A stretch of DNA of 41,657 nt from Acidobacteriota bacterium. GTDB taxonomy: Bacteria > Acidobacteriota > Polarisedimenticolia > J045. Below are positions 1 through 41,657 of the stretch, one piece after another. The notes below the pieces were generated by a model. The model saw only the letters and a list, made by a program, of their open reading frames with translations, was not told the origin of the DNA and did no database searches. Position 1 is the stretch's first letter. Every line of letters starts with the position of its first letter. The translations under genes and the position numbers were made by a program. The stretch spans positions 3,542,780 through 3,584,436 of the forward strand of contig CP070706.1 of the NCBI GenBank assembly GCA_020350085.1, read 5' to 3'.

Positions 1-1320
1 GTTCTTGCCGCTGACGACGATCAGATCCTTGATCCGCCCCGTGATGTAGACGCGTCCTTTCTCGTCGATCTGGCCGAGATCTCCGCTTCGAAGCCAGCCT
101 TCGCTGAACAGCTCGCCATTGGCGTATTCGTCGAGATAGCCTTCGGTGACGGAGCTGCCCTTGATCCACAGCTCTCCGATCTCTCCGCGAGCGGCCTCCG
201 CGCCGTCCTCCCGTGAGATGCGCAGCTGGAAATCGCCGAGCGGGCGGCCAACCGAAGGGATCTCTTGACCTTGGATCATCTTCACCGGCACCTCCTCGCG
301 GAACTCGGGGCCGGTGATGATCAGCGACGCTTCGGCCATGCCGTAGACCGGAGCTAGCACGTTCTTGCGGAACCCCCATTCTCCGAAGCGGTCTTCGAAT
401 CTTTGAAGAGAGCTCGGACGCACCGGCTCGGCACCGACGAACACCTGCTCGAGAGCCGAGAGATCGATCTGGTAGTCGACGAGCTGCTCGTGAGGAATGC
501 GGTCGGTACAAAGATCGAGCGCAAAGTTGGGGCAGACCGAGACACGAGCCCTGTACTTGCTCAAGTTGGCGAGCCACGTCACCGGCTTCATCAGAAAGCT
601 GACCGGATGCATCAGGACCTGGAGCCTCGCCGGGTACCAGAAGCTGGCCAGTGTCACACCGAGAAGCCCCATGTCGTGATATAGGGGAAGCCAGCTCACG
701 CACACTTCATCGGGCCGCCGGGTGTAGTCGGCGAGGATCTGAAGATTACTGATCAGGTTGCGATGCGTGAGGCGGACCCCTTTGGGACGCGACGTGCTTC
801 CGGACGAGAACTGCACCAACGCCAGGTCGTCTTCTGAAACGCGGGCCGGCTCGACACTGTGCGGCTCCTCGTCTAGCTCCACGCTCGAAGGAACGTAATC
901 GATCAGCATCTCGGGCGGTATGCTGGCGGACTGCTCGTTGCCGGCGATCAGTGCGGTCTGAGCGAACACTCCGCCTGTGCCCGACATCTCGATCAGGCTC
1001 TTGATGAACGGAAGCTGCGTGCCGGCTTCTTGGCCGAGCTGGATGCCACTCACCGAAAGCGGAACGGCGCCCAGGTAAAACAGCGCGAGAAAGCTCGCCA
1101 GCACCTCCGGCTCATTCGTGGGCGAGACGATCACCCGGTCACCGCGGCCGATCCCCTCCGCCTTCAGCCGTGCGGCGTGCTGGCGCACCTTTCGGTGCAG
1201 GGCCGGCCACGAGTAGAAGATCTCGCGTCCTCGCGAGTCGATCAGCAGCAGGCCGTGTTCAGGATTCGCGTTCCGCAGCGAGTCGATCAAGTCCACTAAC
1301 GTTCGATATGGACTGGACAC
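1..1320 (-). CDS. fatty acyl-AMP ligase (FAAL)-type adenylating enzyme; C-terminal end cut by the window edge
   Basis: Absent from the ORF track because it runs off the left edge. My reverse-strand translation gives LVQFSSGSTSRPKGV, WLPLYHDMGLLG, CPNFALDLC, PVYGMAEASL and GDLGQIDEKGRVYITGRIKDLIVVSGKN, which are AMP-binding core motifs of the FadD32/FAAL flavour. GGAGGG lies just upstream of tandem GTG codons at 1318-1323. Confidence 0.85.
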   Translation of the reverse strand, partial: MSSPYRTLVDLIDSLRNANPEHGLLLIDSRGREIFYSWPALHRKVRQHAARLKAEGIGRGDRVIVSPTNEPEVLASFLALFYLGAVPLSVSGIQLGQEAGTQLPFIKSLIEMSGTGGVFAQTALIAGNEQSASIPPEMLIDYVPSSVELDEEPHSVEPARVSEDDLALVQFSSGSTSRPKGVRLTHRNLISNLQILADYTRRPDEVCVSWLPLYHDMGLLGVTLASFWYPARLQVLMHPVSFLMKPVTWLANLSKYRARVSVCPNFALDLCTDRIPHEQLVDYQIDLSALEQVFVGAEPVRPSSLQRFEDRFGEWGFRKNVLAPVYGMAEASLIITGPEFREEVPVKMIQGQEIPSVGRPLGDFQLRISREDGAEAARGEIGELWIKGSSVTEGYLDEYANGELFSEGWLRSGDLGQIDEKGRVYITGRIKDLIVVSGKN

Positions 1321-1415
1321 CACACCCTCCTCCCTCAAACGGGACAAAGATCTCAGGCCGGCCTCATCCGGGGCCGCAGCGCGAGACGAGCCCTACCTCG
1401 GTGCCCACCGGGACT

Positions 1416-1444
1416 TGAATACGGTCACCCGTTACCCCTGTCAA
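1416..1444 (-). promoter_or_regulatory. candidate sigma70-type promoter for the FAAL gene
   Basis: Minus strand reads TTGACA (1439-1444), a 17 nt spacer, then TATTCA (1416-1421). It lies in the 209 bp gap between the aldolase-like stop and the FAAL start. Confidence 0.3.
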
Positions 1445-1529
1445 CCTGATGTCGGGCTTCATGGAGAAGCGGGTCGCCCGGCGCCCGGCGCCCGCCGCCG
1501 TCCCCGGAAGCCCCGAAATCCGGGCCCCG

Positions 1530-2630
1530 TCAGTCCAGAGCCGGCACCGCCTGGACCAGCTTCCCTTCGATGCGCTCGAAGATCTCGCCCAAGGAATGGC
1601 CCGTGATCGTCAGGCCGTGGTTTTTCAGCCCCACGACCGCGCGCGCAGGATCCGGCGCTCGGAGAACCAGCTCCAGCACTTCGTCCGCGAGCTGCTCCGT
1701 GCCGCACGGCCAGCTCTGTTGCGTGGCCTCGATTCCGTCCATCCAGGCGTGCACATGGACGATCGCGCCGACTTCGGGAAGTGCTCCGTAGATCTTGAAG
1801 TGCTCGATCGCGTCGACGGAGACCCTCGACGTGGCATCGACACCCTCGGGAACGGACAACAGAATCGTGTGTGTCGCCGCGTCGTATCCCTTGACGAGCA
1901 GGATGTCGCGGCCGATGACCCGCAGATCCGCTTTCTGCACCCCGCGGCCGGTCATCCAGAAGCTGTGTGCATCGCAGCGGGCCGATAGGTTGCCGTAGGA
2001 GAGCTGTTTGATGCCGAACACCTTCATCATCATCCGAAGGTCTCGTTGATCGAGTATCTCGGTGATGTCGAACACGTTCGGCAGGAGCTTCATCTCCGCG
2101 AGCTTGCGGCCGAACGCTGCCAGCTCGCGAGACCTTTCGTCGCCGTCCCACAGTGCGCGCGGCAGGTCCTCGTCGAGCCGGTTGTTGATCACCATGTGCG
2201 CTCCGGCCAGCGGTGTCACGTAGTCCGCGATCGCTCGTGAGAGTGTCTCGTCGGCCGGCACGGCGCGGAAGCCGAGCTCGGGGGTCACGAAATACGCTCT
2301 CTGACCGTGACGGCCCCCGTGGACGAGATGGACGACGACGTTCGACATCGTCTTGACCAGGACGCGGTAGATCGCCTTTTGCAGCTCAGAGCTGTCGGAC
2401 CACGCGTCTCCGGTCTCGGTGCGCACGATCGTGGCGACGAACACCGAAGCGTGCGGCCGCATGTAGTTGGCGCGAGGCTCGTCGAAGCCGGTCAGGTTGA
2501 GGACGAGATCGACCTGCTCATCGGGCTGATCGAGGATCTCGTGCTGGTCGCGCGCGAAGATGGCCGTCAGCTCGCTTCTGAGCGACTCGAGAGCCACGGC
2601 ACCCCGATCCGTGACGAAGGCAAGTTTCAT
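1530..2630 (-). CDS. class II aldolase/adducin-domain protein with an unassigned ~190 aa N-terminal domain
   Basis: 366 aa ORF. The C-terminal half reads SYGNLSAR...FWMTGRGV...VDAIEHFKIYGALPEVGAIVHVHAW...VVGLKNHGLTITGHSLGEIFERIE, the pattern of class II aldolase/adducin N-terminal domains. Its ATG overlaps the ACP stop (ATGA). Confidence 0.75.
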   Translation of the reverse strand: MKLAFVTDRGAVALESLRSELTAIFARDQHEILDQPDEQVDLVLNLTGFDEPRANYMRPHASVFVATIVRTETGDAWSDSSELQKAIYRVLVKTMSNVVVHLVHGGRHGQRAYFVTPELGFRAVPADETLSRAIADYVTPLAGAHMVINNRLDEDLPRALWDGDERSRELAAFGRKLAEMKLLPNVFDITEILDQRDLRMMMKVFGIKQLSYGNLSARCDAHSFWMTGRGVQKADLRVIGRDILLVKGYDAATHTILLSVPEGVDATSRVSVDAIEHFKIYGALPEVGAIVHVHAWMDGIEATQQSWPCGTEQLADEVLELVLRAPDPARAVVGLKNHGLTITGHSLGEIFERIEGKLVQAVPALD

Positions 2631-2893
2631 GACGAACCCTCTCGAACCGATGGCCTCTCCGATTCGATCATGGCCACGAGATCGGCGACGGCGACGCCGA
2701 CGAGCTTCGGCACGCGCTCCGGTGGGACCTCGATGCCGAACTCGTCCTCGATGTCGAGAAGCAGGCTGAGCAGCGCGTGAGAGTCGTACCCGAGCTCGAA
2801 GTTGAGCCGCTCGTCGCCTCGCAGCTCGCTCAAGTTCAGGCGCGAGTTCTTGATCACGAGTCGCGCGACGAGGTCTCGGACGTTTCCGTTGAT
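2627..2893 (-). CDS. acyl carrier protein (phosphopantetheine attachment site GYDSH)
   Basis: The track ORF 2627..2857 starts at GTG and leaves only 25 residues before the DS(H/L) serine. In-frame upstream sequence (INGNVRDLVARL) looks like ACP helix I. GGGGAGGG (2901-2908) sits 7 nt before an ATC codon (2891-2893). There is no ATG/GTG/TTG between the upstream TAG and 2857. The 5' end is therefore uncertain, either 2857 or 2893. Confidence 0.7.
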   Translation of the reverse strand: MNGNVRDLVARLVIKNSRLNLSELRGDERLNFELGYDSHALLSLLLDIEDEFGIEVPPERVPKLVGVAVADLVAMIESERPSVREGSS

Positions 2894-2954
2894 GGCCCTG
2901 CCCTCCCCGGTGGCTGGTCTTGCTCGCTACTCTGCGTTGACACCTACGCCGCTC

Positions 2955-2986
2955 ATTAGATACGGCGAGTGGCCGAGGGATGTCAA
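2955..2986 (-). promoter_or_regulatory. candidate sigma70-type promoter for the ACP/aldolase-like operon
   Basis: An AT-rich island in otherwise GC-rich DNA. Minus strand reads TTGACA (2981-2986), an 18 nt spacer, then TATCTA (2957-2962), overlapping TCTAAT (2955-2960). Confidence 0.35.
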
Positions 2987-3053
2987 TTCTCGACCTGTTT
3001 TCCCTTTACTTTCGACTTGCGCCGCGCCCCGCCGCCGTCTCCGACGCACCGAC

Positions 3054-4001
3054 CTACGGCGGCTTCACTCGGCGAAACGGAACGGGACGCAGGACATGGA
3101 TCGCCCCGCCGTCCAGCTCGAGCTTGATCCGGGTGGCCGCCTCGGCCACCAACTCGCCGTCGGCGTGGATCGGTGCCGGCGGCACGATCTCCATCTCGAG
3201 GCGCTCGCAGCGGCGGGACTGCACACGGGGATCCTCCTCGTGGCGCCCGCGAACGAGCCGGCCGAGAAGCCGCAGCGCGCCGAGACGCCCCATCGCCTCG
3301 GCCCAGCATACGTCCCATCGGGCATCGGACGGGTCGGCCCGGGGGGTCAAGCGAAAGCCACCCCCCGTCGTGGGACCGTTGCCCACGGTCAGCAGCGTCA
3401 CTGCCAGGTCGAACGGCTCGCGGTCGAGTCTCCCGCGCAGGCGCCACGGCCCGTCGCCCGCGATGAGCGTGCCGAGAATCCCGACGACGTAGGCGCCAGC
3501 CCCGGGCAGCGCCCACGCCCGGGCGCGTCTCGCGACCGCCGCGTCGAAGCCGATGCCGAGCGCGTTGGTGAACAGTAGCGAGCGTCCGTCCACGTCGCCG
3601 CGACCGACGTCGAGCGGGCGCGTCTCGGATCCCGACAGGCCATCGCGGAGCTCGCCGGGCCGGCCGGTGAAGCCCAGCGCGCTGGCGAGATCGTTGCCGC
3701 GCCCGATCGGTGCGATGGCGAGCGAGGGCCGATCGTCGGCGCAGCTTCCGACGTCGAGCAACCCAGCCGTCACGGTCTGGATCGTGCCGTCACCGCCCGC
3801 AGCGATGACGACCTTGGCGCCGCCCTCGGCCGCCTCGCGGGCCGCTGCCCTGCCCTCGCTCGCGGAGTGCGTCTCCAGGACCGTGACACCCGGTACGTCC
3901 GCACTAAGCAGCCGCAGCTCCTCTCGCAGGCGGCGCCGCGTCCGGCCGACACCCGCCGCCGGGTTGACGATGGCGACGATCCGCGGCGTTGTGGAACACA
4001 T
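3054..4001 (-). CDS. diacylglycerol/lipid kinase family protein (YegS/BmrU-like)
   Basis: 315 aa. Motifs IVAIVNPAAG, VVIAAGGDGTIQTV and APIGRGNDLA match the DAGK catalytic domain. Confidence 0.85.
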   Translation of the reverse strand: MCSTTPRIVAIVNPAAGVGRTRRRLREELRLLSADVPGVTVLETHSASEGRAAAREAAEGGAKVVIAAGGDGTIQTVTAGLLDVGSCADDRPSLAIAPIGRGNDLASALGFTGRPGELRDGLSGSETRPLDVGRGDVDGRSLLFTNALGIGFDAAVARRARAWALPGAGAYVVGILGTLIAGDGPWRLRGRLDREPFDLAVTLLTVGNGPTTGGGFRLTPRADPSDARWDVCWAEAMGRLGALRLLGRLVRGRHEEDPRVQSRRCERLEMEIVPPAPIHADGELVAEAATRIKLELDGGAIHVLRPVPFRRVKPP

Positions 4002-4043
4002 GCCCGACAGGCCGCTCGCGAGGTCTCGGTCCCGATAACCGGC

Positions 4044-5246
4044 TCAGCGCCGGTTCTTGCGCATGAAGTCCGCGATGCGCTCCACGCCGCGCTCGATCTC
4101 CTCGTCGGACGCCGCGTAGCTGAAGCGGATGTGCTGGCCTTCGCCGGGGACGCGCTGGCCGAAGTGAATGTCCGCCAGCACGGCGACGCCGGCATCGTAG
4201 AGCAGCCGCTTTCGAAGTTCCTCGGAGTTCTCGATGCCCGTCATCTGGCAGGCTTCGGTCACGTTCGGCCAGACGTAGAACGCGCCGCCGGGCATCAAGC
4301 AATGGAACCCCGGCACGTCGTTGAGCAGCGCCACGATCTTCTGTCGGCGCCGGGCGAACACGTGCCGCATCTTCTCGGCATCGACCTGTGGACCTGAGAC
4401 CGCCTCGAGCGCAGCGTACTGGTTGATGTGCCCGGCACACGATTCGGTGTTCGTGACCCACTTCGTGAAGTACGGTGCCAGCGCGCGGTTCGCGGCATAG
4501 CCGATGCGCCAGCCCGTCATCGCCCACGTCTTCGACACGCCGTCGGCGATGACCGTCCGCTCACGCATGTCGGGGATGGCCGTGATCGTCGCGAAAGCGC
4601 CGTCGTAGACGAGACGCGAATAGATTTCGTCCGCGTAGACCCAGACTTGATCGTGCGCGCGCACGATCTCGGCGATGGCCGCCAGATCGTCGGCGGTCAG
4701 GATGCCGCCGGTCGGGTTGTGCGGGGTGTTGAGAATCAGCAGTCGCGTGTTGTCGCTGATCTTGTCCGCGAGCTCTTGTGGGTCGAAGGCGAACTTGCGG
4801 TCCTCTCTCAGGTGTAACGGCACGGGGACGGCGCCCATCGCGGCGATCTGCGACTCGTAGATCGGAAAACCCGGGTTGGGGTAGATCACTTCATGGCCCG
4901 CCCCGTAGTCGGTCACGCAAAGGATCGTGTAGCCGATGAACGGTTTGGCGCCCGCGCCGATGACGACCTCGTCGGGGCTGATCTCGAGCCGGCGAACGCG
5001 CCCCAGCTCGCGCGCGACGGCCTCCCGCAGCTCGGGGATCCCGGCCGAGCCGGTGTAGCCAGTCTTGCCGTTCTTTATCGCGCGAATGCCCGCCTCACGA
5101 ATGTTGTCGGGCGTGACGAAGTCTGGCTGGCCGATACAAAACGAGATCACGTTCTCGCCTTTGGCGACGAGCGCGTTGACTTCTGCCAGCACGACGAACG
5201 CGTTCTCTGTGCCGAGCGACGACGTGCGGCGACTGATCTCAGGCAT
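4044..5246 (-). CDS. pyridoxal-phosphate-dependent aminotransferase, class I/II (aspartate aminotransferase-like)
   Basis: NPHNPTGG and SKTWAMTGWRIGY (PLP-lysine motif). Start chosen at the ATG at 5244-5246, preceded by GGGGAGG. The track ORF extends to 5288 without an SD. Confidence 0.9.
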   Translation of the reverse strand: MPEISRRTSSLGTENAFVVLAEVNALVAKGENVISFCIGQPDFVTPDNIREAGIRAIKNGKTGYTGSAGIPELREAVARELGRVRRLEISPDEVVIGAGAKPFIGYTILCVTDYGAGHEVIYPNPGFPIYESQIAAMGAVPVPLHLREDRKFAFDPQELADKISDNTRLLILNTPHNPTGGILTADDLAAIAEIVRAHDQVWVYADEIYSRLVYDGAFATITAIPDMRERTVIADGVSKTWAMTGWRIGYAANRALAPYFTKWVTNTESCAGHINQYAALEAVSGPQVDAEKMRHVFARRRQKIVALLNDVPGFHCLMPGGAFYVWPNVTEACQMTGIENSEELRKRLLYDAGVAVLADIHFGQRVPGEGQHIRFSYAASDEEIERGVERIADFMRKNRR

Positions 5247-5412
5247 GAGTCCTCCCCAATGTCCCGGCTCTCTCGTCGTGACTGTCATGGGTCAGAAGAC
5301 GGTTGTTCAGCTTCTCACAATCGGCGCCAACCGGGCAAGTTGACCCCACGGATAAGACCGGCGCGGGTGACATCAGCGATCAGCCGCTCGCATCCCCGCG
5401 TGAGTTGCGAGG

Positions 5413-6819
5413 CTAAGGCGTCGTCGCGTCCAGTCTCTCGCCGGCCAGCACCGCGGGGCTTCGATCCATCGCCCGCAGCGCGCTGAGCAGCCAAGCCACG
5501 AAGAGTCCTGAGGCGATCGAGCTGCCGACGAGCATGCCGATCAAAAGTCCGTAAAAGCCCGGGTGTCCGAGGGCGCGGCCCGCCAGCATGCCGAGCCAAG
5601 CGAGCGGCAGAGACAGCACGCCGTAGCGAATGACGGCCATGATCAGACCGGGACGCCCGCGCTGCATCCCTTCGAAGACCGGCCGGCACAGCAGGAAGGG
5701 CGTGCTGGCCAGGCAGACGAGCGGGACCAGCTTGAGCGCGAACGCGGCGTAGCGGGCCGTCGTCGGCGATTCGGCCAGCCAGCCGGCGATCGTCGGCCCG
5801 AACAGCACCATCGTCGGCGCGACGAGCAGTACCGCGTAGCCGATGGCGGCCAGGGCGAGCTCGTTCAGCCCGCGTCTCACGCCGGCAAGATCGCGGTTTC
5901 CGAATCGTCGGGCGGCGTAGGGCAACAGTGCGACGGCGGCAGCGATCATCGGATTGAGCGCGAACAGCATTACGCGGTAGTAGATCGAGTAGGCAGCGAT
6001 GGCGGCCGTCGAATCGGGAGGCTTCGCCAACAGCCAGTTGACGATCGCCGTCTCTAACGACATCAGCACGAAGCTGAGCGCCGCCGGCACGGCCAGAGCG
6101 AGAATCGCCCGATAGGGTCTTGTGTCGAGCTGCTCGTTGACTTCGCTCCAAGCTTCGCGCCGGCGCCGTTCGTGTTGGTGAGCCCGCACCACGGCGTACG
6201 CCAGTCCACCGAATCGGCCGATCACCGTCGACAGCGCGATGCCGAACACTCCCCAGTGAAAGACGAACACGAAGACCGTATTCAGCGTGACGTTCAGCAC
6301 ATTGGACCAGATCCCTGCCCACATCGTCGAGCGCGTGTCCTGATGCGCCTTGACGATCGAATCGGGAATGACCGACCAGAACGCAGAGATCGCCGAGCCC
6401 GTGATCAGCACGGTGCCGTAGATCTGGAACGCTCGCTGGACGCCTGCCGAAAGACCCATGTGCGGCGCCCAGAACCAGATTCCGACGCCGACGCCGAGGA
6501 AAAGAGGCACGATCCCGTAGACGAAACGCCAGGACGAAGCGATGTACTGCTCGATCTGGCGCGGCTGACACGCCCCCATCGCTCGTGAGAGACAAGATGT
6601 CAGCCCGGTCGAAAGCCCGACCCACAAGGCGATCATCAAAAACTCGAACGGGACGGCGAGCCCGATCGCTGCCACCGCCTCGTCGCCGATCGTCGCCGCA
6701 TACGCCGTGTCGACCAGCGAGAAGGCCGCCCGCATCCAGAACGAGATCACGAGCGGCGCGGCCATCCGCAGAACGGAGGGGCCGTCGCTCGGAGAGCGGG
6801 TGCGCGGGGAGGCGGTCAT
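5413..6819 (-). CDS. MATE family efflux transporter
   Basis: About 12 hydrophobic segments. The N-terminus LRMAAPLVISFWMRAAFSLVDTAYAATIGDEAVAAIG is typical of MATE/NorM proteins. ATG at 6817-6819; the track starts at TTG 6825. Confidence 0.85.
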   Translation of the reverse strand: MTASPRTRSPSDGPSVLRMAAPLVISFWMRAAFSLVDTAYAATIGDEAVAAIGLAVPFEFLMIALWVGLSTGLTSCLSRAMGACQPRQIEQYIASSWRFVYGIVPLFLGVGVGIWFWAPHMGLSAGVQRAFQIYGTVLITGSAISAFWSVIPDSIVKAHQDTRSTMWAGIWSNVLNVTLNTVFVFVFHWGVFGIALSTVIGRFGGLAYAVVRAHQHERRRREAWSEVNEQLDTRPYRAILALAVPAALSFVLMSLETAIVNWLLAKPPDSTAAIAAYSIYYRVMLFALNPMIAAAVALLPYAARRFGNRDLAGVRRGLNELALAAIGYAVLLVAPTMVLFGPTIAGWLAESPTTARYAAFALKLVPLVCLASTPFLLCRPVFEGMQRGRPGLIMAVIRYGVLSLPLAWLGMLAGRALGHPGFYGLLIGMLVGSSIASGLFVAWLLSALRAMDRSPAVLAGERLDATTP

Positions 6820-6962
6820 CGGCAAGCGGGCTGGACGCTACGGGCGCAGCCGATCCGCCGCGACCAGGTGGGGGGATTTTAGCGAATCGAGATCATGGGC
6901 GCCGGTGGACGGCTCGGCAGCGACTCGCCGACCCTTCGCCAGAGCGTCCTCCCGAGAGCGTT

Positions 6963-7955
6963 CTACTCGTCCTGCAGAACCCCGTGCAGAGCCTGCACGA
7001 CGGCGGCCAAGCGCTGGTAGTCGAGAGTGTCCGGCGTGTCGGAGTTGCTGTGGTAGTGGGGCGTGCGCATCATCGCCGTGTCGGTGACCAGCACGCCCGG
7101 GAGGTCGAGCTCGCGAAACCAGAAGTGATCGGACCAGTCCACCCCCGGTATGGCACGTGGCGCGCGGAAAGAGAGCACGGGCAACGATCTCGCCGAGCGC
7201 ATGCCGCGCTTGACCTGTCGAATCCAGCGCCCGGCGCGGGTATCGCCGACGATGCCGATGAAATTGCCACGCGAGGGATAGTACAGGCCGAGTGGCCAGA
7301 ACAGTGTTCGCTGGCTGCCCGGCTCGTCGGAGAAGTACCCGATCAGATCGAGGGCGATCATCAGCTCGATGTCGGTCTGCTCCTCGGCGAGCTTTTTCGC
7401 GAGGTGATAGCTACCCATGTCGGGCGTGGTGAAGAAGGGTGGCTCCTCGTTGGCGAACGCGACGAAGAGCTGACCGCGACGAGGCTGTCGCTCCGGCAGC
7501 GTCCGAGCGAGCTCGATCAGAGCGGCCACGCCGCTGGCGTTGTCGTCCGCACCAGGCATGTCGGCAAAGGCGTCGTAGTGCGCTCCGATGATGATCAAGC
7601 CGCGTGCTGGATCGGACCCCTCGCGTCTGGCGAGGATGTTGCGGAAGCGGCCCTCTCGCGAGCTGAAGGGTTGCTCGCCGACCTTCAGGCCTGCGTCGGT
7701 GAACTGCTCGGCGATCCAGGTGGCGGCGCGCTCGAGATTGTCCGGCTTCAGGTACGAACGCGGAACGAACTCACCGCACAGCGTGCGCACGGTCTGCTCG
7801 AGCCGCTCGGCCGACACCGGGCGCGGATCGAAGCGCTGCGGCACGTTCCAGGTCGGGGGGCCTCGCAGCAGCGCCCCGAGGACGGCGAGCAGCGCCGCGA
7901 GCGAGACGAGCACGCCTGCGAATATGACGAGCAATCGCGGTCTTCCGCGGCTCAC
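6963..7955 (-). CDS. M28 family zinc peptidase with an N-terminal membrane anchor or signal
   Basis: LIIIGAHYDAFADMPGADDNASGVAALIELARTL and FANEEPPFF motifs. The GTG start overlaps the BON gene stop (GTGA). Confidence 0.85.
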   Translation of the reverse strand: MSRGRPRLLVIFAGVLVSLAALLAVLGALLRGPPTWNVPQRFDPRPVSAERLEQTVRTLCGEFVPRSYLKPDNLERAATWIAEQFTDAGLKVGEQPFSSREGRFRNILARREGSDPARGLIIIGAHYDAFADMPGADDNASGVAALIELARTLPERQPRRGQLFVAFANEEPPFFTTPDMGSYHLAKKLAEEQTDIELMIALDLIGYFSDEPGSQRTLFWPLGLYYPSRGNFIGIVGDTRAGRWIRQVKRGMRSARSLPVLSFRAPRAIPGVDWSDHFWFRELDLPGVLVTDTAMMRTPHYHSNSDTPDTLDYQRLAAVVQALHGVLQDE

Positions 7956-8710
7956 GGGTAGACGACGTCGACGCTCGGCGAGCGTCGCACGACGTCGATC
8001 GCATTGACGATCTCGCGCACGCCGTTGACACCGAGAGCGATGCGCTCGGCCCGCGAGCGGTCGAAAAGCCGGAGAGCCTCACCTAGTAGCGTCACGACAC
8101 CCTCTTGGACGGTGACATGAACGCTCGCGCGCAGCTGATGGTGCGATCGCGGGCCGAGCAACTTCTCGAGCGTCGCCTGAATCGTCTCGTCGTCGGCGGG
8201 TGGGGTCTCCAGCCCGTCGTCGACCTGCAACACGCCCGCCACGCCGGCGGCCGAATCCCGGGCAACGAGCCGGGTGCTCGCGTTCTTGACGCGTCCGCGC
8301 AGGGAAACGCGCCCCTGCTCGACGTCGAGCGTCAGCTCGTCTTCCGACAACCGCACGCTGCGACGAAACACCTCGCCGAGCTCTCTGCGAATGGCGCTGT
8401 CGGAACGGCCTCGACTGCTGACGACGAGCTGGTTCGTGACCTCGATCAGCCCGGCGACGCGTCCCGCGAGCTGCTCGGCTTCCCAAGCCACTAGCAGCGT
8501 CGGGACCGTGCCGGAAAGCACCGCCCGGGCCTCGGTGACGGTGACATCGATGTCGCGAGTCCCGAGAGATCGCGACACACGCAGACGATCTGCGATCTCG
8601 CGCTCGAGCACGTGGTCGCTGAGCTCGAATGCCGGTGCGGGCCAGATGGCGACAACGACGAGCAGCGCGCCGAAGATCGATCGATGCACGGACGAATCGC
8701 GAGCCAACAC
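7952..8710 (-). CDS. BON domain-containing protein (three BON repeats), secreted
   Basis: Three repeats of the type DIDVTVTEARAVLSGTVPTLLVAWEAEQLAGRVAGLIEVTNQL. A hydrophobic signal (IFGALLVVVAIWPAPA) follows GTG/TTG starts at 8689-8710. The 440 aa track ORF (to 9274) is an Arg-rich extension that overlaps the protease gene. Confidence 0.8.
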   Translation of the reverse strand: MLARDSSVHRSIFGALLVVVAIWPAPAFELSDHVLEREIADRLRVSRSLGTRDIDVTVTEARAVLSGTVPTLLVAWEAEQLAGRVAGLIEVTNQLVVSSRGRSDSAIRRELGEVFRRSVRLSEDELTLDVEQGRVSLRGRVKNASTRLVARDSAAGVAGVLQVDDGLETPPADDETIQATLEKLLGPRSHHQLRASVHVTVQEGVVTLLGEALRLFDRSRAERIALGVNGVREIVNAIDVVRRSPSVDVVYP

Positions 8711-8888
8711 GAGTGCAAACCTCGGAGAGGATACTAGCGCCTCACGCAACGTGAGGCGACAACGCTTGCGCCGCCTCGCGAACAATACCGCGGCGATGAC
8801 GCGGAGTTTGTCAGACTTGTGTAGCGACGAGGTTTGCCTTGTCAGCCCGGCGCGCAGCGCCGGATCGTGCTCGCGCTGCGCGCGAGTC

Positions 8889-8934
8889 CGACAGGGCAAA
8901 GCCCTGTCGCTACAGGGGAGCCGAGCTGGCTCGG
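8889..8934 (-). terminator. two stem-loops just downstream of the S8 protease stop (possible terminator, no U tract)
   Basis: CGACAGGGC-AAA-GCCCTGTCG is a perfect 9 bp stem (8889-8909). CCGAG-CTGG-CTCGG lies at 8921-8934. Both fall in the 233 bp gap before the BON gene. Confidence 0.35.
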
Positions 8935-8943
8935 GTGGACGGC

Positions 8944-11900
8944 TCAGGGTCCTTCCTGGCCGCAGGCGTTGGCGGCATTGACGAGGTAGAAGTAGCTGAC
9001 CTCGTTGGCACCGCTGGCTTCGTCGTCGAACTGAGTCGTCTTCGTGTCGCCGAGGAGCTGGAAGCTTTCCGGCTGCGGCTCTTCGGAACGATACGCGTGA
9101 TACTCGGCGGCATCTGCTGGGGCGCTCCAGCTCAAACGAACGTGCGCCCGATTGACCAGCGAGACCGCCAAGTCCGTCACGGCTCCGGGGATCGGTTGAT
9201 CGTTGGTGTCCGTGACCGGTACGTAGACGCTGTTGTCGTCGGTCAGGCCACCGTTGTTCGGACCGGTGCTGCACGTCTCGTCGGTTTCGGCGCGAACGAG
9301 GTAGTAAACCGGCACGTCGAGCGGCGCCGACTCGTCCACGTGGGAGAGCCCGGCGATGCCCGCAGTGACCAGATTGGCTGCCGATGGCGTGAATCCTGGG
9401 CTCGTGTCGCGGTACAGCGCAAAGCTCCCACTCGCCCCGGAACCCCAGGAGAAAGTCTCATTCCACGAAACCGTCACCCCGGTCTCGCCGCACGCGTCGT
9501 TGTCGCGCGCCGAGACGACGCCGGCGAAGGTCGGCGTCTCGAGGCAGCCGCCGCACGCCGCGTAGTCAGGCAAGCTGCCGTCCTTCAAGATGAGATCGTC
9601 GATATTCCAGCCGGAGTACTGCACGGACCCATCAGCCTGCTGCTGGAACTGCAGCCGCACGACCGGTTGACCATCGACCAAGCCGGCCAGATCAGCCGAC
9701 TCCTGAATGAAGCTCGAGTTGCTGATCGTCCCCTCGCTGCGAAACAGCGGGCGACCCGGCCCGGCAAACAGCCACAGCGAGGCCTCGTCGCTGCTGTGCG
9801 TGTTCAGGCGGCGGTAGTAGATCAGCTTGGTGTTGGTCCAGCTCGTTGCATCGAAGTCGGGAGTCGTCGCCCGCTGGGTCGTGTTCGGCTCGTAATCCCC
9901 GCCGAAGCTGCCCTGACCGCTCAGATCGTGGCCGAGCACGTGCTGGTTGTTGTAGGCCTCGAGCGGATCGGACAAGCCCGTCGAACCACCCAACCCTTGC
10001 GGCACGCCGACCTCCCACTCGCCCTCGAGGGTCCACGACCCAGCGCCGTTTTCGAAGTTATCGCGCCAGTACAGCCCGGGAATGTCCCACGTGAAGGCTC
10101 CGAGCGGACTTCCACCGAGATCGGCCACCGCGCTGTTGCCGTGCTGGTCCGTGCTGCGAGCCCGCACGAACAGCTCGCTGCACATCTCGAGTTGATTGAC
10201 CAGCACAGAGTGGTCCGTCACGAGCCCACTGCTCGAAATCGTTTCTCCCAACGCCGGCGTCGTCCCCCACTCGAGAACCGTGTCCGCCGGCTCCTGAGTC
10301 TTCCACGTCACCGTCAGCCGTGCGTCGGTGATCGCCGTCGTGCCCAGCTCGCTGATCACCGGTCCCGCGCAGTCGGCTGCCGCCGTGGCGAACGAGACGC
10401 GCGGAGTGCCGGTCCCGTCATCTTCGTCGCGATAAGTGACGGTGATCGTGTCACCGTCGGCCGTCTGCAACGTGCCGTCGGGCGCGGGCACACCGGCGCT
10501 GGTCGTGATCGCCCCCGTGAATGTGGCGCTGTTCACGTCGGTCTCGGTCGCGACGATCGGCTCCGGATCCGGCTCCGACGAGCTGCTGACCCACAGCGTG
10601 ACGCTGTCGAGCGCTTCGGGATCCAGATTCAGGTCGAGATCCACCACGCGGAAGGTGACGCTGTCGGTGCAGGAGTAGACGGGCTCGTCGATGGTCACCT
10701 GCCCCGCGTGGCACGGCTGCAGACCGTCACCGAAATCGCCGAGTGTCTCGAAGTGATAGTACGACCCGCCGTTGTCGTCGATGGCCGCGTTGCCGAGCAC
10801 GTCGGCGGAGTGGACCTCGTAGTAGTAAATCGTGCACTCGGTGAGGCCCGTCAGCGTGATCGCGTGGTCGATCGTGCGTCCGAAACCGACTTCGCTCTGT
10901 GTGGGGGGGATCGTCTCGCCCCACACGACTTCGCTGTCCGCGAGCTCGTCGGTCGTCCACACGATCGTCCCGCTCACGTCGCTGAGGTCCCGTTCACCAA
11001 CGCCGGTGATCAGCGGCTTTTGGCAGTCCGCGCTGGCTTGGTCTTGCTGGATGACGTTGAGGCCACCCTCTCCGTCGTCGGCATCGATGTACTCCACGAT
11101 GATCGCGTCGTCATGAACCACGGAAACGAGCCCGTCGCCAGCTGCCGGCGGCGTGCCCGTGGTGTAGATCTCGCCGGCGTACTTACCGGAGCCCGGCTTG
11201 GTCTCGGTGAGCGTGACGGTCTCGCGCTCGGTCTCGCTGTCCGACCAGACCTCGACCGTCATCGAGCCGGCTCCCACGTTGCCATCGATGACGCGGATGC
11301 CGACGCGGTGATCACAGCTGTAAAAATCCCTATCGAGCCGGACGCGCCCCGCCGAGGGCTGGATCAGCTGACTCGTGCCGCCGGTCACCACGAGCGCGAA
11401 GGTGGCGTCGTCATCGGGGGTGTCGAGGTAGGCGTCCTGGTTGATCTCGGCCGCTTCGATCTCCACCTTCCAAATGCCGGCCTCCGGGTTGGAGATGAAG
11501 ACGTTTTCGACCGTATCGAGGCCGTTCGGCTCCCCTCCCGGCGTCGAGTATTTGCCCTCGAGCAGCCCATGATTGCCGTGATAGATGGTCCCCGAGGGCG
11601 AGGTCACCTTCAGATTCAGGTCGTTGATGCGGTGCATGGCAGCAGATGTGGTTCCCGGTGGATCGGGGTAGACCATCGTCACCTTGAGCTCGGACTCGCC
11701 GGCGGCGACATCCACGTCGTAGATCGAGAAGTCGCTCAGCTCGAGGATCACCTCCTCGTCGATGATGAAGCTGCTCGCCGCGCGTTCTTTGGCCAGTCGC
11801 GCGCTCGGCCGGCCCCAGCCTTGGTGCACGCGCGTGAGATCGTCGCTCTCGCCGACGAAATCGTACTGCTGGGCATTGTTGATCAGCAGCGCCTTGATCG

Positions 11901-13620
11901 TCGAAAAATGCGGCTGCTTCTCGAAGACCGTCGTGCCCTCGGGATCGGTCTCCCAGACGTTGTCGGCCCACATCTGCACCATCAGGCCCAAAACGCCGGC
12001 GGACTCGGGGGTGGCGGCAGATGTCCCGCCGAAGCTGGACGTGTAGCTGTCGCCGGTCGTCGTGGTATAGATGTTGTCGTACCAGTAGTTGATGTCCGGC
12101 TTGATGCGCCCGTCTTCGGCCGGCCCGATCGACGCGCCAAAGTCCCACTCGTCGTCAGATGTGGTCAGTGTGTCCTTGTGCTTGATTCCGCCAACGCTGA
12201 TGATGTTCTTGGCCCAAGCCTGAGGGCGGCTATCCTGGTTGCCAGCATTGGACTGCGATTGCGTGATGGCAATATCGAGACGCCAGATGATGTCGTCCAT
12301 CTCGTGTGAAACGCTGGTATACGAGAGCGTCCGGGCCGCACCCCAAGAGTTCGTCTGAAAAGACGCGAAGTAGGGATCGTTCTTCAGCTCCTCTGTGTGT
12401 GCGAAGCGATCGCCGAGAAAATCGTAATCCGCGAAAATTCCTTGCGCTTCGGGACAGGGCATGTGTCCCGTCCCCTTCGCCTCCCCGTCGCCGTCGCGGT
12501 TGCCGTTACCGAACACGATGCCGAACGTGCTCGTTCCGTGGCTCGACGTGCTGTTGCCACCGTGAAGAATCAGACCGTCGAAATCCTTGTGCGTCTCCTC
12601 GATGCCGGAGTCGAGCACCTCGCCGCGAACGCCCTGCCCGCAGTAGCCGAAATTGTCCTCGAGCCAGTTCGTGCCGGCGTCCTCACGGACGAGGTCCATG
12701 TCGTTTTCGGGAGCGGACCACAGGTCGATCCAAAGAACGTCGTCGTGACCGGCGATGACCCGCAGCTGCTCACGCGTGACGTTGAGCTCGATGATGTGCC
12801 CATTGGGCCAGTTCTCGACGATCTCCGCGCCGAGGTCTTTGGCCGCCGCCGCGATGCGCTCTTTGCCGGTCTCGCCCCACTCGAGCGCGACGACACGAAC
12901 GCGCTGCGTGGGCGCGGAGAGAAGCTGCTGCTCGTCGAGCCACGCTCGCAGCGGCGGACCGATCCTGTAGCCCGCGTGGTACGGCTCGATCCTCTCAACG
13001 AAGTCGAGCGCCCTGACGAGTGACACCCGCGATGGATCCAAGCGCACGATGTGGGCGTGGTGAGGAACGAACTGAAACAGCTCCGCCCCGAGCTCCACGA
13101 GAGCCGCCCGCCACTCGGGTAGTCCGATCGTGCGGAACTGCACCAGCCACAGCTTGCCGGCTCGCGGCAGTGCCAAGCCCAGCGCCGGGGTGGGCATCGA
13201 CTCGCCCGGAAGAACCTCTGCGTCTCGCAGTTCGAGGGCCCGCTCGAGCGGCCTCGCTTCGGACCACGATGCGCCGCCGTCGCGACTGAAGGCAAACCAG
13301 CGCCGCGCTCGTGCTCCGCTGCCGAGGTCTCCCGCCAGCTCGTCCCATGTTGCGAAGGACGCCTGCGCCGACGGGTCGCGGCCGGTCGGCCCCCTCTGGA
13401 CGAGGGCCGTCGTCTCGCGCAGCAGCACGCGCGCGAGTCCTGCGTGGGGCACGGTGAGCTCGACCCAGACCTTCGTGGCCCGCTCGCCGGTCTCGATCTC
13501 GAGGGTGGGCGGGCCGAATGCGGCGCCGGTTCCCGCGCTGGCCAGTACCACGGGGCCGAACAAAAGCGAGGTCAGGACAAACAAAGCGAGTCGCATCGGG
13601 CGTAGCTGGCGGCAGAGCAT
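8944..13620 (-). CDS. secreted multidomain subtilisin-family (S8) serine protease
   Basis: Catalytic triad contexts VLDSGI, SSHGTSTFGIV and GGTSAATPESAG. Signal MRLALFVLTSLLFGPVVLASA, with ATG at 13618-13620 or 13594-13596. There is an I9-like propeptide and a P-domain-like segment after the catalytic domain. Two copies of a [beta-sandwich ending xVxYxDxDDG + FN3-like] unit follow, then a jelly-roll-like domain and C-terminal FN3-like modules. Confidence 0.9.
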   Translation of the reverse strand: MLCRQLRPMRLALFVLTSLLFGPVVLASAGTGAAFGPPTLEIETGERATKVWVELTVPHAGLARVLLRETTALVQRGPTGRDPSAQASFATWDELAGDLGSGARARRWFAFSRDGGASWSEARPLERALELRDAEVLPGESMPTPALGLALPRAGKLWLVQFRTIGLPEWRAALVELGAELFQFVPHHAHIVRLDPSRVSLVRALDFVERIEPYHAGYRIGPPLRAWLDEQQLLSAPTQRVRVVALEWGETGKERIAAAAKDLGAEIVENWPNGHIIELNVTREQLRVIAGHDDVLWIDLWSAPENDMDLVREDAGTNWLEDNFGYCGQGVRGEVLDSGIEETHKDFDGLILHGGNSTSSHGTSTFGIVFGNGNRDGDGEAKGTGHMPCPEAQGIFADYDFLGDRFAHTEELKNDPYFASFQTNSWGAARTLSYTSVSHEMDDIIWRLDIAITQSQSNAGNQDSRPQAWAKNIISVGGIKHKDTLTTSDDEWDFGASIGPAEDGRIKPDINYWYDNIYTTTTGDSYTSSFGGTSAATPESAGVLGLMVQMWADNVWETDPEGTTVFEKQPHFSTIKALLINNAQQYDFVGESDDLTRVHQGWGRPSARLAKERAASSFIIDEEVILELSDFSIYDVDVAAGESELKVTMVYPDPPGTTSAAMHRINDLNLKVTSPSGTIYHGNHGLLEGKYSTPGGEPNGLDTVENVFISNPEAGIWKVEIEAAEINQDAYLDTPDDDATFALVVTGGTSQLIQPSAGRVRLDRDFYSCDHRVGIRVIDGNVGAGSMTVEVWSDSETERETVTLTETKPGSGKYAGEIYTTGTPPAAGDGLVSVVHDDAIIVEYIDADDGEGGLNVIQQDQASADCQKPLITGVGERDLSDVSGTIVWTTDELADSEVVWGETIPPTQSEVGFGRTIDHAITLTGLTECTIYYYEVHSADVLGNAAIDDNGGSYYHFETLGDFGDGLQPCHAGQVTIDEPVYSCTDSVTFRVVDLDLNLDPEALDSVTLWVSSSSEPDPEPIVATETDVNSATFTGAITTSAGVPAPDGTLQTADGDTITVTYRDEDDGTGTPRVSFATAAADCAGPVISELGTTAITDARLTVTWKTQEPADTVLEWGTTPALGETISSSGLVTDHSVLVNQLEMCSELFVRARSTDQHGNSAVADLGGSPLGAFTWDIPGLYWRDNFENGAGSWTLEGEWEVGVPQGLGGSTGLSDPLEAYNNQHVLGHDLSGQGSFGGDYEPNTTQRATTPDFDATSWTNTKLIYYRRLNTHSSDEASLWLFAGPGRPLFRSEGTISNSSFIQESADLAGLVDGQPVVRLQFQQQADGSVQYSGWNIDDLILKDGSLPDYAACGGCLETPTFAGVVSARDNDACGETGVTVSWNETFSWGSGASGSFALYRDTSPGFTPSAANLVTAGIAGLSHVDESAPLDVPVYYLVRAETDETCSTGPNNGGLTDDNSVYVPVTDTNDQPIPGAVTDLAVSLVNRAHVRLSWSAPADAAEYHAYRSEEPQPESFQLLGDTKTTQFDDEASGANEVSYFYLVNAANACGQEGP

Positions 13621-13779
13621 AAGTCCATCCTCTCGTGAGCACAACGACCGGTTTTCCCCGCTCCTGCGTGCAGGGGCTCGCCGAACATATACGACGCTCG
13701 GCGCCACATCATAAGGGAATCGTCGACCTCGCCCGGCAACACCTTCGCCAAGCGTGCGTTTTCGCCCGATGAGAGCCAA

Positions 13780-14774
13780 TCAGGTGATCGATGCGAGCTC
13801 GGGCGGCACCGGCTTGCAGGGGCCGGTCTCTTGCCACTGGGTGACGTTGTTGCGACCTGCCTGTTTCGCCGTATAGAGCGCTGCGTCCGCGCGCTCGATC
13901 AACGCCGAGGCGCTCGTCGCGTCATCCGGGAAGCTGGCCACGCCGATACTGACGGTGATCGTGCCGAGCGGCTGTGAGGCTTGCCCCGCAAACTCGTGCT
14001 GCTCGACCGCCGCTCGTACTTTCTCGGCGCAAGCAAGGGCGCCGGCTCTTTCCACCTCCGGAATGAGAATGACGAACTCTTCTCCACCGTAGCGAGCCAC
14101 GAGCGAGCACTTGCGCGACTCGCTGCGGAGTATCTCAGCGAGACCACGCAGCACGTCGTCTCCTGCGAGATGTCCGTGAGTGTCGTTGTACTGCTTGAAG
14201 TGGTCCACGTCGATGAACAGCACCGAGAACGGATGGCCGTGCCGCTCCGATCGTGCCAGCTCAGTGTGAAGCACGTCCCAGAAGTGACGTTGATTGTGGG
14301 GGTTCGTCAGCCCGTTTCGATTGACGATCGCCGTCAGAGAGCGATTGACTTCCTCCAGCTTCTCGGCGTTCTTCCGCATCTTGTCGATGAGTTCGCGGCT
14401 CTGTCCCTGAAACTCGATTCTCTCTCGGGCGCGATCGGTGACATCGACGATCTCCTGGATATCGTCGAACGGTTTGACGAGGTAATCCTGGGCGCCACTC
14501 GCAGCGCTTCTTGCGCCGTCGAGATCGACGCGTAGCTGGTCATCAGGACCACGAGCGTGTCGGGCCAATTCGCGCGAACTCGCTCCAGTAGATCGAGCCC
14601 GCTCGTCCCGCCCATCACGATGTCCGTGATGACGAGGGCGAAGCGCTGATTGTCGAACAGCGCGAGCGCCTCCTCGCCGCTGGGGGCGACGGTCACGTCG
14701 TAGCCTTCTGCTTCGAGAACCTCGGAAATGACGGTTCGGAGCGTTGGCTCGTCGTCGACGACGAGGACGCGCAC
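13780..14774 (-). pseudogene. response-regulator receiver + GGDEF diguanylate cyclase, frame broken by an apparent 1-nt deletion
   Basis: ORF 14334..14774 encodes a REC domain (MRVLVVDDEP...ALVITDIVMGG...LVVLMTSYASISTAQEALR) and then drifts into nonsense. ORF 13780..14568, in another frame, resumes with SGAQDYLVKPF (the end of REC), a coiled linker and a GGDEF domain (ARYGGEEF). The frames switch at about 14493-14503 (mRNA CTGCGAGTGGC). Confidence 0.8.
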
Positions 14775-15089
14775 GGCTGTCGCGTCCTTCCCCCGGTCAG
14801 CCCGCGACGGCGACGAACGGCGTGCGTGACCGACCCCGCTCGCCGAGGGCTAGCTCGGGTCCCTCATGAAACCCTCTCGTTACCGGAGGGTGACCGTTCC
14901 GTCGCCAGCACGTCGGCGTTGGCCTCGGTCGGTCTCAACGGCCGGAGGAGCCCCCGCTTGACTGTCCCCTCTGGAACCGATCGGGCTCTCTGGTACCAGC
15001 CTCTTCCGTTGATCTCCTTCGAAGCTGTTGTGGAATTTTCGTCAGTGTCCCAGGCCGTTCATCTCACTAAACTCTGGGCAAGAGGGCGT

Positions 15090-15116
15090 GCCGAGGGCTT
15101 CATCAATGATCCGGAC
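15090..15116. repeat. copy A of an imperfect direct repeat flanking exbD
   Basis: GCCGAGGGCTTCATCAATGATCCGGAC. It matches copy B at 23 of 27 aligned columns (one gap) and is locally AT-rich. Confidence 0.6.
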
Positions 15117-15119
15117 TGA

Positions 15120-15614
15120 TCACAGCTCGGACGGATCGAACGGGTTGTGGCCGCAGAGCGCGACGTAGGTCTCGATCTCGGATCGCGTCGGGATGGACAC
15201 GTTCAGCGGTCGGGCCAGCCCGAGTCCACCCTGCTCGCGCGGGAGGGGCGCACGCCGTAACTGGTCGATCACGGCGATGAATGAGGTATACGGGGCGCGC
15301 TTGCGGGTGTAGACGACGATCGGCTGGTCCGCCCGACCGGCGAGCGCCGGGCCGAGAGCCGCCAGCAGATCCTCGACGGCGAGCGGGAACCCATCCAGTT
15401 CGACGGAGCCGTCCTCGAGGATCGTGATCAACCGCGCCGGGTCCACCGGAGGCTGTGTCGGCTGATGGAGCGGCGGCAACTCGAGGTCCAGCCCCCTCGT
15501 TGCAGAGAATACGGCCGTGAGCATGAAGAAGATGATCAAAAGAAAGGCGATGTCCGCCATCGAAGCGGTACTGATCTGAGCGCCGATCTTCGGCCTGCTA
15601 AGGCAAAGTCGCAT
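15120..15614 (-). CDS. exbD: ExbD/TolR family biopolymer transport protein
   Basis: 164 aa. The N-terminal anchor SMADIAFLLIIFFMLTAVF and the periplasmic domain (VELDGFPLAVEDL...IVVYTRKRAPYTSFIAVIDQL) are typical. No exbB or tonB is adjacent. Confidence 0.85.
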   Translation of the reverse strand: MRLCLSRPKIGAQISTASMADIAFLLIIFFMLTAVFSATRGLDLELPPLHQPTQPPVDPARLITILEDGSVELDGFPLAVEDLLAALGPALAGRADQPIVVYTRKRAPYTSFIAVIDQLRRAPLPREQGGLGLARPLNVSIPTRSEIETYVALCGHNPFDPSEL

Positions 15615-15651
15615 CGTGGCTCCCTAACCCCGATTCTTCCTGAACCCTTCC

Positions 15652-15677
15652 GCCGAAGGTTCATGAATGATCCGGGC
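15652..15677. repeat. copy B of an imperfect direct repeat flanking exbD
   Basis: GCCGAAGGTTCATGAATGATCCGGGC. It overlaps a hairpin (GAACCCTTC-CGCC-GAAGGTTC, about 15642-15662) that lies about 25 nt upstream of the exbD SD. Confidence 0.6.
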
Positions 15678-15825
15678 TAACCGCGACTGTGATCTGAGCA
15701 TGCTCGTGCTCGAGGGCTCGGACAAGACACCGCGCCCTCGTCCGGCGGCGAAGGCACCGCAGCGGGCCCTGCTGAACGAAAGACGTTTGGAACGGGCGAG
15801 ATCGCCCGGCCCGGTGACGGGGCGG

Positions 15826-16884
15826 TCAATCGTCGATTACACGCGTGTTGGGGTAGAAGCTGCTCCAAGCGAACCAGAAGGCCGGCTGGACGACCAGCTC
15901 ATCGAGCCGCGTGCCCTTCTCGGGCCCTGCGATCGCGAGTCCGCGGGCGAGATCCCATCTCGAGGATGTCTGCTTGTCGACGATCGCGGACTCCTGATTC
16001 TCGAACACGAGCGTCACGCCGTCCGAGCGGGCGACGTGCGCTCGCACGCCACCGTCGGGAACCCGCGCGACGACCAGTGGCAGCTCACCGATCTCGCCCT
16101 GAACGAAGCCTCCCGCCGACAATCTCCCGTCTGCCACGGCGACAGCATGGGGCCCGCGGGTGATTCCGTGGACGAGCGCTTTGGCCGGCATGCGCTGTCG
16201 CAACCACTCCGTGCGAAACATCCCTGTCCGCTGCGGATCTTCGAAGTAGCTCTCGTAGCGCGAGTTGGTGATCTCGCGATCCTTGACCAGCAGCTTCGTG
16301 TCCGGATGCTGCTTCACACATCGCTTCCAGCGCGTTTGCATCACAGGAATCATCATCAGGCGAGTGCCCTTCCACGCGCCGTGGAGCGCTTCGCCGGTAA
16401 TGTGGCTCCACAAGGATCCGGTCTGTCGATCCTGCATGATGAGGCTGTTACGCCACAGTTTGCCCGAGACGATGAAATCGAGCGTTCTGCCGTCGACTGT
16501 GCGAACGTGAACCACGCCCGCGTGGCACAGCGGTCACCAGCTGGCCGCAATGGGTGTATCGCCGATCACGTCGTTCACGGTCTCGTGCGCATCGAGCTGC
16601 CACAGCGAATACGCCTTCGCCTCGCCATGGTGCACGATTCCCAGCACCGGTTCCTCAGCACGCATCTGAGCGTGGGCTGCATCCCCGCTGACGAACCAGG
16701 GCTCGAGGATCGCCGGAATCGCCCCAGCTGGCAGAACCGTGTACATCGGCGCGCCATCGAACGTGCCGAACACCTCCGGCTCCGGGCGCTGCGCGAGCGC
16801 GGGCGCAGCGAACCCGGCAAGCAGGAAGGCCACGCCAACAACCCACCGGCCAACGAGTTGAATTCGATCCGTTCGGCTCATCAT
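15826..16884 (-). CDS. DUF3179 domain protein with one in-frame TGA at 16534-16536 (candidate selenocysteine; otherwise a nonsense pseudogene)
   Basis: Track ORFs 16534..16899 and 15826..16515 share one frame. Read-through gives ...VNDVIGDTPIAASW-TGA-PLCHAGVVHVRTVDGRTLDFIVSGKLWRNSLIMQDRQTGSLWSH..., a continuous DUF3179-like sequence. The N-terminal signal is VVGVAFLLAGFAAPALA. The ATG at 16882-16884 is preceded by GGAG and overlaps the upstream stop. Confidence 0.65.
16497..16530 (-). promoter_or_regulatory. candidate bacterial SECIS-like hairpin directly downstream of the in-frame UGA
   Basis: In the mRNA, CUGUGC (16525-16530) pairs with GCACAG (16497-16502). Inside this, CCACG-CGGG-CGUGG (16512-16525) forms a stem with a G-rich apical loop about 14-17 nt after the UGA. 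Confidence 0.35.
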
Positions 16885-17543
16885 CTTCTCCGTTTGCACT
16901 GCGCACGACCGAACGGCTCGGGGTGAGCCTCGATGAGCAAGTCGAGGTCCGCTTCGTCGTCCACGTCACGCAGCGCGGGGAGCAGGGCGATGCGTGCACC
17001 AGCATCCGAGAGTCGCTCGCGCGTGACCTGCAGCGTGCGCTCGGAGCTCCACGGAATGCGCTCAAACGCGCTCGGGAACGGCCGTGCGAGCCCGATGAGG
17101 TAGTAGCCGCCGTCGAGAGCCGGCCCGAGCACGGCGTCGGCGCGCATCAGCTCGTCGAACGCCTCGCCGAGAAGTACGGGCGTCACGTCGACGCAGTCCG
17201 TTCCGATGGCCACCACGCGCCGTGCACCCTCGTCGAAGGCTTCCTCGAAGGCCCCCGACAGTCGCTCGCCGAGATCCCCGGCTCGCTGCGCGACGGCTTC
17301 GAACCGTGGGCCGAGCCACGCGGAGACCTCTTCGATCGCCCCGGGAGGATCGACCACGGCGCGCTGAACCAGCCCCGGCCGCTCGAGCCGGCCCGCCTGT
17401 CGAGCGACCTGTTCGGCGAGCTCACGGTACAGCCGTGCCGCACCGTGTGCGCCGAGCCGAGCGATCAGACGCGTCTTGACCCTTCCCGGCCGCGGTGAGC
17501 GCACGAAGACGAGCAGTAGCTCCGTTCGATCACGATTCGTCAT
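16881..17543 (-). CDS. DUF2064 / TIGR04282-like nucleotidyl- or glycosyl-transferase
   Basis: LLLVFVRSPRPGRVKTRL at the N-terminus, then VVAIGTDCVDV and GPALDGGYYLIGL, all typical of DUF2064. The stop overlaps the DUF3179 start. Confidence 0.8.
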   Translation of the reverse strand: MTNRDRTELLLVFVRSPRPGRVKTRLIARLGAHGAARLYRELAEQVARQAGRLERPGLVQRAVVDPPGAIEEVSAWLGPRFEAVAQRAGDLGERLSGAFEEAFDEGARRVVAIGTDCVDVTPVLLGEAFDELMRADAVLGPALDGGYYLIGLARPFPSAFERIPWSSERTLQVTRERLSDAGARIALLPALRDVDDEADLDLLIEAHPEPFGRAQCKRRR

Positions 17544-17663
17544 CACGCAACAAACGCTCCAGCCCGGAGTCTTCAGGAGCCCTTCGGCTGAAACGCGCGA
17601 GAGTGCACCCGCTGCGGTCTCTTCCGCCGCAAACGTATCGTCCCATCAGGGGGCCGCCACCTC

Positions 17664-18476
17664 TCAGTGGGGCGCGGTCCGCGCACCTTCGGACGAGGAT
17701 GACTCACGAGCGGCCGTTTCGCGAACGCGGGCCAGCCGCTCCGGCGAAGCACCGAGCGCGTCGAGAAGAAGCATCCACTGGTGCCGGAAGAACGTGCAAA
17801 GCAGACCCTCTCGTTCCCAACGACGCGGCGAACTCGGCAACGGCTGATCGAGCAGCACGGGCGGCGAGATGCGGCGCAGTGCTCGCACGAGGTAGACATC
17901 CTCGAACACCGGAACGGCGCGAAAGCCACCGAGCTGTTCGAACGTCTCGCGCCGCACGAACAGACCCTGGTCTCCATACGGGAGCTGGCGCCAGCGTGTG
18001 CGCCACGCGACGAGCCTCTCGATCAAGCGGAATGACCGTCTGCTGCCATGGAGAGCGAAGCGGAAAGCTCCCCAGCTCCTGTCGGGCCGAGTGAGCGCGT
18101 CGGTGATCGCCCGCGCCGCGTCGGCGGAGGGCTCACAGTCGGCGTGCAGGAACCACAACACCTCGCCCCGCGCCTCCCGCGCACCCGCGTTCATTTGAGT
18201 CGCACGCCCGCGGGGGGTCCTCATCGCCCGCACACCGGCCCTGCGGCGCGCCCGCTCGAACGTATCGTCTTGACTGCCGCCATCGCAGACGATGATCTCG
18301 AGCGGCGTCTCGCTGCACGATAGAAGATCGAGCACGCGGTCGATCCGCTGCTGCTCGTTGAGTACCGGGATGATGGTCGTCACTCGCACCGGGACCGCGC
18401 CGAGCTTTCCGTGATCACGATCGTAGCCCAGATGATTCTCAACGACTTCTCCGCTCACCGCGTCCAGGCGAACCAC
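17664..18476 (-). CDS. family 2 glycosyltransferase, TIGR04283-like
   Basis: TTIIPVLNEQQRI...EIIVCDGGSQDDT...RGRATQMNAGAREARGEVLWFLHADCEP. Possible GTG starts at 18476 or 18458; the latter overlaps the upstream stop (GTGA). Confidence 0.8.
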   Translation of the reverse strand: MVRLDAVSGEVVENHLGYDRDHGKLGAVPVRVTTIIPVLNEQQRIDRVLDLLSCSETPLEIIVCDGGSQDDTFERARRRAGVRAMRTPRGRATQMNAGAREARGEVLWFLHADCEPSADAARAITDALTRPDRSWGAFRFALHGSRRSFRLIERLVAWRTRWRQLPYGDQGLFVRRETFEQLGGFRAVPVFEDVYLVRALRRISPPVLLDQPLPSSPRRWEREGLLCTFFRHQWMLLLDALGASPERLARVRETAARESSSSEGARTAPH

Positions 18477-19975
18477 CGTTCGAGCAAGCGCTTGATGCCC
18501 GGTTTGAGGCGAGCTCGGTTGTAGGCGTCACCAATCTTTTTCCAGACCTCGGCCTGCGTCGGGTAGGGATGAATCGTCTTGGCGATGGTTCCCAGACCGG
18601 CGCGCGCGCTCATCACCGCCGTGATCTCGCTGATGATCTCGCCGGCGTGCGCCGCTACGACGCTCGCACCGAGAATCCTGTCGCTCCCCTGCCGTAGATG
18701 GACTTTCGCCATCCCGGCTTGGTCGCCGTCGAGTACCGCGCGATCGACAGCGCCGAACTCCTGCACGATCGTCTGCACGCGCAGACCCCTCTGCTCGGCC
18801 TCGCCGGGAGAGAGACCGACGTGGGCTAACTCCGGATCGGTGTAGGTGCACCACGGTATGATCAGGCCGCTCAGCTTGGCCTTGAACGGGAACAGAGCGT
18901 TCTGAATCACCACGCGAGCCATCGCGTCCGCGGCGTGCGTGAACTGGTACATCGACGCGACGTCGCCGGCGGCGAAGATCTTTCGGTTGGTCGTGCGCAG
19001 ATGATCGTCGACGCGCACCCCGGCGCTCGCATCGTACTCGACACCGGCGGCCTCGAGCCCGAGCCGCTCGACGTTCGGCGCCCGACCGACGGCGAGCAAG
19101 ATTTCGTCAACCTCGACGAGTCGCGCCCCCTCGTCGCTGGAGTAAGCGATCTGCTTCGCATCGCGGCCGCGCGAGACCTGCTCGATCTTCGCTCCGAGCA
19201 CCACGTCGACGCCATCTCGTTCGAGCGCCCGCTGGACACGCTCGGCCAGCTGCGGATCGTCCTTGATCAGGATCCGCGGCATCGTCTCGAGCAGCGTGAC
19301 TCGGGCGCCGAAACGACAGAGCGCTTGCGCCATCTCGCAGCCGATCGGGCCTGCGCCGATGACCGCCAGACGTGGCGGCAGCTCGGTGAGCGAGAACAAG
19401 GTCTCGTTGGTCAGATACCCGGCTTCAGTCAATCCCGGAATCGGCAGCTCGGCCGCGCGCCGTCCCGTCGCGATCACGGCCTTGCTGAATGCCAGTCTCT
19501 TCTCATCGACCGCTAGCGTCTGCAAACCTGTAAATCGAGCCTCACCGAAGAACACGTCCACACCGAGGCTCTGAAAGCGAGCCGCAGAATCGTGCGGGCT
19601 GATCGCTGCCCGCAAACGCCGCATGCGCTCCATCACCGCCGGAAACGCGACCTGAACACCGTCTGGAACGAGCACGCCGTAGTCGCCGGCCTCTCTCACG
19701 CGCGCCACGGCACGAGCGGCGCGAAGCAGTGCCTTCGACGGCACGCAGCCGACATTCAGGCAATCGCCTCCCATGAGGTGACGCTCGATGAGAGCCACCC
19801 GTGCGCCGAGGACTGCCGCTCCTGCCGCCGCGACGAGACCGGCCGTACCACCGCCGATGACGACGAGATTGTAGCGAGATGCGGGCTCTGGATTGACCCA
19901 TTCGGGCGGGTGCACGTGGCCGACGAGTTTGCGGTTGTGCTCGTCGGCAGGTGAGACCAAGACTCGCTCCATCAT
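18455..19975 (-). CDS. class I pyridine nucleotide-disulfide oxidoreductase, MerA-like (no NmerA domain)
   Basis: MMERVLVSPADEHNRKLVGHVHPPEWVNPEP...NLVVIGGGTAGLVAA...GGDCLNVGCVPSK (redox disulfide). A C-terminal dimerisation domain contains HPYPTQAE. AGGAGA lies about 8 nt before the ATG at 19973-19975. The 609 aa track ORF has an Arg/Pro-rich spurious extension. Confidence 0.85.
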   Translation of the reverse strand: MMERVLVSPADEHNRKLVGHVHPPEWVNPEPASRYNLVVIGGGTAGLVAAAGAAVLGARVALIERHLMGGDCLNVGCVPSKALLRAARAVARVREAGDYGVLVPDGVQVAFPAVMERMRRLRAAISPHDSAARFQSLGVDVFFGEARFTGLQTLAVDEKRLAFSKAVIATGRRAAELPIPGLTEAGYLTNETLFSLTELPPRLAVIGAGPIGCEMAQALCRFGARVTLLETMPRILIKDDPQLAERVQRALERDGVDVVLGAKIEQVSRGRDAKQIAYSSDEGARLVEVDEILLAVGRAPNVERLGLEAAGVEYDASAGVRVDDHLRTTNRKIFAAGDVASMYQFTHAADAMARVVIQNALFPFKAKLSGLIIPWCTYTDPELAHVGLSPGEAEQRGLRVQTIVQEFGAVDRAVLDGDQAGMAKVHLRQGSDRILGASVVAAHAGEIISEITAVMSARAGLGTIAKTIHPYPTQAEVWKKIGDAYNRARLKPGIKRLLERWFAWTR

Positions 19976-20303
19976 CACATTCTCTCTCCTGCCTGCTCGC
20001 GCGCTCGCGTCGACTCGACCAACGGGTTTCGTGAACGATTCGGATCGACCCCGACCAGACCATACTCTACGACGAGGCGCGGGCTGCTGGCTTCGAATCG
20101 TCGCGGGAGGCCTCGATCGTCGTGGCGGAGATCGATGACGAATCGCGCCGCGTACGCGCCAGCAGGCAGATGGAATGGCGCCGCCTGACGCCGCCGCGGC
20201 GCGCCGCGAGCCGCTGGGGGCGAGTCCCCCACGTGTCGGCACGGCGGCCAACGGCGGGCGAGGCAGATCGATTCGGGCTAGCATGTCGCTTCGAGGAGGA
20301 GGG

Positions 20304-20540
20304 ATGATCGCTCCTGAGCAGATTCGACAGCGAATCGAGCGCGCCTTTCCGGGTTCCAGCGTGAGCGTGAGGGATCTGACCGGCGGGCAGGATCACTATC
20401 AGGTGGAGATCGTCTCGGAAGCGTTCGCGGGGCTGCCCGCGGTTCAGCGGCATCGGATCGTCTACGCGATCTTCGAGGACGTTCTCGGTGGCGCGCTGCA
20501 CGCGCTTTCTCTCAGAACGCTCGCTCCAGATGAGTCCTGA
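20304..20540 (+). CDS. bolA: BolA family protein
   Basis: 78 aa. VSVRDLTGGQDHYQVEIVSEAFAGLPAVQRHRIVYAI...LHALSL. GGAGGAGGG lies immediately upstream of the ATG at 20304. Confidence 0.85.
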   Translation: MIAPEQIRQRIERAFPGSSVSVRDLTGGQDHYQVEIVSEAFAGLPAVQRHRIVYAIFEDVLGGALHALSLRTLAPDES

Positions 20541-20558
20541 ATCCACAGGAGAACGTTG

Positions 20559-20882
20559 ATGGCTCGCCAAGTCATGGAAGAGATCAAGCAAGAGATCGCC
20601 GCGAACAAGATCATCCTGTACATGAAGGGCACCCCGGAGGCCCCACGCTGCGGCTTCTCGGCGGCCGCGGTGGACGTGCTGCGGCAGATAGGGAACCCGT
20701 TCAAGGGCATCAACGTGCTCGAGGATGCTGAGAAGTGGGCCGCGATCAAGGAGTACTCCGATTGGCCCACGATCCCCCAGCTCTACGTGGACGGTCACTT
20801 CATCGGCGGCTGTGACATCATGCGCGAGATGTTCTTCAAAGGAGAGCTCAAACCGATCATCGAGAAGGCTGTCGGCCACTGA
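20559..20882 (+). CDS. grxD: Grx4-type monothiol glutaredoxin
   Basis: [18 protein letters not shown]...[19 protein letters not shown], with the CGFS active site. GGAGA lies 6 nt before the ATG. Confidence 0.9.
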
Positions 20883-21303
20883 GCCGATCACGGGCGAATG
20901 CGAACTCTTCCACAGGCTGGCCGCGAATCAGGTGCTCTTGGATGATCCGCTCCATGACGTCGATCGTCACTGAGTGGTACCACACTCCCTCCGGATAAAC
21001 GACGACGATCGGTCCTCGCTCGCAGATCCGCAGACAGTTGACTTTGCTGCGCAGCAGGCTGCCGTTCCCGGCTGGAGTCGGTGGGGGTGAGCCTGTGCCC
21101 TCGCCGCGCCACGGCGGTGGGGCGCTGGCTAGCGCGAGCTCCGCCAGGCGCTTCTTCAAGTAAGCCCAAACGGCGTTGCTGTCCTCGAGTGAAGCGCAGC
21201 GCGGCTTCGTCTGACCCGCACAAACGAAAACGTGCCGCTTCAGATCGCCGATCGAGAGTGCTCGCGCGATCGTCTCCAGCCGATATCTCTCCGCAGCGTT
21301 CAT
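20857..21303 (-). CDS. thioredoxin-like (2Fe-2S) ferredoxin domain protein
   Basis: [13 protein letters not shown]...[22 protein letters not shown], a four-Cys pattern of the TRX-like ferredoxin family. The start is taken at the ATG at 21301-21303 (MNAAERY). Confidence 0.75.
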
Positions 21304-21488
21304 CACTCGGTCCAGCTCACGACGAGAGCACCCCACCGAGATCGTTGCGCATCTCGCCGCCGACGGCTCTCCTCGATCCGAGCCGCGCGAATGCGACGAA
21401 CCGGCTTCTCCGACCGCCGGGTCGCGTCAAGCAAGAAACCCTCGCTCGTCAGCTCCAAGACCTTCGACGGCATCACGCTCTCCTCCAT
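21303..21488 (-). CDS. small hypothetical protein (61 aa), tentative
   Basis: Third codon positions are predominantly G/C. Its stop shares a nucleotide with the ferredoxin ATG (TGATG). It fills the gap between the MTHFR-like and ferredoxin genes. There is no clear SD and I recognise no homology. Confidence 0.3.
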
Positions 21489-21509
21489 CGAAGAACAAAG
21501 CTCGGGAGT

Positions 21510-22427
21510 TCAGATCGTCCGGCGCTTGGCCTCCGTGCGCAGGGGGGCAAGCCCACTGTCTCGTGCGATGCGCTGCAGACGGCTTGCAGCGCTGCGTGTG
21601 GCGAGATTGCTGATGTAAAAGCGTGTCAAGCCGATCTCGATCAGCCGCCGCAGCGTTTCGCCAGCCACTTCGTCCGCCGACAACCCGCGCTCGTTGAAAT
21701 CTCTCGCCAGCTCGGCAGCCGGCACCGGTAGGAACTGCTGCAACCGAGAGAGTGTCTCGGATCGTGCGCTTCGATAGTAAAACACACCCGCGAACAGCGG
21801 AAGATCGAGCCGCTGGCGCTCCGTCTCTCTTACGAGCTGCTGGAGCGGGCCCAGCTCGTGATGTGAGACGACCTGGGTCAGTACGAAGTCGAGGTCGTCG
21901 CGATGCTCGAGCAGGAACCCGACCTGCTCGGCCGGCTCGCGGTACGGATTGGCCCAACCTCCGAGCAGCATCCGAGGGTGTTCTCGCCGCAGTCGCTTGC
22001 GCAGCTGCCACGCGCGCGGCAAGCAGCGCTCGATGCCGTCGTGTGGGTCGCCGCCGAGAACGACAAGCCCGGGAAATCGTTCCCGGCGCGCGCGCACCGC
22101 GTAGCGCAGGCAGTACTCGAGCGGATGCTTGAGCGTCAAGAAGGGCACGATCCGCTCGCGAACCGCGTCGGTGCCCATGTTCTTGGTCAAGTGGGCGAGG
22201 TTTTCCTCTTCGTCAGTGCCGATCGCGTTGTCCGTCAGAAACACGACCGTGTCTCGCGTCGAGAGGCGGTGCACCGCGTGATAGACGTCGATCCACGCCT
22301 CCATCGCGCGCACGCCGTCGAGATCGCGCCTCGGTGGACGCAGCTCGACCGCGAGCAGCGGGTGCGGATCCGCCAGCCGCTGGCGCAGCCGGAACGGCTC
22401 TTCATGAGGGAGTTGAGGTTCTGTCAC
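21510..22427 (-). CDS. methylenetetrahydrofolate reductase (MetF)-family TIM-barrel protein
   Basis: LLAVELRPPRRDL near the N-terminus, VVLGGDP, and TRFYISNL near the C-terminus resemble MTHFR. The GTG start at 22425-22427 overlaps the upstream stop (GTGA). The track ORF extension to 22658 looks spurious. Confidence 0.7.
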   Translation of the reverse strand: MTEPQLPHEEPFRLRQRLADPHPLLAVELRPPRRDLDGVRAMEAWIDVYHAVHRLSTRDTVVFLTDNAIGTDEEENLAHLTKNMGTDAVRERIVPFLTLKHPLEYCLRYAVRARRERFPGLVVLGGDPHDGIERCLPRAWQLRKRLRREHPRMLLGGWANPYREPAEQVGFLLEHRDDLDFVLTQVVSHHELGPLQQLVRETERQRLDLPLFAGVFYYRSARSETLSRLQQFLPVPAAELARDFNERGLSADEVAGETLRRLIEIGLTRFYISNLATRSAASRLQRIARDSGLAPLRTEAKRRTI

Positions 22428-23389
22428 CTGACATCCCGGACGCTCGTGCCCGCCGGCCATGCGTCGCGGGCTGCTCGCGACGAACGGCCGACCGGCGTGC
22501 GCCCGGTCATTGTAGGCTCTGGCGCCGCCGCCGCGAGACCCCGCACGAGACGCGCCAAGCCGCCGAGATAGGCACCGTGAATTAGGATACGTCCGAACAG
22601 CAGCACCAGTATCGCGCCGAGCGCGATGAATGCGGCCGGCGCCGTGCGCGGATCCCACATCGAGCGCAGCATCGCGGCGGCCGTCATCAGCACCATGTCA
22701 GTCAAGAAGGCCGTCCCCGCGGCGATCCACGGCCGGATCGAGCGCACGACGCGGTCGGCCGACCACAACAGCGCGAGCAGACCGCTGCGCCTCTCGAGAG
22801 CCACGACGCGCGCCCGTGCAAGATCGGCAGCGAGCACCATCGGCGCGACGAGCAACAGCCAAAACAGATCCGGGACCAGACCGTATGCGATCGCCAGACG
22901 CTCGGAGCTGGCTCTCGAGGCGGCGCGCTCGACCTGGGATCCGAGAAAGCCATGAGTGGCGAAGGAGACGAGGCCCACCCACACGAGCGCGGTGATCGCA
23001 ATCGAGATCAGCGCCGGGCTCTGGGCCAGCGCCCGCGCCCAGGCGGAGCGTAGTCCCGGCCACGGTCCCGCGGCGGCACGCATCAGCACGGAGTCTGACC
23101 AGGCGAAAGCGACCATCGCGAGCAGTCCGAGAAGGCCCCACGCTCCGCTCACGGTGTCGCTCCAAGCAAATCTTTCCCAGGGCAGATCGTCGAGCAGGGC
23201 GACGTCGAGCCCGCGCGGGCTCCAAGCGGGATCCACGCGCCACGCCAGCGGCTCGTAAATCGCCGTTGTCGCGACGAGGGTGCCGCAAGCTGCCAGCAGC
23301 GCGACGAGCACGAGCACCGACAGCGCCGCCGTGGGGCGTTGCAGCACGCGCCCCAACGAGGCCGCGAGCGCCGCGAGCACTGCGGTCAT
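22424..23389 (-). CDS. hypothetical polytopic membrane protein
   Basis: Several hydrophobic spans (LSVLVLVALLAACGTLV, AWGLLGLLAMVAFAW, ALISIAITALVWVGLVSF, LFWLLLVAPMVLAA, FIALGAILVLLFGRIL). The ATG at 23387-23389 overlaps the M1 peptidase stop (ATGA). Confidence 0.6.
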   Translation of the reverse strand: MTAVLAALAASLGRVLQRPTAALSVLVLVALLAACGTLVATTAIYEPLAWRVDPAWSPRGLDVALLDDLPWERFAWSDTVSGAWGLLGLLAMVAFAWSDSVLMRAAAGPWPGLRSAWARALAQSPALISIAITALVWVGLVSFATHGFLGSQVERAASRASSERLAIAYGLVPDLFWLLLVAPMVLAADLARARVVALERRSGLLALLWSADRVVRSIRPWIAAGTAFLTDMVLMTAAAMLRSMWDPRTAPAAFIALGAILVLLFGRILIHGAYLGGLARLVRGLAAAAPEPTMTGRTPVGRSSRAARDAWPAGTSVRDVR

Positions 23390-25677
23390 CCGATCCGCCC
23401 CAGCGCCCACAGGCGCTGGACGAGCTGATGAAACAGTCCCACCATGACACGCACTGTCGACTCCCTGTCCGGCGCTGCGGACCACTGGTTGTTGCTCAGA
23501 TCGCGCTCGAACACCCAGCGCCGCCGCGGATCGACACGCACGGCCACCAGGCGGGACGGGTAGCGTCCCTCGATCGCCGTCCACCAGCCCTCACCGTTCC
23601 AGACAACCAGCTCGCGAGACCCGTCCTCGAACGTCAGCTCGATCTCGACCGGAAGCTGCCAGCGGCCGAGCTGGCGAACGACGATGCGACATACTTGCTG
23701 CGGGACGCGTGTCGGGTGTGAGCCACCGTCGTCCCCCGGCTCTTTTTCGAGCGACGGCCCTTCGGAGCAGTGCACGGGATCGACGGCGTAATCGGCGTAC
23801 CCAGCCACACGCCATACCTGCTCGAAGTAGTGCGCAGCATCGAGACCGATCGGCAGCGCGGAGGGATCGCGCTCGCCGCGCTGTTTCATCTCCCGAGAGA
23901 CGGCCGATGCAGCATGGATGAAATCCTCGGGGCGCGCATGAGCCAGCCAGTGCTGGCGCGCGTAGCGCCGCAGTGCGCGGAATACGGCACGCTCGCCGGC
24001 GACTCTCCGGTAAGCTTCGAGCGTCAGCGCGGCGAGCCGGTAGGTGTGCATCCGATAAGTCTCGCGCTCACCGTAGCTCCAGCCTCGCCGCCAGACGACG
24101 TCGAGCCCGGCGACCGGCTTCCATTGGCGTCGCTCGAGCCACGGGAACCCGATCGATTCGCCGTAGTACGTCAGAGGCGGTAGATCGACGAGATACCGCG
24201 CGGGTCGACCCGTACCCAAGCCGTGCAGTGTGCCGTTTCCGGCCGCGCCGACGAGCCCGAGCGGCCCGGGCGCGGCGTCCGGCTCGATCAACGGCACGGC
24301 TCGGTACTGCCACGGGGAGAACGAGCTGACCAGCCGATCCTCACCAAAACCCCACAGTAAGGCCGTCGACTCGGCGAACGTGTTGAACCCTTCGTCGAGA
24401 AACGGGTTCTCGAATTCGTCGTTGGCGACGATGCCGTAGAACCACTGATGCCCGACCTCGTGGACGGTCACCGCCTCGGGGTTGAGCCGCCCGCTGGGCG
24501 TCAACAGTCGCGCGCCGGCGGTGATCACCATCGGGTATTCCATGCCGCCGGCTCGACGTGCGTCGTGTTGCGGATCGACCGCTCTCAACACCGGATACGG
24601 ATAGGCGCCGAAAGCGCGACCGAACCAGACGAGTCCGACCTCCATCGCGCGCAAATGGCGCTCGGCCAGGTGTTGGTGCTCGGGCTGGAGGTAGACCTCG
24701 AGCGTCACGTCGCGCAGCAACATCTCGGCTCCCGTCGCCTCGGGACCGAGCAGCGCGAGCCAACGCGCTTCCTCGAGCGGATCGCGGTGCTGCCCGCCGC
24801 GAAAGCGTCGCCCCACGACGACGAAATCGGGATCCGCGAACCAAGCGAAGTCGTGAACCTCTCGTGCCTCGTACGTCACGGAGTATCGTTCCGTATCGTC
24901 GCGGGGTGTCTCGTTGATCCGCACGCCGGTTGCGGCGACTTTCCCTCGGTACTGCTCGGGCAGATTCAGCGTCACGCTGTAACGGCCGTAGTCGGCATAG
25001 AACTCGGTCAGCCGATGAAACTGGGGACAGTTCCAGCGCGCCGGAGCGGATGGCGTCTCGCGCGGCGGCTCGAACACGCCCAGTTTGGGAAACCACTGAG
25101 CCGCGGCGATGAAATCACCGGCACGGCCCGTCCGCGCGCGGATCGCCGGCAGGCGGCTCTTGAACTCCAGCTCGACCGTGATCGCCCCGCCGGGCGCGAC
25201 AGCCTCGGGAAGCGCGAGTCTCGCGACGGTCCGGTCCTCGACGTTCCCGTCGTCCGGCGCCGTCGTGCTCAGACGGGCGCTCCAGTCCTCTCCGCCCGGA
25301 CCGCTGACCCTCGTCACCTCGATGCCGCCGAAAGATCCCGCCTCGCTCAGCGATCGGCCTGAAGGGGGGCTCGTGCGGGTCAATCCTTCCAGCATCCAGG
25401 TCGTGCGTCGATGCGCGAACGCGTTGAGGTAGAGACGGAACCACAGCTCCTGAGTCGGACTGGACGTGGTGTTCTTCCAGCTCACTCGCTCTCGTGCGTG
25501 AATCGAGCCGGTTTCTGCGTCGTAACGCGCCTCGATCGTGTACCCGACGCGATGCTCGTCGGAGCGCGGGCTGGCGCGCACGCCGAGGCACGCCGCGAGC
25601 AGGACCGTCGAGACAACGAGTGCTGCAGCCGCGGCACCGCGTCGTGCCCCCGCTGCGGAAAACGCGACCTTTTTCAT
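23386..25677 (-). CDS. M1 family metallopeptidase (aminopeptidase N-like), probable lipoprotein
   Basis: VHEVGHQWFYGIVANDEFENPFLDEGFNTF (HExxH plus E). The signal carries a lipobox LLAAC. ATG at 25675-25677; the track starts at TTG 25686. Confidence 0.9.
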   Translation of the reverse strand: MKKVAFSAAGARRGAAAAALVVSTVLLAACLGVRASPRSDEHRVGYTIEARYDAETGSIHARERVSWKNTTSSPTQELWFRLYLNAFAHRRTTWMLEGLTRTSPPSGRSLSEAGSFGGIEVTRVSGPGGEDWSARLSTTAPDDGNVEDRTVARLALPEAVAPGGAITVELEFKSRLPAIRARTGRAGDFIAAAQWFPKLGVFEPPRETPSAPARWNCPQFHRLTEFYADYGRYSVTLNLPEQYRGKVAATGVRINETPRDDTERYSVTYEAREVHDFAWFADPDFVVVGRRFRGGQHRDPLEEARWLALLGPEATGAEMLLRDVTLEVYLQPEHQHLAERHLRAMEVGLVWFGRAFGAYPYPVLRAVDPQHDARRAGGMEYPMVITAGARLLTPSGRLNPEAVTVHEVGHQWFYGIVANDEFENPFLDEGFNTFAESTALLWGFGEDRLVSSFSPWQYRAVPLIEPDAAPGPLGLVGAAGNGTLHGLGTGRPARYLVDLPPLTYYGESIGFPWLERRQWKPVAGLDVVWRRGWSYGERETYRMHTYRLAALTLEAYRRVAGERAVFRALRRYARQHWLAHARPEDFIHAASAVSREMKQRGERDPSALPIGLDAAHYFEQVWRVAGYADYAVDPVHCSEGPSLEKEPGDDGGSHPTRVPQQVCRIVVRQLGRWQLPVEIELTFEDGSRELVVWNGEGWWTAIEGRYPSRLVAVRVDPRRRWVFERDLSNNQWSAAPDRESTVRVMVGLFHQLVQRLWALGRIG

Positions 25678-25762
25678 CGGGATCAAGCTATCCCGCGCCG
25701 GCCCTGGATGTAAAGCGCGCGGAGAGTGCCTCCTCTCGTGAGCGGCTCACGAAACGGGACAC

Positions 25763-27988
25763 TCAGTCCTCATCCGATGCGAACGTCAACTTGATCGAGC
25801 CGGTTCTTCCGGGGGCGATCGGAGCATCGTCGCGCGCCGAAGCGAGCAGCGGCTGATCGAGCAGATTCGTCACGCCGATTCGAAGCGTCACCCCGCGGCC
25901 GAGCGGCAAGCCGACGGCAACGTCGGCCGTGACGTAGCCCGGTGTGACGCGCTCTCCCGGACCGGGGTGCTCGTCGCGGGCGCGCGCGCGAAGCTCCGCG
26001 CGAAGCCAGCGACCGCGCTGATCGTGCCCGCTCCAGAGCACGTCGAGACCGTCCGCCGGAATGTCGGCCAGGGAGCGGTCGAAGCCGTCCTCTCCGCGTA
26101 AGCGGTGCAAGGTAAGCTGCCACTGCCCGGAGCGTGTGCTCGTCAACCCGGCCGTCAGCTCGAGCCCCCGTACGGTGGCACGGCCTGCGTTCGCGAAACG
26201 ATAGACGTCCAGACCGAGCGGCCCGGAGCCTGGCTGGTCGAAGTTGCGAACGATGACGTCTTCGATGCGCGTGTCGAACAGCGCGATCTCGACGAAGCGA
26301 TTCTTGCGCACCAGACGCCAGGCGACATCGACATGGCGCGAAACCTCCCGCTGGAGCTCGCGGTTGTCGATCAACAATCCGCGCCCCGTGATGCCGCGGT
26401 AGAACCGTTGCGAGAGGGTCGGTTCGCGAAAGCCGCGTGCGAGCTGCGCGACCAGGTGTCCTCCCCGGCCGAACGATGTGTCGAGCGCGAGCGTGCCCGC
26501 CGTCGCGGTCGTTCGCCGCACCTGAGTGCTCTCTGCCGAGCTGGCCTCGCTCTTGAGCGGCTCGAGGCGCAGGCCGGCACTGACCGCGACGCGCTCGGAG
26601 AGACGACGGTTCAGCTGCCCGAACAAAGCGATGGCGCGCTCGCTCGCGTCGAACAGCGGCCTCTCATCGAGCAACGTGGCCGCCTCGCCCAGAAGACCCG
26701 TTGCCGAAATCTTCGTTTCCACGTCGAAGCGCGAGCGCAGCTCCGCACCGGCGAGCCAGTCAAAGCTCTCTTGCTGACCGCGCCACAGTCCCCGGGCGCC
26801 CAGGTCGCGCTGCCGAGTGATCGCCGTGAGTGCCGAGACCGCCTGATCGTCCCCGACGCGGCGTTGTGTGACCGCCCTCTCGGCATCCGCGGCCCAGGCG
26901 ATGATTTCTCCCTCGCGCCGGCCGGGAATATCCAAATGCCAGGTGAGACGGTGCAGCGTCTCCTCGGGCACGACCGTCAGCCGGCCATCCTCCGCCGGCC
27001 CGAGGCGCTCGGCGTCCGCGAGCCGGTCCGTGCGGAGCCCGAGACGCATCAGCGTGCGGCCCGCGAGCCAGGTCTTGCCGGCAAAAAGGGATTGCTGGCG
27101 ATACTGCCCATCTAGCGGGGCTCCGTCCGCACCCCGCGGCGCCTTTCCGCGCCGCGATCCGGCCGCCACGGACCATCCGTCGCGCCGCCATCGCAGTGCC
27201 GCGGCATAGCCGCCGGCGTCTCCCTCGCGCCACTCCGTCTCGGCGGCGAGCCGACGAGGTCCGTCGACACCATCCCATGGGCTCTTGACGAGCACGACTC
27301 CGCCCATCGCCGCCGAGCCGTAGACCACGCTCGCGGGACCCCGCACGATGTCGATGCCGCCCCACGTCCCCTGCTCGAACACGCCTCCCGACACACCCGC
27401 GCGCCGCTCGGTCTGTATCGCCGCGCCGTCGAGCAGCAGGAGCGTGCGCCCCTGGCCCAGCCCGCGCAGCACGGGAACGGCGTCGGGATCTTCGACTGAG
27501 CGCTCGGTTCCTGGCAGCGAGGAGACGAGCTGCTGGAGCGAACCGCTCGCTCGCTCACTGATCTCGCGGGTGCTGAAGCTTCTCGTCGGTGCCGCCGGTG
27601 GCGCGTGGATCTGACCCGCCGCGGGTGCCGACACGTCGAGCGTGACCTGCCGGCCGGGATCGACCTGCAGCACGAGCTCCTCGTCGTCGCCGGCCTGCCG
27701 CGGAAGATCGACAACCAGTGTCGTCCCGTCAGCGAGCTCGACGAGCACCGTCGAGACGTCTGTCAGCGTGCCGGGCAGCTTGAAGCGCCCGTCCGGCCCG
27801 GTCACGGCCCCGCCGGTTGTCGCGACGGGAGTCACGCGCGCTCCGACGAGCGGGTCGCCGGCGAGGTCGATGAGCCGACCGCTCCAGGCTCGGGCCGGCG
27901 AGATGGCACAGACCGCCAGGATGGGCAGCCCCAGCAGCGCCATCACAGCAGCGCGGCGCTTAACCGATCTGTAACGGGGCGGGATCAT
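25763..27988 (-). CDS. TonB-dependent receptor with an N-terminal carboxypeptidase-regulatory-like domain
   Basis: Signal MALLGLPILAVCAISPARA, then GRLIDLAGDPLVGARVT...GPDGRFKL. The plug reads VPVLRGLGQGRTLLLLDGA...IDIVRGPASVVYGSAAMGGVV. A long beta-barrel region follows. Confidence 0.85.
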   Translation of the reverse strand: MIPPRYRSVKRRAAVMALLGLPILAVCAISPARAWSGRLIDLAGDPLVGARVTPVATTGGAVTGPDGRFKLPGTLTDVSTVLVELADGTTLVVDLPRQAGDDEELVLQVDPGRQVTLDVSAPAAGQIHAPPAAPTRSFSTREISERASGSLQQLVSSLPGTERSVEDPDAVPVLRGLGQGRTLLLLDGAAIQTERRAGVSGGVFEQGTWGGIDIVRGPASVVYGSAAMGGVVLVKSPWDGVDGPRRLAAETEWREGDAGGYAAALRWRRDGWSVAAGSRRGKAPRGADGAPLDGQYRQQSLFAGKTWLAGRTLMRLGLRTDRLADAERLGPAEDGRLTVVPEETLHRLTWHLDIPGRREGEIIAWAADAERAVTQRRVGDDQAVSALTAITRQRDLGARGLWRGQQESFDWLAGAELRSRFDVETKISATGLLGEAATLLDERPLFDASERAIALFGQLNRRLSERVAVSAGLRLEPLKSEASSAESTQVRRTTATAGTLALDTSFGRGGHLVAQLARGFREPTLSQRFYRGITGRGLLIDNRELQREVSRHVDVAWRLVRKNRFVEIALFDTRIEDVIVRNFDQPGSGPLGLDVYRFANAGRATVRGLELTAGLTSTRSGQWQLTLHRLRGEDGFDRSLADIPADGLDVLWSGHDQRGRWLRAELRARARDEHPGPGERVTPGYVTADVAVGLPLGRGVTLRIGVTNLLDQPLLASARDDAPIAPGRTGSIKLTFASDED

Positions 27989-28061
27989 GGTCGCGATGGC
28001 TATACTCGCGGGCTTTCCGCTCCCGCTCGGTCGGGGGGCGATGACGAGAGGAGCCGTTCGT

Positions 28062-29039
28062 ATGAGCCGAGCCGCCATCCTGCCCCGAAAAGCAGGCGCC
28101 CGCACACCCCAGATCGGTCGTTACGGCGTGACCGCTGTTGCGGCTGGCCTGCTCTCGCTGTCGAGCGGCGGGCTGCTGCTCGCCCAGAATCCCGAAGAAG
28201 TCGAGGTTCGTGTGACGCACGTCGCCGGGACGGTGCACATGCTGGAGGGTGCCGGAGGAAACGTCGGTGTCTCTGCCGGACCGGACGGGGTGCTGCTCGT
28301 GGACGACCAGTTCGACTGGATGGCGGACAAGATCCGCGCTGCGATTGCGAAGCTCGGCTCCGACAAGCCGCGCTTCGTGCTCAACACGCACTGGCACGGC
28401 GATCACACGGGAGGCAATGCCAGCTTTGCCGCCAACGGAACGCTCATCGCTCATCGCAGGGTCCGCGAGCGGCTGGCCGAAGGTCTGCGACGCGATTCGG
28501 GACGCGAAACCCCTCCCGCTCCGCCCGAGGCGCTGCCGGTGATCTCCTTCGACGAGTCGCTCACGGTGCACTTCAACGGCGAAACGATCGTCGCGCTTCA
28601 CTTTCCGCACAGTCATACGGACGGTGACAGCGTGATCTACTTCGAGCAAGCCAACGTCGTGCACATGGGCGATCTGTTCTTCTCCGGCCGGTTCCCGTTC
28701 ATCGACCTCGAAAGCGGGGGCAGCGTCGAGGGGCTGATTCACGCCGTTGAGAGTGTGCTGGCACGCATTCCGGCGGACGCCAAGCTGATTCCAGGTCACG
28801 GGCCGCTCTCGAAGCCGAGCGACCTCGAGGCGTACCACGAGATGCTGATCTCCACGAGCGCCCTCGTCCGCCAGCAGATCGCTTCGGGCAAATCGCTCGA
28901 GGAAATCCAGCAGCTCGGCCTGGGCGAGCGCTGGCAGAGCTGGTCGTGGCAGTTCATCGACGAGCAGCGATTCATCGAGACCCTCTATCGCGGTCTCGCG
29001 GGACAGCCCTTCCCCGCCGGGTCGTACAAGCAGCATTAA
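28062..29039 (+). CDS. secreted MBL-fold metallo-hydrolase
   Basis: NTHWHGDHTGGN (HxHxDH), HSHTDGD and PGHGP. There is a signal-like N-terminus. GAGAGGAG lies 8 nt before the ATG at 28062; the track ORF starts at 27987. Confidence 0.85.
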   Translation: MSRAAILPRKAGARTPQIGRYGVTAVAAGLLSLSSGGLLLAQNPEEVEVRVTHVAGTVHMLEGAGGNVGVSAGPDGVLLVDDQFDWMADKIRAAIAKLGSDKPRFVLNTHWHGDHTGGNASFAANGTLIAHRRVRERLAEGLRRDSGRETPPAPPEALPVISFDESLTVHFNGETIVALHFPHSHTDGDSVIYFEQANVVHMGDLFFSGRFPFIDLESGGSVEGLIHAVESVLARIPADAKLIPGHGPLSKPSDLEAYHEMLISTSALVRQQIASGKSLEEIQQLGLGERWQSWSWQFIDEQRFIETLYRGLAGQPFPAGSYKQH

Positions 29040-29082
29040 TCAGCAGCACCGGCTGGCCCGGCGATACTCGATAATCCTGGGC

Positions 29083-30198
29083 ATGAGACTGCTTCTCGTC
29101 GGCGCGGGCCATGGTCATCTGCACGTTCTCGGGCAGACCCGCCGGCTGGCGAGCTGCGGGCTCGAGGTCACGCTCGTAGCGCCGGATCGGTTTTGGTATT
29201 CCGGCATGGGACCGGGGCTTTTGTCCGGCCGCTACTCGATCGAGGACGACACGGTCGATGTCGGACGACTGATCGAGCGCGCTGGCGGGGCGTTCGTTGC
29301 CGCTCGAGTCGAGAGGATCGACCCGAGTGACAGATCGGTCCAGCTCAGCGACGGCGGCACGCTCGGGTTCGACCTCTTGTCGCTCAACGTCGGCAGCGAA
29401 GTGGCGTTCGAAGAAGTCTCCGGGGCCGCGGACCGGGCGCTGCCGGTCAAGCCGGTGCGCCATCTGTTCGAGCTTCGCAAGCGATGGCTGACGCAGCGCC
29501 GGATCGGCCGTGTCGCCGTCGTCGGTGGCGGGCCGGCCGGATGCGAGATCGCCGCCAACATCGTCGAGCTGGCGCGTACGAGTCGTCTCGACGCGAAGGT
29601 GACGCTGATCACCCGCTCGAGTCGTCTGTTGGCAGCGCACGGAGCGCGCGCTGGGAGTCTGGTCGCACGCTGGCTGAGCCGGCGCGGCGTCGAGTTGCGC
29701 TATGAGACGAGTGTGTCTCGCATAGACGCGGGGGCGGTCGGGCTCGAAGGGGGCGAGAATCTGCCTCACGACGACGTCGTCATGGCGACGGGCGTCCGGC
29801 CACCGTCTTTGGCACGGCGAAGCGGTCTCGCCTGCGATCGCGAAGGAGCCTTGATCGTCGATCAGACGCTGCAGAGCGTCGCGCATCCCGGTCTTTTCGG
29901 AGTCGGCGACGCGATCACGCTCAAAGGCCGGCCACTGGCGCGAGTCGGGGTCTACGCCGTGCGGCAAGCACCGATTCTGCTCCGCAATCTGCTGTCCTAC
30001 GCCTCGGGTGGCGATTTGGACCGCTTCGAGCCTCAACGTCGATTCCTGCTGATTCTGAACCTGGGCGACGGCCACGGGCTGATGCTTTACGGCGGTATCG
30101 TGCTGCAGGGGCGCTGGGTCTTTCGCATCAAGGACTGGCTCGACCGGCGTTTCGTGCGGAGCCACCAGCAGGCGGCGATCGAGCAAGCCCCCCCGTGA
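29083..30198 (+). CDS. FAD-dependent pyridine nucleotide-disulfide oxidoreductase family protein (TIGR03169-like, the 'N-terminal to SelD' family)
   Basis: MRLLLVGAGHGHLHVL...WYSGMGPGLLSGRY...FDLLSLNVGSE...VAVVGGGPAGCEIA...VGDA. This matches my recollection of that family's consensus (GGGHAH, YSGMLPG, LS.n.GS). Confidence 0.7.
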   Translation: MRLLLVGAGHGHLHVLGQTRRLASCGLEVTLVAPDRFWYSGMGPGLLSGRYSIEDDTVDVGRLIERAGGAFVAARVERIDPSDRSVQLSDGGTLGFDLLSLNVGSEVAFEEVSGAADRALPVKPVRHLFELRKRWLTQRRIGRVAVVGGGPAGCEIAANIVELARTSRLDAKVTLITRSSRLLAAHGARAGSLVARWLSRRGVELRYETSVSRIDAGAVGLEGGENLPHDDVVMATGVRPPSLARRSGLACDREGALIVDQTLQSVAHPGLFGVGDAITLKGRPLARVGVYAVRQAPILLRNLLSYASGGDLDRFEPQRRFLLILNLGDGHGLMLYGGIVLQGRWVFRIKDWLDRRFVRSHQQAAIEQAPP

Positions 30199-30204
30199 CG
30201 CGGC

Positions 30205-31020
30205 TCAGGTGAGGTGCCGCGGCGCGCTAGCGTCCGGGCTTGTCAGCGTTCGCTGCGCCTCGCGGTAGAGCTGCTCAGCGTGACCGAACTCCATGGGAAG
30301 ACTCGAGGCGATCGGTCGCCAGCCTCGCCGCGCTTCGACCAGCAGCAACGAAACGGCTTGGCCGGGACGATACAGCTCGCGAAATGCGGCGGGTATGCGG
30401 ACGGGCGCATACGGCGCTTCACCGGGAACCGAGACAGCCACGCCGTCACGTGAGCTGCTCTCGATCACGAACCGGCCCTCGATCAAGTGTTCGTCGACAT
30501 CGTCACCTTCACGGCCTCCAGCCAACGGCGGCATGATCTGACACTCGAGCGCGCGCTGCAGTCGGTGAAAACGACGGAGCAGCGGGCTCGCTCCTCGATG
30601 GGCCGTCTCGAAGCGAGACAGCTCTCGAGATCCGCACAGAGCGTGGCGGCAACACCAGCGGGCCAGTCGGAGTGTCTCTCGCTCGAAGCTGGGAATCAGC
30701 GCCGCACTGAGCAGGTTGGCGTAGGGAAACAAGCGCACGCAGCAACCCAGAGCAGCCACGAGCCGTGTCGCGCGCGTGCGGTTCGCGCCGCACGACCAGC
30801 TGGGGGGGCGAGTATCCTCGGCCGGTGGGTCGAAGAAGCGGGCCAGCATCTGCAGCACGAGTTCGAGCAGCGGCCGTTGCTCCTCGACGATCGAGCCGCT
30901 GCGATCCTCCGCATAGGCTTCCAGTGCGTCGAGTACCGTCTGCGGCCCTTGGTCTCGTTCTGCGCCGCCAGGCAGGACCACGAGCTTGCGGTGGGTGGTC
31001 GGTTCGTCCTCTCTCGTCAT
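30205..31020 (-). CDS. hypothetical protein with paired-Cys motifs
   Basis: 271 aa ORF with normal composition. Contains LGCCVRLF and RWCCRHALCG. The overlapping 416 aa (+) and 390 aa (-) ORFs are Arg-rich and span two genes, so they are probably spurious. Confidence 0.5.
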   Translation of the reverse strand: MTREDEPTTHRKLVVLPGGAERDQGPQTVLDALEAYAEDRSGSIVEEQRPLLELVLQMLARFFDPPAEDTRPPSWSCGANRTRATRLVAALGCCVRLFPYANLLSAALIPSFERETLRLARWCCRHALCGSRELSRFETAHRGASPLLRRFHRLQRALECQIMPPLAGGREGDDVDEHLIEGRFVIESSSRDGVAVSVPGEAPYAPVRIPAAFRELYRPGQAVSLLLVEARRGWRPIASSLPMEFGHAEQLYREAQRTLTSPDASAPRHLT

Positions 31021-31137
31021 GAAGGCAGGCTAGAGCGTCAGCGGCTCGCTCGATACCCCTTCTGCCGCGCGCGGTCCCGCGAGCGGGAATCGACCTGCGG
31101 GCCGACCTCGTTCGCGGGCTGCGTGGCGCGCGCCGGA

Positions 31138-31863
31138 TCAGAACCGCCAGGCGAAGCCGGCGCGGATCTCCCGGCCGGACAGATCGAGCGTACCGAGCCC
31201 CTCGAACTGCTCGTCCAACTCGTCGTCGGCCTCGTGCCAGCGTCCCTCGACGAAAAGCGACCACTCGCGACGAATCGGCACGTCGAGACCCGCAATCAGG
31301 TAGTAGCCGAGCGTCACACCGTCGGACTCGAAGGCGTCGAAGACGATCGGCTCGAGCGGAGCGGCGAAATCGATGAAGTCGCCCACTTCCGTGTAGCGCC
31401 ACCAGTAGAAGCCGGCTCCAGCACCGAGATACGGGGCGAACGTCGCCCTGCGCCCCGCCGGGAAAAACAAGAACCCCACCGTCAGCGGCGTGATCTGCAG
31501 CTTCGTCTCGTGCACGATTCCGGGATCTTCCCGGTAGCCCTGATCCGCGCGGGCGTCGACGTGCTCGAGCGAGAACAGGACACCACCCCACTGCCCGCGG
31601 CCGAGCAAGAAATCGGCGCCAACGCTCGTGTCCTCGAAGCTGCTCGCCGTACCGGTGAACTCGAAGAACGTCGCGTCCCAAAAGTCGGAATTGGCGTCAG
31701 GCTCGTACAAGCCGATCCCGAGCCGGAAGGCGTCTGAGGCCGGCGCAGGGGCGTGTCCTCCACGCCTGTAGTGACGTGGCCCGCCAGCCAGGGCCGAGGG
31801 CACCACCAGGCACGTTGCGGCGAGAATCAGCACCACCGATCGGGCCTTCGTGTTCGCAGTCAT
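31138..31863 (-). CDS. outer-membrane beta-barrel protein (OmpW/porin-like)
   Basis: GGAGGTGACC lies before the ATG at 31861-31863. Signal VVLILAATCLVVPSALA, alternating beta-strand pattern, and C-terminal ...RAGFAWRF. Confidence 0.7.
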   Translation of the reverse strand: MTANTKARSVVLILAATCLVVPSALAGGPRHYRRGGHAPAPASDAFRLGIGLYEPDANSDFWDATFFEFTGTASSFEDTSVGADFLLGRGQWGGVLFSLEHVDARADQGYREDPGIVHETKLQITPLTVGFLFFPAGRRATFAPYLGAGAGFYWWRYTEVGDFIDFAAPLEPIVFDAFESDGVTLGYYLIAGLDVPIRREWSLFVEGRWHEADDELDEQFEGLGTLDLSGREIRAGFAWRF

Positions 31864-32063
31864 GGTCACCTCCAAAGCCGCGTTCGGGCCCCTGTGCTCG
31901 AAACGGGGCCTTTCGCCCGAGTGGAGAGCAAGCGGCATGCCATGAGCTGTCCGCCGACCACTAGCCGGCGTGCAGAGCAAAGCCTTTTGTTTGCAATGTG
32001 TTGAGAACGCAGCCCGAGTCACTCGAGAACGAGCTGCCCACCCTGGAGGACGCGCGAGACGCC

Positions 32064-34028
32064 TCAGGAGGACGGATCGCGGACCGCCTTGCCGTCGTCG
32101 TAGCGCAAGGCTTCGGCGCCGCCCTTGACGCCCGGACGCCCCGGAAAAGCGCGGCGTTCAGCCACGTCGGATCCGATCAGCCCGTCGAGAATCGCCAACG
32201 GCTCAACCTCGAGCGCCCTCGGACCGCTGATCAGCAGGCCCTCGACGGCGCGGTGCACCGCTTCGGCCAGCTCGCGGGCGATCTCGAGACCCATCTCGGC
32301 CTCGCGGCCCTGCTTTTCCGCCTTCGCCATGCGCTCGAGGATCGCCGACGGCACGTGGACGCCGGGGACCTCGGCCGCCAGGTGCTCGGCCTCGCGGAGG
32401 GATCCGAGCGGATGGATCGTCGCCACGATCGGCACTCGGACGTGGGCGACGAGTCCCGCGAACCGCTCGAAAGACTCGAGGTCGAACACGGGGCTCGTCA
32501 CAGCGAACTCCGCACCAGCATCGACCTTCCACTCGAAGCGCCGGACCTCTTCGTCGAGATCGGGTGCGGCGATCGTGGCCAGCACCCCACTGAAAAAGGC
32601 CGTCGGATCACCGATCGGATTGTCGCCGACGTCGAGACCGTGATTGAGGCGTGTGACGACGTTGGTCAACCCGATCGCGTCGATATCGAAGACCCCACTG
32701 CTCCAGGACGACTCGCCCGGCCGCGGTGCCTGGCCGGTGAGCAACATCAAGTTTCTGAGCCCGAGAGCGTGTGCGCCGAGCAGGTCCGACTGCATGCCGT
32801 CGAGGGCGCGGTCGCGGCAGCTGTACTGGAGGACGGTCTCTGTGGGTCCGGCGGCGGCGACGCGCTCCATCACGAGGCGTGCCAGGGCGAGCGAGCTCAT
32901 GCGCGCCATGGCCCGCGGATCATCCGTCACCATCAGGCCGTCCACGCCAGCTCGAGCCAGCTGCTCGGCCCGGCCGAGTAGCTGCGCCGTTTCCCAGCCG
33001 TGAGGTGGAGCCAACTCGACCAGACAGGCGAACCTGCCGTGAGCTACCTGTCGAGCCAGGCGCGATTTCTGCTCGCGCGGCACGGTTCGGGGGGCTGGCG
33101 CGGTGGAAGGCGAGCGGGGCGGCGCGACGACGACACGCGGAACGACACGCCGGCCGGCAGCCTCTCCGAGCGCCTCCCGCATCGACCGCACGTGCTCGGG
33201 GGTCACGCCGCAGCAGCCTCCGACGACGCGGGCTCCCGCGCGAACGAAGCGCCGCGCGTAGCGACCCATGTAGGCCGGCGAGGTCAAGTACAGCATGCGT
33301 CCGTCGACGGTGCGCGGAATTCCCGCATTGGGCATCGCCGCCAGCGGACGGGACGTGCTCGCGGCCATCGCCTCGATGACGGACAGCATCGAAGCCGGTC
33401 CGACCGAGCAGTTCACGCCGAGCAGCTCGGCGCCGGTGGCCTCGAGCTTCTGAGCGATCCACTCGGGAGGAACGCCTTCTGGCGTACGTCCTTCCTCGTC
33501 GACGGTCATCATCGCGATCACGGGCAGCTCGCCGCTCTCGCGCACGGCGCGTACCGCCGCCTGGATCTCGACCAGATCGCTGAAAGTCTCGAGAGAGAGC
33601 AGATCCACGCCGCCCTCGACGAGCCCCTGGACCTGCTCGCGAAACAGCGCCACCGCCTCATCGACGGTGGTCGGTCCCCAAGGCTCGAGCCGGATGCCCA
33701 GCGGTCCGACGGAGCCGGCAACGAAGACGCGGCCGTTGGCCGCCTTGCACGCCAGCTGGGCGCCGGCGCGATTGATTTCGCGCGTTCGACCACCCAGACC
33801 GTGTGCTTCGAGTTTGGGGCGGTTGGCGGCAAACGTGTTGGTCTCGATCACATCGGCGCCGGCGCGGATGAACTCGGTATGGCTGCGCTCGACGAGCTGC
33901 GGGCGGGACAGATTCAGCTCTTCGTAGCAGCGGTTGAGGAACACACCGCGGCTGTAGATCTCCGTGCCCATACCCCCGTCGAAGAGGGCCACGCGTTCGG
34001 CGACGAAATCGAGAAAGAGATGCTTCAA
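32064..34028 (-). CDS. yitJ: bifunctional homocysteine S-methyltransferase / methylenetetrahydrofolate reductase
   Basis: The N-terminal half reads LFDGGMGTEIY...VIETNTFAAN...GGCCGVTPEHV (homocysteine-binding domain). The C-terminal half is MTHFR-like (FACLVELAPP...). The probable TTG start at 34026-34028 is preceded by GGGAGA; the track ORF extends to 34190. Confidence 0.85.
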   Translation of the reverse strand: MKHLFLDFVAERVALFDGGMGTEIYSRGVFLNRCYEELNLSRPQLVERSHTEFIRAGADVIETNTFAANRPKLEAHGLGGRTREINRAGAQLACKAANGRVFVAGSVGPLGIRLEPWGPTTVDEAVALFREQVQGLVEGGVDLLSLETFSDLVEIQAAVRAVRESGELPVIAMMTVDEEGRTPEGVPPEWIAQKLEATGAELLGVNCSVGPASMLSVIEAMAASTSRPLAAMPNAGIPRTVDGRMLYLTSPAYMGRYARRFVRAGARVVGGCCGVTPEHVRSMREALGEAAGRRVVPRVVVAPPRSPSTAPAPRTVPREQKSRLARQVAHGRFACLVELAPPHGWETAQLLGRAEQLARAGVDGLMVTDDPRAMARMSSLALARLVMERVAAAGPTETVLQYSCRDRALDGMQSDLLGAHALGLRNLMLLTGQAPRPGESSWSSGVFDIDAIGLTNVVTRLNHGLDVGDNPIGDPTAFFSGVLATIAAPDLDEEVRRFEWKVDAGAEFAVTSPVFDLESFERFAGLVAHVRVPIVATIHPLGSLREAEHLAAEVPGVHVPSAILERMAKAEKQGREAEMGLEIARELAEAVHRAVEGLLISGPRALEVEPLAILDGLIGSDVAERRAFPGRPGVKGGAEALRYDDGKAVRDPSS

Positions 34029-34182
34029 TGCGGCCGATTCTCCCGCCGGCAGGCGCTCGCCGCCGCCAGCTGGTGATCCTGACCCCCGTCCGAGGGGGCG
34101 TTTCCCAGTATTCCACACGCCGTGGCCGGAGTCGCTGACGTCCGGGAAGTCGGCGGCGGCTCCGCGCTCGCGGGTCCACGCA

Positions 34183-34222
34183 GGTAGCAAAGGAGGCCGC
34201 CCCGTGGCGACCCCTTTGCTCC
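34183..34222 (-). other. long GC-rich stem-loop in the OmpA/yitJ intergenic region
   Basis: AGCAAAGG (34186-34193) pairs with CCTTTGCT (34213-34220), and pairing continues inward to an ACGG/CCGT loop. That gives about 16 bp with one bulge. No U tract follows on either strand. Confidence 0.4.
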
Positions 34223-34301
34223 ATCGGGATGCAGCGAGCCTCGGCTCTTCGAATCCGAGCCGCGTACTCGCTCGATACCGTGCGGTGCTGTCGCGGCCGG
34301 A

Positions 34302-34946
34302 CTACTCGAGCACGAGTACTTCGACGCGGCGATTGGCGCTCCGGCCAGCGCGTGTCGAGTTGTCCGCGATCGGCCGGCTCTCGCCGTAGGAGATGACCGA
34401 CATCAGGTTGAGCGGCACGCCCTTCTCGTGCAGGAAGTCGCGCACCGCTTCGGCCCGCTTGAGTCCGAGCGCCTTGTTATAGGCCGGGTTGCCCGTGGCG
34501 TCGGTGTGGCCCTGAATCTCGATGAAGACCAGCTTGCCGAGGCCCGTGATCCTGCTGACGAGGCCTTCGAGGGCGCGAGCGCCATCGGGCTTGATCTCGG
34601 TCCGGTCGAGATCGAACACGCACTCGCGATTGGTGAGCATCGTTTTCCAGAGAACCTTGCCCGCGGCGCGATCGTAGGCTTCGTTGGCGCGGCTCAGCGC
34701 CTGCCCGGCCGTGGACTCGGCTTTGGTCGCCGTCGAGGCAGCGCCCTGAACGTCCCGCCCGAGCTTGTCTCCCATGGACCTTAGACCGTCGATCTCCTCG
34801 CCCTGCTGCTCGACCGTGCTCTGAATGCCGTCCACCCGGGTGTTGACGTCGGCCAGCCCGGTCTCCCACTTCTTTTTCGCCGTGCAGCCCATGGAAAGGG
34901 CCGCAGCCACTCCGATCAGGCAGATCACCGCCGTCGTCGCTTTCAT
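34302..34946 (-). CDS. OmpA-family lipoprotein with a coiled-coil N-terminal region
   Basis: GAGGAGGTGGACCG lies before the ATG at 34944-34946. Lipobox LSMGC. The C-terminal OmpA domain reads IEIQGHTDATGNPAYNKALGLKRAEAVRDFL...GESRPIADN...GRSANRRVEV. Confidence 0.85.
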   Translation of the reverse strand: MKATTAVICLIGVAAALSMGCTAKKKWETGLADVNTRVDGIQSTVEQQGEEIDGLRSMGDKLGRDVQGAASTATKAESTAGQALSRANEAYDRAAGKVLWKTMLTNRECVFDLDRTEIKPDGARALEGLVSRITGLGKLVFIEIQGHTDATGNPAYNKALGLKRAEAVRDFLHEKGVPLNLMSVISYGESRPIADNSTRAGRSANRRVEVLVLE

Positions 34947-35038
34947 CGGTCCACCTCCTCGCTCATAGCGTCCACTGTCCGCCGCCCCGAGCCTCGGACT
35001 CGAGGGCGCTACCCGCGCCATCACGGGCGAAGCGCGGG

Positions 35039-35067
35039 ATTATACAATTCTAACTCGCTGGCGACAG
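35039..35067 (-). promoter_or_regulatory. candidate promoter of the OmpA-family gene
   Basis: A perfect TATAAT (35039-35044) on the minus strand inside an AT-rich island (GTTAGAATTGTATAAT). A weak -35 (CTGTCG, 35062-67) lies 17 nt upstream. Confidence 0.45.
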
Positions 35068-35147
35068 GGTTTATCGGTTGCCGCCGCCAGATATGTTTTC
35101 GCCGTGCGGATCGCTGCTGAAGCGCAGACCGTCACGAGCGATTCGGC

Positions 35148-36221
35148 CTAATAATATCCTGCTCTCGTGCGAACAATCACGTCCCTGCCCGGAACCGTGA
35201 TGCGGATCGGTTTGAATCGTCCGTCGGAGGGCTCGGTGGGACGAAGCGCCAGCCAGTACTGGTGGCGAAGCTCGGCGGCGAGCGTTGCCGCCGCGTCGTC
35301 GGCGCTCTTTCGATCGGTGACCAAGAACAGCCGCCCTCCTGTCTGACCGGCCACCCTTCGCAGAGGATCGAAAGGAGAGCTGTCCGAGCGGCGATCCTGA
35401 AACTCGCGGCCGACTCCCCCAACGGCCCACACGTAGACCGGCACCCCGACGCGCCGCGCCGTCGCGATCACATCGTCGGCGCTGGTCCGGCTCGCGTTGT
35501 CGACACCGTCGGAAACGAGCACGATCGCGTGCCGCTCGCGCGGCGCGTCGGGCACGATGTGCGCGGCAGCATCGAGAGCGTCCCTGAGAGCGGTTCTGCC
35601 GTGGCGGGGAATCGCCACGCCGTGCTCGAGGGTCGCGAACGGCCGGTCGTTCCAGTCCAGTTGCAGCTCGACTCCCCGGCTGGCAAAGCTCAGCAACATG
35701 ATGCGATCTTGCGGGCCCAGCCGGCGCATGAGGGGCCGTAGTGCCGTTCTGGTCGGCTCGCCCGCGAGCGGTTCCATCGACTCCGAAACGTCGAGCAGGA
35801 TCGCCAGGCGCAGCGGCCGGTCATCTTCCTCGCTGAACCACGCGATCGGCTCGAGCTTTCCTTGCACCTCGATTCGGAACTCCTCGGCATTCAGCCCGGC
35901 GACGGGACGGCCCGAGCGATCGAGAACGATCGCCGGCAGCATCACGAGTCGCACGGCGACGTCCTCGGATGGCAGCGCGAGGAGCAGCTCTTCGAGCTCG
36001 GCATCGCTCAACGGCGGCCCTCCTCGCGAGACCCGCTCCATCAGCTCACGAACGCGTTGCTCGTCGAGCTGCGCTCGCTCAGCAAAGGACTCGAGACTAA
36101 CCCCCGAGATCAGCAGTGCTGCCAGCAGAGCCATCGCTGCGCGTGCGGTGAGAATGCCGCACGCTGGACGGCTCGCGCGAGAACATCTCCTCTCACTTCC
36201 CCGCAACCCACACCTCCTCAC
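35148..36221 (-). CDS. VWA domain protein of the Acidobacteria-type VWFA-related family (TIGR03436-like)
   Basis: MIDAS context LRLAILLDVSESM. HAIVLVSDGVDNAS. The C-terminal tail FKPIRITVPGRDVIVRTRAGYY is typical of that family. The start could instead be the ATG at 36132-36134. Confidence 0.85.
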   Translation of the reverse strand: MRRCGLRGSERRCSRASRPACGILTARAAMALLAALLISGVSLESFAERAQLDEQRVRELMERVSRGGPPLSDAELEELLLALPSEDVAVRLVMLPAIVLDRSGRPVAGLNAEEFRIEVQGKLEPIAWFSEEDDRPLRLAILLDVSESMEPLAGEPTRTALRPLMRRLGPQDRIMLLSFASRGVELQLDWNDRPFATLEHGVAIPRHGRTALRDALDAAAHIVPDAPRERHAIVLVSDGVDNASRTSADDVIATARRVGVPVYVWAVGGVGREFQDRRSDSSPFDPLRRVAGQTGGRLFLVTDRKSADDAAATLAAELRHQYWLALRPTEPSDGRFKPIRITVPGRDVIVRTRAGYY

Positions 36222-36275
36222 CGCAGCGCTGCGTTCGGCTGCCGTGATGATGTCTCAAGGCTATACTGCAGTCTC

Positions 36276-36695
36276 ATGAGGGGCAGAATCCAGCATATTC
36301 GGCAACGTGTCTCACTCATCCTCAAGATGTTGTCCGTGTTGGTGTTGCTGGCCGGGGCTGGAGACGTTCTGGCCGCGAGGGATCTCAGCCGGCGTGAGTT
36401 CCGCCAGGAGCTGCGCTTCGCCGCCGATATGGCGGAGCGTGGACTGTGGCGCGAGGCGATGTTCCGCTGGAAGCGACTTCTCGAGCAGCGCCCGGACGAG
36501 CCGCGGCTGCTGAACAATCTCGCCGTCGCCCACGAAGCGATCGGTGAGCACGAGCAGGCGATCGCGCTCTACGCTCGCGCGCTGGAGCTGACGAGCGAGA
36601 GGAACATCGCAACGAATCATCAGCTCGCTCTGCAGATCCTCGAGCAGCGCTCGAACGACGAGCGAGAGGATGTCGAAGGGGAATTCGATCCTTGA
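36276..36695 (+). CDS. small TPR-repeat protein with an N-terminal signal or anchor
   Basis: MLSVLVLLAGAG, then FAADMAERGLWREAMFRWKRLLEQRPDEPRLLNNLAVAHEAIGEHEQAIALYARALEL (two TPR-like units). The 277 aa track ORF upstream part lies antisense to the VWA gene. Confidence 0.7.
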   Translation: MRGRIQHIRQRVSLILKMLSVLVLLAGAGDVLAARDLSRREFRQELRFAADMAERGLWREAMFRWKRLLEQRPDEPRLLNNLAVAHEAIGEHEQAIALYARALELTSERNIATNHQLALQILEQRSNDEREDVEGEFDP

Positions 36696-37396
36696 TCGGC
36701 AGGTGCTCATACTCCGGCCGTCGGCTCTGTGCGAACGTGGCCGCAGTCGCGCTGCTTTTCGCGGCGGCGCCGGTCGCGGACGCGGGCTCGTGGAATCAGG
36801 TACCGATCGAGCTGCCGCTGCCGGCGAAGCTCGACACCGATCCGGGTGAGTCGCTCCTCGTCGCTCGCTTCCGCGCCACGGACCACGATTGGATCGACGT
36901 CGGGCTGGAGATTTCACGTTGGATGCGCCGGCAGCTCGCTCGGACGACGGCGCTCGATGTGCTCGACGTCCCACCGCCGCCGATTCCCGAGCAGCGTCCC
37001 GCACAGCTCGCGGTCAACGACGTGTTCTGGCGACGCCTCGGCAACGACTTTCAAGCCGATCTGATCGTGGCTGGCGTCGCGTCGTATCAGATAGACGATC
37101 GTTCGGGATATGTCACCGAAGACGTCATCAGCAACATTACAGGCCAGACAGTGCGCCAGTCGCGTTTCGCGGAGATGACAGGATTTCGACTGCGTGTGGA
37201 GATCTTTTTTCTCAAGGGTGACAACGGCGCACTGCTTCACAACGACGTTTGGCAGGAAGAGACAGTCAGAGGTGAGGGGAACATACGGGAGCATCTCGAG
37301 GTGCTGTTCGAGCTCCTCGAATCGATGGCGGATGACCTGTCCGCCGTCTTTTTGCCGACCCGGATCACGGAGCCTCGCTTCATCTGGGTCGAGTAG
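36692..37396 (+). CDS. hypothetical secreted protein
   Basis: The TTG start overlaps the TPR gene stop (TTGA). Signal AAVALLFAAAPVADA. No motif recognised. Confidence 0.6.
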   Translation: MIGRCSYSGRRLCANVAAVALLFAAAPVADAGSWNQVPIELPLPAKLDTDPGESLLVARFRATDHDWIDVGLEISRWMRRQLARTTALDVLDVPPPPIPEQRPAQLAVNDVFWRRLGNDFQADLIVAGVASYQIDDRSGYVTEDVISNITGQTVRQSRFAEMTGFRLRVEIFFLKGDNGALLHNDVWQEETVRGEGNIREHLEVLFELLESMADDLSAVFLPTRITEPRFIWVE

Positions 37397-37410
37397 CTGC
37401 TGGAGGTATC

Positions 37411-40400
37411 TTGCGTGCCCTCATCCGATCACTCGTAACACTCTCGTTGCTCGTGCTGATCTGCTGGACGCCTGCGAGCGCGCAGTTCGGCAAGAACAAG
37501 ACCAGCTACGCGACATTCGACTGGAAGGTTTATCACTCGCCTCACTTCGACGTTTATTTCTATCCAGCCCAGGAGAATCAGCTGCAAGCCGTCGTCTCGG
37601 AGCTCGAGAGTGCGTATCTCGATCACTCGCAGCGGCTCCAGCACGAGCTCCGCGAACGAGTCCCCGTGATTCTCTATCGAACTCATCGCGAGTTTCTGCA
37701 AACGAACGTGTATCTCTCGGAGCTGCCTGAAGCCGTCGGAGCGTTCGCCGAACCCTTCCAGGGCCGGATGGTGCTACCGATCGACGATCCTCCCGACAAG
37801 CGCTACAAGCTGATTCGCCACGAATTGGTGCACGTCTTTCAGTTCGACATTCTCTACGGTGAATCGCTCCGCCGAACGCTTCGTGCTTCACCTCCGGTGT
37901 GGCTCGTCGAGGGGATGGCGAGCTACCTTGCCGACGATGAAGACGCATTCGACCAGATGGTCATTCGCGATCTGGTGATCAATAACCAGGTCCCGTCTTT
38001 GGCTCGGCTGAATCGGCTTGCGTTCGAGACTTACCGCTTCGGCAACGCGATTTTCAGCTTCATCGAGGGCAAGTACGGCTCAGATGGGGTGCGGACGTTT
38101 TTGTTCGAGTACCGCAAGGCGCTGCTCGCGCAGAACATCGAAAAACCGATGAAGGATGCGTTCGGACTCAGCGTCGAGCAATTCGATCGGCTGTTCGCAC
38201 GGTACCTTCGCCGGCGGTACCTGCCCGTGCTGACCGACACGCGCTCGCCGGACGAATACGGACCGGAAATCGGCCTATCGAAACCCGGTCGAGTCACGTA
38301 TGCGCCGGAGCTGAGCCCTTCTGGAGAGCTGATCGCCGCCATCGCGACGCCGACGAGATACGAGTTCGACGTCGTCGTTCTCTCGACCAAGGACGGTGAG
38401 CTCGTGAGGAATGTCACCAAGGGATTCACGAATCGATACCGATCACTCGTCAGTGGGGTGGGCGAGGGCGAGCTGGACGTCCGCGCGCTCGGTTGGTCGC
38501 CTGAAGGAGACCGACTCGCTTTCTTCGTCAAGCGCGAGAACGTGCGCGATCTGTTGATTTATGACCCGATCCGAGGTCGCCGCATCGACCGGATCACGTT
38601 CGACGAGATCGCTAATGTCACCTCGCCCGCTTTTTCGCCGGACGGGAAGTGGATCGCATTCTCAGGCAACCTCGACGGGTATTGGGACATCTTTCGCGTC
38701 AACCTCGAGTCGAAGAAGATCGAGAACCTGACCCAGGACGTCCATCCGGACACGAATCCATCGTGGGCGGAGGACGGATCGAAGGTGCTGTACAACCGCC
38801 GTATCGGCCAATTCGCCAAGATCTTCGTCGTCGATGTGGGCGCTCCGGAGCGCAAGACACAGCTGACGGCCGGCCCGGCATCGGACATCCAGCCCCGTTT
38901 CTCGCGCGACGGTAAGTGGGTCTACTTCGCGTCCGATCGGGGCCTTTTTGGCGTATTCAACTTGCACCGACTGAATCTCGCCGACGGCAAGATCGAGCGG
39001 CTGACCGATGTCGGCGGCGGGGCTTTCGCGCCGGTGGAGCTGAACCCAGCGGACGACGACTCGCGCCAACTCGCCTACACCGCGTTTCACGACCGGACTT
39101 TTCGGGTTTTCCGGTTGAAGCTCTCCGGTGAACACGTGGCGGCTGCCATCGAGAAAGGCAAGAGCGAGCCGCAAAGCTCGCCGCTGGCTCCATCGCGCAG
39201 AAGACAGCGCGAAGACGGAGATGCGGAGCCGGGTCCGGCCGAGGATGCCGAGGGAGCCGTTGCGCCGAACACGGGGCTTTCTCTCGATTCGAAGCACCCT
39301 TCACGTGCCTCTTCCCTCCCATCTCGTGTCGGCCTGCTCGGCCCCGCCAGCGCGGATCTGAATCTGAGCGGATCGCTGGGATGGAACGTGCTCAGAGCGT
39401 CGAACTCGTTTTCGTCTCTCGCTCCCGCAACGGCTCAGCGCACCACGGAGCCTGACGACGATGAGGACGCGGACCTGCGACCGTTCTCACCGCCGCTCGA
39501 GCTGACTCTCGATCCAGACAGGACAGAGGACTACAAGCTCAAGTGGAAGCTGGACGAACCCCAAATCGAGGTGGGTGTCACCGACGACGGGCGCTTTTTA
39601 TCCGATATCGCGCTGAGCTTCAGCGACCTGCTCGGTAACCAGCGCATCTTCGTTCAGAGCAGCTCCGTCAGTCAGTTCGCGAACGTGACGGCTGCCTACT
39701 TGAACGTGACACGTCGAATCGACTGGGGGGCGTTCATTTCCGACTACCGCGACTTCTACCTCGTCGCAGAAGCCGGCGGCAGCTTTGATACAGAGCGCAG
39801 AACACGGGTAACGAGTGTCGGCGCGTTCTCGAGCTACCCACTCAGTCGTCACTACCGGCTCGAGGGGGAGGTCGCCTACGCGCAAGAACGCTCCGACATA
39901 CCGTTCGTCGATCAAACCGGCAGTGTGTCCTTCTTTCGCCAATCGAACGACTATCCAGTGATGACGTTGAGCTTCGTCGGAGACACCGTACGAGCAGGCT
40001 CGTTCTACGGGCCGCTTCACGGTCATCGCTTCCGAGTCGGAGTATCCGGGATCAAGTTCGTCTCGGGTGATCTCGACGGCGAGACGCTCTACAGGCTCAA
40101 CTTCGATTACCGCGGGTATCAACGCGTGACCTCGCGGAGTCTGTTAGCGTTTCGACTGGCCGGACTGCTTTCCAGGGGGGAAGTGTCCACGGTCTACAGC
40201 CTCGGCGGCTACAACCAGCTCCGAGGCTTCCGCTACCGCGAGTTCTTCGGCGAGAACGTCGCGTATTCGAACTTCGAGTTCCGGTTTCCATTGTTCGACG
40301 CGATCTTCTGGAGCTTCGGTGTTCCCACCGGGCCCGTGCGCGCGTTCGCCTTCGTCGACGTCGGTGCCGCATGGTTTGAGGACGAAGTGATCGGCTTCGA

Positions 40401-40638
40401 TCCGATCACCCTCGAACCGATCACCGGACGCCTGGCCTACGACTCCCGAACCGGAACTTTCCGCGAGTTCAAGACGCGTGATGAGAACGACAAGCTTCAG
40501 GACGTTCACGCATCCGCGGGGCTCGGAATCTGGCTACCTTTCCTCGGACTGCCGATGAACTGGTCCTTTTCGCGCATTTTCGACGGCGACGAGTTCGGTC
40601 CCTGGCACTCGAACTTCTACATCGCTTTCGAATGGTGA
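37411..40638 (+). CDS. outer-membrane fusion protein: peptidase-MA-like domain + PD40 (TolB-like) beta-propeller repeats + Omp85-family barrel
   Basis: GGAGG lies 6 nt before the TTG start. Signal LVTLSLLVLICWTPASA. Metallopeptidase motifs are RHELVHVFQF (HExxH) and VWLVEGMASY. PD40-like repeats are SPSGELIAA, WSPEGDRLAF, SPAFSPDGKWIAF, NPSWAEDGSKVLY and QPRFSRDGKWVYF. A low-complexity linker spans about 39150-39480. The C-terminal barrel has GGYNQLRGFRYREF (Omp85 loop-6 RG(F/Y) motif) and the terminal sequence NFYIAFEW. Confidence 0.85.
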   Translation: MRALIRSLVTLSLLVLICWTPASAQFGKNKTSYATFDWKVYHSPHFDVYFYPAQENQLQAVVSELESAYLDHSQRLQHELRERVPVILYRTHREFLQTNVYLSELPEAVGAFAEPFQGRMVLPIDDPPDKRYKLIRHELVHVFQFDILYGESLRRTLRASPPVWLVEGMASYLADDEDAFDQMVIRDLVINNQVPSLARLNRLAFETYRFGNAIFSFIEGKYGSDGVRTFLFEYRKALLAQNIEKPMKDAFGLSVEQFDRLFARYLRRRYLPVLTDTRSPDEYGPEIGLSKPGRVTYAPELSPSGELIAAIATPTRYEFDVVVLSTKDGELVRNVTKGFTNRYRSLVSGVGEGELDVRALGWSPEGDRLAFFVKRENVRDLLIYDPIRGRRIDRITFDEIANVTSPAFSPDGKWIAFSGNLDGYWDIFRVNLESKKIENLTQDVHPDTNPSWAEDGSKVLYNRRIGQFAKIFVVDVGAPERKTQLTAGPASDIQPRFSRDGKWVYFASDRGLFGVFNLHRLNLADGKIERLTDVGGGAFAPVELNPADDDSRQLAYTAFHDRTFRVFRLKLSGEHVAAAIEKGKSEPQSSPLAPSRRRQREDGDAEPGPAEDAEGAVAPNTGLSLDSKHPSRASSLPSRVGLLGPASADLNLSGSLGWNVLRASNSFSSLAPATAQRTTEPDDDEDADLRPFSPPLELTLDPDRTEDYKLKWKLDEPQIEVGVTDDGRFLSDIALSFSDLLGNQRIFVQSSSVSQFANVTAAYLNVTRRIDWGAFISDYRDFYLVAEAGGSFDTERRTRVTSVGAFSSYPLSRHYRLEGEVAYAQERSDIPFVDQTGSVSFFRQSNDYPVMTLSFVGDTVRAGSFYGPLHGHRFRVGVSGIKFVSGDLDGETLYRLNFDYRGYQRVTSRSLLAFRLAGLLSRGEVSTVYSLGGYNQLRGFRYREFFGENVAYSNFEFRFPLFDAIFWSFGVPTGPVRAFAFVDVGAAWFEDEVIGFDPITLEPITGRLAYDSRTGTFREFKTRDENDKLQDVHASAGLGIWLPFLGLPMNWSFSRIFDGDEFGPWHSNFYIAFEW

Positions 40639-40679
40639 TGTGATCTGCGGCTACGACGCGGGGGCGGTTGAAAGCGCGA

Positions 40680-41579
40680 CTAACGGAACGTCGCCCGGCC
40701 GGCGGTCAGCGCTGCGGAGACGGAGCCGGCCAAGGTGCCGGCGAGCACCAGAAGGACGGCCGAGCCGAACGAGAGCCCACTTCCAAACAGTGCTTGGACC
40801 CATCCCGACAGCGGCCCACCGGCCGTAGCGGCCATCAGCAAGTCCTGGCCTCCGTGAGCGAGCACCGCGGCCAGCAGCGCTCCCGTACCGCCCAGTAGCG
40901 CCCCCGCCAACAGCACCGGGCTGATGACGTAGAGTGCGGGGGCACCGGTCAGACGCATCAAGGCGACCTCCTCACGCTTGTCGTCGAGCGCCAGGCGCAC
41001 CACGCTGCCGACGGCGACCAGTGCCGATAGCAGCAGCAGCCCCGCTCCGCCGAGCAGCAGCCACCCGGCAGCTTGGCCGACTCGAGCCATCGCCTCCAGC
41101 CAGTCACGATCGTATCGAATCCCGGTCACGGACGGCTCGCTGTCGACCGCAGAGATCAGTTCGGCCACCGCCCGCGCATCGAATGTCGCCGGCACGATTC
41201 TGAGCGACGCCGGAAACGGGTTTTCGCCGAGCAGCAGGTCGATGTCTCGAACGTCGGGAAACAGCAGGCGGAACTGAGCCAAGGACTCTTGCGAGCTGAC
41301 CCATTCGACGCGCCGGACCGAGGGATACGACGAGATCAGCTCGCGCAGGTCCGCCGCTTGCTGCTCGGTGGTCACCGGCGTGAGGTACACCTCGACGACG
41401 GCCTGATCGACCCAACGATCGACTGTCTGTTGGACCCCCCGCATTAGCATCAAGAATACGGCGAGCACGAGCACTGCGGCGGTCATCGTCACCAGCGACA
41501 GCAGCGATACGAGCGGCCGGCGCAGCAGATCGCTGAACACCACCCGCGTCGCCTCGGCCATGTAGATCAGCGATCTCAC
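40680..41579 (-). CDS. ftsX: cell-division ABC transporter permease FtsX
   Basis: 299 aa, with TM1, a periplasmic domain (VEVYLTP...VRRVEWVSSQESLAQF...NPFPASLRI) and three C-terminal TMs. The GTG start overlaps the upstream stop (GTGA). Confidence 0.9.
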   Translation of the reverse strand: MRSLIYMAEATRVVFSDLLRRPLVSLLSLVTMTAAVLVLAVFLMLMRGVQQTVDRWVDQAVVEVYLTPVTTEQQAADLRELISSYPSVRRVEWVSSQESLAQFRLLFPDVRDIDLLLGENPFPASLRIVPATFDARAVAELISAVDSEPSVTGIRYDRDWLEAMARVGQAAGWLLLGGAGLLLLSALVAVGSVVRLALDDKREEVALMRLTGAPALYVISPVLLAGALLGGTGALLAAVLAHGGQDLLMAATAGGPLSGWVQALFGSGLSFGSAVLLVLAGTLAGSVSAALTAGRATFR

Positions 41580-41657
41580 GGAGCGTGCTCCCCCGGGACG
41601 AGCCTCCCGCCGTGCAGACGGATCAGGCGTACTCGAGCGGCCTCTATCAACCTCAGA
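41576..41657 (-). CDS. ftsE: C-terminal end of an FtsE-like ABC ATPase (5' part outside the window)
   Basis: My translation of the reverse strand gives ...LRLIEAARVRLIRLHGGRLVPGEHAP*, ending in a GTGA overlap with ftsX. Only 26 codons are visible, so the assignment rests mainly on synteny. Confidence 0.55.
   Translation of the reverse strand, partial: LRLIEAARVRLIRLHGGRLVPGEHAP

Follow-up and report, generated by a model that had tools for sequence, protein, structure and literature searches.

Sequence comparison indicates that the in-frame UGA at positions 16536-16534 (minus strand) of the analyzed DNA, a 41.6-kb window on the 4,111,298-bp contig of an Acidobacteriota MAG, is very probably decoded as selenocysteine (Sec) with the help of a functional SECIS element, inside one gene encoding a putatively exported DUF3179 protein. 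If so, UGA is translated as Sec in the source Acidobacteriota genome. Within this DUF3179 subfamily the Sec form prevails in many sediment-associated phyla, and the accompanying SECIS shows unusually strong conservation and imposes a constraint on the protein sequence.

Only one internal stop, the TGA at 16536-16534, interrupts the minus-strand frame 16899..15826, and six sense codons (P-L-C-H-A-G) separate it from the GTG at 16515, taken by ORF finders as the start of a 229-aa downstream ORF. When Cys is put in place of the stop, Pfam DUF3179 (PF11376) aligns with the read-through product over its entire length, the match covering profile positions 3-292 of 292 and running through the TGA position (E = 2e-68; 231.4 bits, the cut-off being 27); thus, the two ORFs are halves of one domain. 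An earlier, sequence-only reading of this DNA had described the same arrangement of one frame, one TGA and six sense codons before the GTG, and had proposed a single DUF3179 protein upon read-through, and it was right on both points.

The complete coding sequence spans 15826..16881 of the minus strand, its final TGA stop at 15826-15828 included, and encodes 351 aa, of which residue 116 corresponds to the in-frame UGA. Translation likely starts at the ATG at 16881-16879, the ATG at 16884 being the alternative; a putative Shine–Dalgarno-like motif, GGAG, is found 6 nt 5' of the former (16888..16891, minus strand). The N-terminus (16792..16881, minus strand; MSRTDRIQLVGRWVVGVAFLLAGFAAPALA followed by Q), as read from the translation, resembles a signal peptide, with a basic n-region, a hydrophobic core and an A-L-A motif, and would direct export of the protein; in the structural model of a Cys-containing homologue, P0003, the N-terminus forms a helix of low confidence. 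The candidate Sec codon, identified by reading the codon and comparing the column, occupies 16534..16536 and opens the U-P-L-C motif (16525..16536, minus strand), which, according to the translation and the homologue alignment, is the Sec form of the family's CPLC.

In GenBank the gene is split into two CDSs, UCF67280.1 (115 aa, starting with MSRTD) and UCF67279.1 (229 aa). Similarly, among the 120 database proteins closest to it, approximately 100 are fragments of 227-231 aa that begin just past the TGA column, as expected from gene callers that take UGA for a stop, and split or truncated annotation of selenoprotein genes is a recognized systematic problem (PMC13326102). The two CDSs could in principle reflect a real split gene yielding two separately translated DUF3179 half-proteins of 115 and 229 aa, as in the source record and given the GTG seven codons past the TGA. 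However, no Shine–Dalgarno sequence is visible before this GTG, the downstream starts chosen by gene callers vary among the orthologues, and the split would cut through the most conserved motif of the family; nor does it give any reason for TGA alone in 72 out of 72 sequences, for a covarying hairpin and for constrained synonymous sites, all described below. We therefore consider a split gene very improbable and suggest, as a correction of the annotation, that UCF67280.1 and UCF67279.1 should become one CDS for a 351-aa selenoprotein. A second TGA-split ORF pair in the window, at 22626-23258 of the plus strand, was rejected as a shadow of a minus-strand membrane-protein gene.

In order to compare the TGA with its counterparts, DNA of the relatives was taken from species-representative genomes by an alignment-based scan, and the codon at the homologous column was read. 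Among 80 sequences, including the window, this codon is TGA in 72, TGT or TGC in seven and GAA in one, and it is never TAA or TAG. The 71 other genomes with TGA, all independently assembled, represent more than 10 bacterial phyla, the Sec-form loci coming from Acidobacteriota/Thermoanaerobaculia/Holophagae, Gemmatimonadota, Zixibacteria, Krumholzibacteriota, Eisenbacteria and Fibrobacteraceae, and also from Calditrichota, Ignavibacteria, Marinimicrobia, Deferribacteres and one deltaproteobacterium. The Cys forms are mainly archaeal (Nitrososphaerota, one haloarchaeon), with one Bacteroidetes and one Armatimonadetes genome in addition. At least 109 open codons precede the TGA in every Sec-form locus, and approximately 194-251 follow it in all of them but one (86 codons). 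The recurrence of TGA at a single column in 71 other genomes, flanked by open frames, is far above chance and rules out a random nonsense mutation, decay with scattered stops, and an error of assembly. As for the latter, a one-base difference would be enough to produce TGA from a true TGC or TGT, but 71 assemblies, produced independently by many projects and from many phyla, all show the TGA together with a hairpin that most Cys forms lack, which makes an error of sequencing or assembly extremely improbable.

The same column carries Cys, within W-C-P-L-C-H, in seven out of nine full-length homologues in the alignment, and in 12 out of 13 non-TGA genomic sequences, in agreement with the claim of the sequence-only reading that the TGA replaces the first Cys of CPLC. 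Both Cys- and Sec-containing orthologues, which that reading had suggested looking for, do exist (the seven and the 72 sequences, respectively), and the scattered stops that it had named as the sign of decay are not seen among the orthologues, where stops are confined to the one TGA column. An exhaustive search with the Cys-form homologue P0003 yielded 7,875 representative clusters, and the motif was covered in 122 of the best 150 of them. Of these 122 diverse representatives, 99 have CxxC; the first motif position is Cys in 111 and the second in 102, and in 12 sequences the first Cys is kept with Ala, Ser, Thr, Val, Ile or Asp at the second position.

TGA also serves as an ordinary stop, ending 24 of the 31 complete genes predicted in the window, which shows that the code is not reassigned and that the use of UGA at position 116 is a case of site-specific recoding. 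Recoding to a residue other than Sec could take the form of Cys insertion via a tRNA(Sec)-like tRNA(Cys) and a SelB paralogue, or of genome-wide reassignment of UGA to Trp or Gly. The latter is excluded by the TGA-terminated genes. The former has a precedent in selC*/SelB* systems, described as inserting Cys in a SECIS-dependent manner (PMC7609411), and the window sequence reads alike for Cys or Sec insertion; however, these systems have been reported in Syntrophobacterales and Desulfobacterales, not in Acidobacteriota (PMC7609411), and Sec/Cys pairing at CxxC is the standard signature of selenoproteins (PMC9312934, PMC13188914). Overall, non-Sec recoding is highly unlikely, and Sec is by far the better candidate for the residue at this codon.

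Downstream of the UGA, the mRNA can form a bSECIS-type hairpin (16501..16521, minus strand), identified by folding, covariation in orthologues, RNAalifold and synonymous constraint. It consists of the 5' arm GCGGGCGUG (16521-16513), the loop GUU (16512-16510) and the 3' arm CACGUUCGC (16509-16501), so that the 9-bp stem begins 12 nt, and the apical loop 21 nt, past the UGA. Its predicted energy is −13.1 kcal/mol (z = −4.3), and none of 200 shuffled sequences is equally stable. According to the published criteria, a bSECIS has an apical loop of 3-9 nt, an upper stem of 4-16 bp and 16-37 nt between the UGA and the loop, with G in the first two loop positions, usually followed by G or U, and an MFE of at most −7.5 kcal/mol (PMC13188914). 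The window hairpin, with its 3-nt GUU loop, 9-bp stem, 21-nt spacing and −13.1 kcal/mol, falls within these constraints. Longer segments of 43-76 nt around the UGA fold no better than shuffles (z from −0.5 to −0.75), the core hairpin alone being significant, and no Rfam family, those for SECIS included, matches, whether gathering thresholds or permissive settings are applied.

Conservation of the hairpin was scored on a codon-anchored, gap-free alignment of the 72 sequences, where columns 26-33 pair with columns 37-44, and G34 and U35 of the loop (columns 34-36) are invariant. In this register 93.1% of cells are paired, compared with 23-56% in control registers obtained by shifting the 3' arm by 1-3 columns. 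Compensatory changes are seen in five out of eight pairs (32 cells), a count reached by none of 500 shuffles, although such shuffle statistics overstate independence, because the orthologues are related and the hairpin lies inside a conserved coding sequence. For example, 13 sequences have A-U in place of G-C, combining a Val-to-Ile replacement with a synonymous UAC-to-UAU change. The same 6-bp core is predicted independently by RNAalifold.

Two further comparisons point in the same direction. First, seven to eight of the eight pairs can form in 64 out of 72 Sec forms (mean dG −11.1 kcal/mol), whereas the Cys forms mostly have two to six pairs (mean dG −3.2 kcal/mol), the hairpin being absent from most of them; the two exceptions retaining it, one with Cys (L067) and one with Glu (L014) at the column, look like recent conversions from the Sec form. 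Second, wherever the stem includes a four-fold degenerate third position, the base there allows pairing in 96-100% of loci, while 36-59% would be expected from the use of these codon families in other parts of the respective genes. These controls (slid register, Cys forms and synonymous sites) answer the concern about coding conservation and kinship only in part.

The conserved structure differs from the one drawn in the sequence-only reading. The outer stem proposed there, CUGUGC/GCACAG, is present in the MFE fold of the window sequence but is not conserved in the orthologues; the inner stem-loop CCACG-CGGG-CGUGG gives way to the hairpin described above, CGGG not being the conserved loop; and the apical loop, placed by that reading 14-17 nt after the UGA, lies further downstream. 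Covariation around the UGA, which it had recommended examining, was indeed found, albeit for this different hairpin, and its central claim of a selenoprotein rather than a random nonsense mutation is well supported by the TGA column in the 71 other genomes and by the covarying bSECIS-type hairpin.

Based on these features, decoding may be envisaged as follows. The mRNA hairpin 12-33 nt 3' of the UGA would act as a bacterial SECIS while the UGA is being read; GCGGGCGUG-GUU-CACGUUCGC, whose loop begins with G and U, would recruit SelB·GTP·Sec-tRNA(Sec), Sec would be inserted at the UGA and termination avoided, and the product would bear U-P-L-C where the family has C-P-L-C. The comparison shows the correspondence between UGA and Cys, the conservation of the UGA and a conserved, covarying hairpin, while actual insertion of Sec, export and the chemistry of the motif are inferred.

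None of selA, selB, selC (tRNA-Sec) and selD was found within the 41.6-kb window, which contains no tRNA and no SelA, SelB or SelD domain, and none of these genes, including tRNA-Sec, was found in the flanks of the orthologous loci. The absence of the Sec machinery from the window would be compatible with the TGA being a genuine stop, the gene being a pseudogene or a relic left after loss of the machinery, with truncated products, if any; loss of Sec does occur in the family, as it is replaced by Glu in L014 and by Arg in another relative, P0012. On the other hand, both halves of the gene are intact, the 9-bp SECIS hairpin is kept at −13.1 kcal/mol, and the same arrangement is kept in 71 other genomes without additional stops, whereas decay would bring other lesions and loss of the hairpin, as in most Cys forms. 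A genuine stop is thus quite improbable, and decoding of the UGA as Sec agrees better with these observations.

The DUF3179 gene of the window is preceded by a TIGR04282-family (DUF2064) gene (16881..17546, minus strand; Pfam DUF2064, 3.7e-33; TIGR04282, 195 bits against a cut-off of 134), a TIGR04283-family gene (17664-18476, minus strand) and a gene for an FAD-containing oxidoreductase (18455-20284, minus strand), the latter two also scoring above the curated cut-offs. According to the family names, TIGR04283 and TIGR04282 are “arsenosugar biosynthesis glycosyltransferases.” The stop codon of the TIGR04282 gene (TGA, 16883-16881) overlaps the start codon of the DUF3179 gene, hence the two genes are probably co-transcribed and translationally coupled. 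The arsenosugar-type, FAD-oxidoreductase and ExbD neighbours seen in the window occur in none of the other loci, and we treat the linkage of these upstream genes to DUF3179 as lineage-specific. The largest neighbour cluster is common to just 11 out of 72 loci, and thus the gene context gives no function; neither a conserved neighbourhood nor a structural homologue pointing to a specific biochemical role was found. One may speculate that DUF3179 is the last gene of an operon with the FAD-dependent disulfide-type oxidoreductase and the TIGR04283 and TIGR04282 genes, and that its U-x-x-C binds or reduces an extracytoplasmic As or Se metalloid as a step of the arsenosugar-type pathway. We consider this decidedly unlikely; if true, the family, which numbers more than 7,000 sequence clusters, would for the first time be placed in a functional context.

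The structure was modeled with AlphaFold2 for the Cys homologue P0003 (pLDDT 88.7, pTM 0.77). The model is all-beta and consists of two similar modules, with the C-P-L-C knuckle in the first one, between strands E97-104 and E109-114. A PDB sequence search revealed no relative, and Foldseek comparison of the P0003 model with the PDB yielded nothing at E <= 0.001. Since the first motif position is better conserved and some relatives do without the second Cys, Sec is most likely the reactive nucleophile. Judging by this sequence pattern, Sec116 most likely provides the reactive selenol, Cys119 being a resolving or ancillary partner, and U-x-x-C most likely constitutes a selenol/thiol redox centre on an all-beta extracytoplasmic protein; less likely, it is a centre for binding a soft metal or metalloid.

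These features can be compared with several known systems. The Rieske-type [2Fe-2S] ferredoxin domain also has a Cys-Pro-containing knuckle in a beta-hairpin, and Rieske-type structures recur among the Foldseek matches of the P0003 model, although these matches are local (probability approximately 1.0, 82-102 aligned columns, target-normalized TM 0.52-0.61). Membership in this group was rejected, as no match is found at E <= 0.001 and the CxH...CxxH ligand set is absent; the His following CPLC is replaced by Tyr, Phe, Gly or Ser in relatives, and the Rieske His ligands are not conserved.

Thioredoxin-fold UxxC/CxxC oxidoreductases (DsbA-like and thiol-disulfide isomerase-like) are similar in having Sec at the N-terminal residue of CxxC, in the replacement of the second Cys by Ser, Thr or Ala in relatives, and in extracytoplasmic location, the latter predicted for DUF3179 proteins. 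However, the P0003 model is all-beta and two-module, with the motif between strands, whereas a thioredoxin fold would place CxxC at the N-terminus of a helix, and thioredoxin-fold structures are absent from its Foldseek matches, so membership was rejected here as well, and the resemblance might rather suggest how the motif works.

Like the bSECIS model and the SECIS of E. coli fdhF, the window hairpin is an in-gene stem-loop located after the UGA, with a small loop starting with G-U. In sequence it does not resemble the fdhF SECIS, being specific for the gene family and interlocked with the coding of H-T/A-G-V-V-Y/H-A/V-R; SelB binding is predicted.

Finally, DUF3179 (PF11376), with the motif UxxC/T, is an already catalogued family of prokaryotic selenoproteins (Zhang et al., 2022, PMC9312934; 2026, PMC13188914); both reviews credit the family to Zhang and Gladyshev (2007, PMC1976440). 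Judging by the table order, it is probably the “OS_HP1” of that paper, which comprises three Sec genes and two Cys homologues from an Olavius deltaproteobacterial symbiont (PMC1976440). Neither 75Se nor mass-spectrometry evidence for the family was found in PMC9312934, PMC13188914 and PMC1976440, and, as far as shown there, its selenoprotein status is based on computation only. The window gene, which reads W-[TGA]-P-L-C-H with the UGA at the first motif position, is thus a correct rediscovery, an unannotated instance of a known family rather than a new kind. It shares with the family the Pfam domain, Sec as the first residue of U-x-x-C, the existence of Cys homologues and a SECIS-like hairpin after the UGA, with nothing essential being different; particular to the window copy are its origin, an Acidobacteriota MAG, and its annotation as a pair of CDSs. 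Our analysis adds little beyond the catalogued family, the additions being the prevalence of the Sec form, the conservation of the SECIS, and the higher conservation of the Sec position within the motif.

Two close relatives carry neither Cys nor Sec at the Sec column, i.e., the alignment column of the motif's first Cys: in the DNA locus L014 (protein P0002) the codon at 3318-3320 is GAA (Glu), and the homologous protein P0012 has Arg. Seven out of eight SECIS stem pairs are still present in L014, and thus the sequence suggests that Sec has been replaced there recently by a residue incapable of the same chemistry. Similarly, an Armatimonadetes Cys form (L067, 3204-3260), with TGT at this column, has kept a SECIS-like hairpin with seven out of eight pairs in register, which agrees with a recent Sec-to-Cys conversion.

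The rest of the motif and the number of gene copies also vary. An Eisenbacteria orthologue (L042, 3310-3330) has the motif W-U-P-L-L-R, with Leu instead of the second Cys, and both the UGA and the hairpin are present. Zixibacteria genomes contain tandem pairs of DUF3179 genes (L076, 2057-3447, and L077, 1898-3288), the upstream copy being the Cys form (C-P-L-T) and the downstream copy, the Sec form (U-P-L-C). The top match (408 bits) of the exhaustive search with the Cys-form homologue P0003 is the 1,587-aa protein P0122, which has six separate DUF3179-like stretches, a multi-domain architecture that is unusual for the family.

Upstream of the selenoprotein gene and on the same (minus) strand, the window encodes, within 16881-20284, an FAD-containing oxidoreductase (NF004991, 774 bits), whose N-terminal extension of approximately 105 aa has no Pfam match, and TIGR04283 and TIGR04282 proteins, annotated as "arsenosugar biosynthesis glycosyltransferases" with scores exceeding the curated cut-offs for both. 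The stop codon of the TIGR04282 gene overlaps the start of the DUF3179 gene (TGATG). A Grx4-type monothiol glutaredoxin is encoded divergently at 20556-20882 (+). This arrangement of the oxidoreductase, TIGR04283, TIGR04282, and glutaredoxin genes around DUF3179 was observed in none of the 83 other loci.

Elsewhere in the window, a very large ORF of 1,611 aa (8944-13779, minus strand) has a subtilase S8 domain (residues 388-656) as its sole Pfam match, about 950 residues being left without domain assignment, and a 708-aa ORF (32064-34190, minus strand) is a fusion of homocysteine S-methyltransferase (PF02574) and methylenetetrahydrofolate reductase (PF02219) domains. Another pair of same-frame ORFs with a single TGA between them, at 22626-23258 (+), was considered as a second read-through candidate and rejected: it is the antisense shadow of a minus-strand ORF (22424-23584) that encodes a membrane protein of 386 aa with no Pfam assignment.

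Finally, some neighbours of the DUF3179 gene are clade-limited, found in L025, L027, L030, and about seven or eight further Krumholzibacteriota-type loci, where they lie from approximately 100 nt to 1 kb 5' of it. A Cys-rich protein of approximately 155 aa, encoded in 10 such loci, resembles, by eye, an MvhD/FlpD-type hydrogenase iron-sulfur subunit, and a protein of approximately 278 aa, encoded in eight, has a similar by-eye likeness to periplasmic substrate-binding proteins, both assignments being putative.

Follow-up and report, generated by a model that had tools for sequence, protein, structure and literature searches.

The window, the 41,657-nt stretch of DNA analyzed here, carries four genes head to tail on the minus strand, encoding an FAD disulfide reductase of the PRK06370.1-3 subfamily, a TIGR04283 GT2 glycosyltransferase, a TIGR04282/DUF2064 protein, and a DUF3179 protein (Table 1). 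All four open reading frames (ORFs) proposed in an earlier note on this DNA were confirmed, coordinates included; they are intact, score well above their family cutoffs, and keep coding-type GC3. HMM searches bore out the family assignments proposed for the two transferases, and the DUF2064 protein also matched PDB 3cgx (209 bits with profile A1). The word "arsenosugar" in the NCBIfam names comes from gene neighborhood, not from an assay.

Table 1. Features of the four-gene unit and its flanks, in window coordinates
Feature	Coordinates	Strand	Basis and remarks
FAD/NAD(P)H pyridine-nucleotide disulfide oxidoreductase, PRK06370.1-3 subfamily	18455..19975	-	NF004991; Pfam Pyr_redox_2 and Pyr_redox_dim
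GT2 glycosyltransferase, TIGR04283 family	17664..18476	-	TIGR04283 239.1 bits (cutoff 182); PF00535; start GTG 18476 or GTG 18458
Spacer, 117 nt	17547..17663	-	Position at which relatives have a ~820-aa radical-SAM/SPASM-ArsM-like methyltransferase fusion; synteny with L093, L090, L010, L012
DUF2064/TIGR04282, CofC-like nucleotidyl- or glycosyl-transferase fold	16881..17546	-	TIGR04282 195 bits (cutoff 134); PF09837 114 bits
ATGA start/stop overlap, coupling DUF2064 to DUF3179	16881..16884	-	GGAG at 16891-16888; read from sequence
DUF3179 selenoprotein precursor, 352 codons including UGA	15826..16884	-	PF11376; N-terminal signal peptide, then U-P-L-C motif
UGA selenocysteine codon	16534..16536	-	Aligns with first Cys of CPLC in Cys-form homologs
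SECIS-type hairpin, GCGGGCGUG-GUU-CACGUUCGC	16501..16521	-	RNAfold; conserved 7-bp core begins 13 nt past UGA
Terminator-like hairpin	15732..15757	-	~70 nt past DUF3179 stop; 9 pairs, 6 GC; consensus scan only

Overlaps had been described at two junctions, and both exist, but that between DUF2064 and DUF3179 spans 4 nt rather than 19. The likely DUF3179 start (ATG 16884) has GGAG 4 nt upstream and overlaps the DUF2064 stop (TGA 16883-16881), an arrangement also found in two other loci, L093 (8702/8705) and L175 (3431/3434). The reductase and GT2 genes overlap by 22 nt or, with the downstream GT2 start, by 4 nt (GTGA), and AGGAGA lies upstream of the reductase start (GTG/ATG 19978/19975). The spacer between GT2 and DUF2064 contains a weak terminator-like hairpin (17569-17557), and the hairpin beyond DUF3179 is likely to mark the operon end. 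All four genes terminate with TGA, and UGA is therefore an ordinary stop in this genome.

Within DUF3179, an in-frame TGA stands in the context ...AASW-U-PLC-HAG, and PF11376 matches in one stretch across it (231.4 bits; residues 60-352 against profile positions 3-292 of 292, with U scored as C). At this codon, 49 homolog rows have TGA and 27 have TGC or TGT, with none having TAA or TAG, and of the top 120 database homologs, over 100 are cut short at the same point. The hairpin downstream is maintained in Sec forms: across 45 distinct TGA forms, 96.5% of cells are paired and 4 of the 7 pairs show compensatory changes, a result equaled by 0 of 500 shuffles, whereas the 27 Cys forms are 49.2% paired and show no covariation. 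Because every in-frame stop at this position in the homologs examined is TGA and the hairpin covaries in the TGA forms but not in the Cys forms, there is a strong case for reading the codon as selenocysteine, and the earlier suggestion of a Sec candidate is supported. Retention of the TGA position and the covarying hairpin across dozens of metagenomic homologs also argues that the four-gene arrangement is more than chance. The NCBI annotation covers only a 229-aa C-terminal fragment of this gene; the full precursor is predicted to open with a signal peptide at its N terminus (MMSRTDRIQLVGRWVVGVAFLLAGFAAPALA/Q, about 16792-16884).

Selenocysteine in DUF3179 is not itself new: in the passages that treat this family, two prokaryotic selenoproteome reviews (PMC9312934, PMC13188914) catalog the UxxC/T form of PF11376 as a selenoprotein family, with Sec at the same site, the first residue of UxxC. 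Those passages give no function or gene context, whereas the gene described here is coupled to TIGR04282 in a reductase/transferase operon. The present analysis documents the SECIS hairpin and its covariation; no Rfam model matched it. The window has no tRNA genes, and its only hint of Sec machinery is a TIGR03169 "Nterm_to_SelD"-like gene (29083-30198; 289 bits, below the cutoff of 310).

We compared the unit with orthologous clusters in its closest relatives, from Acidobacteria and Nitrospirota, in which the order is reductase, DUF547, GT2, radical-SAM/SPASM::ArsM-like methyltransferase fusion, and DUF2064. Full clusters occur with DUF3179(Sec) in L093 and L175 and without it in L090, L010, and L012; DUF3179(Sec) is appended at the cluster end in the Acidobacteria lineage. 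The radical-SAM enzyme of these relatives is of the SPASM type, fused to an ArsM-like methyltransferase, and is not ArsS (TIGR04167); the methyltransferase half scores 234 bits, below the ArsM cutoff of 263. The earlier statement that no radical-SAM gene is present holds for the 41.6-kb window, where tblastn and Pfam/NCBIfam sweeps found neither radical-SAM nor DUF547 genes, and no ArsS or ArsM-like ORFs were found there. The unit shares TIGR04282 and TIGR04283, both above cutoff, with the known ArsS-ArsM-TIGR04282-TIGR04283 neighborhood (radical-SAM/"selenodomain"-associated, in NCBIfam terms "arsenosugar biosynthesis"), and it does belong, as had been proposed, among neighborhoods of this radical-SAM/"arsenosugar"-associated kind, but it differs from the known one in lacking ArsS, ArsM, and any radical-SAM gene within 41.6 kb and in having DUF3179 as an addition observed only in the Acidobacteria lineage. 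By these comparisons, the unit is a trimmed variant of a known, widespread, uncharacterized neighborhood, the fusion and DUF547 having been either lost from the window or never there. We also considered the 117-nt spacer as a relic of the fusion gene and rejected this, as its score was matched by 190 of 300 shuffles.

How closely DUF3179 belongs to this neighborhood can be gauged from its recurrence elsewhere. Across 80 sampled TIGR04282 loci, ArsS occurred in 14, an ArsM-like gene in 8, the reductase in 15, VTT in 10, and DUF547 in 12, and DUF3179 in none, so the idea that it is a regular partner of the transferases failed. Its recurrence beside the reductase did emerge: DUF3179 adjoins reductase orthologs (55-67% identity) in L093, L005/L176, L117, and L122/123. 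It further adjoins the radical-SAM-methyltransferase fusion in L093, L117, and L122/123 and DUF547 in L093, L151, L160, and L172. Since DUF3179 recurs beside one or another of these genes in several lineages, a functional link with the reductase, the fusion, or DUF547 is plausible. It is unlikely, in our judgment, that DUF3179 is a general envelope protein for thiol/selenol redox or metal handling that lies downstream of an unrelated cluster by chance. Such adjacency without shared function would fit the 0 of 80 count and the wide variety of DUF3179 neighbors, which include histidine kinase/response regulator, ECF sigma factor, TlpA, CcdA, sulfatase, Crp, and methyltransferase genes, but not the ATGA overlap kept in two Acidobacteria lineages; nor would it fit the recurrence of NF004991-type reductases, the fusion, and DUF547 near DUF3179, in its Sec and Cys subclades alike, which would be far above what we would expect of single-copy genes.

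The earlier note had proposed a closer partnership, in which the DUF3179 selenoprotein takes the place of a radical-SAM selenoenzyme and a MerA-like reductase directly recycles its selenenylsulfide. The co-localization of reductase and DUF3179 in at least five lineages, the UxxC sequence (a typical redox motif), and the lack of a radical-SAM gene in the window are consistent with this model. Replacement is contradicted by L093 and L175, however, which carry the radical-SAM-methyltransferase fusion and DUF3179(Sec) together; in the orthologous cluster of another Acidobacteria MAG, the fusion and DUF547 stand alongside DUF2064-DUF3179(Sec). Topology makes direct reduction doubtful, since DUF3179, like its homologs, carries a signal peptide and the reductase has none. 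TlpA-CcdA is the usual periplasmic reducing route, and operons that combine TlpA-CcdA with DUF3179(Sec) occur in other lineages, an association that points to a periplasmic, reductant-dependent protein. The parallel with TlpA/CcdA (DsbD_TM) systems and their CxxC clients extends to the signal peptide and the two-residue redox/metal motif, with both Sec and Cys forms of DUF3179 found in such operons, but neither TlpA nor CcdA adjoins the DUF3179 gene of the window. With the reductase, in addition, not being MerA (see below), we regard the model as improbable.

The absence of two genes common to all four of the closest full clusters could instead signify decay, the remaining genes having become non-functional after loss of DUF547 and the radical-SAM-methyltransferase fusion. 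For this genome, no close ortholog of the fusion was found, a weak negative that would agree with such a history. Yet all four ORFs are intact, with high family scores and coding-type GC3, neither the UGA/SECIS pair nor the ATGA coupling has been lost, and L094 (VTT-reductase-DUF547-DUF2064) provides another viable subset, making a decaying remnant quite improbable.

The reductase had been described as a MerA-like flavoprotein, which proved correct for its fold only. It matches NF004991 (PRK06370.1-3) at 774.4 bits (cutoff 620) over residues 3-505, equivalent to profile positions 4-507 of 509, but scores 376.5 bits against MerA TIGR02053, below the cutoff of 454.45. With MerA (TIGR02053; PDB 1zk7, 5x1y) it shares the class I flavoprotein disulfide reductase fold, the CxxxxC redox center (here CLNVGC), and the dimerization domain. 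Alignment to MerA structures showed that its C terminus ("...HPYPTQAE...WFAWTR"; "...GDAYNRARLKPGIKRLLERWFAWTR") has no Cys and thus lacks the vicinal pair through which MerA passes Hg(II) to its active site. It also lacks the NmerA domain, has His-Pro-Tyr in place of the MerA Phe/Ala-Pro-Tyr, and carries a C-terminal amphipathic tail of ~25 residues. We therefore rejected its identification as MerA, from the TIGR02053 score and the missing Cys pair. Mercury resistance, with the reductase as MerA and DUF3179 as a MerP-like periplasmic protein that binds Hg(II), is highly improbable: the best solved relatives are MerA structures (5x1y, 262 bits) and a UxxC/CxxC pair could serve as an Hg(II) ligand, but the TIGR02053 score and the absent Cys pair and NmerA domain speak against it, and merR/T/P were not found in the 41.6-kb window.

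We consider the best explanation to be a trimmed cluster acting on a thiophilic substrate, a metalloid or chalcogen of the arsenic type, with DUF3179 working outside the cytoplasm, and we give this a probability of about one half. Se or Te would also be possible. Where present, the ArsM-like/radical-SAM enzyme would generate an organo-metalloid, which DUF2064, with its nucleotidyl-transferase fold, and GT2 may conjugate, while the reductase, in the cytoplasm, would provide dithiol reducing power drawn from NAD(P)H. DUF3179 would not be a direct substrate of the reductase; outside the cytoplasm, its selenolate-thiolate pair might act on the metalloid or chalcogen substrate, or on a partner protein, by binding or by reduction. 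In this genome, the radical-SAM/methyltransferase genes may be located elsewhere, or the unit may handle pre-formed compounds. The presumed core enzymes are absent from the window, which we counted against this explanation, together with the absence of DUF3179 from all 80 TIGR04282 loci, the variety of its neighbors, and, in the closest relatives, a radical-SAM partner that is not ArsS and a methyltransferase half below the ArsM cutoff. Of the variant metalloid/thiol pathway with DUF3179 that was originally envisaged, the selenocysteine, the transferase families, and the co-localization with the reductase stand, and the MerA identity, the radical-SAM replacement, the transferase partnership, and direct recycling are not supported.

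More tentatively, and with a low likelihood overall, DUF3179 (Sec/Cys) and the PRK06370.1-3 reductase could both be conserved members of an organo-metalloid/chalcogen pathway that is as yet undescribed and separate from the arsenosugar route of ArsS/ArsM. At the core of this pathway would stand the ~820-aa fusion with DUF547, TIGR04283, and TIGR04282; the version in the window would salvage or detoxify pre-formed compounds, with the extracytoplasmic selenolate-thiolate protein performing a substrate-capture or redox step. The literature searched reports no tested function for the reductase, GT2, DUF2064, DUF3179, or DUF547, and does not note the link made here between this uncharacterized cluster and the DUF3179 selenoprotein. 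In a structure model, the DUF3179 fold is not thioredoxin-like and shows no more than local similarity to the Rieske fold.

The minus strand of the window, whose GC content is ~65%, carries four ORFs arranged head to tail, and HMM scans bore out the memberships in TIGR04283, TIGR04282 and PF11376 claimed in the earlier note (see table). PF11376 matches DUF3179 at 231 bits in one stretch across the TGA, the translation of 15826-16899 reading ...IAASW*PLCHAGVVHV..., and the DUF2064 protein resembles CofC-type nucleotidyl-transferases and PDB entry 3cgx. An ATG at 16884-16882 overlaps the DUF2064 stop codon (TGA, 16883-16881) as ATGA and is preceded by GGAG, which favours this ATG over the GTG at 16899 as the start of DUF3179. 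The reductase stop codon (18457-18455) is overlapped either by a GTG at 18458 (as GTGA) or by a longer GT2 ORF from 18476, and GT2 and DUF2064 are separated by 117 nt. All four genes terminate in TGA, indicating that this genome uses UGA as a normal stop codon. Divergent from the reductase, with a common upstream region, lie a BolA-like gene and a monothiol glutaredoxin (CGFS) gene (20175-20882, plus strand), and co-regulation of these genes with the reductase is possible.

Features of the four-gene unit and of related loci (window coordinates unless a homologue locus, L-number, is named)
Feature	Coordinates	Strand	Details
Reductase ORF	18455-19975	(-)	Pyr_redox_2 + Pyr_redox_dim; NF004991 (PRK06370.1-3), 774 bits, cutoff 620
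GT2 ORF	17664-18476	(-)	TIGR04283, 239 bits, cutoff 182
DUF2064 ORF	16881-17546	(-)	TIGR04282, 195 bits, cutoff 134; PF09837
DUF3179, two in-frame ORFs	16534-16899 + 15826-16515	(-)	single TGA between
SECIS-type hairpin, GCGGGCGUG-GUU-CACGUUCGC	16521-16501	(-)	anatomy expected of bacterial SECIS
Terminator-like hairpin	15757-15732	(-)	3' of DUF3179; consensus scan only
Radical-SAM/SPASM::ArsM-like fusion	L093:5547-7997		also L090, L010, L012, L117, L122, L123, L175
TlpA-like redoxin - CcdA/DsbD_TM - DUF3179(Sec) operons	L140:6142-8605		also L113, L115, L125

A search of 5.8 billion proteins yielded 311 relatives of DUF3179. Among the best 120, more than 100 are fragments of 227-233 aa limited to the C-terminal 65% of the query, gene callers having restarted just past the same position. 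The few full-length homologues read W-C-P-L-C-H there. Sampling this codon in DNA fetched around the fragments and in a metagenome scan, we found TGA aligned with the first Cys in 49 rows (Sec forms) and TGC or TGT in 27 (Cys forms), and never TAA or TAG. In a gapless 54-nt alignment around the codon (45 distinct TGA forms, counting the window's, and 27 Cys forms), a 7-bp helix begins 13 nt past the UGA and encloses a 5-nt loop in which an invariant G precedes an almost invariant U. Among TGA forms, 96.5% of helix cells are paired and compensatory double changes occur at four of the seven pairs (33 cells), a level of pairing and covariation equalled by 0 of 500 shuffles and by no slid register; among Cys forms, the same columns are paired in 49.2% of cells, with covariation not in excess. 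Some compensations pair a synonymous change with an Ala-to-Ser change on the other arm, arguing for selection on the RNA beyond that on the protein. The folding energy of the 76 nt after the UGA is not significant (MFE z = -0.75), so support for the hairpin comes from covariation and not from energy. Neither SECIS nor riboswitch families were matched in Rfam, which is uninformative for bacterial SECIS elements, whether the whole window was scanned at gathering thresholds or 15500-20400 at E<=5.

The 229-aa database annotation of the window's DUF3179 is wrong. In NCBI, JGI and ENA, gene models for Sec-form DUF3179 are limited to the C-terminal ~229 aa, a fault shared by more than 100 of the best 120 clusters, and the N-terminal third, with the signal peptide and active site, is annotated separately or missed. 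In two full-length homologues (at locus L009, codon 8340-8342, and protein P0012), Glu (GAA) or Arg occupies the Sec/Cys position, and L009 keeps six of the seven SECIS-helix pairs despite its non-Sec codon; the substitutions suggest recent Sec loss, or an assembly or annotation artefact. The window contains no tRNA. Members of the TIGR03169 family are often fused or adjacent to SelD, and a TIGR03169 "Nterm_to_SelD"-like pyridine nucleotide-disulfide oxidoreductase at 29083-30198 (plus strand; 289 bits, cutoff 310), with an MBL-fold gene upstream (27987-29039), gives the window's only hint of selenium use.

We screened 80 genome loci around TIGR04282 homologues from many phyla by tblastn and clustering, taking neighbours within 10 kb. 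A PRK06370-type reductase is present at 15 of the 80 loci (nine at at least 47% identity) and DUF3179 at none, indicating that the reductase is a regular member of the neighbourhood whereas DUF3179 is not. The TIGR04283 GT2 occurs at about 37 loci, ArsS (TIGR04167) at 14, DUF547 at 12, a VTT/DedA-type membrane protein at 10 and an ArsM-like methyltransferase at 8. Among 84 DUF3179 loci (45 with at least 6 kb of sequence), reductase orthologues (55-67% identity) adjoin DUF3179 or lie within 5 kb of it in the window, L093, L005/L176, L117 and L122/123; the gene order in L117 and L122/123 is DUF3179(Cys) - reductase - fusion, the last being a radical-SAM/SPASM::ArsM-like methyltransferase protein. 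DUF547 adjoins DUF3179 in L093, L151, L160 and L172, and more distant Pyr_redox_2 genes lie nearby in five or six further loci. For single-copy gene families, chance adjacency should produce far less recurrence than is found in the Sec and Cys subclades, an expectation that is inferred and not computed. Other frequent neighbours are a histidine kinase with an OmpR-type regulator, an ECF sigma factor, a sulfatase and Crp, as well as a TlpA-like redoxin and CcdA/DsbD_TM; L140 has these in a TlpA-CcdA-DUF3179(Sec) operon. A second DUF3179 copy lies on the opposite strand of L140 (11441-12583), and some DUF3179 genes of TlpA-CcdA operons also encode a degenerate "D-P-x-S" sequence as a second motif later in the same reading frame. 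A small SAM-dependent methyltransferase (Methyltransf_11/25) directly adjoins Sec and Cys/Glu forms of DUF3179 in other lineages (L001-L004 and L009), a further recurrent association of DUF3179 with a methyltransferase.

The architecture common to the closest relatives is reductase - DUF547 - GT2 - fusion - DUF2064, found in two Nitrospirota loci (L010 and L012) and a metagenome locus (L090). The full cluster is followed, in L093 (an Acidobacteria MAG, GCA_003696075.1) and L175 (a matching Logan contig), by a DUF3179 gene that keeps the window's ATGA overlap, W-TGA-PLC motif and hairpin, and whose product matches P0005, the closest homologue of the window's DUF3179 among the matches listed (64% identity), indicating that the DUF2064-DUF3179(Sec) arrangement is inherited and not confined to the window genome. 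The window differs from these clusters in being without DUF547 and the fusion, both absent in a window search. The proposal that DUF3179 stands in for a radical-SAM enzyme is not supported, because L093 and L175 carry the fusion and DUF3179(Sec) together.

The fusion family (792 matches; ~820 aa, with a conserved Cys-Cys at the C-terminal end) is frequent among Nitrospirota and Acidobacteria and takes the place of ArsS and ArsM in these clusters. It differs from ArsS in its SPASM-type radical-SAM half and from ArsM in its methyltransferase half, which stays under the PRK11873 cutoff (234 bits, cutoff 263). No close fusion orthologue elsewhere in the window genome was seen among the fusion's best 120 homologues, a weak negative. 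The GT2-DUF2064 spacer was considered as a fusion-gene relic, its in-frame peptide ending in "CC" like the fusion, but 190 of 300 shuffles did just as well and we rejected this candidate.

The earlier description of the reductase as MerA-like is correct for the fold only: in the HMM scan it scored 376.5 bits on the MerA equivalog (cutoff 454.45), and, aligned to MerA structures, it lacks their C-terminal Cys pair and has a Cys-free tail. The mercury-resistance interpretation was rejected on these two grounds. The protein may be an orthologue of Synechocystis Slr1849 ("MerA-like"). Typical signal peptides lie at the N-terminus of DUF3179 and its homologues (in the window, with the cut between ...AAPALA and QRPEP). 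Taken with the TlpA/CcdA contexts, they indicate an extracytoplasmic U/CxxC pair, whose reduced state the usual transmembrane route would maintain. The reductase has no signal peptide, its NF004991 match spanning the protein end to end, so the direct recycling of DUF3179 by this cytoplasmic enzyme that had been suggested is unlikely; a shared small-molecule substrate or pathway for the two is plausible. An AlphaFold model of the Cys homologue P0003 (pLDDT 91, pTM 0.88) gave no whole-chain match to the PDB with Foldseek, with local Rieske-fold similarity only, and a PDB profile search for DUF3179 likewise gave weak Rieske matches only; no function follows from these fold matches. The position following CxxC varies (H, Y, F, S, G, N) and a second conserved Cys/His pair is absent, so a Rieske cluster is not expected.

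On our preferred, inferred reading, the gene neighbourhood would act on a thiophilic metalloid or chalcogen compound: the methyltransferase/radical-SAM enzyme would form an organo-element bond, DUF2064 and GT2 would conjugate the product, the reductase could supply dithiol reducing power, and DUF3179, and probably DUF547, would act in the envelope, with the window representing a trimmed form of the pathway. All components come from known families, and Sec in DUF3179 was known beforehand; two reviews already list DUF3179 as a UxxC/T selenoprotein family (PMC9312934, PMC13188914), and the window's protein is therefore a probable new member of that family. The literature searched contained neither a link of DUF3179 to the reductase/radical-SAM-methyltransferase/DUF547 neighbourhood, nor a SPASM-type fusion replacing ArsS and ArsM or the reduced clusters, nor a functional study of TIGR04282, TIGR04283, DUF2064 or DUF547 with mercuric reductase or selenodomain. 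The transferase, reductase and DUF547 families occur widely, with members in Cyanobacteria, Nitrospirota, Acidobacteria, Planctomycetes and Bacteroidota, and their "arsenosugar" name derives purely from neighbourhood. An exported UxxC/CxxC protein recurring with these families, the non-ArsS fusion in the closest relatives and the trimmed clusters all sharpen hypotheses on neighbourhood function, and the analysis also provides a testable handle on the function of the DUF3179 selenoprotein family.

Elsewhere in the window, the ORFs 21510-22658, 22424-23584, 30205-31020 and 31138-32022 (minus strand; 271-386 aa; putative) have no Pfam or NCBIfam match. A 1611-aa ORF (8944-13779, minus strand) has a subtilase S8 domain (residues 388-656) as its sole recognisable domain, the remaining ~1300 residues giving no Pfam match at E<=0.001. 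A response-regulator receiver ORF (14334-14774) and a GGDEF ORF (13780-14568), both on the minus strand, overlap in different frames, and it is the GGDEF frame that encodes the last part of the receiver domain ("GAQDYLVKPF"); 13780-14774 looks like a single frameshifted RR-GGDEF gene, either a pseudogene or an assembly error.
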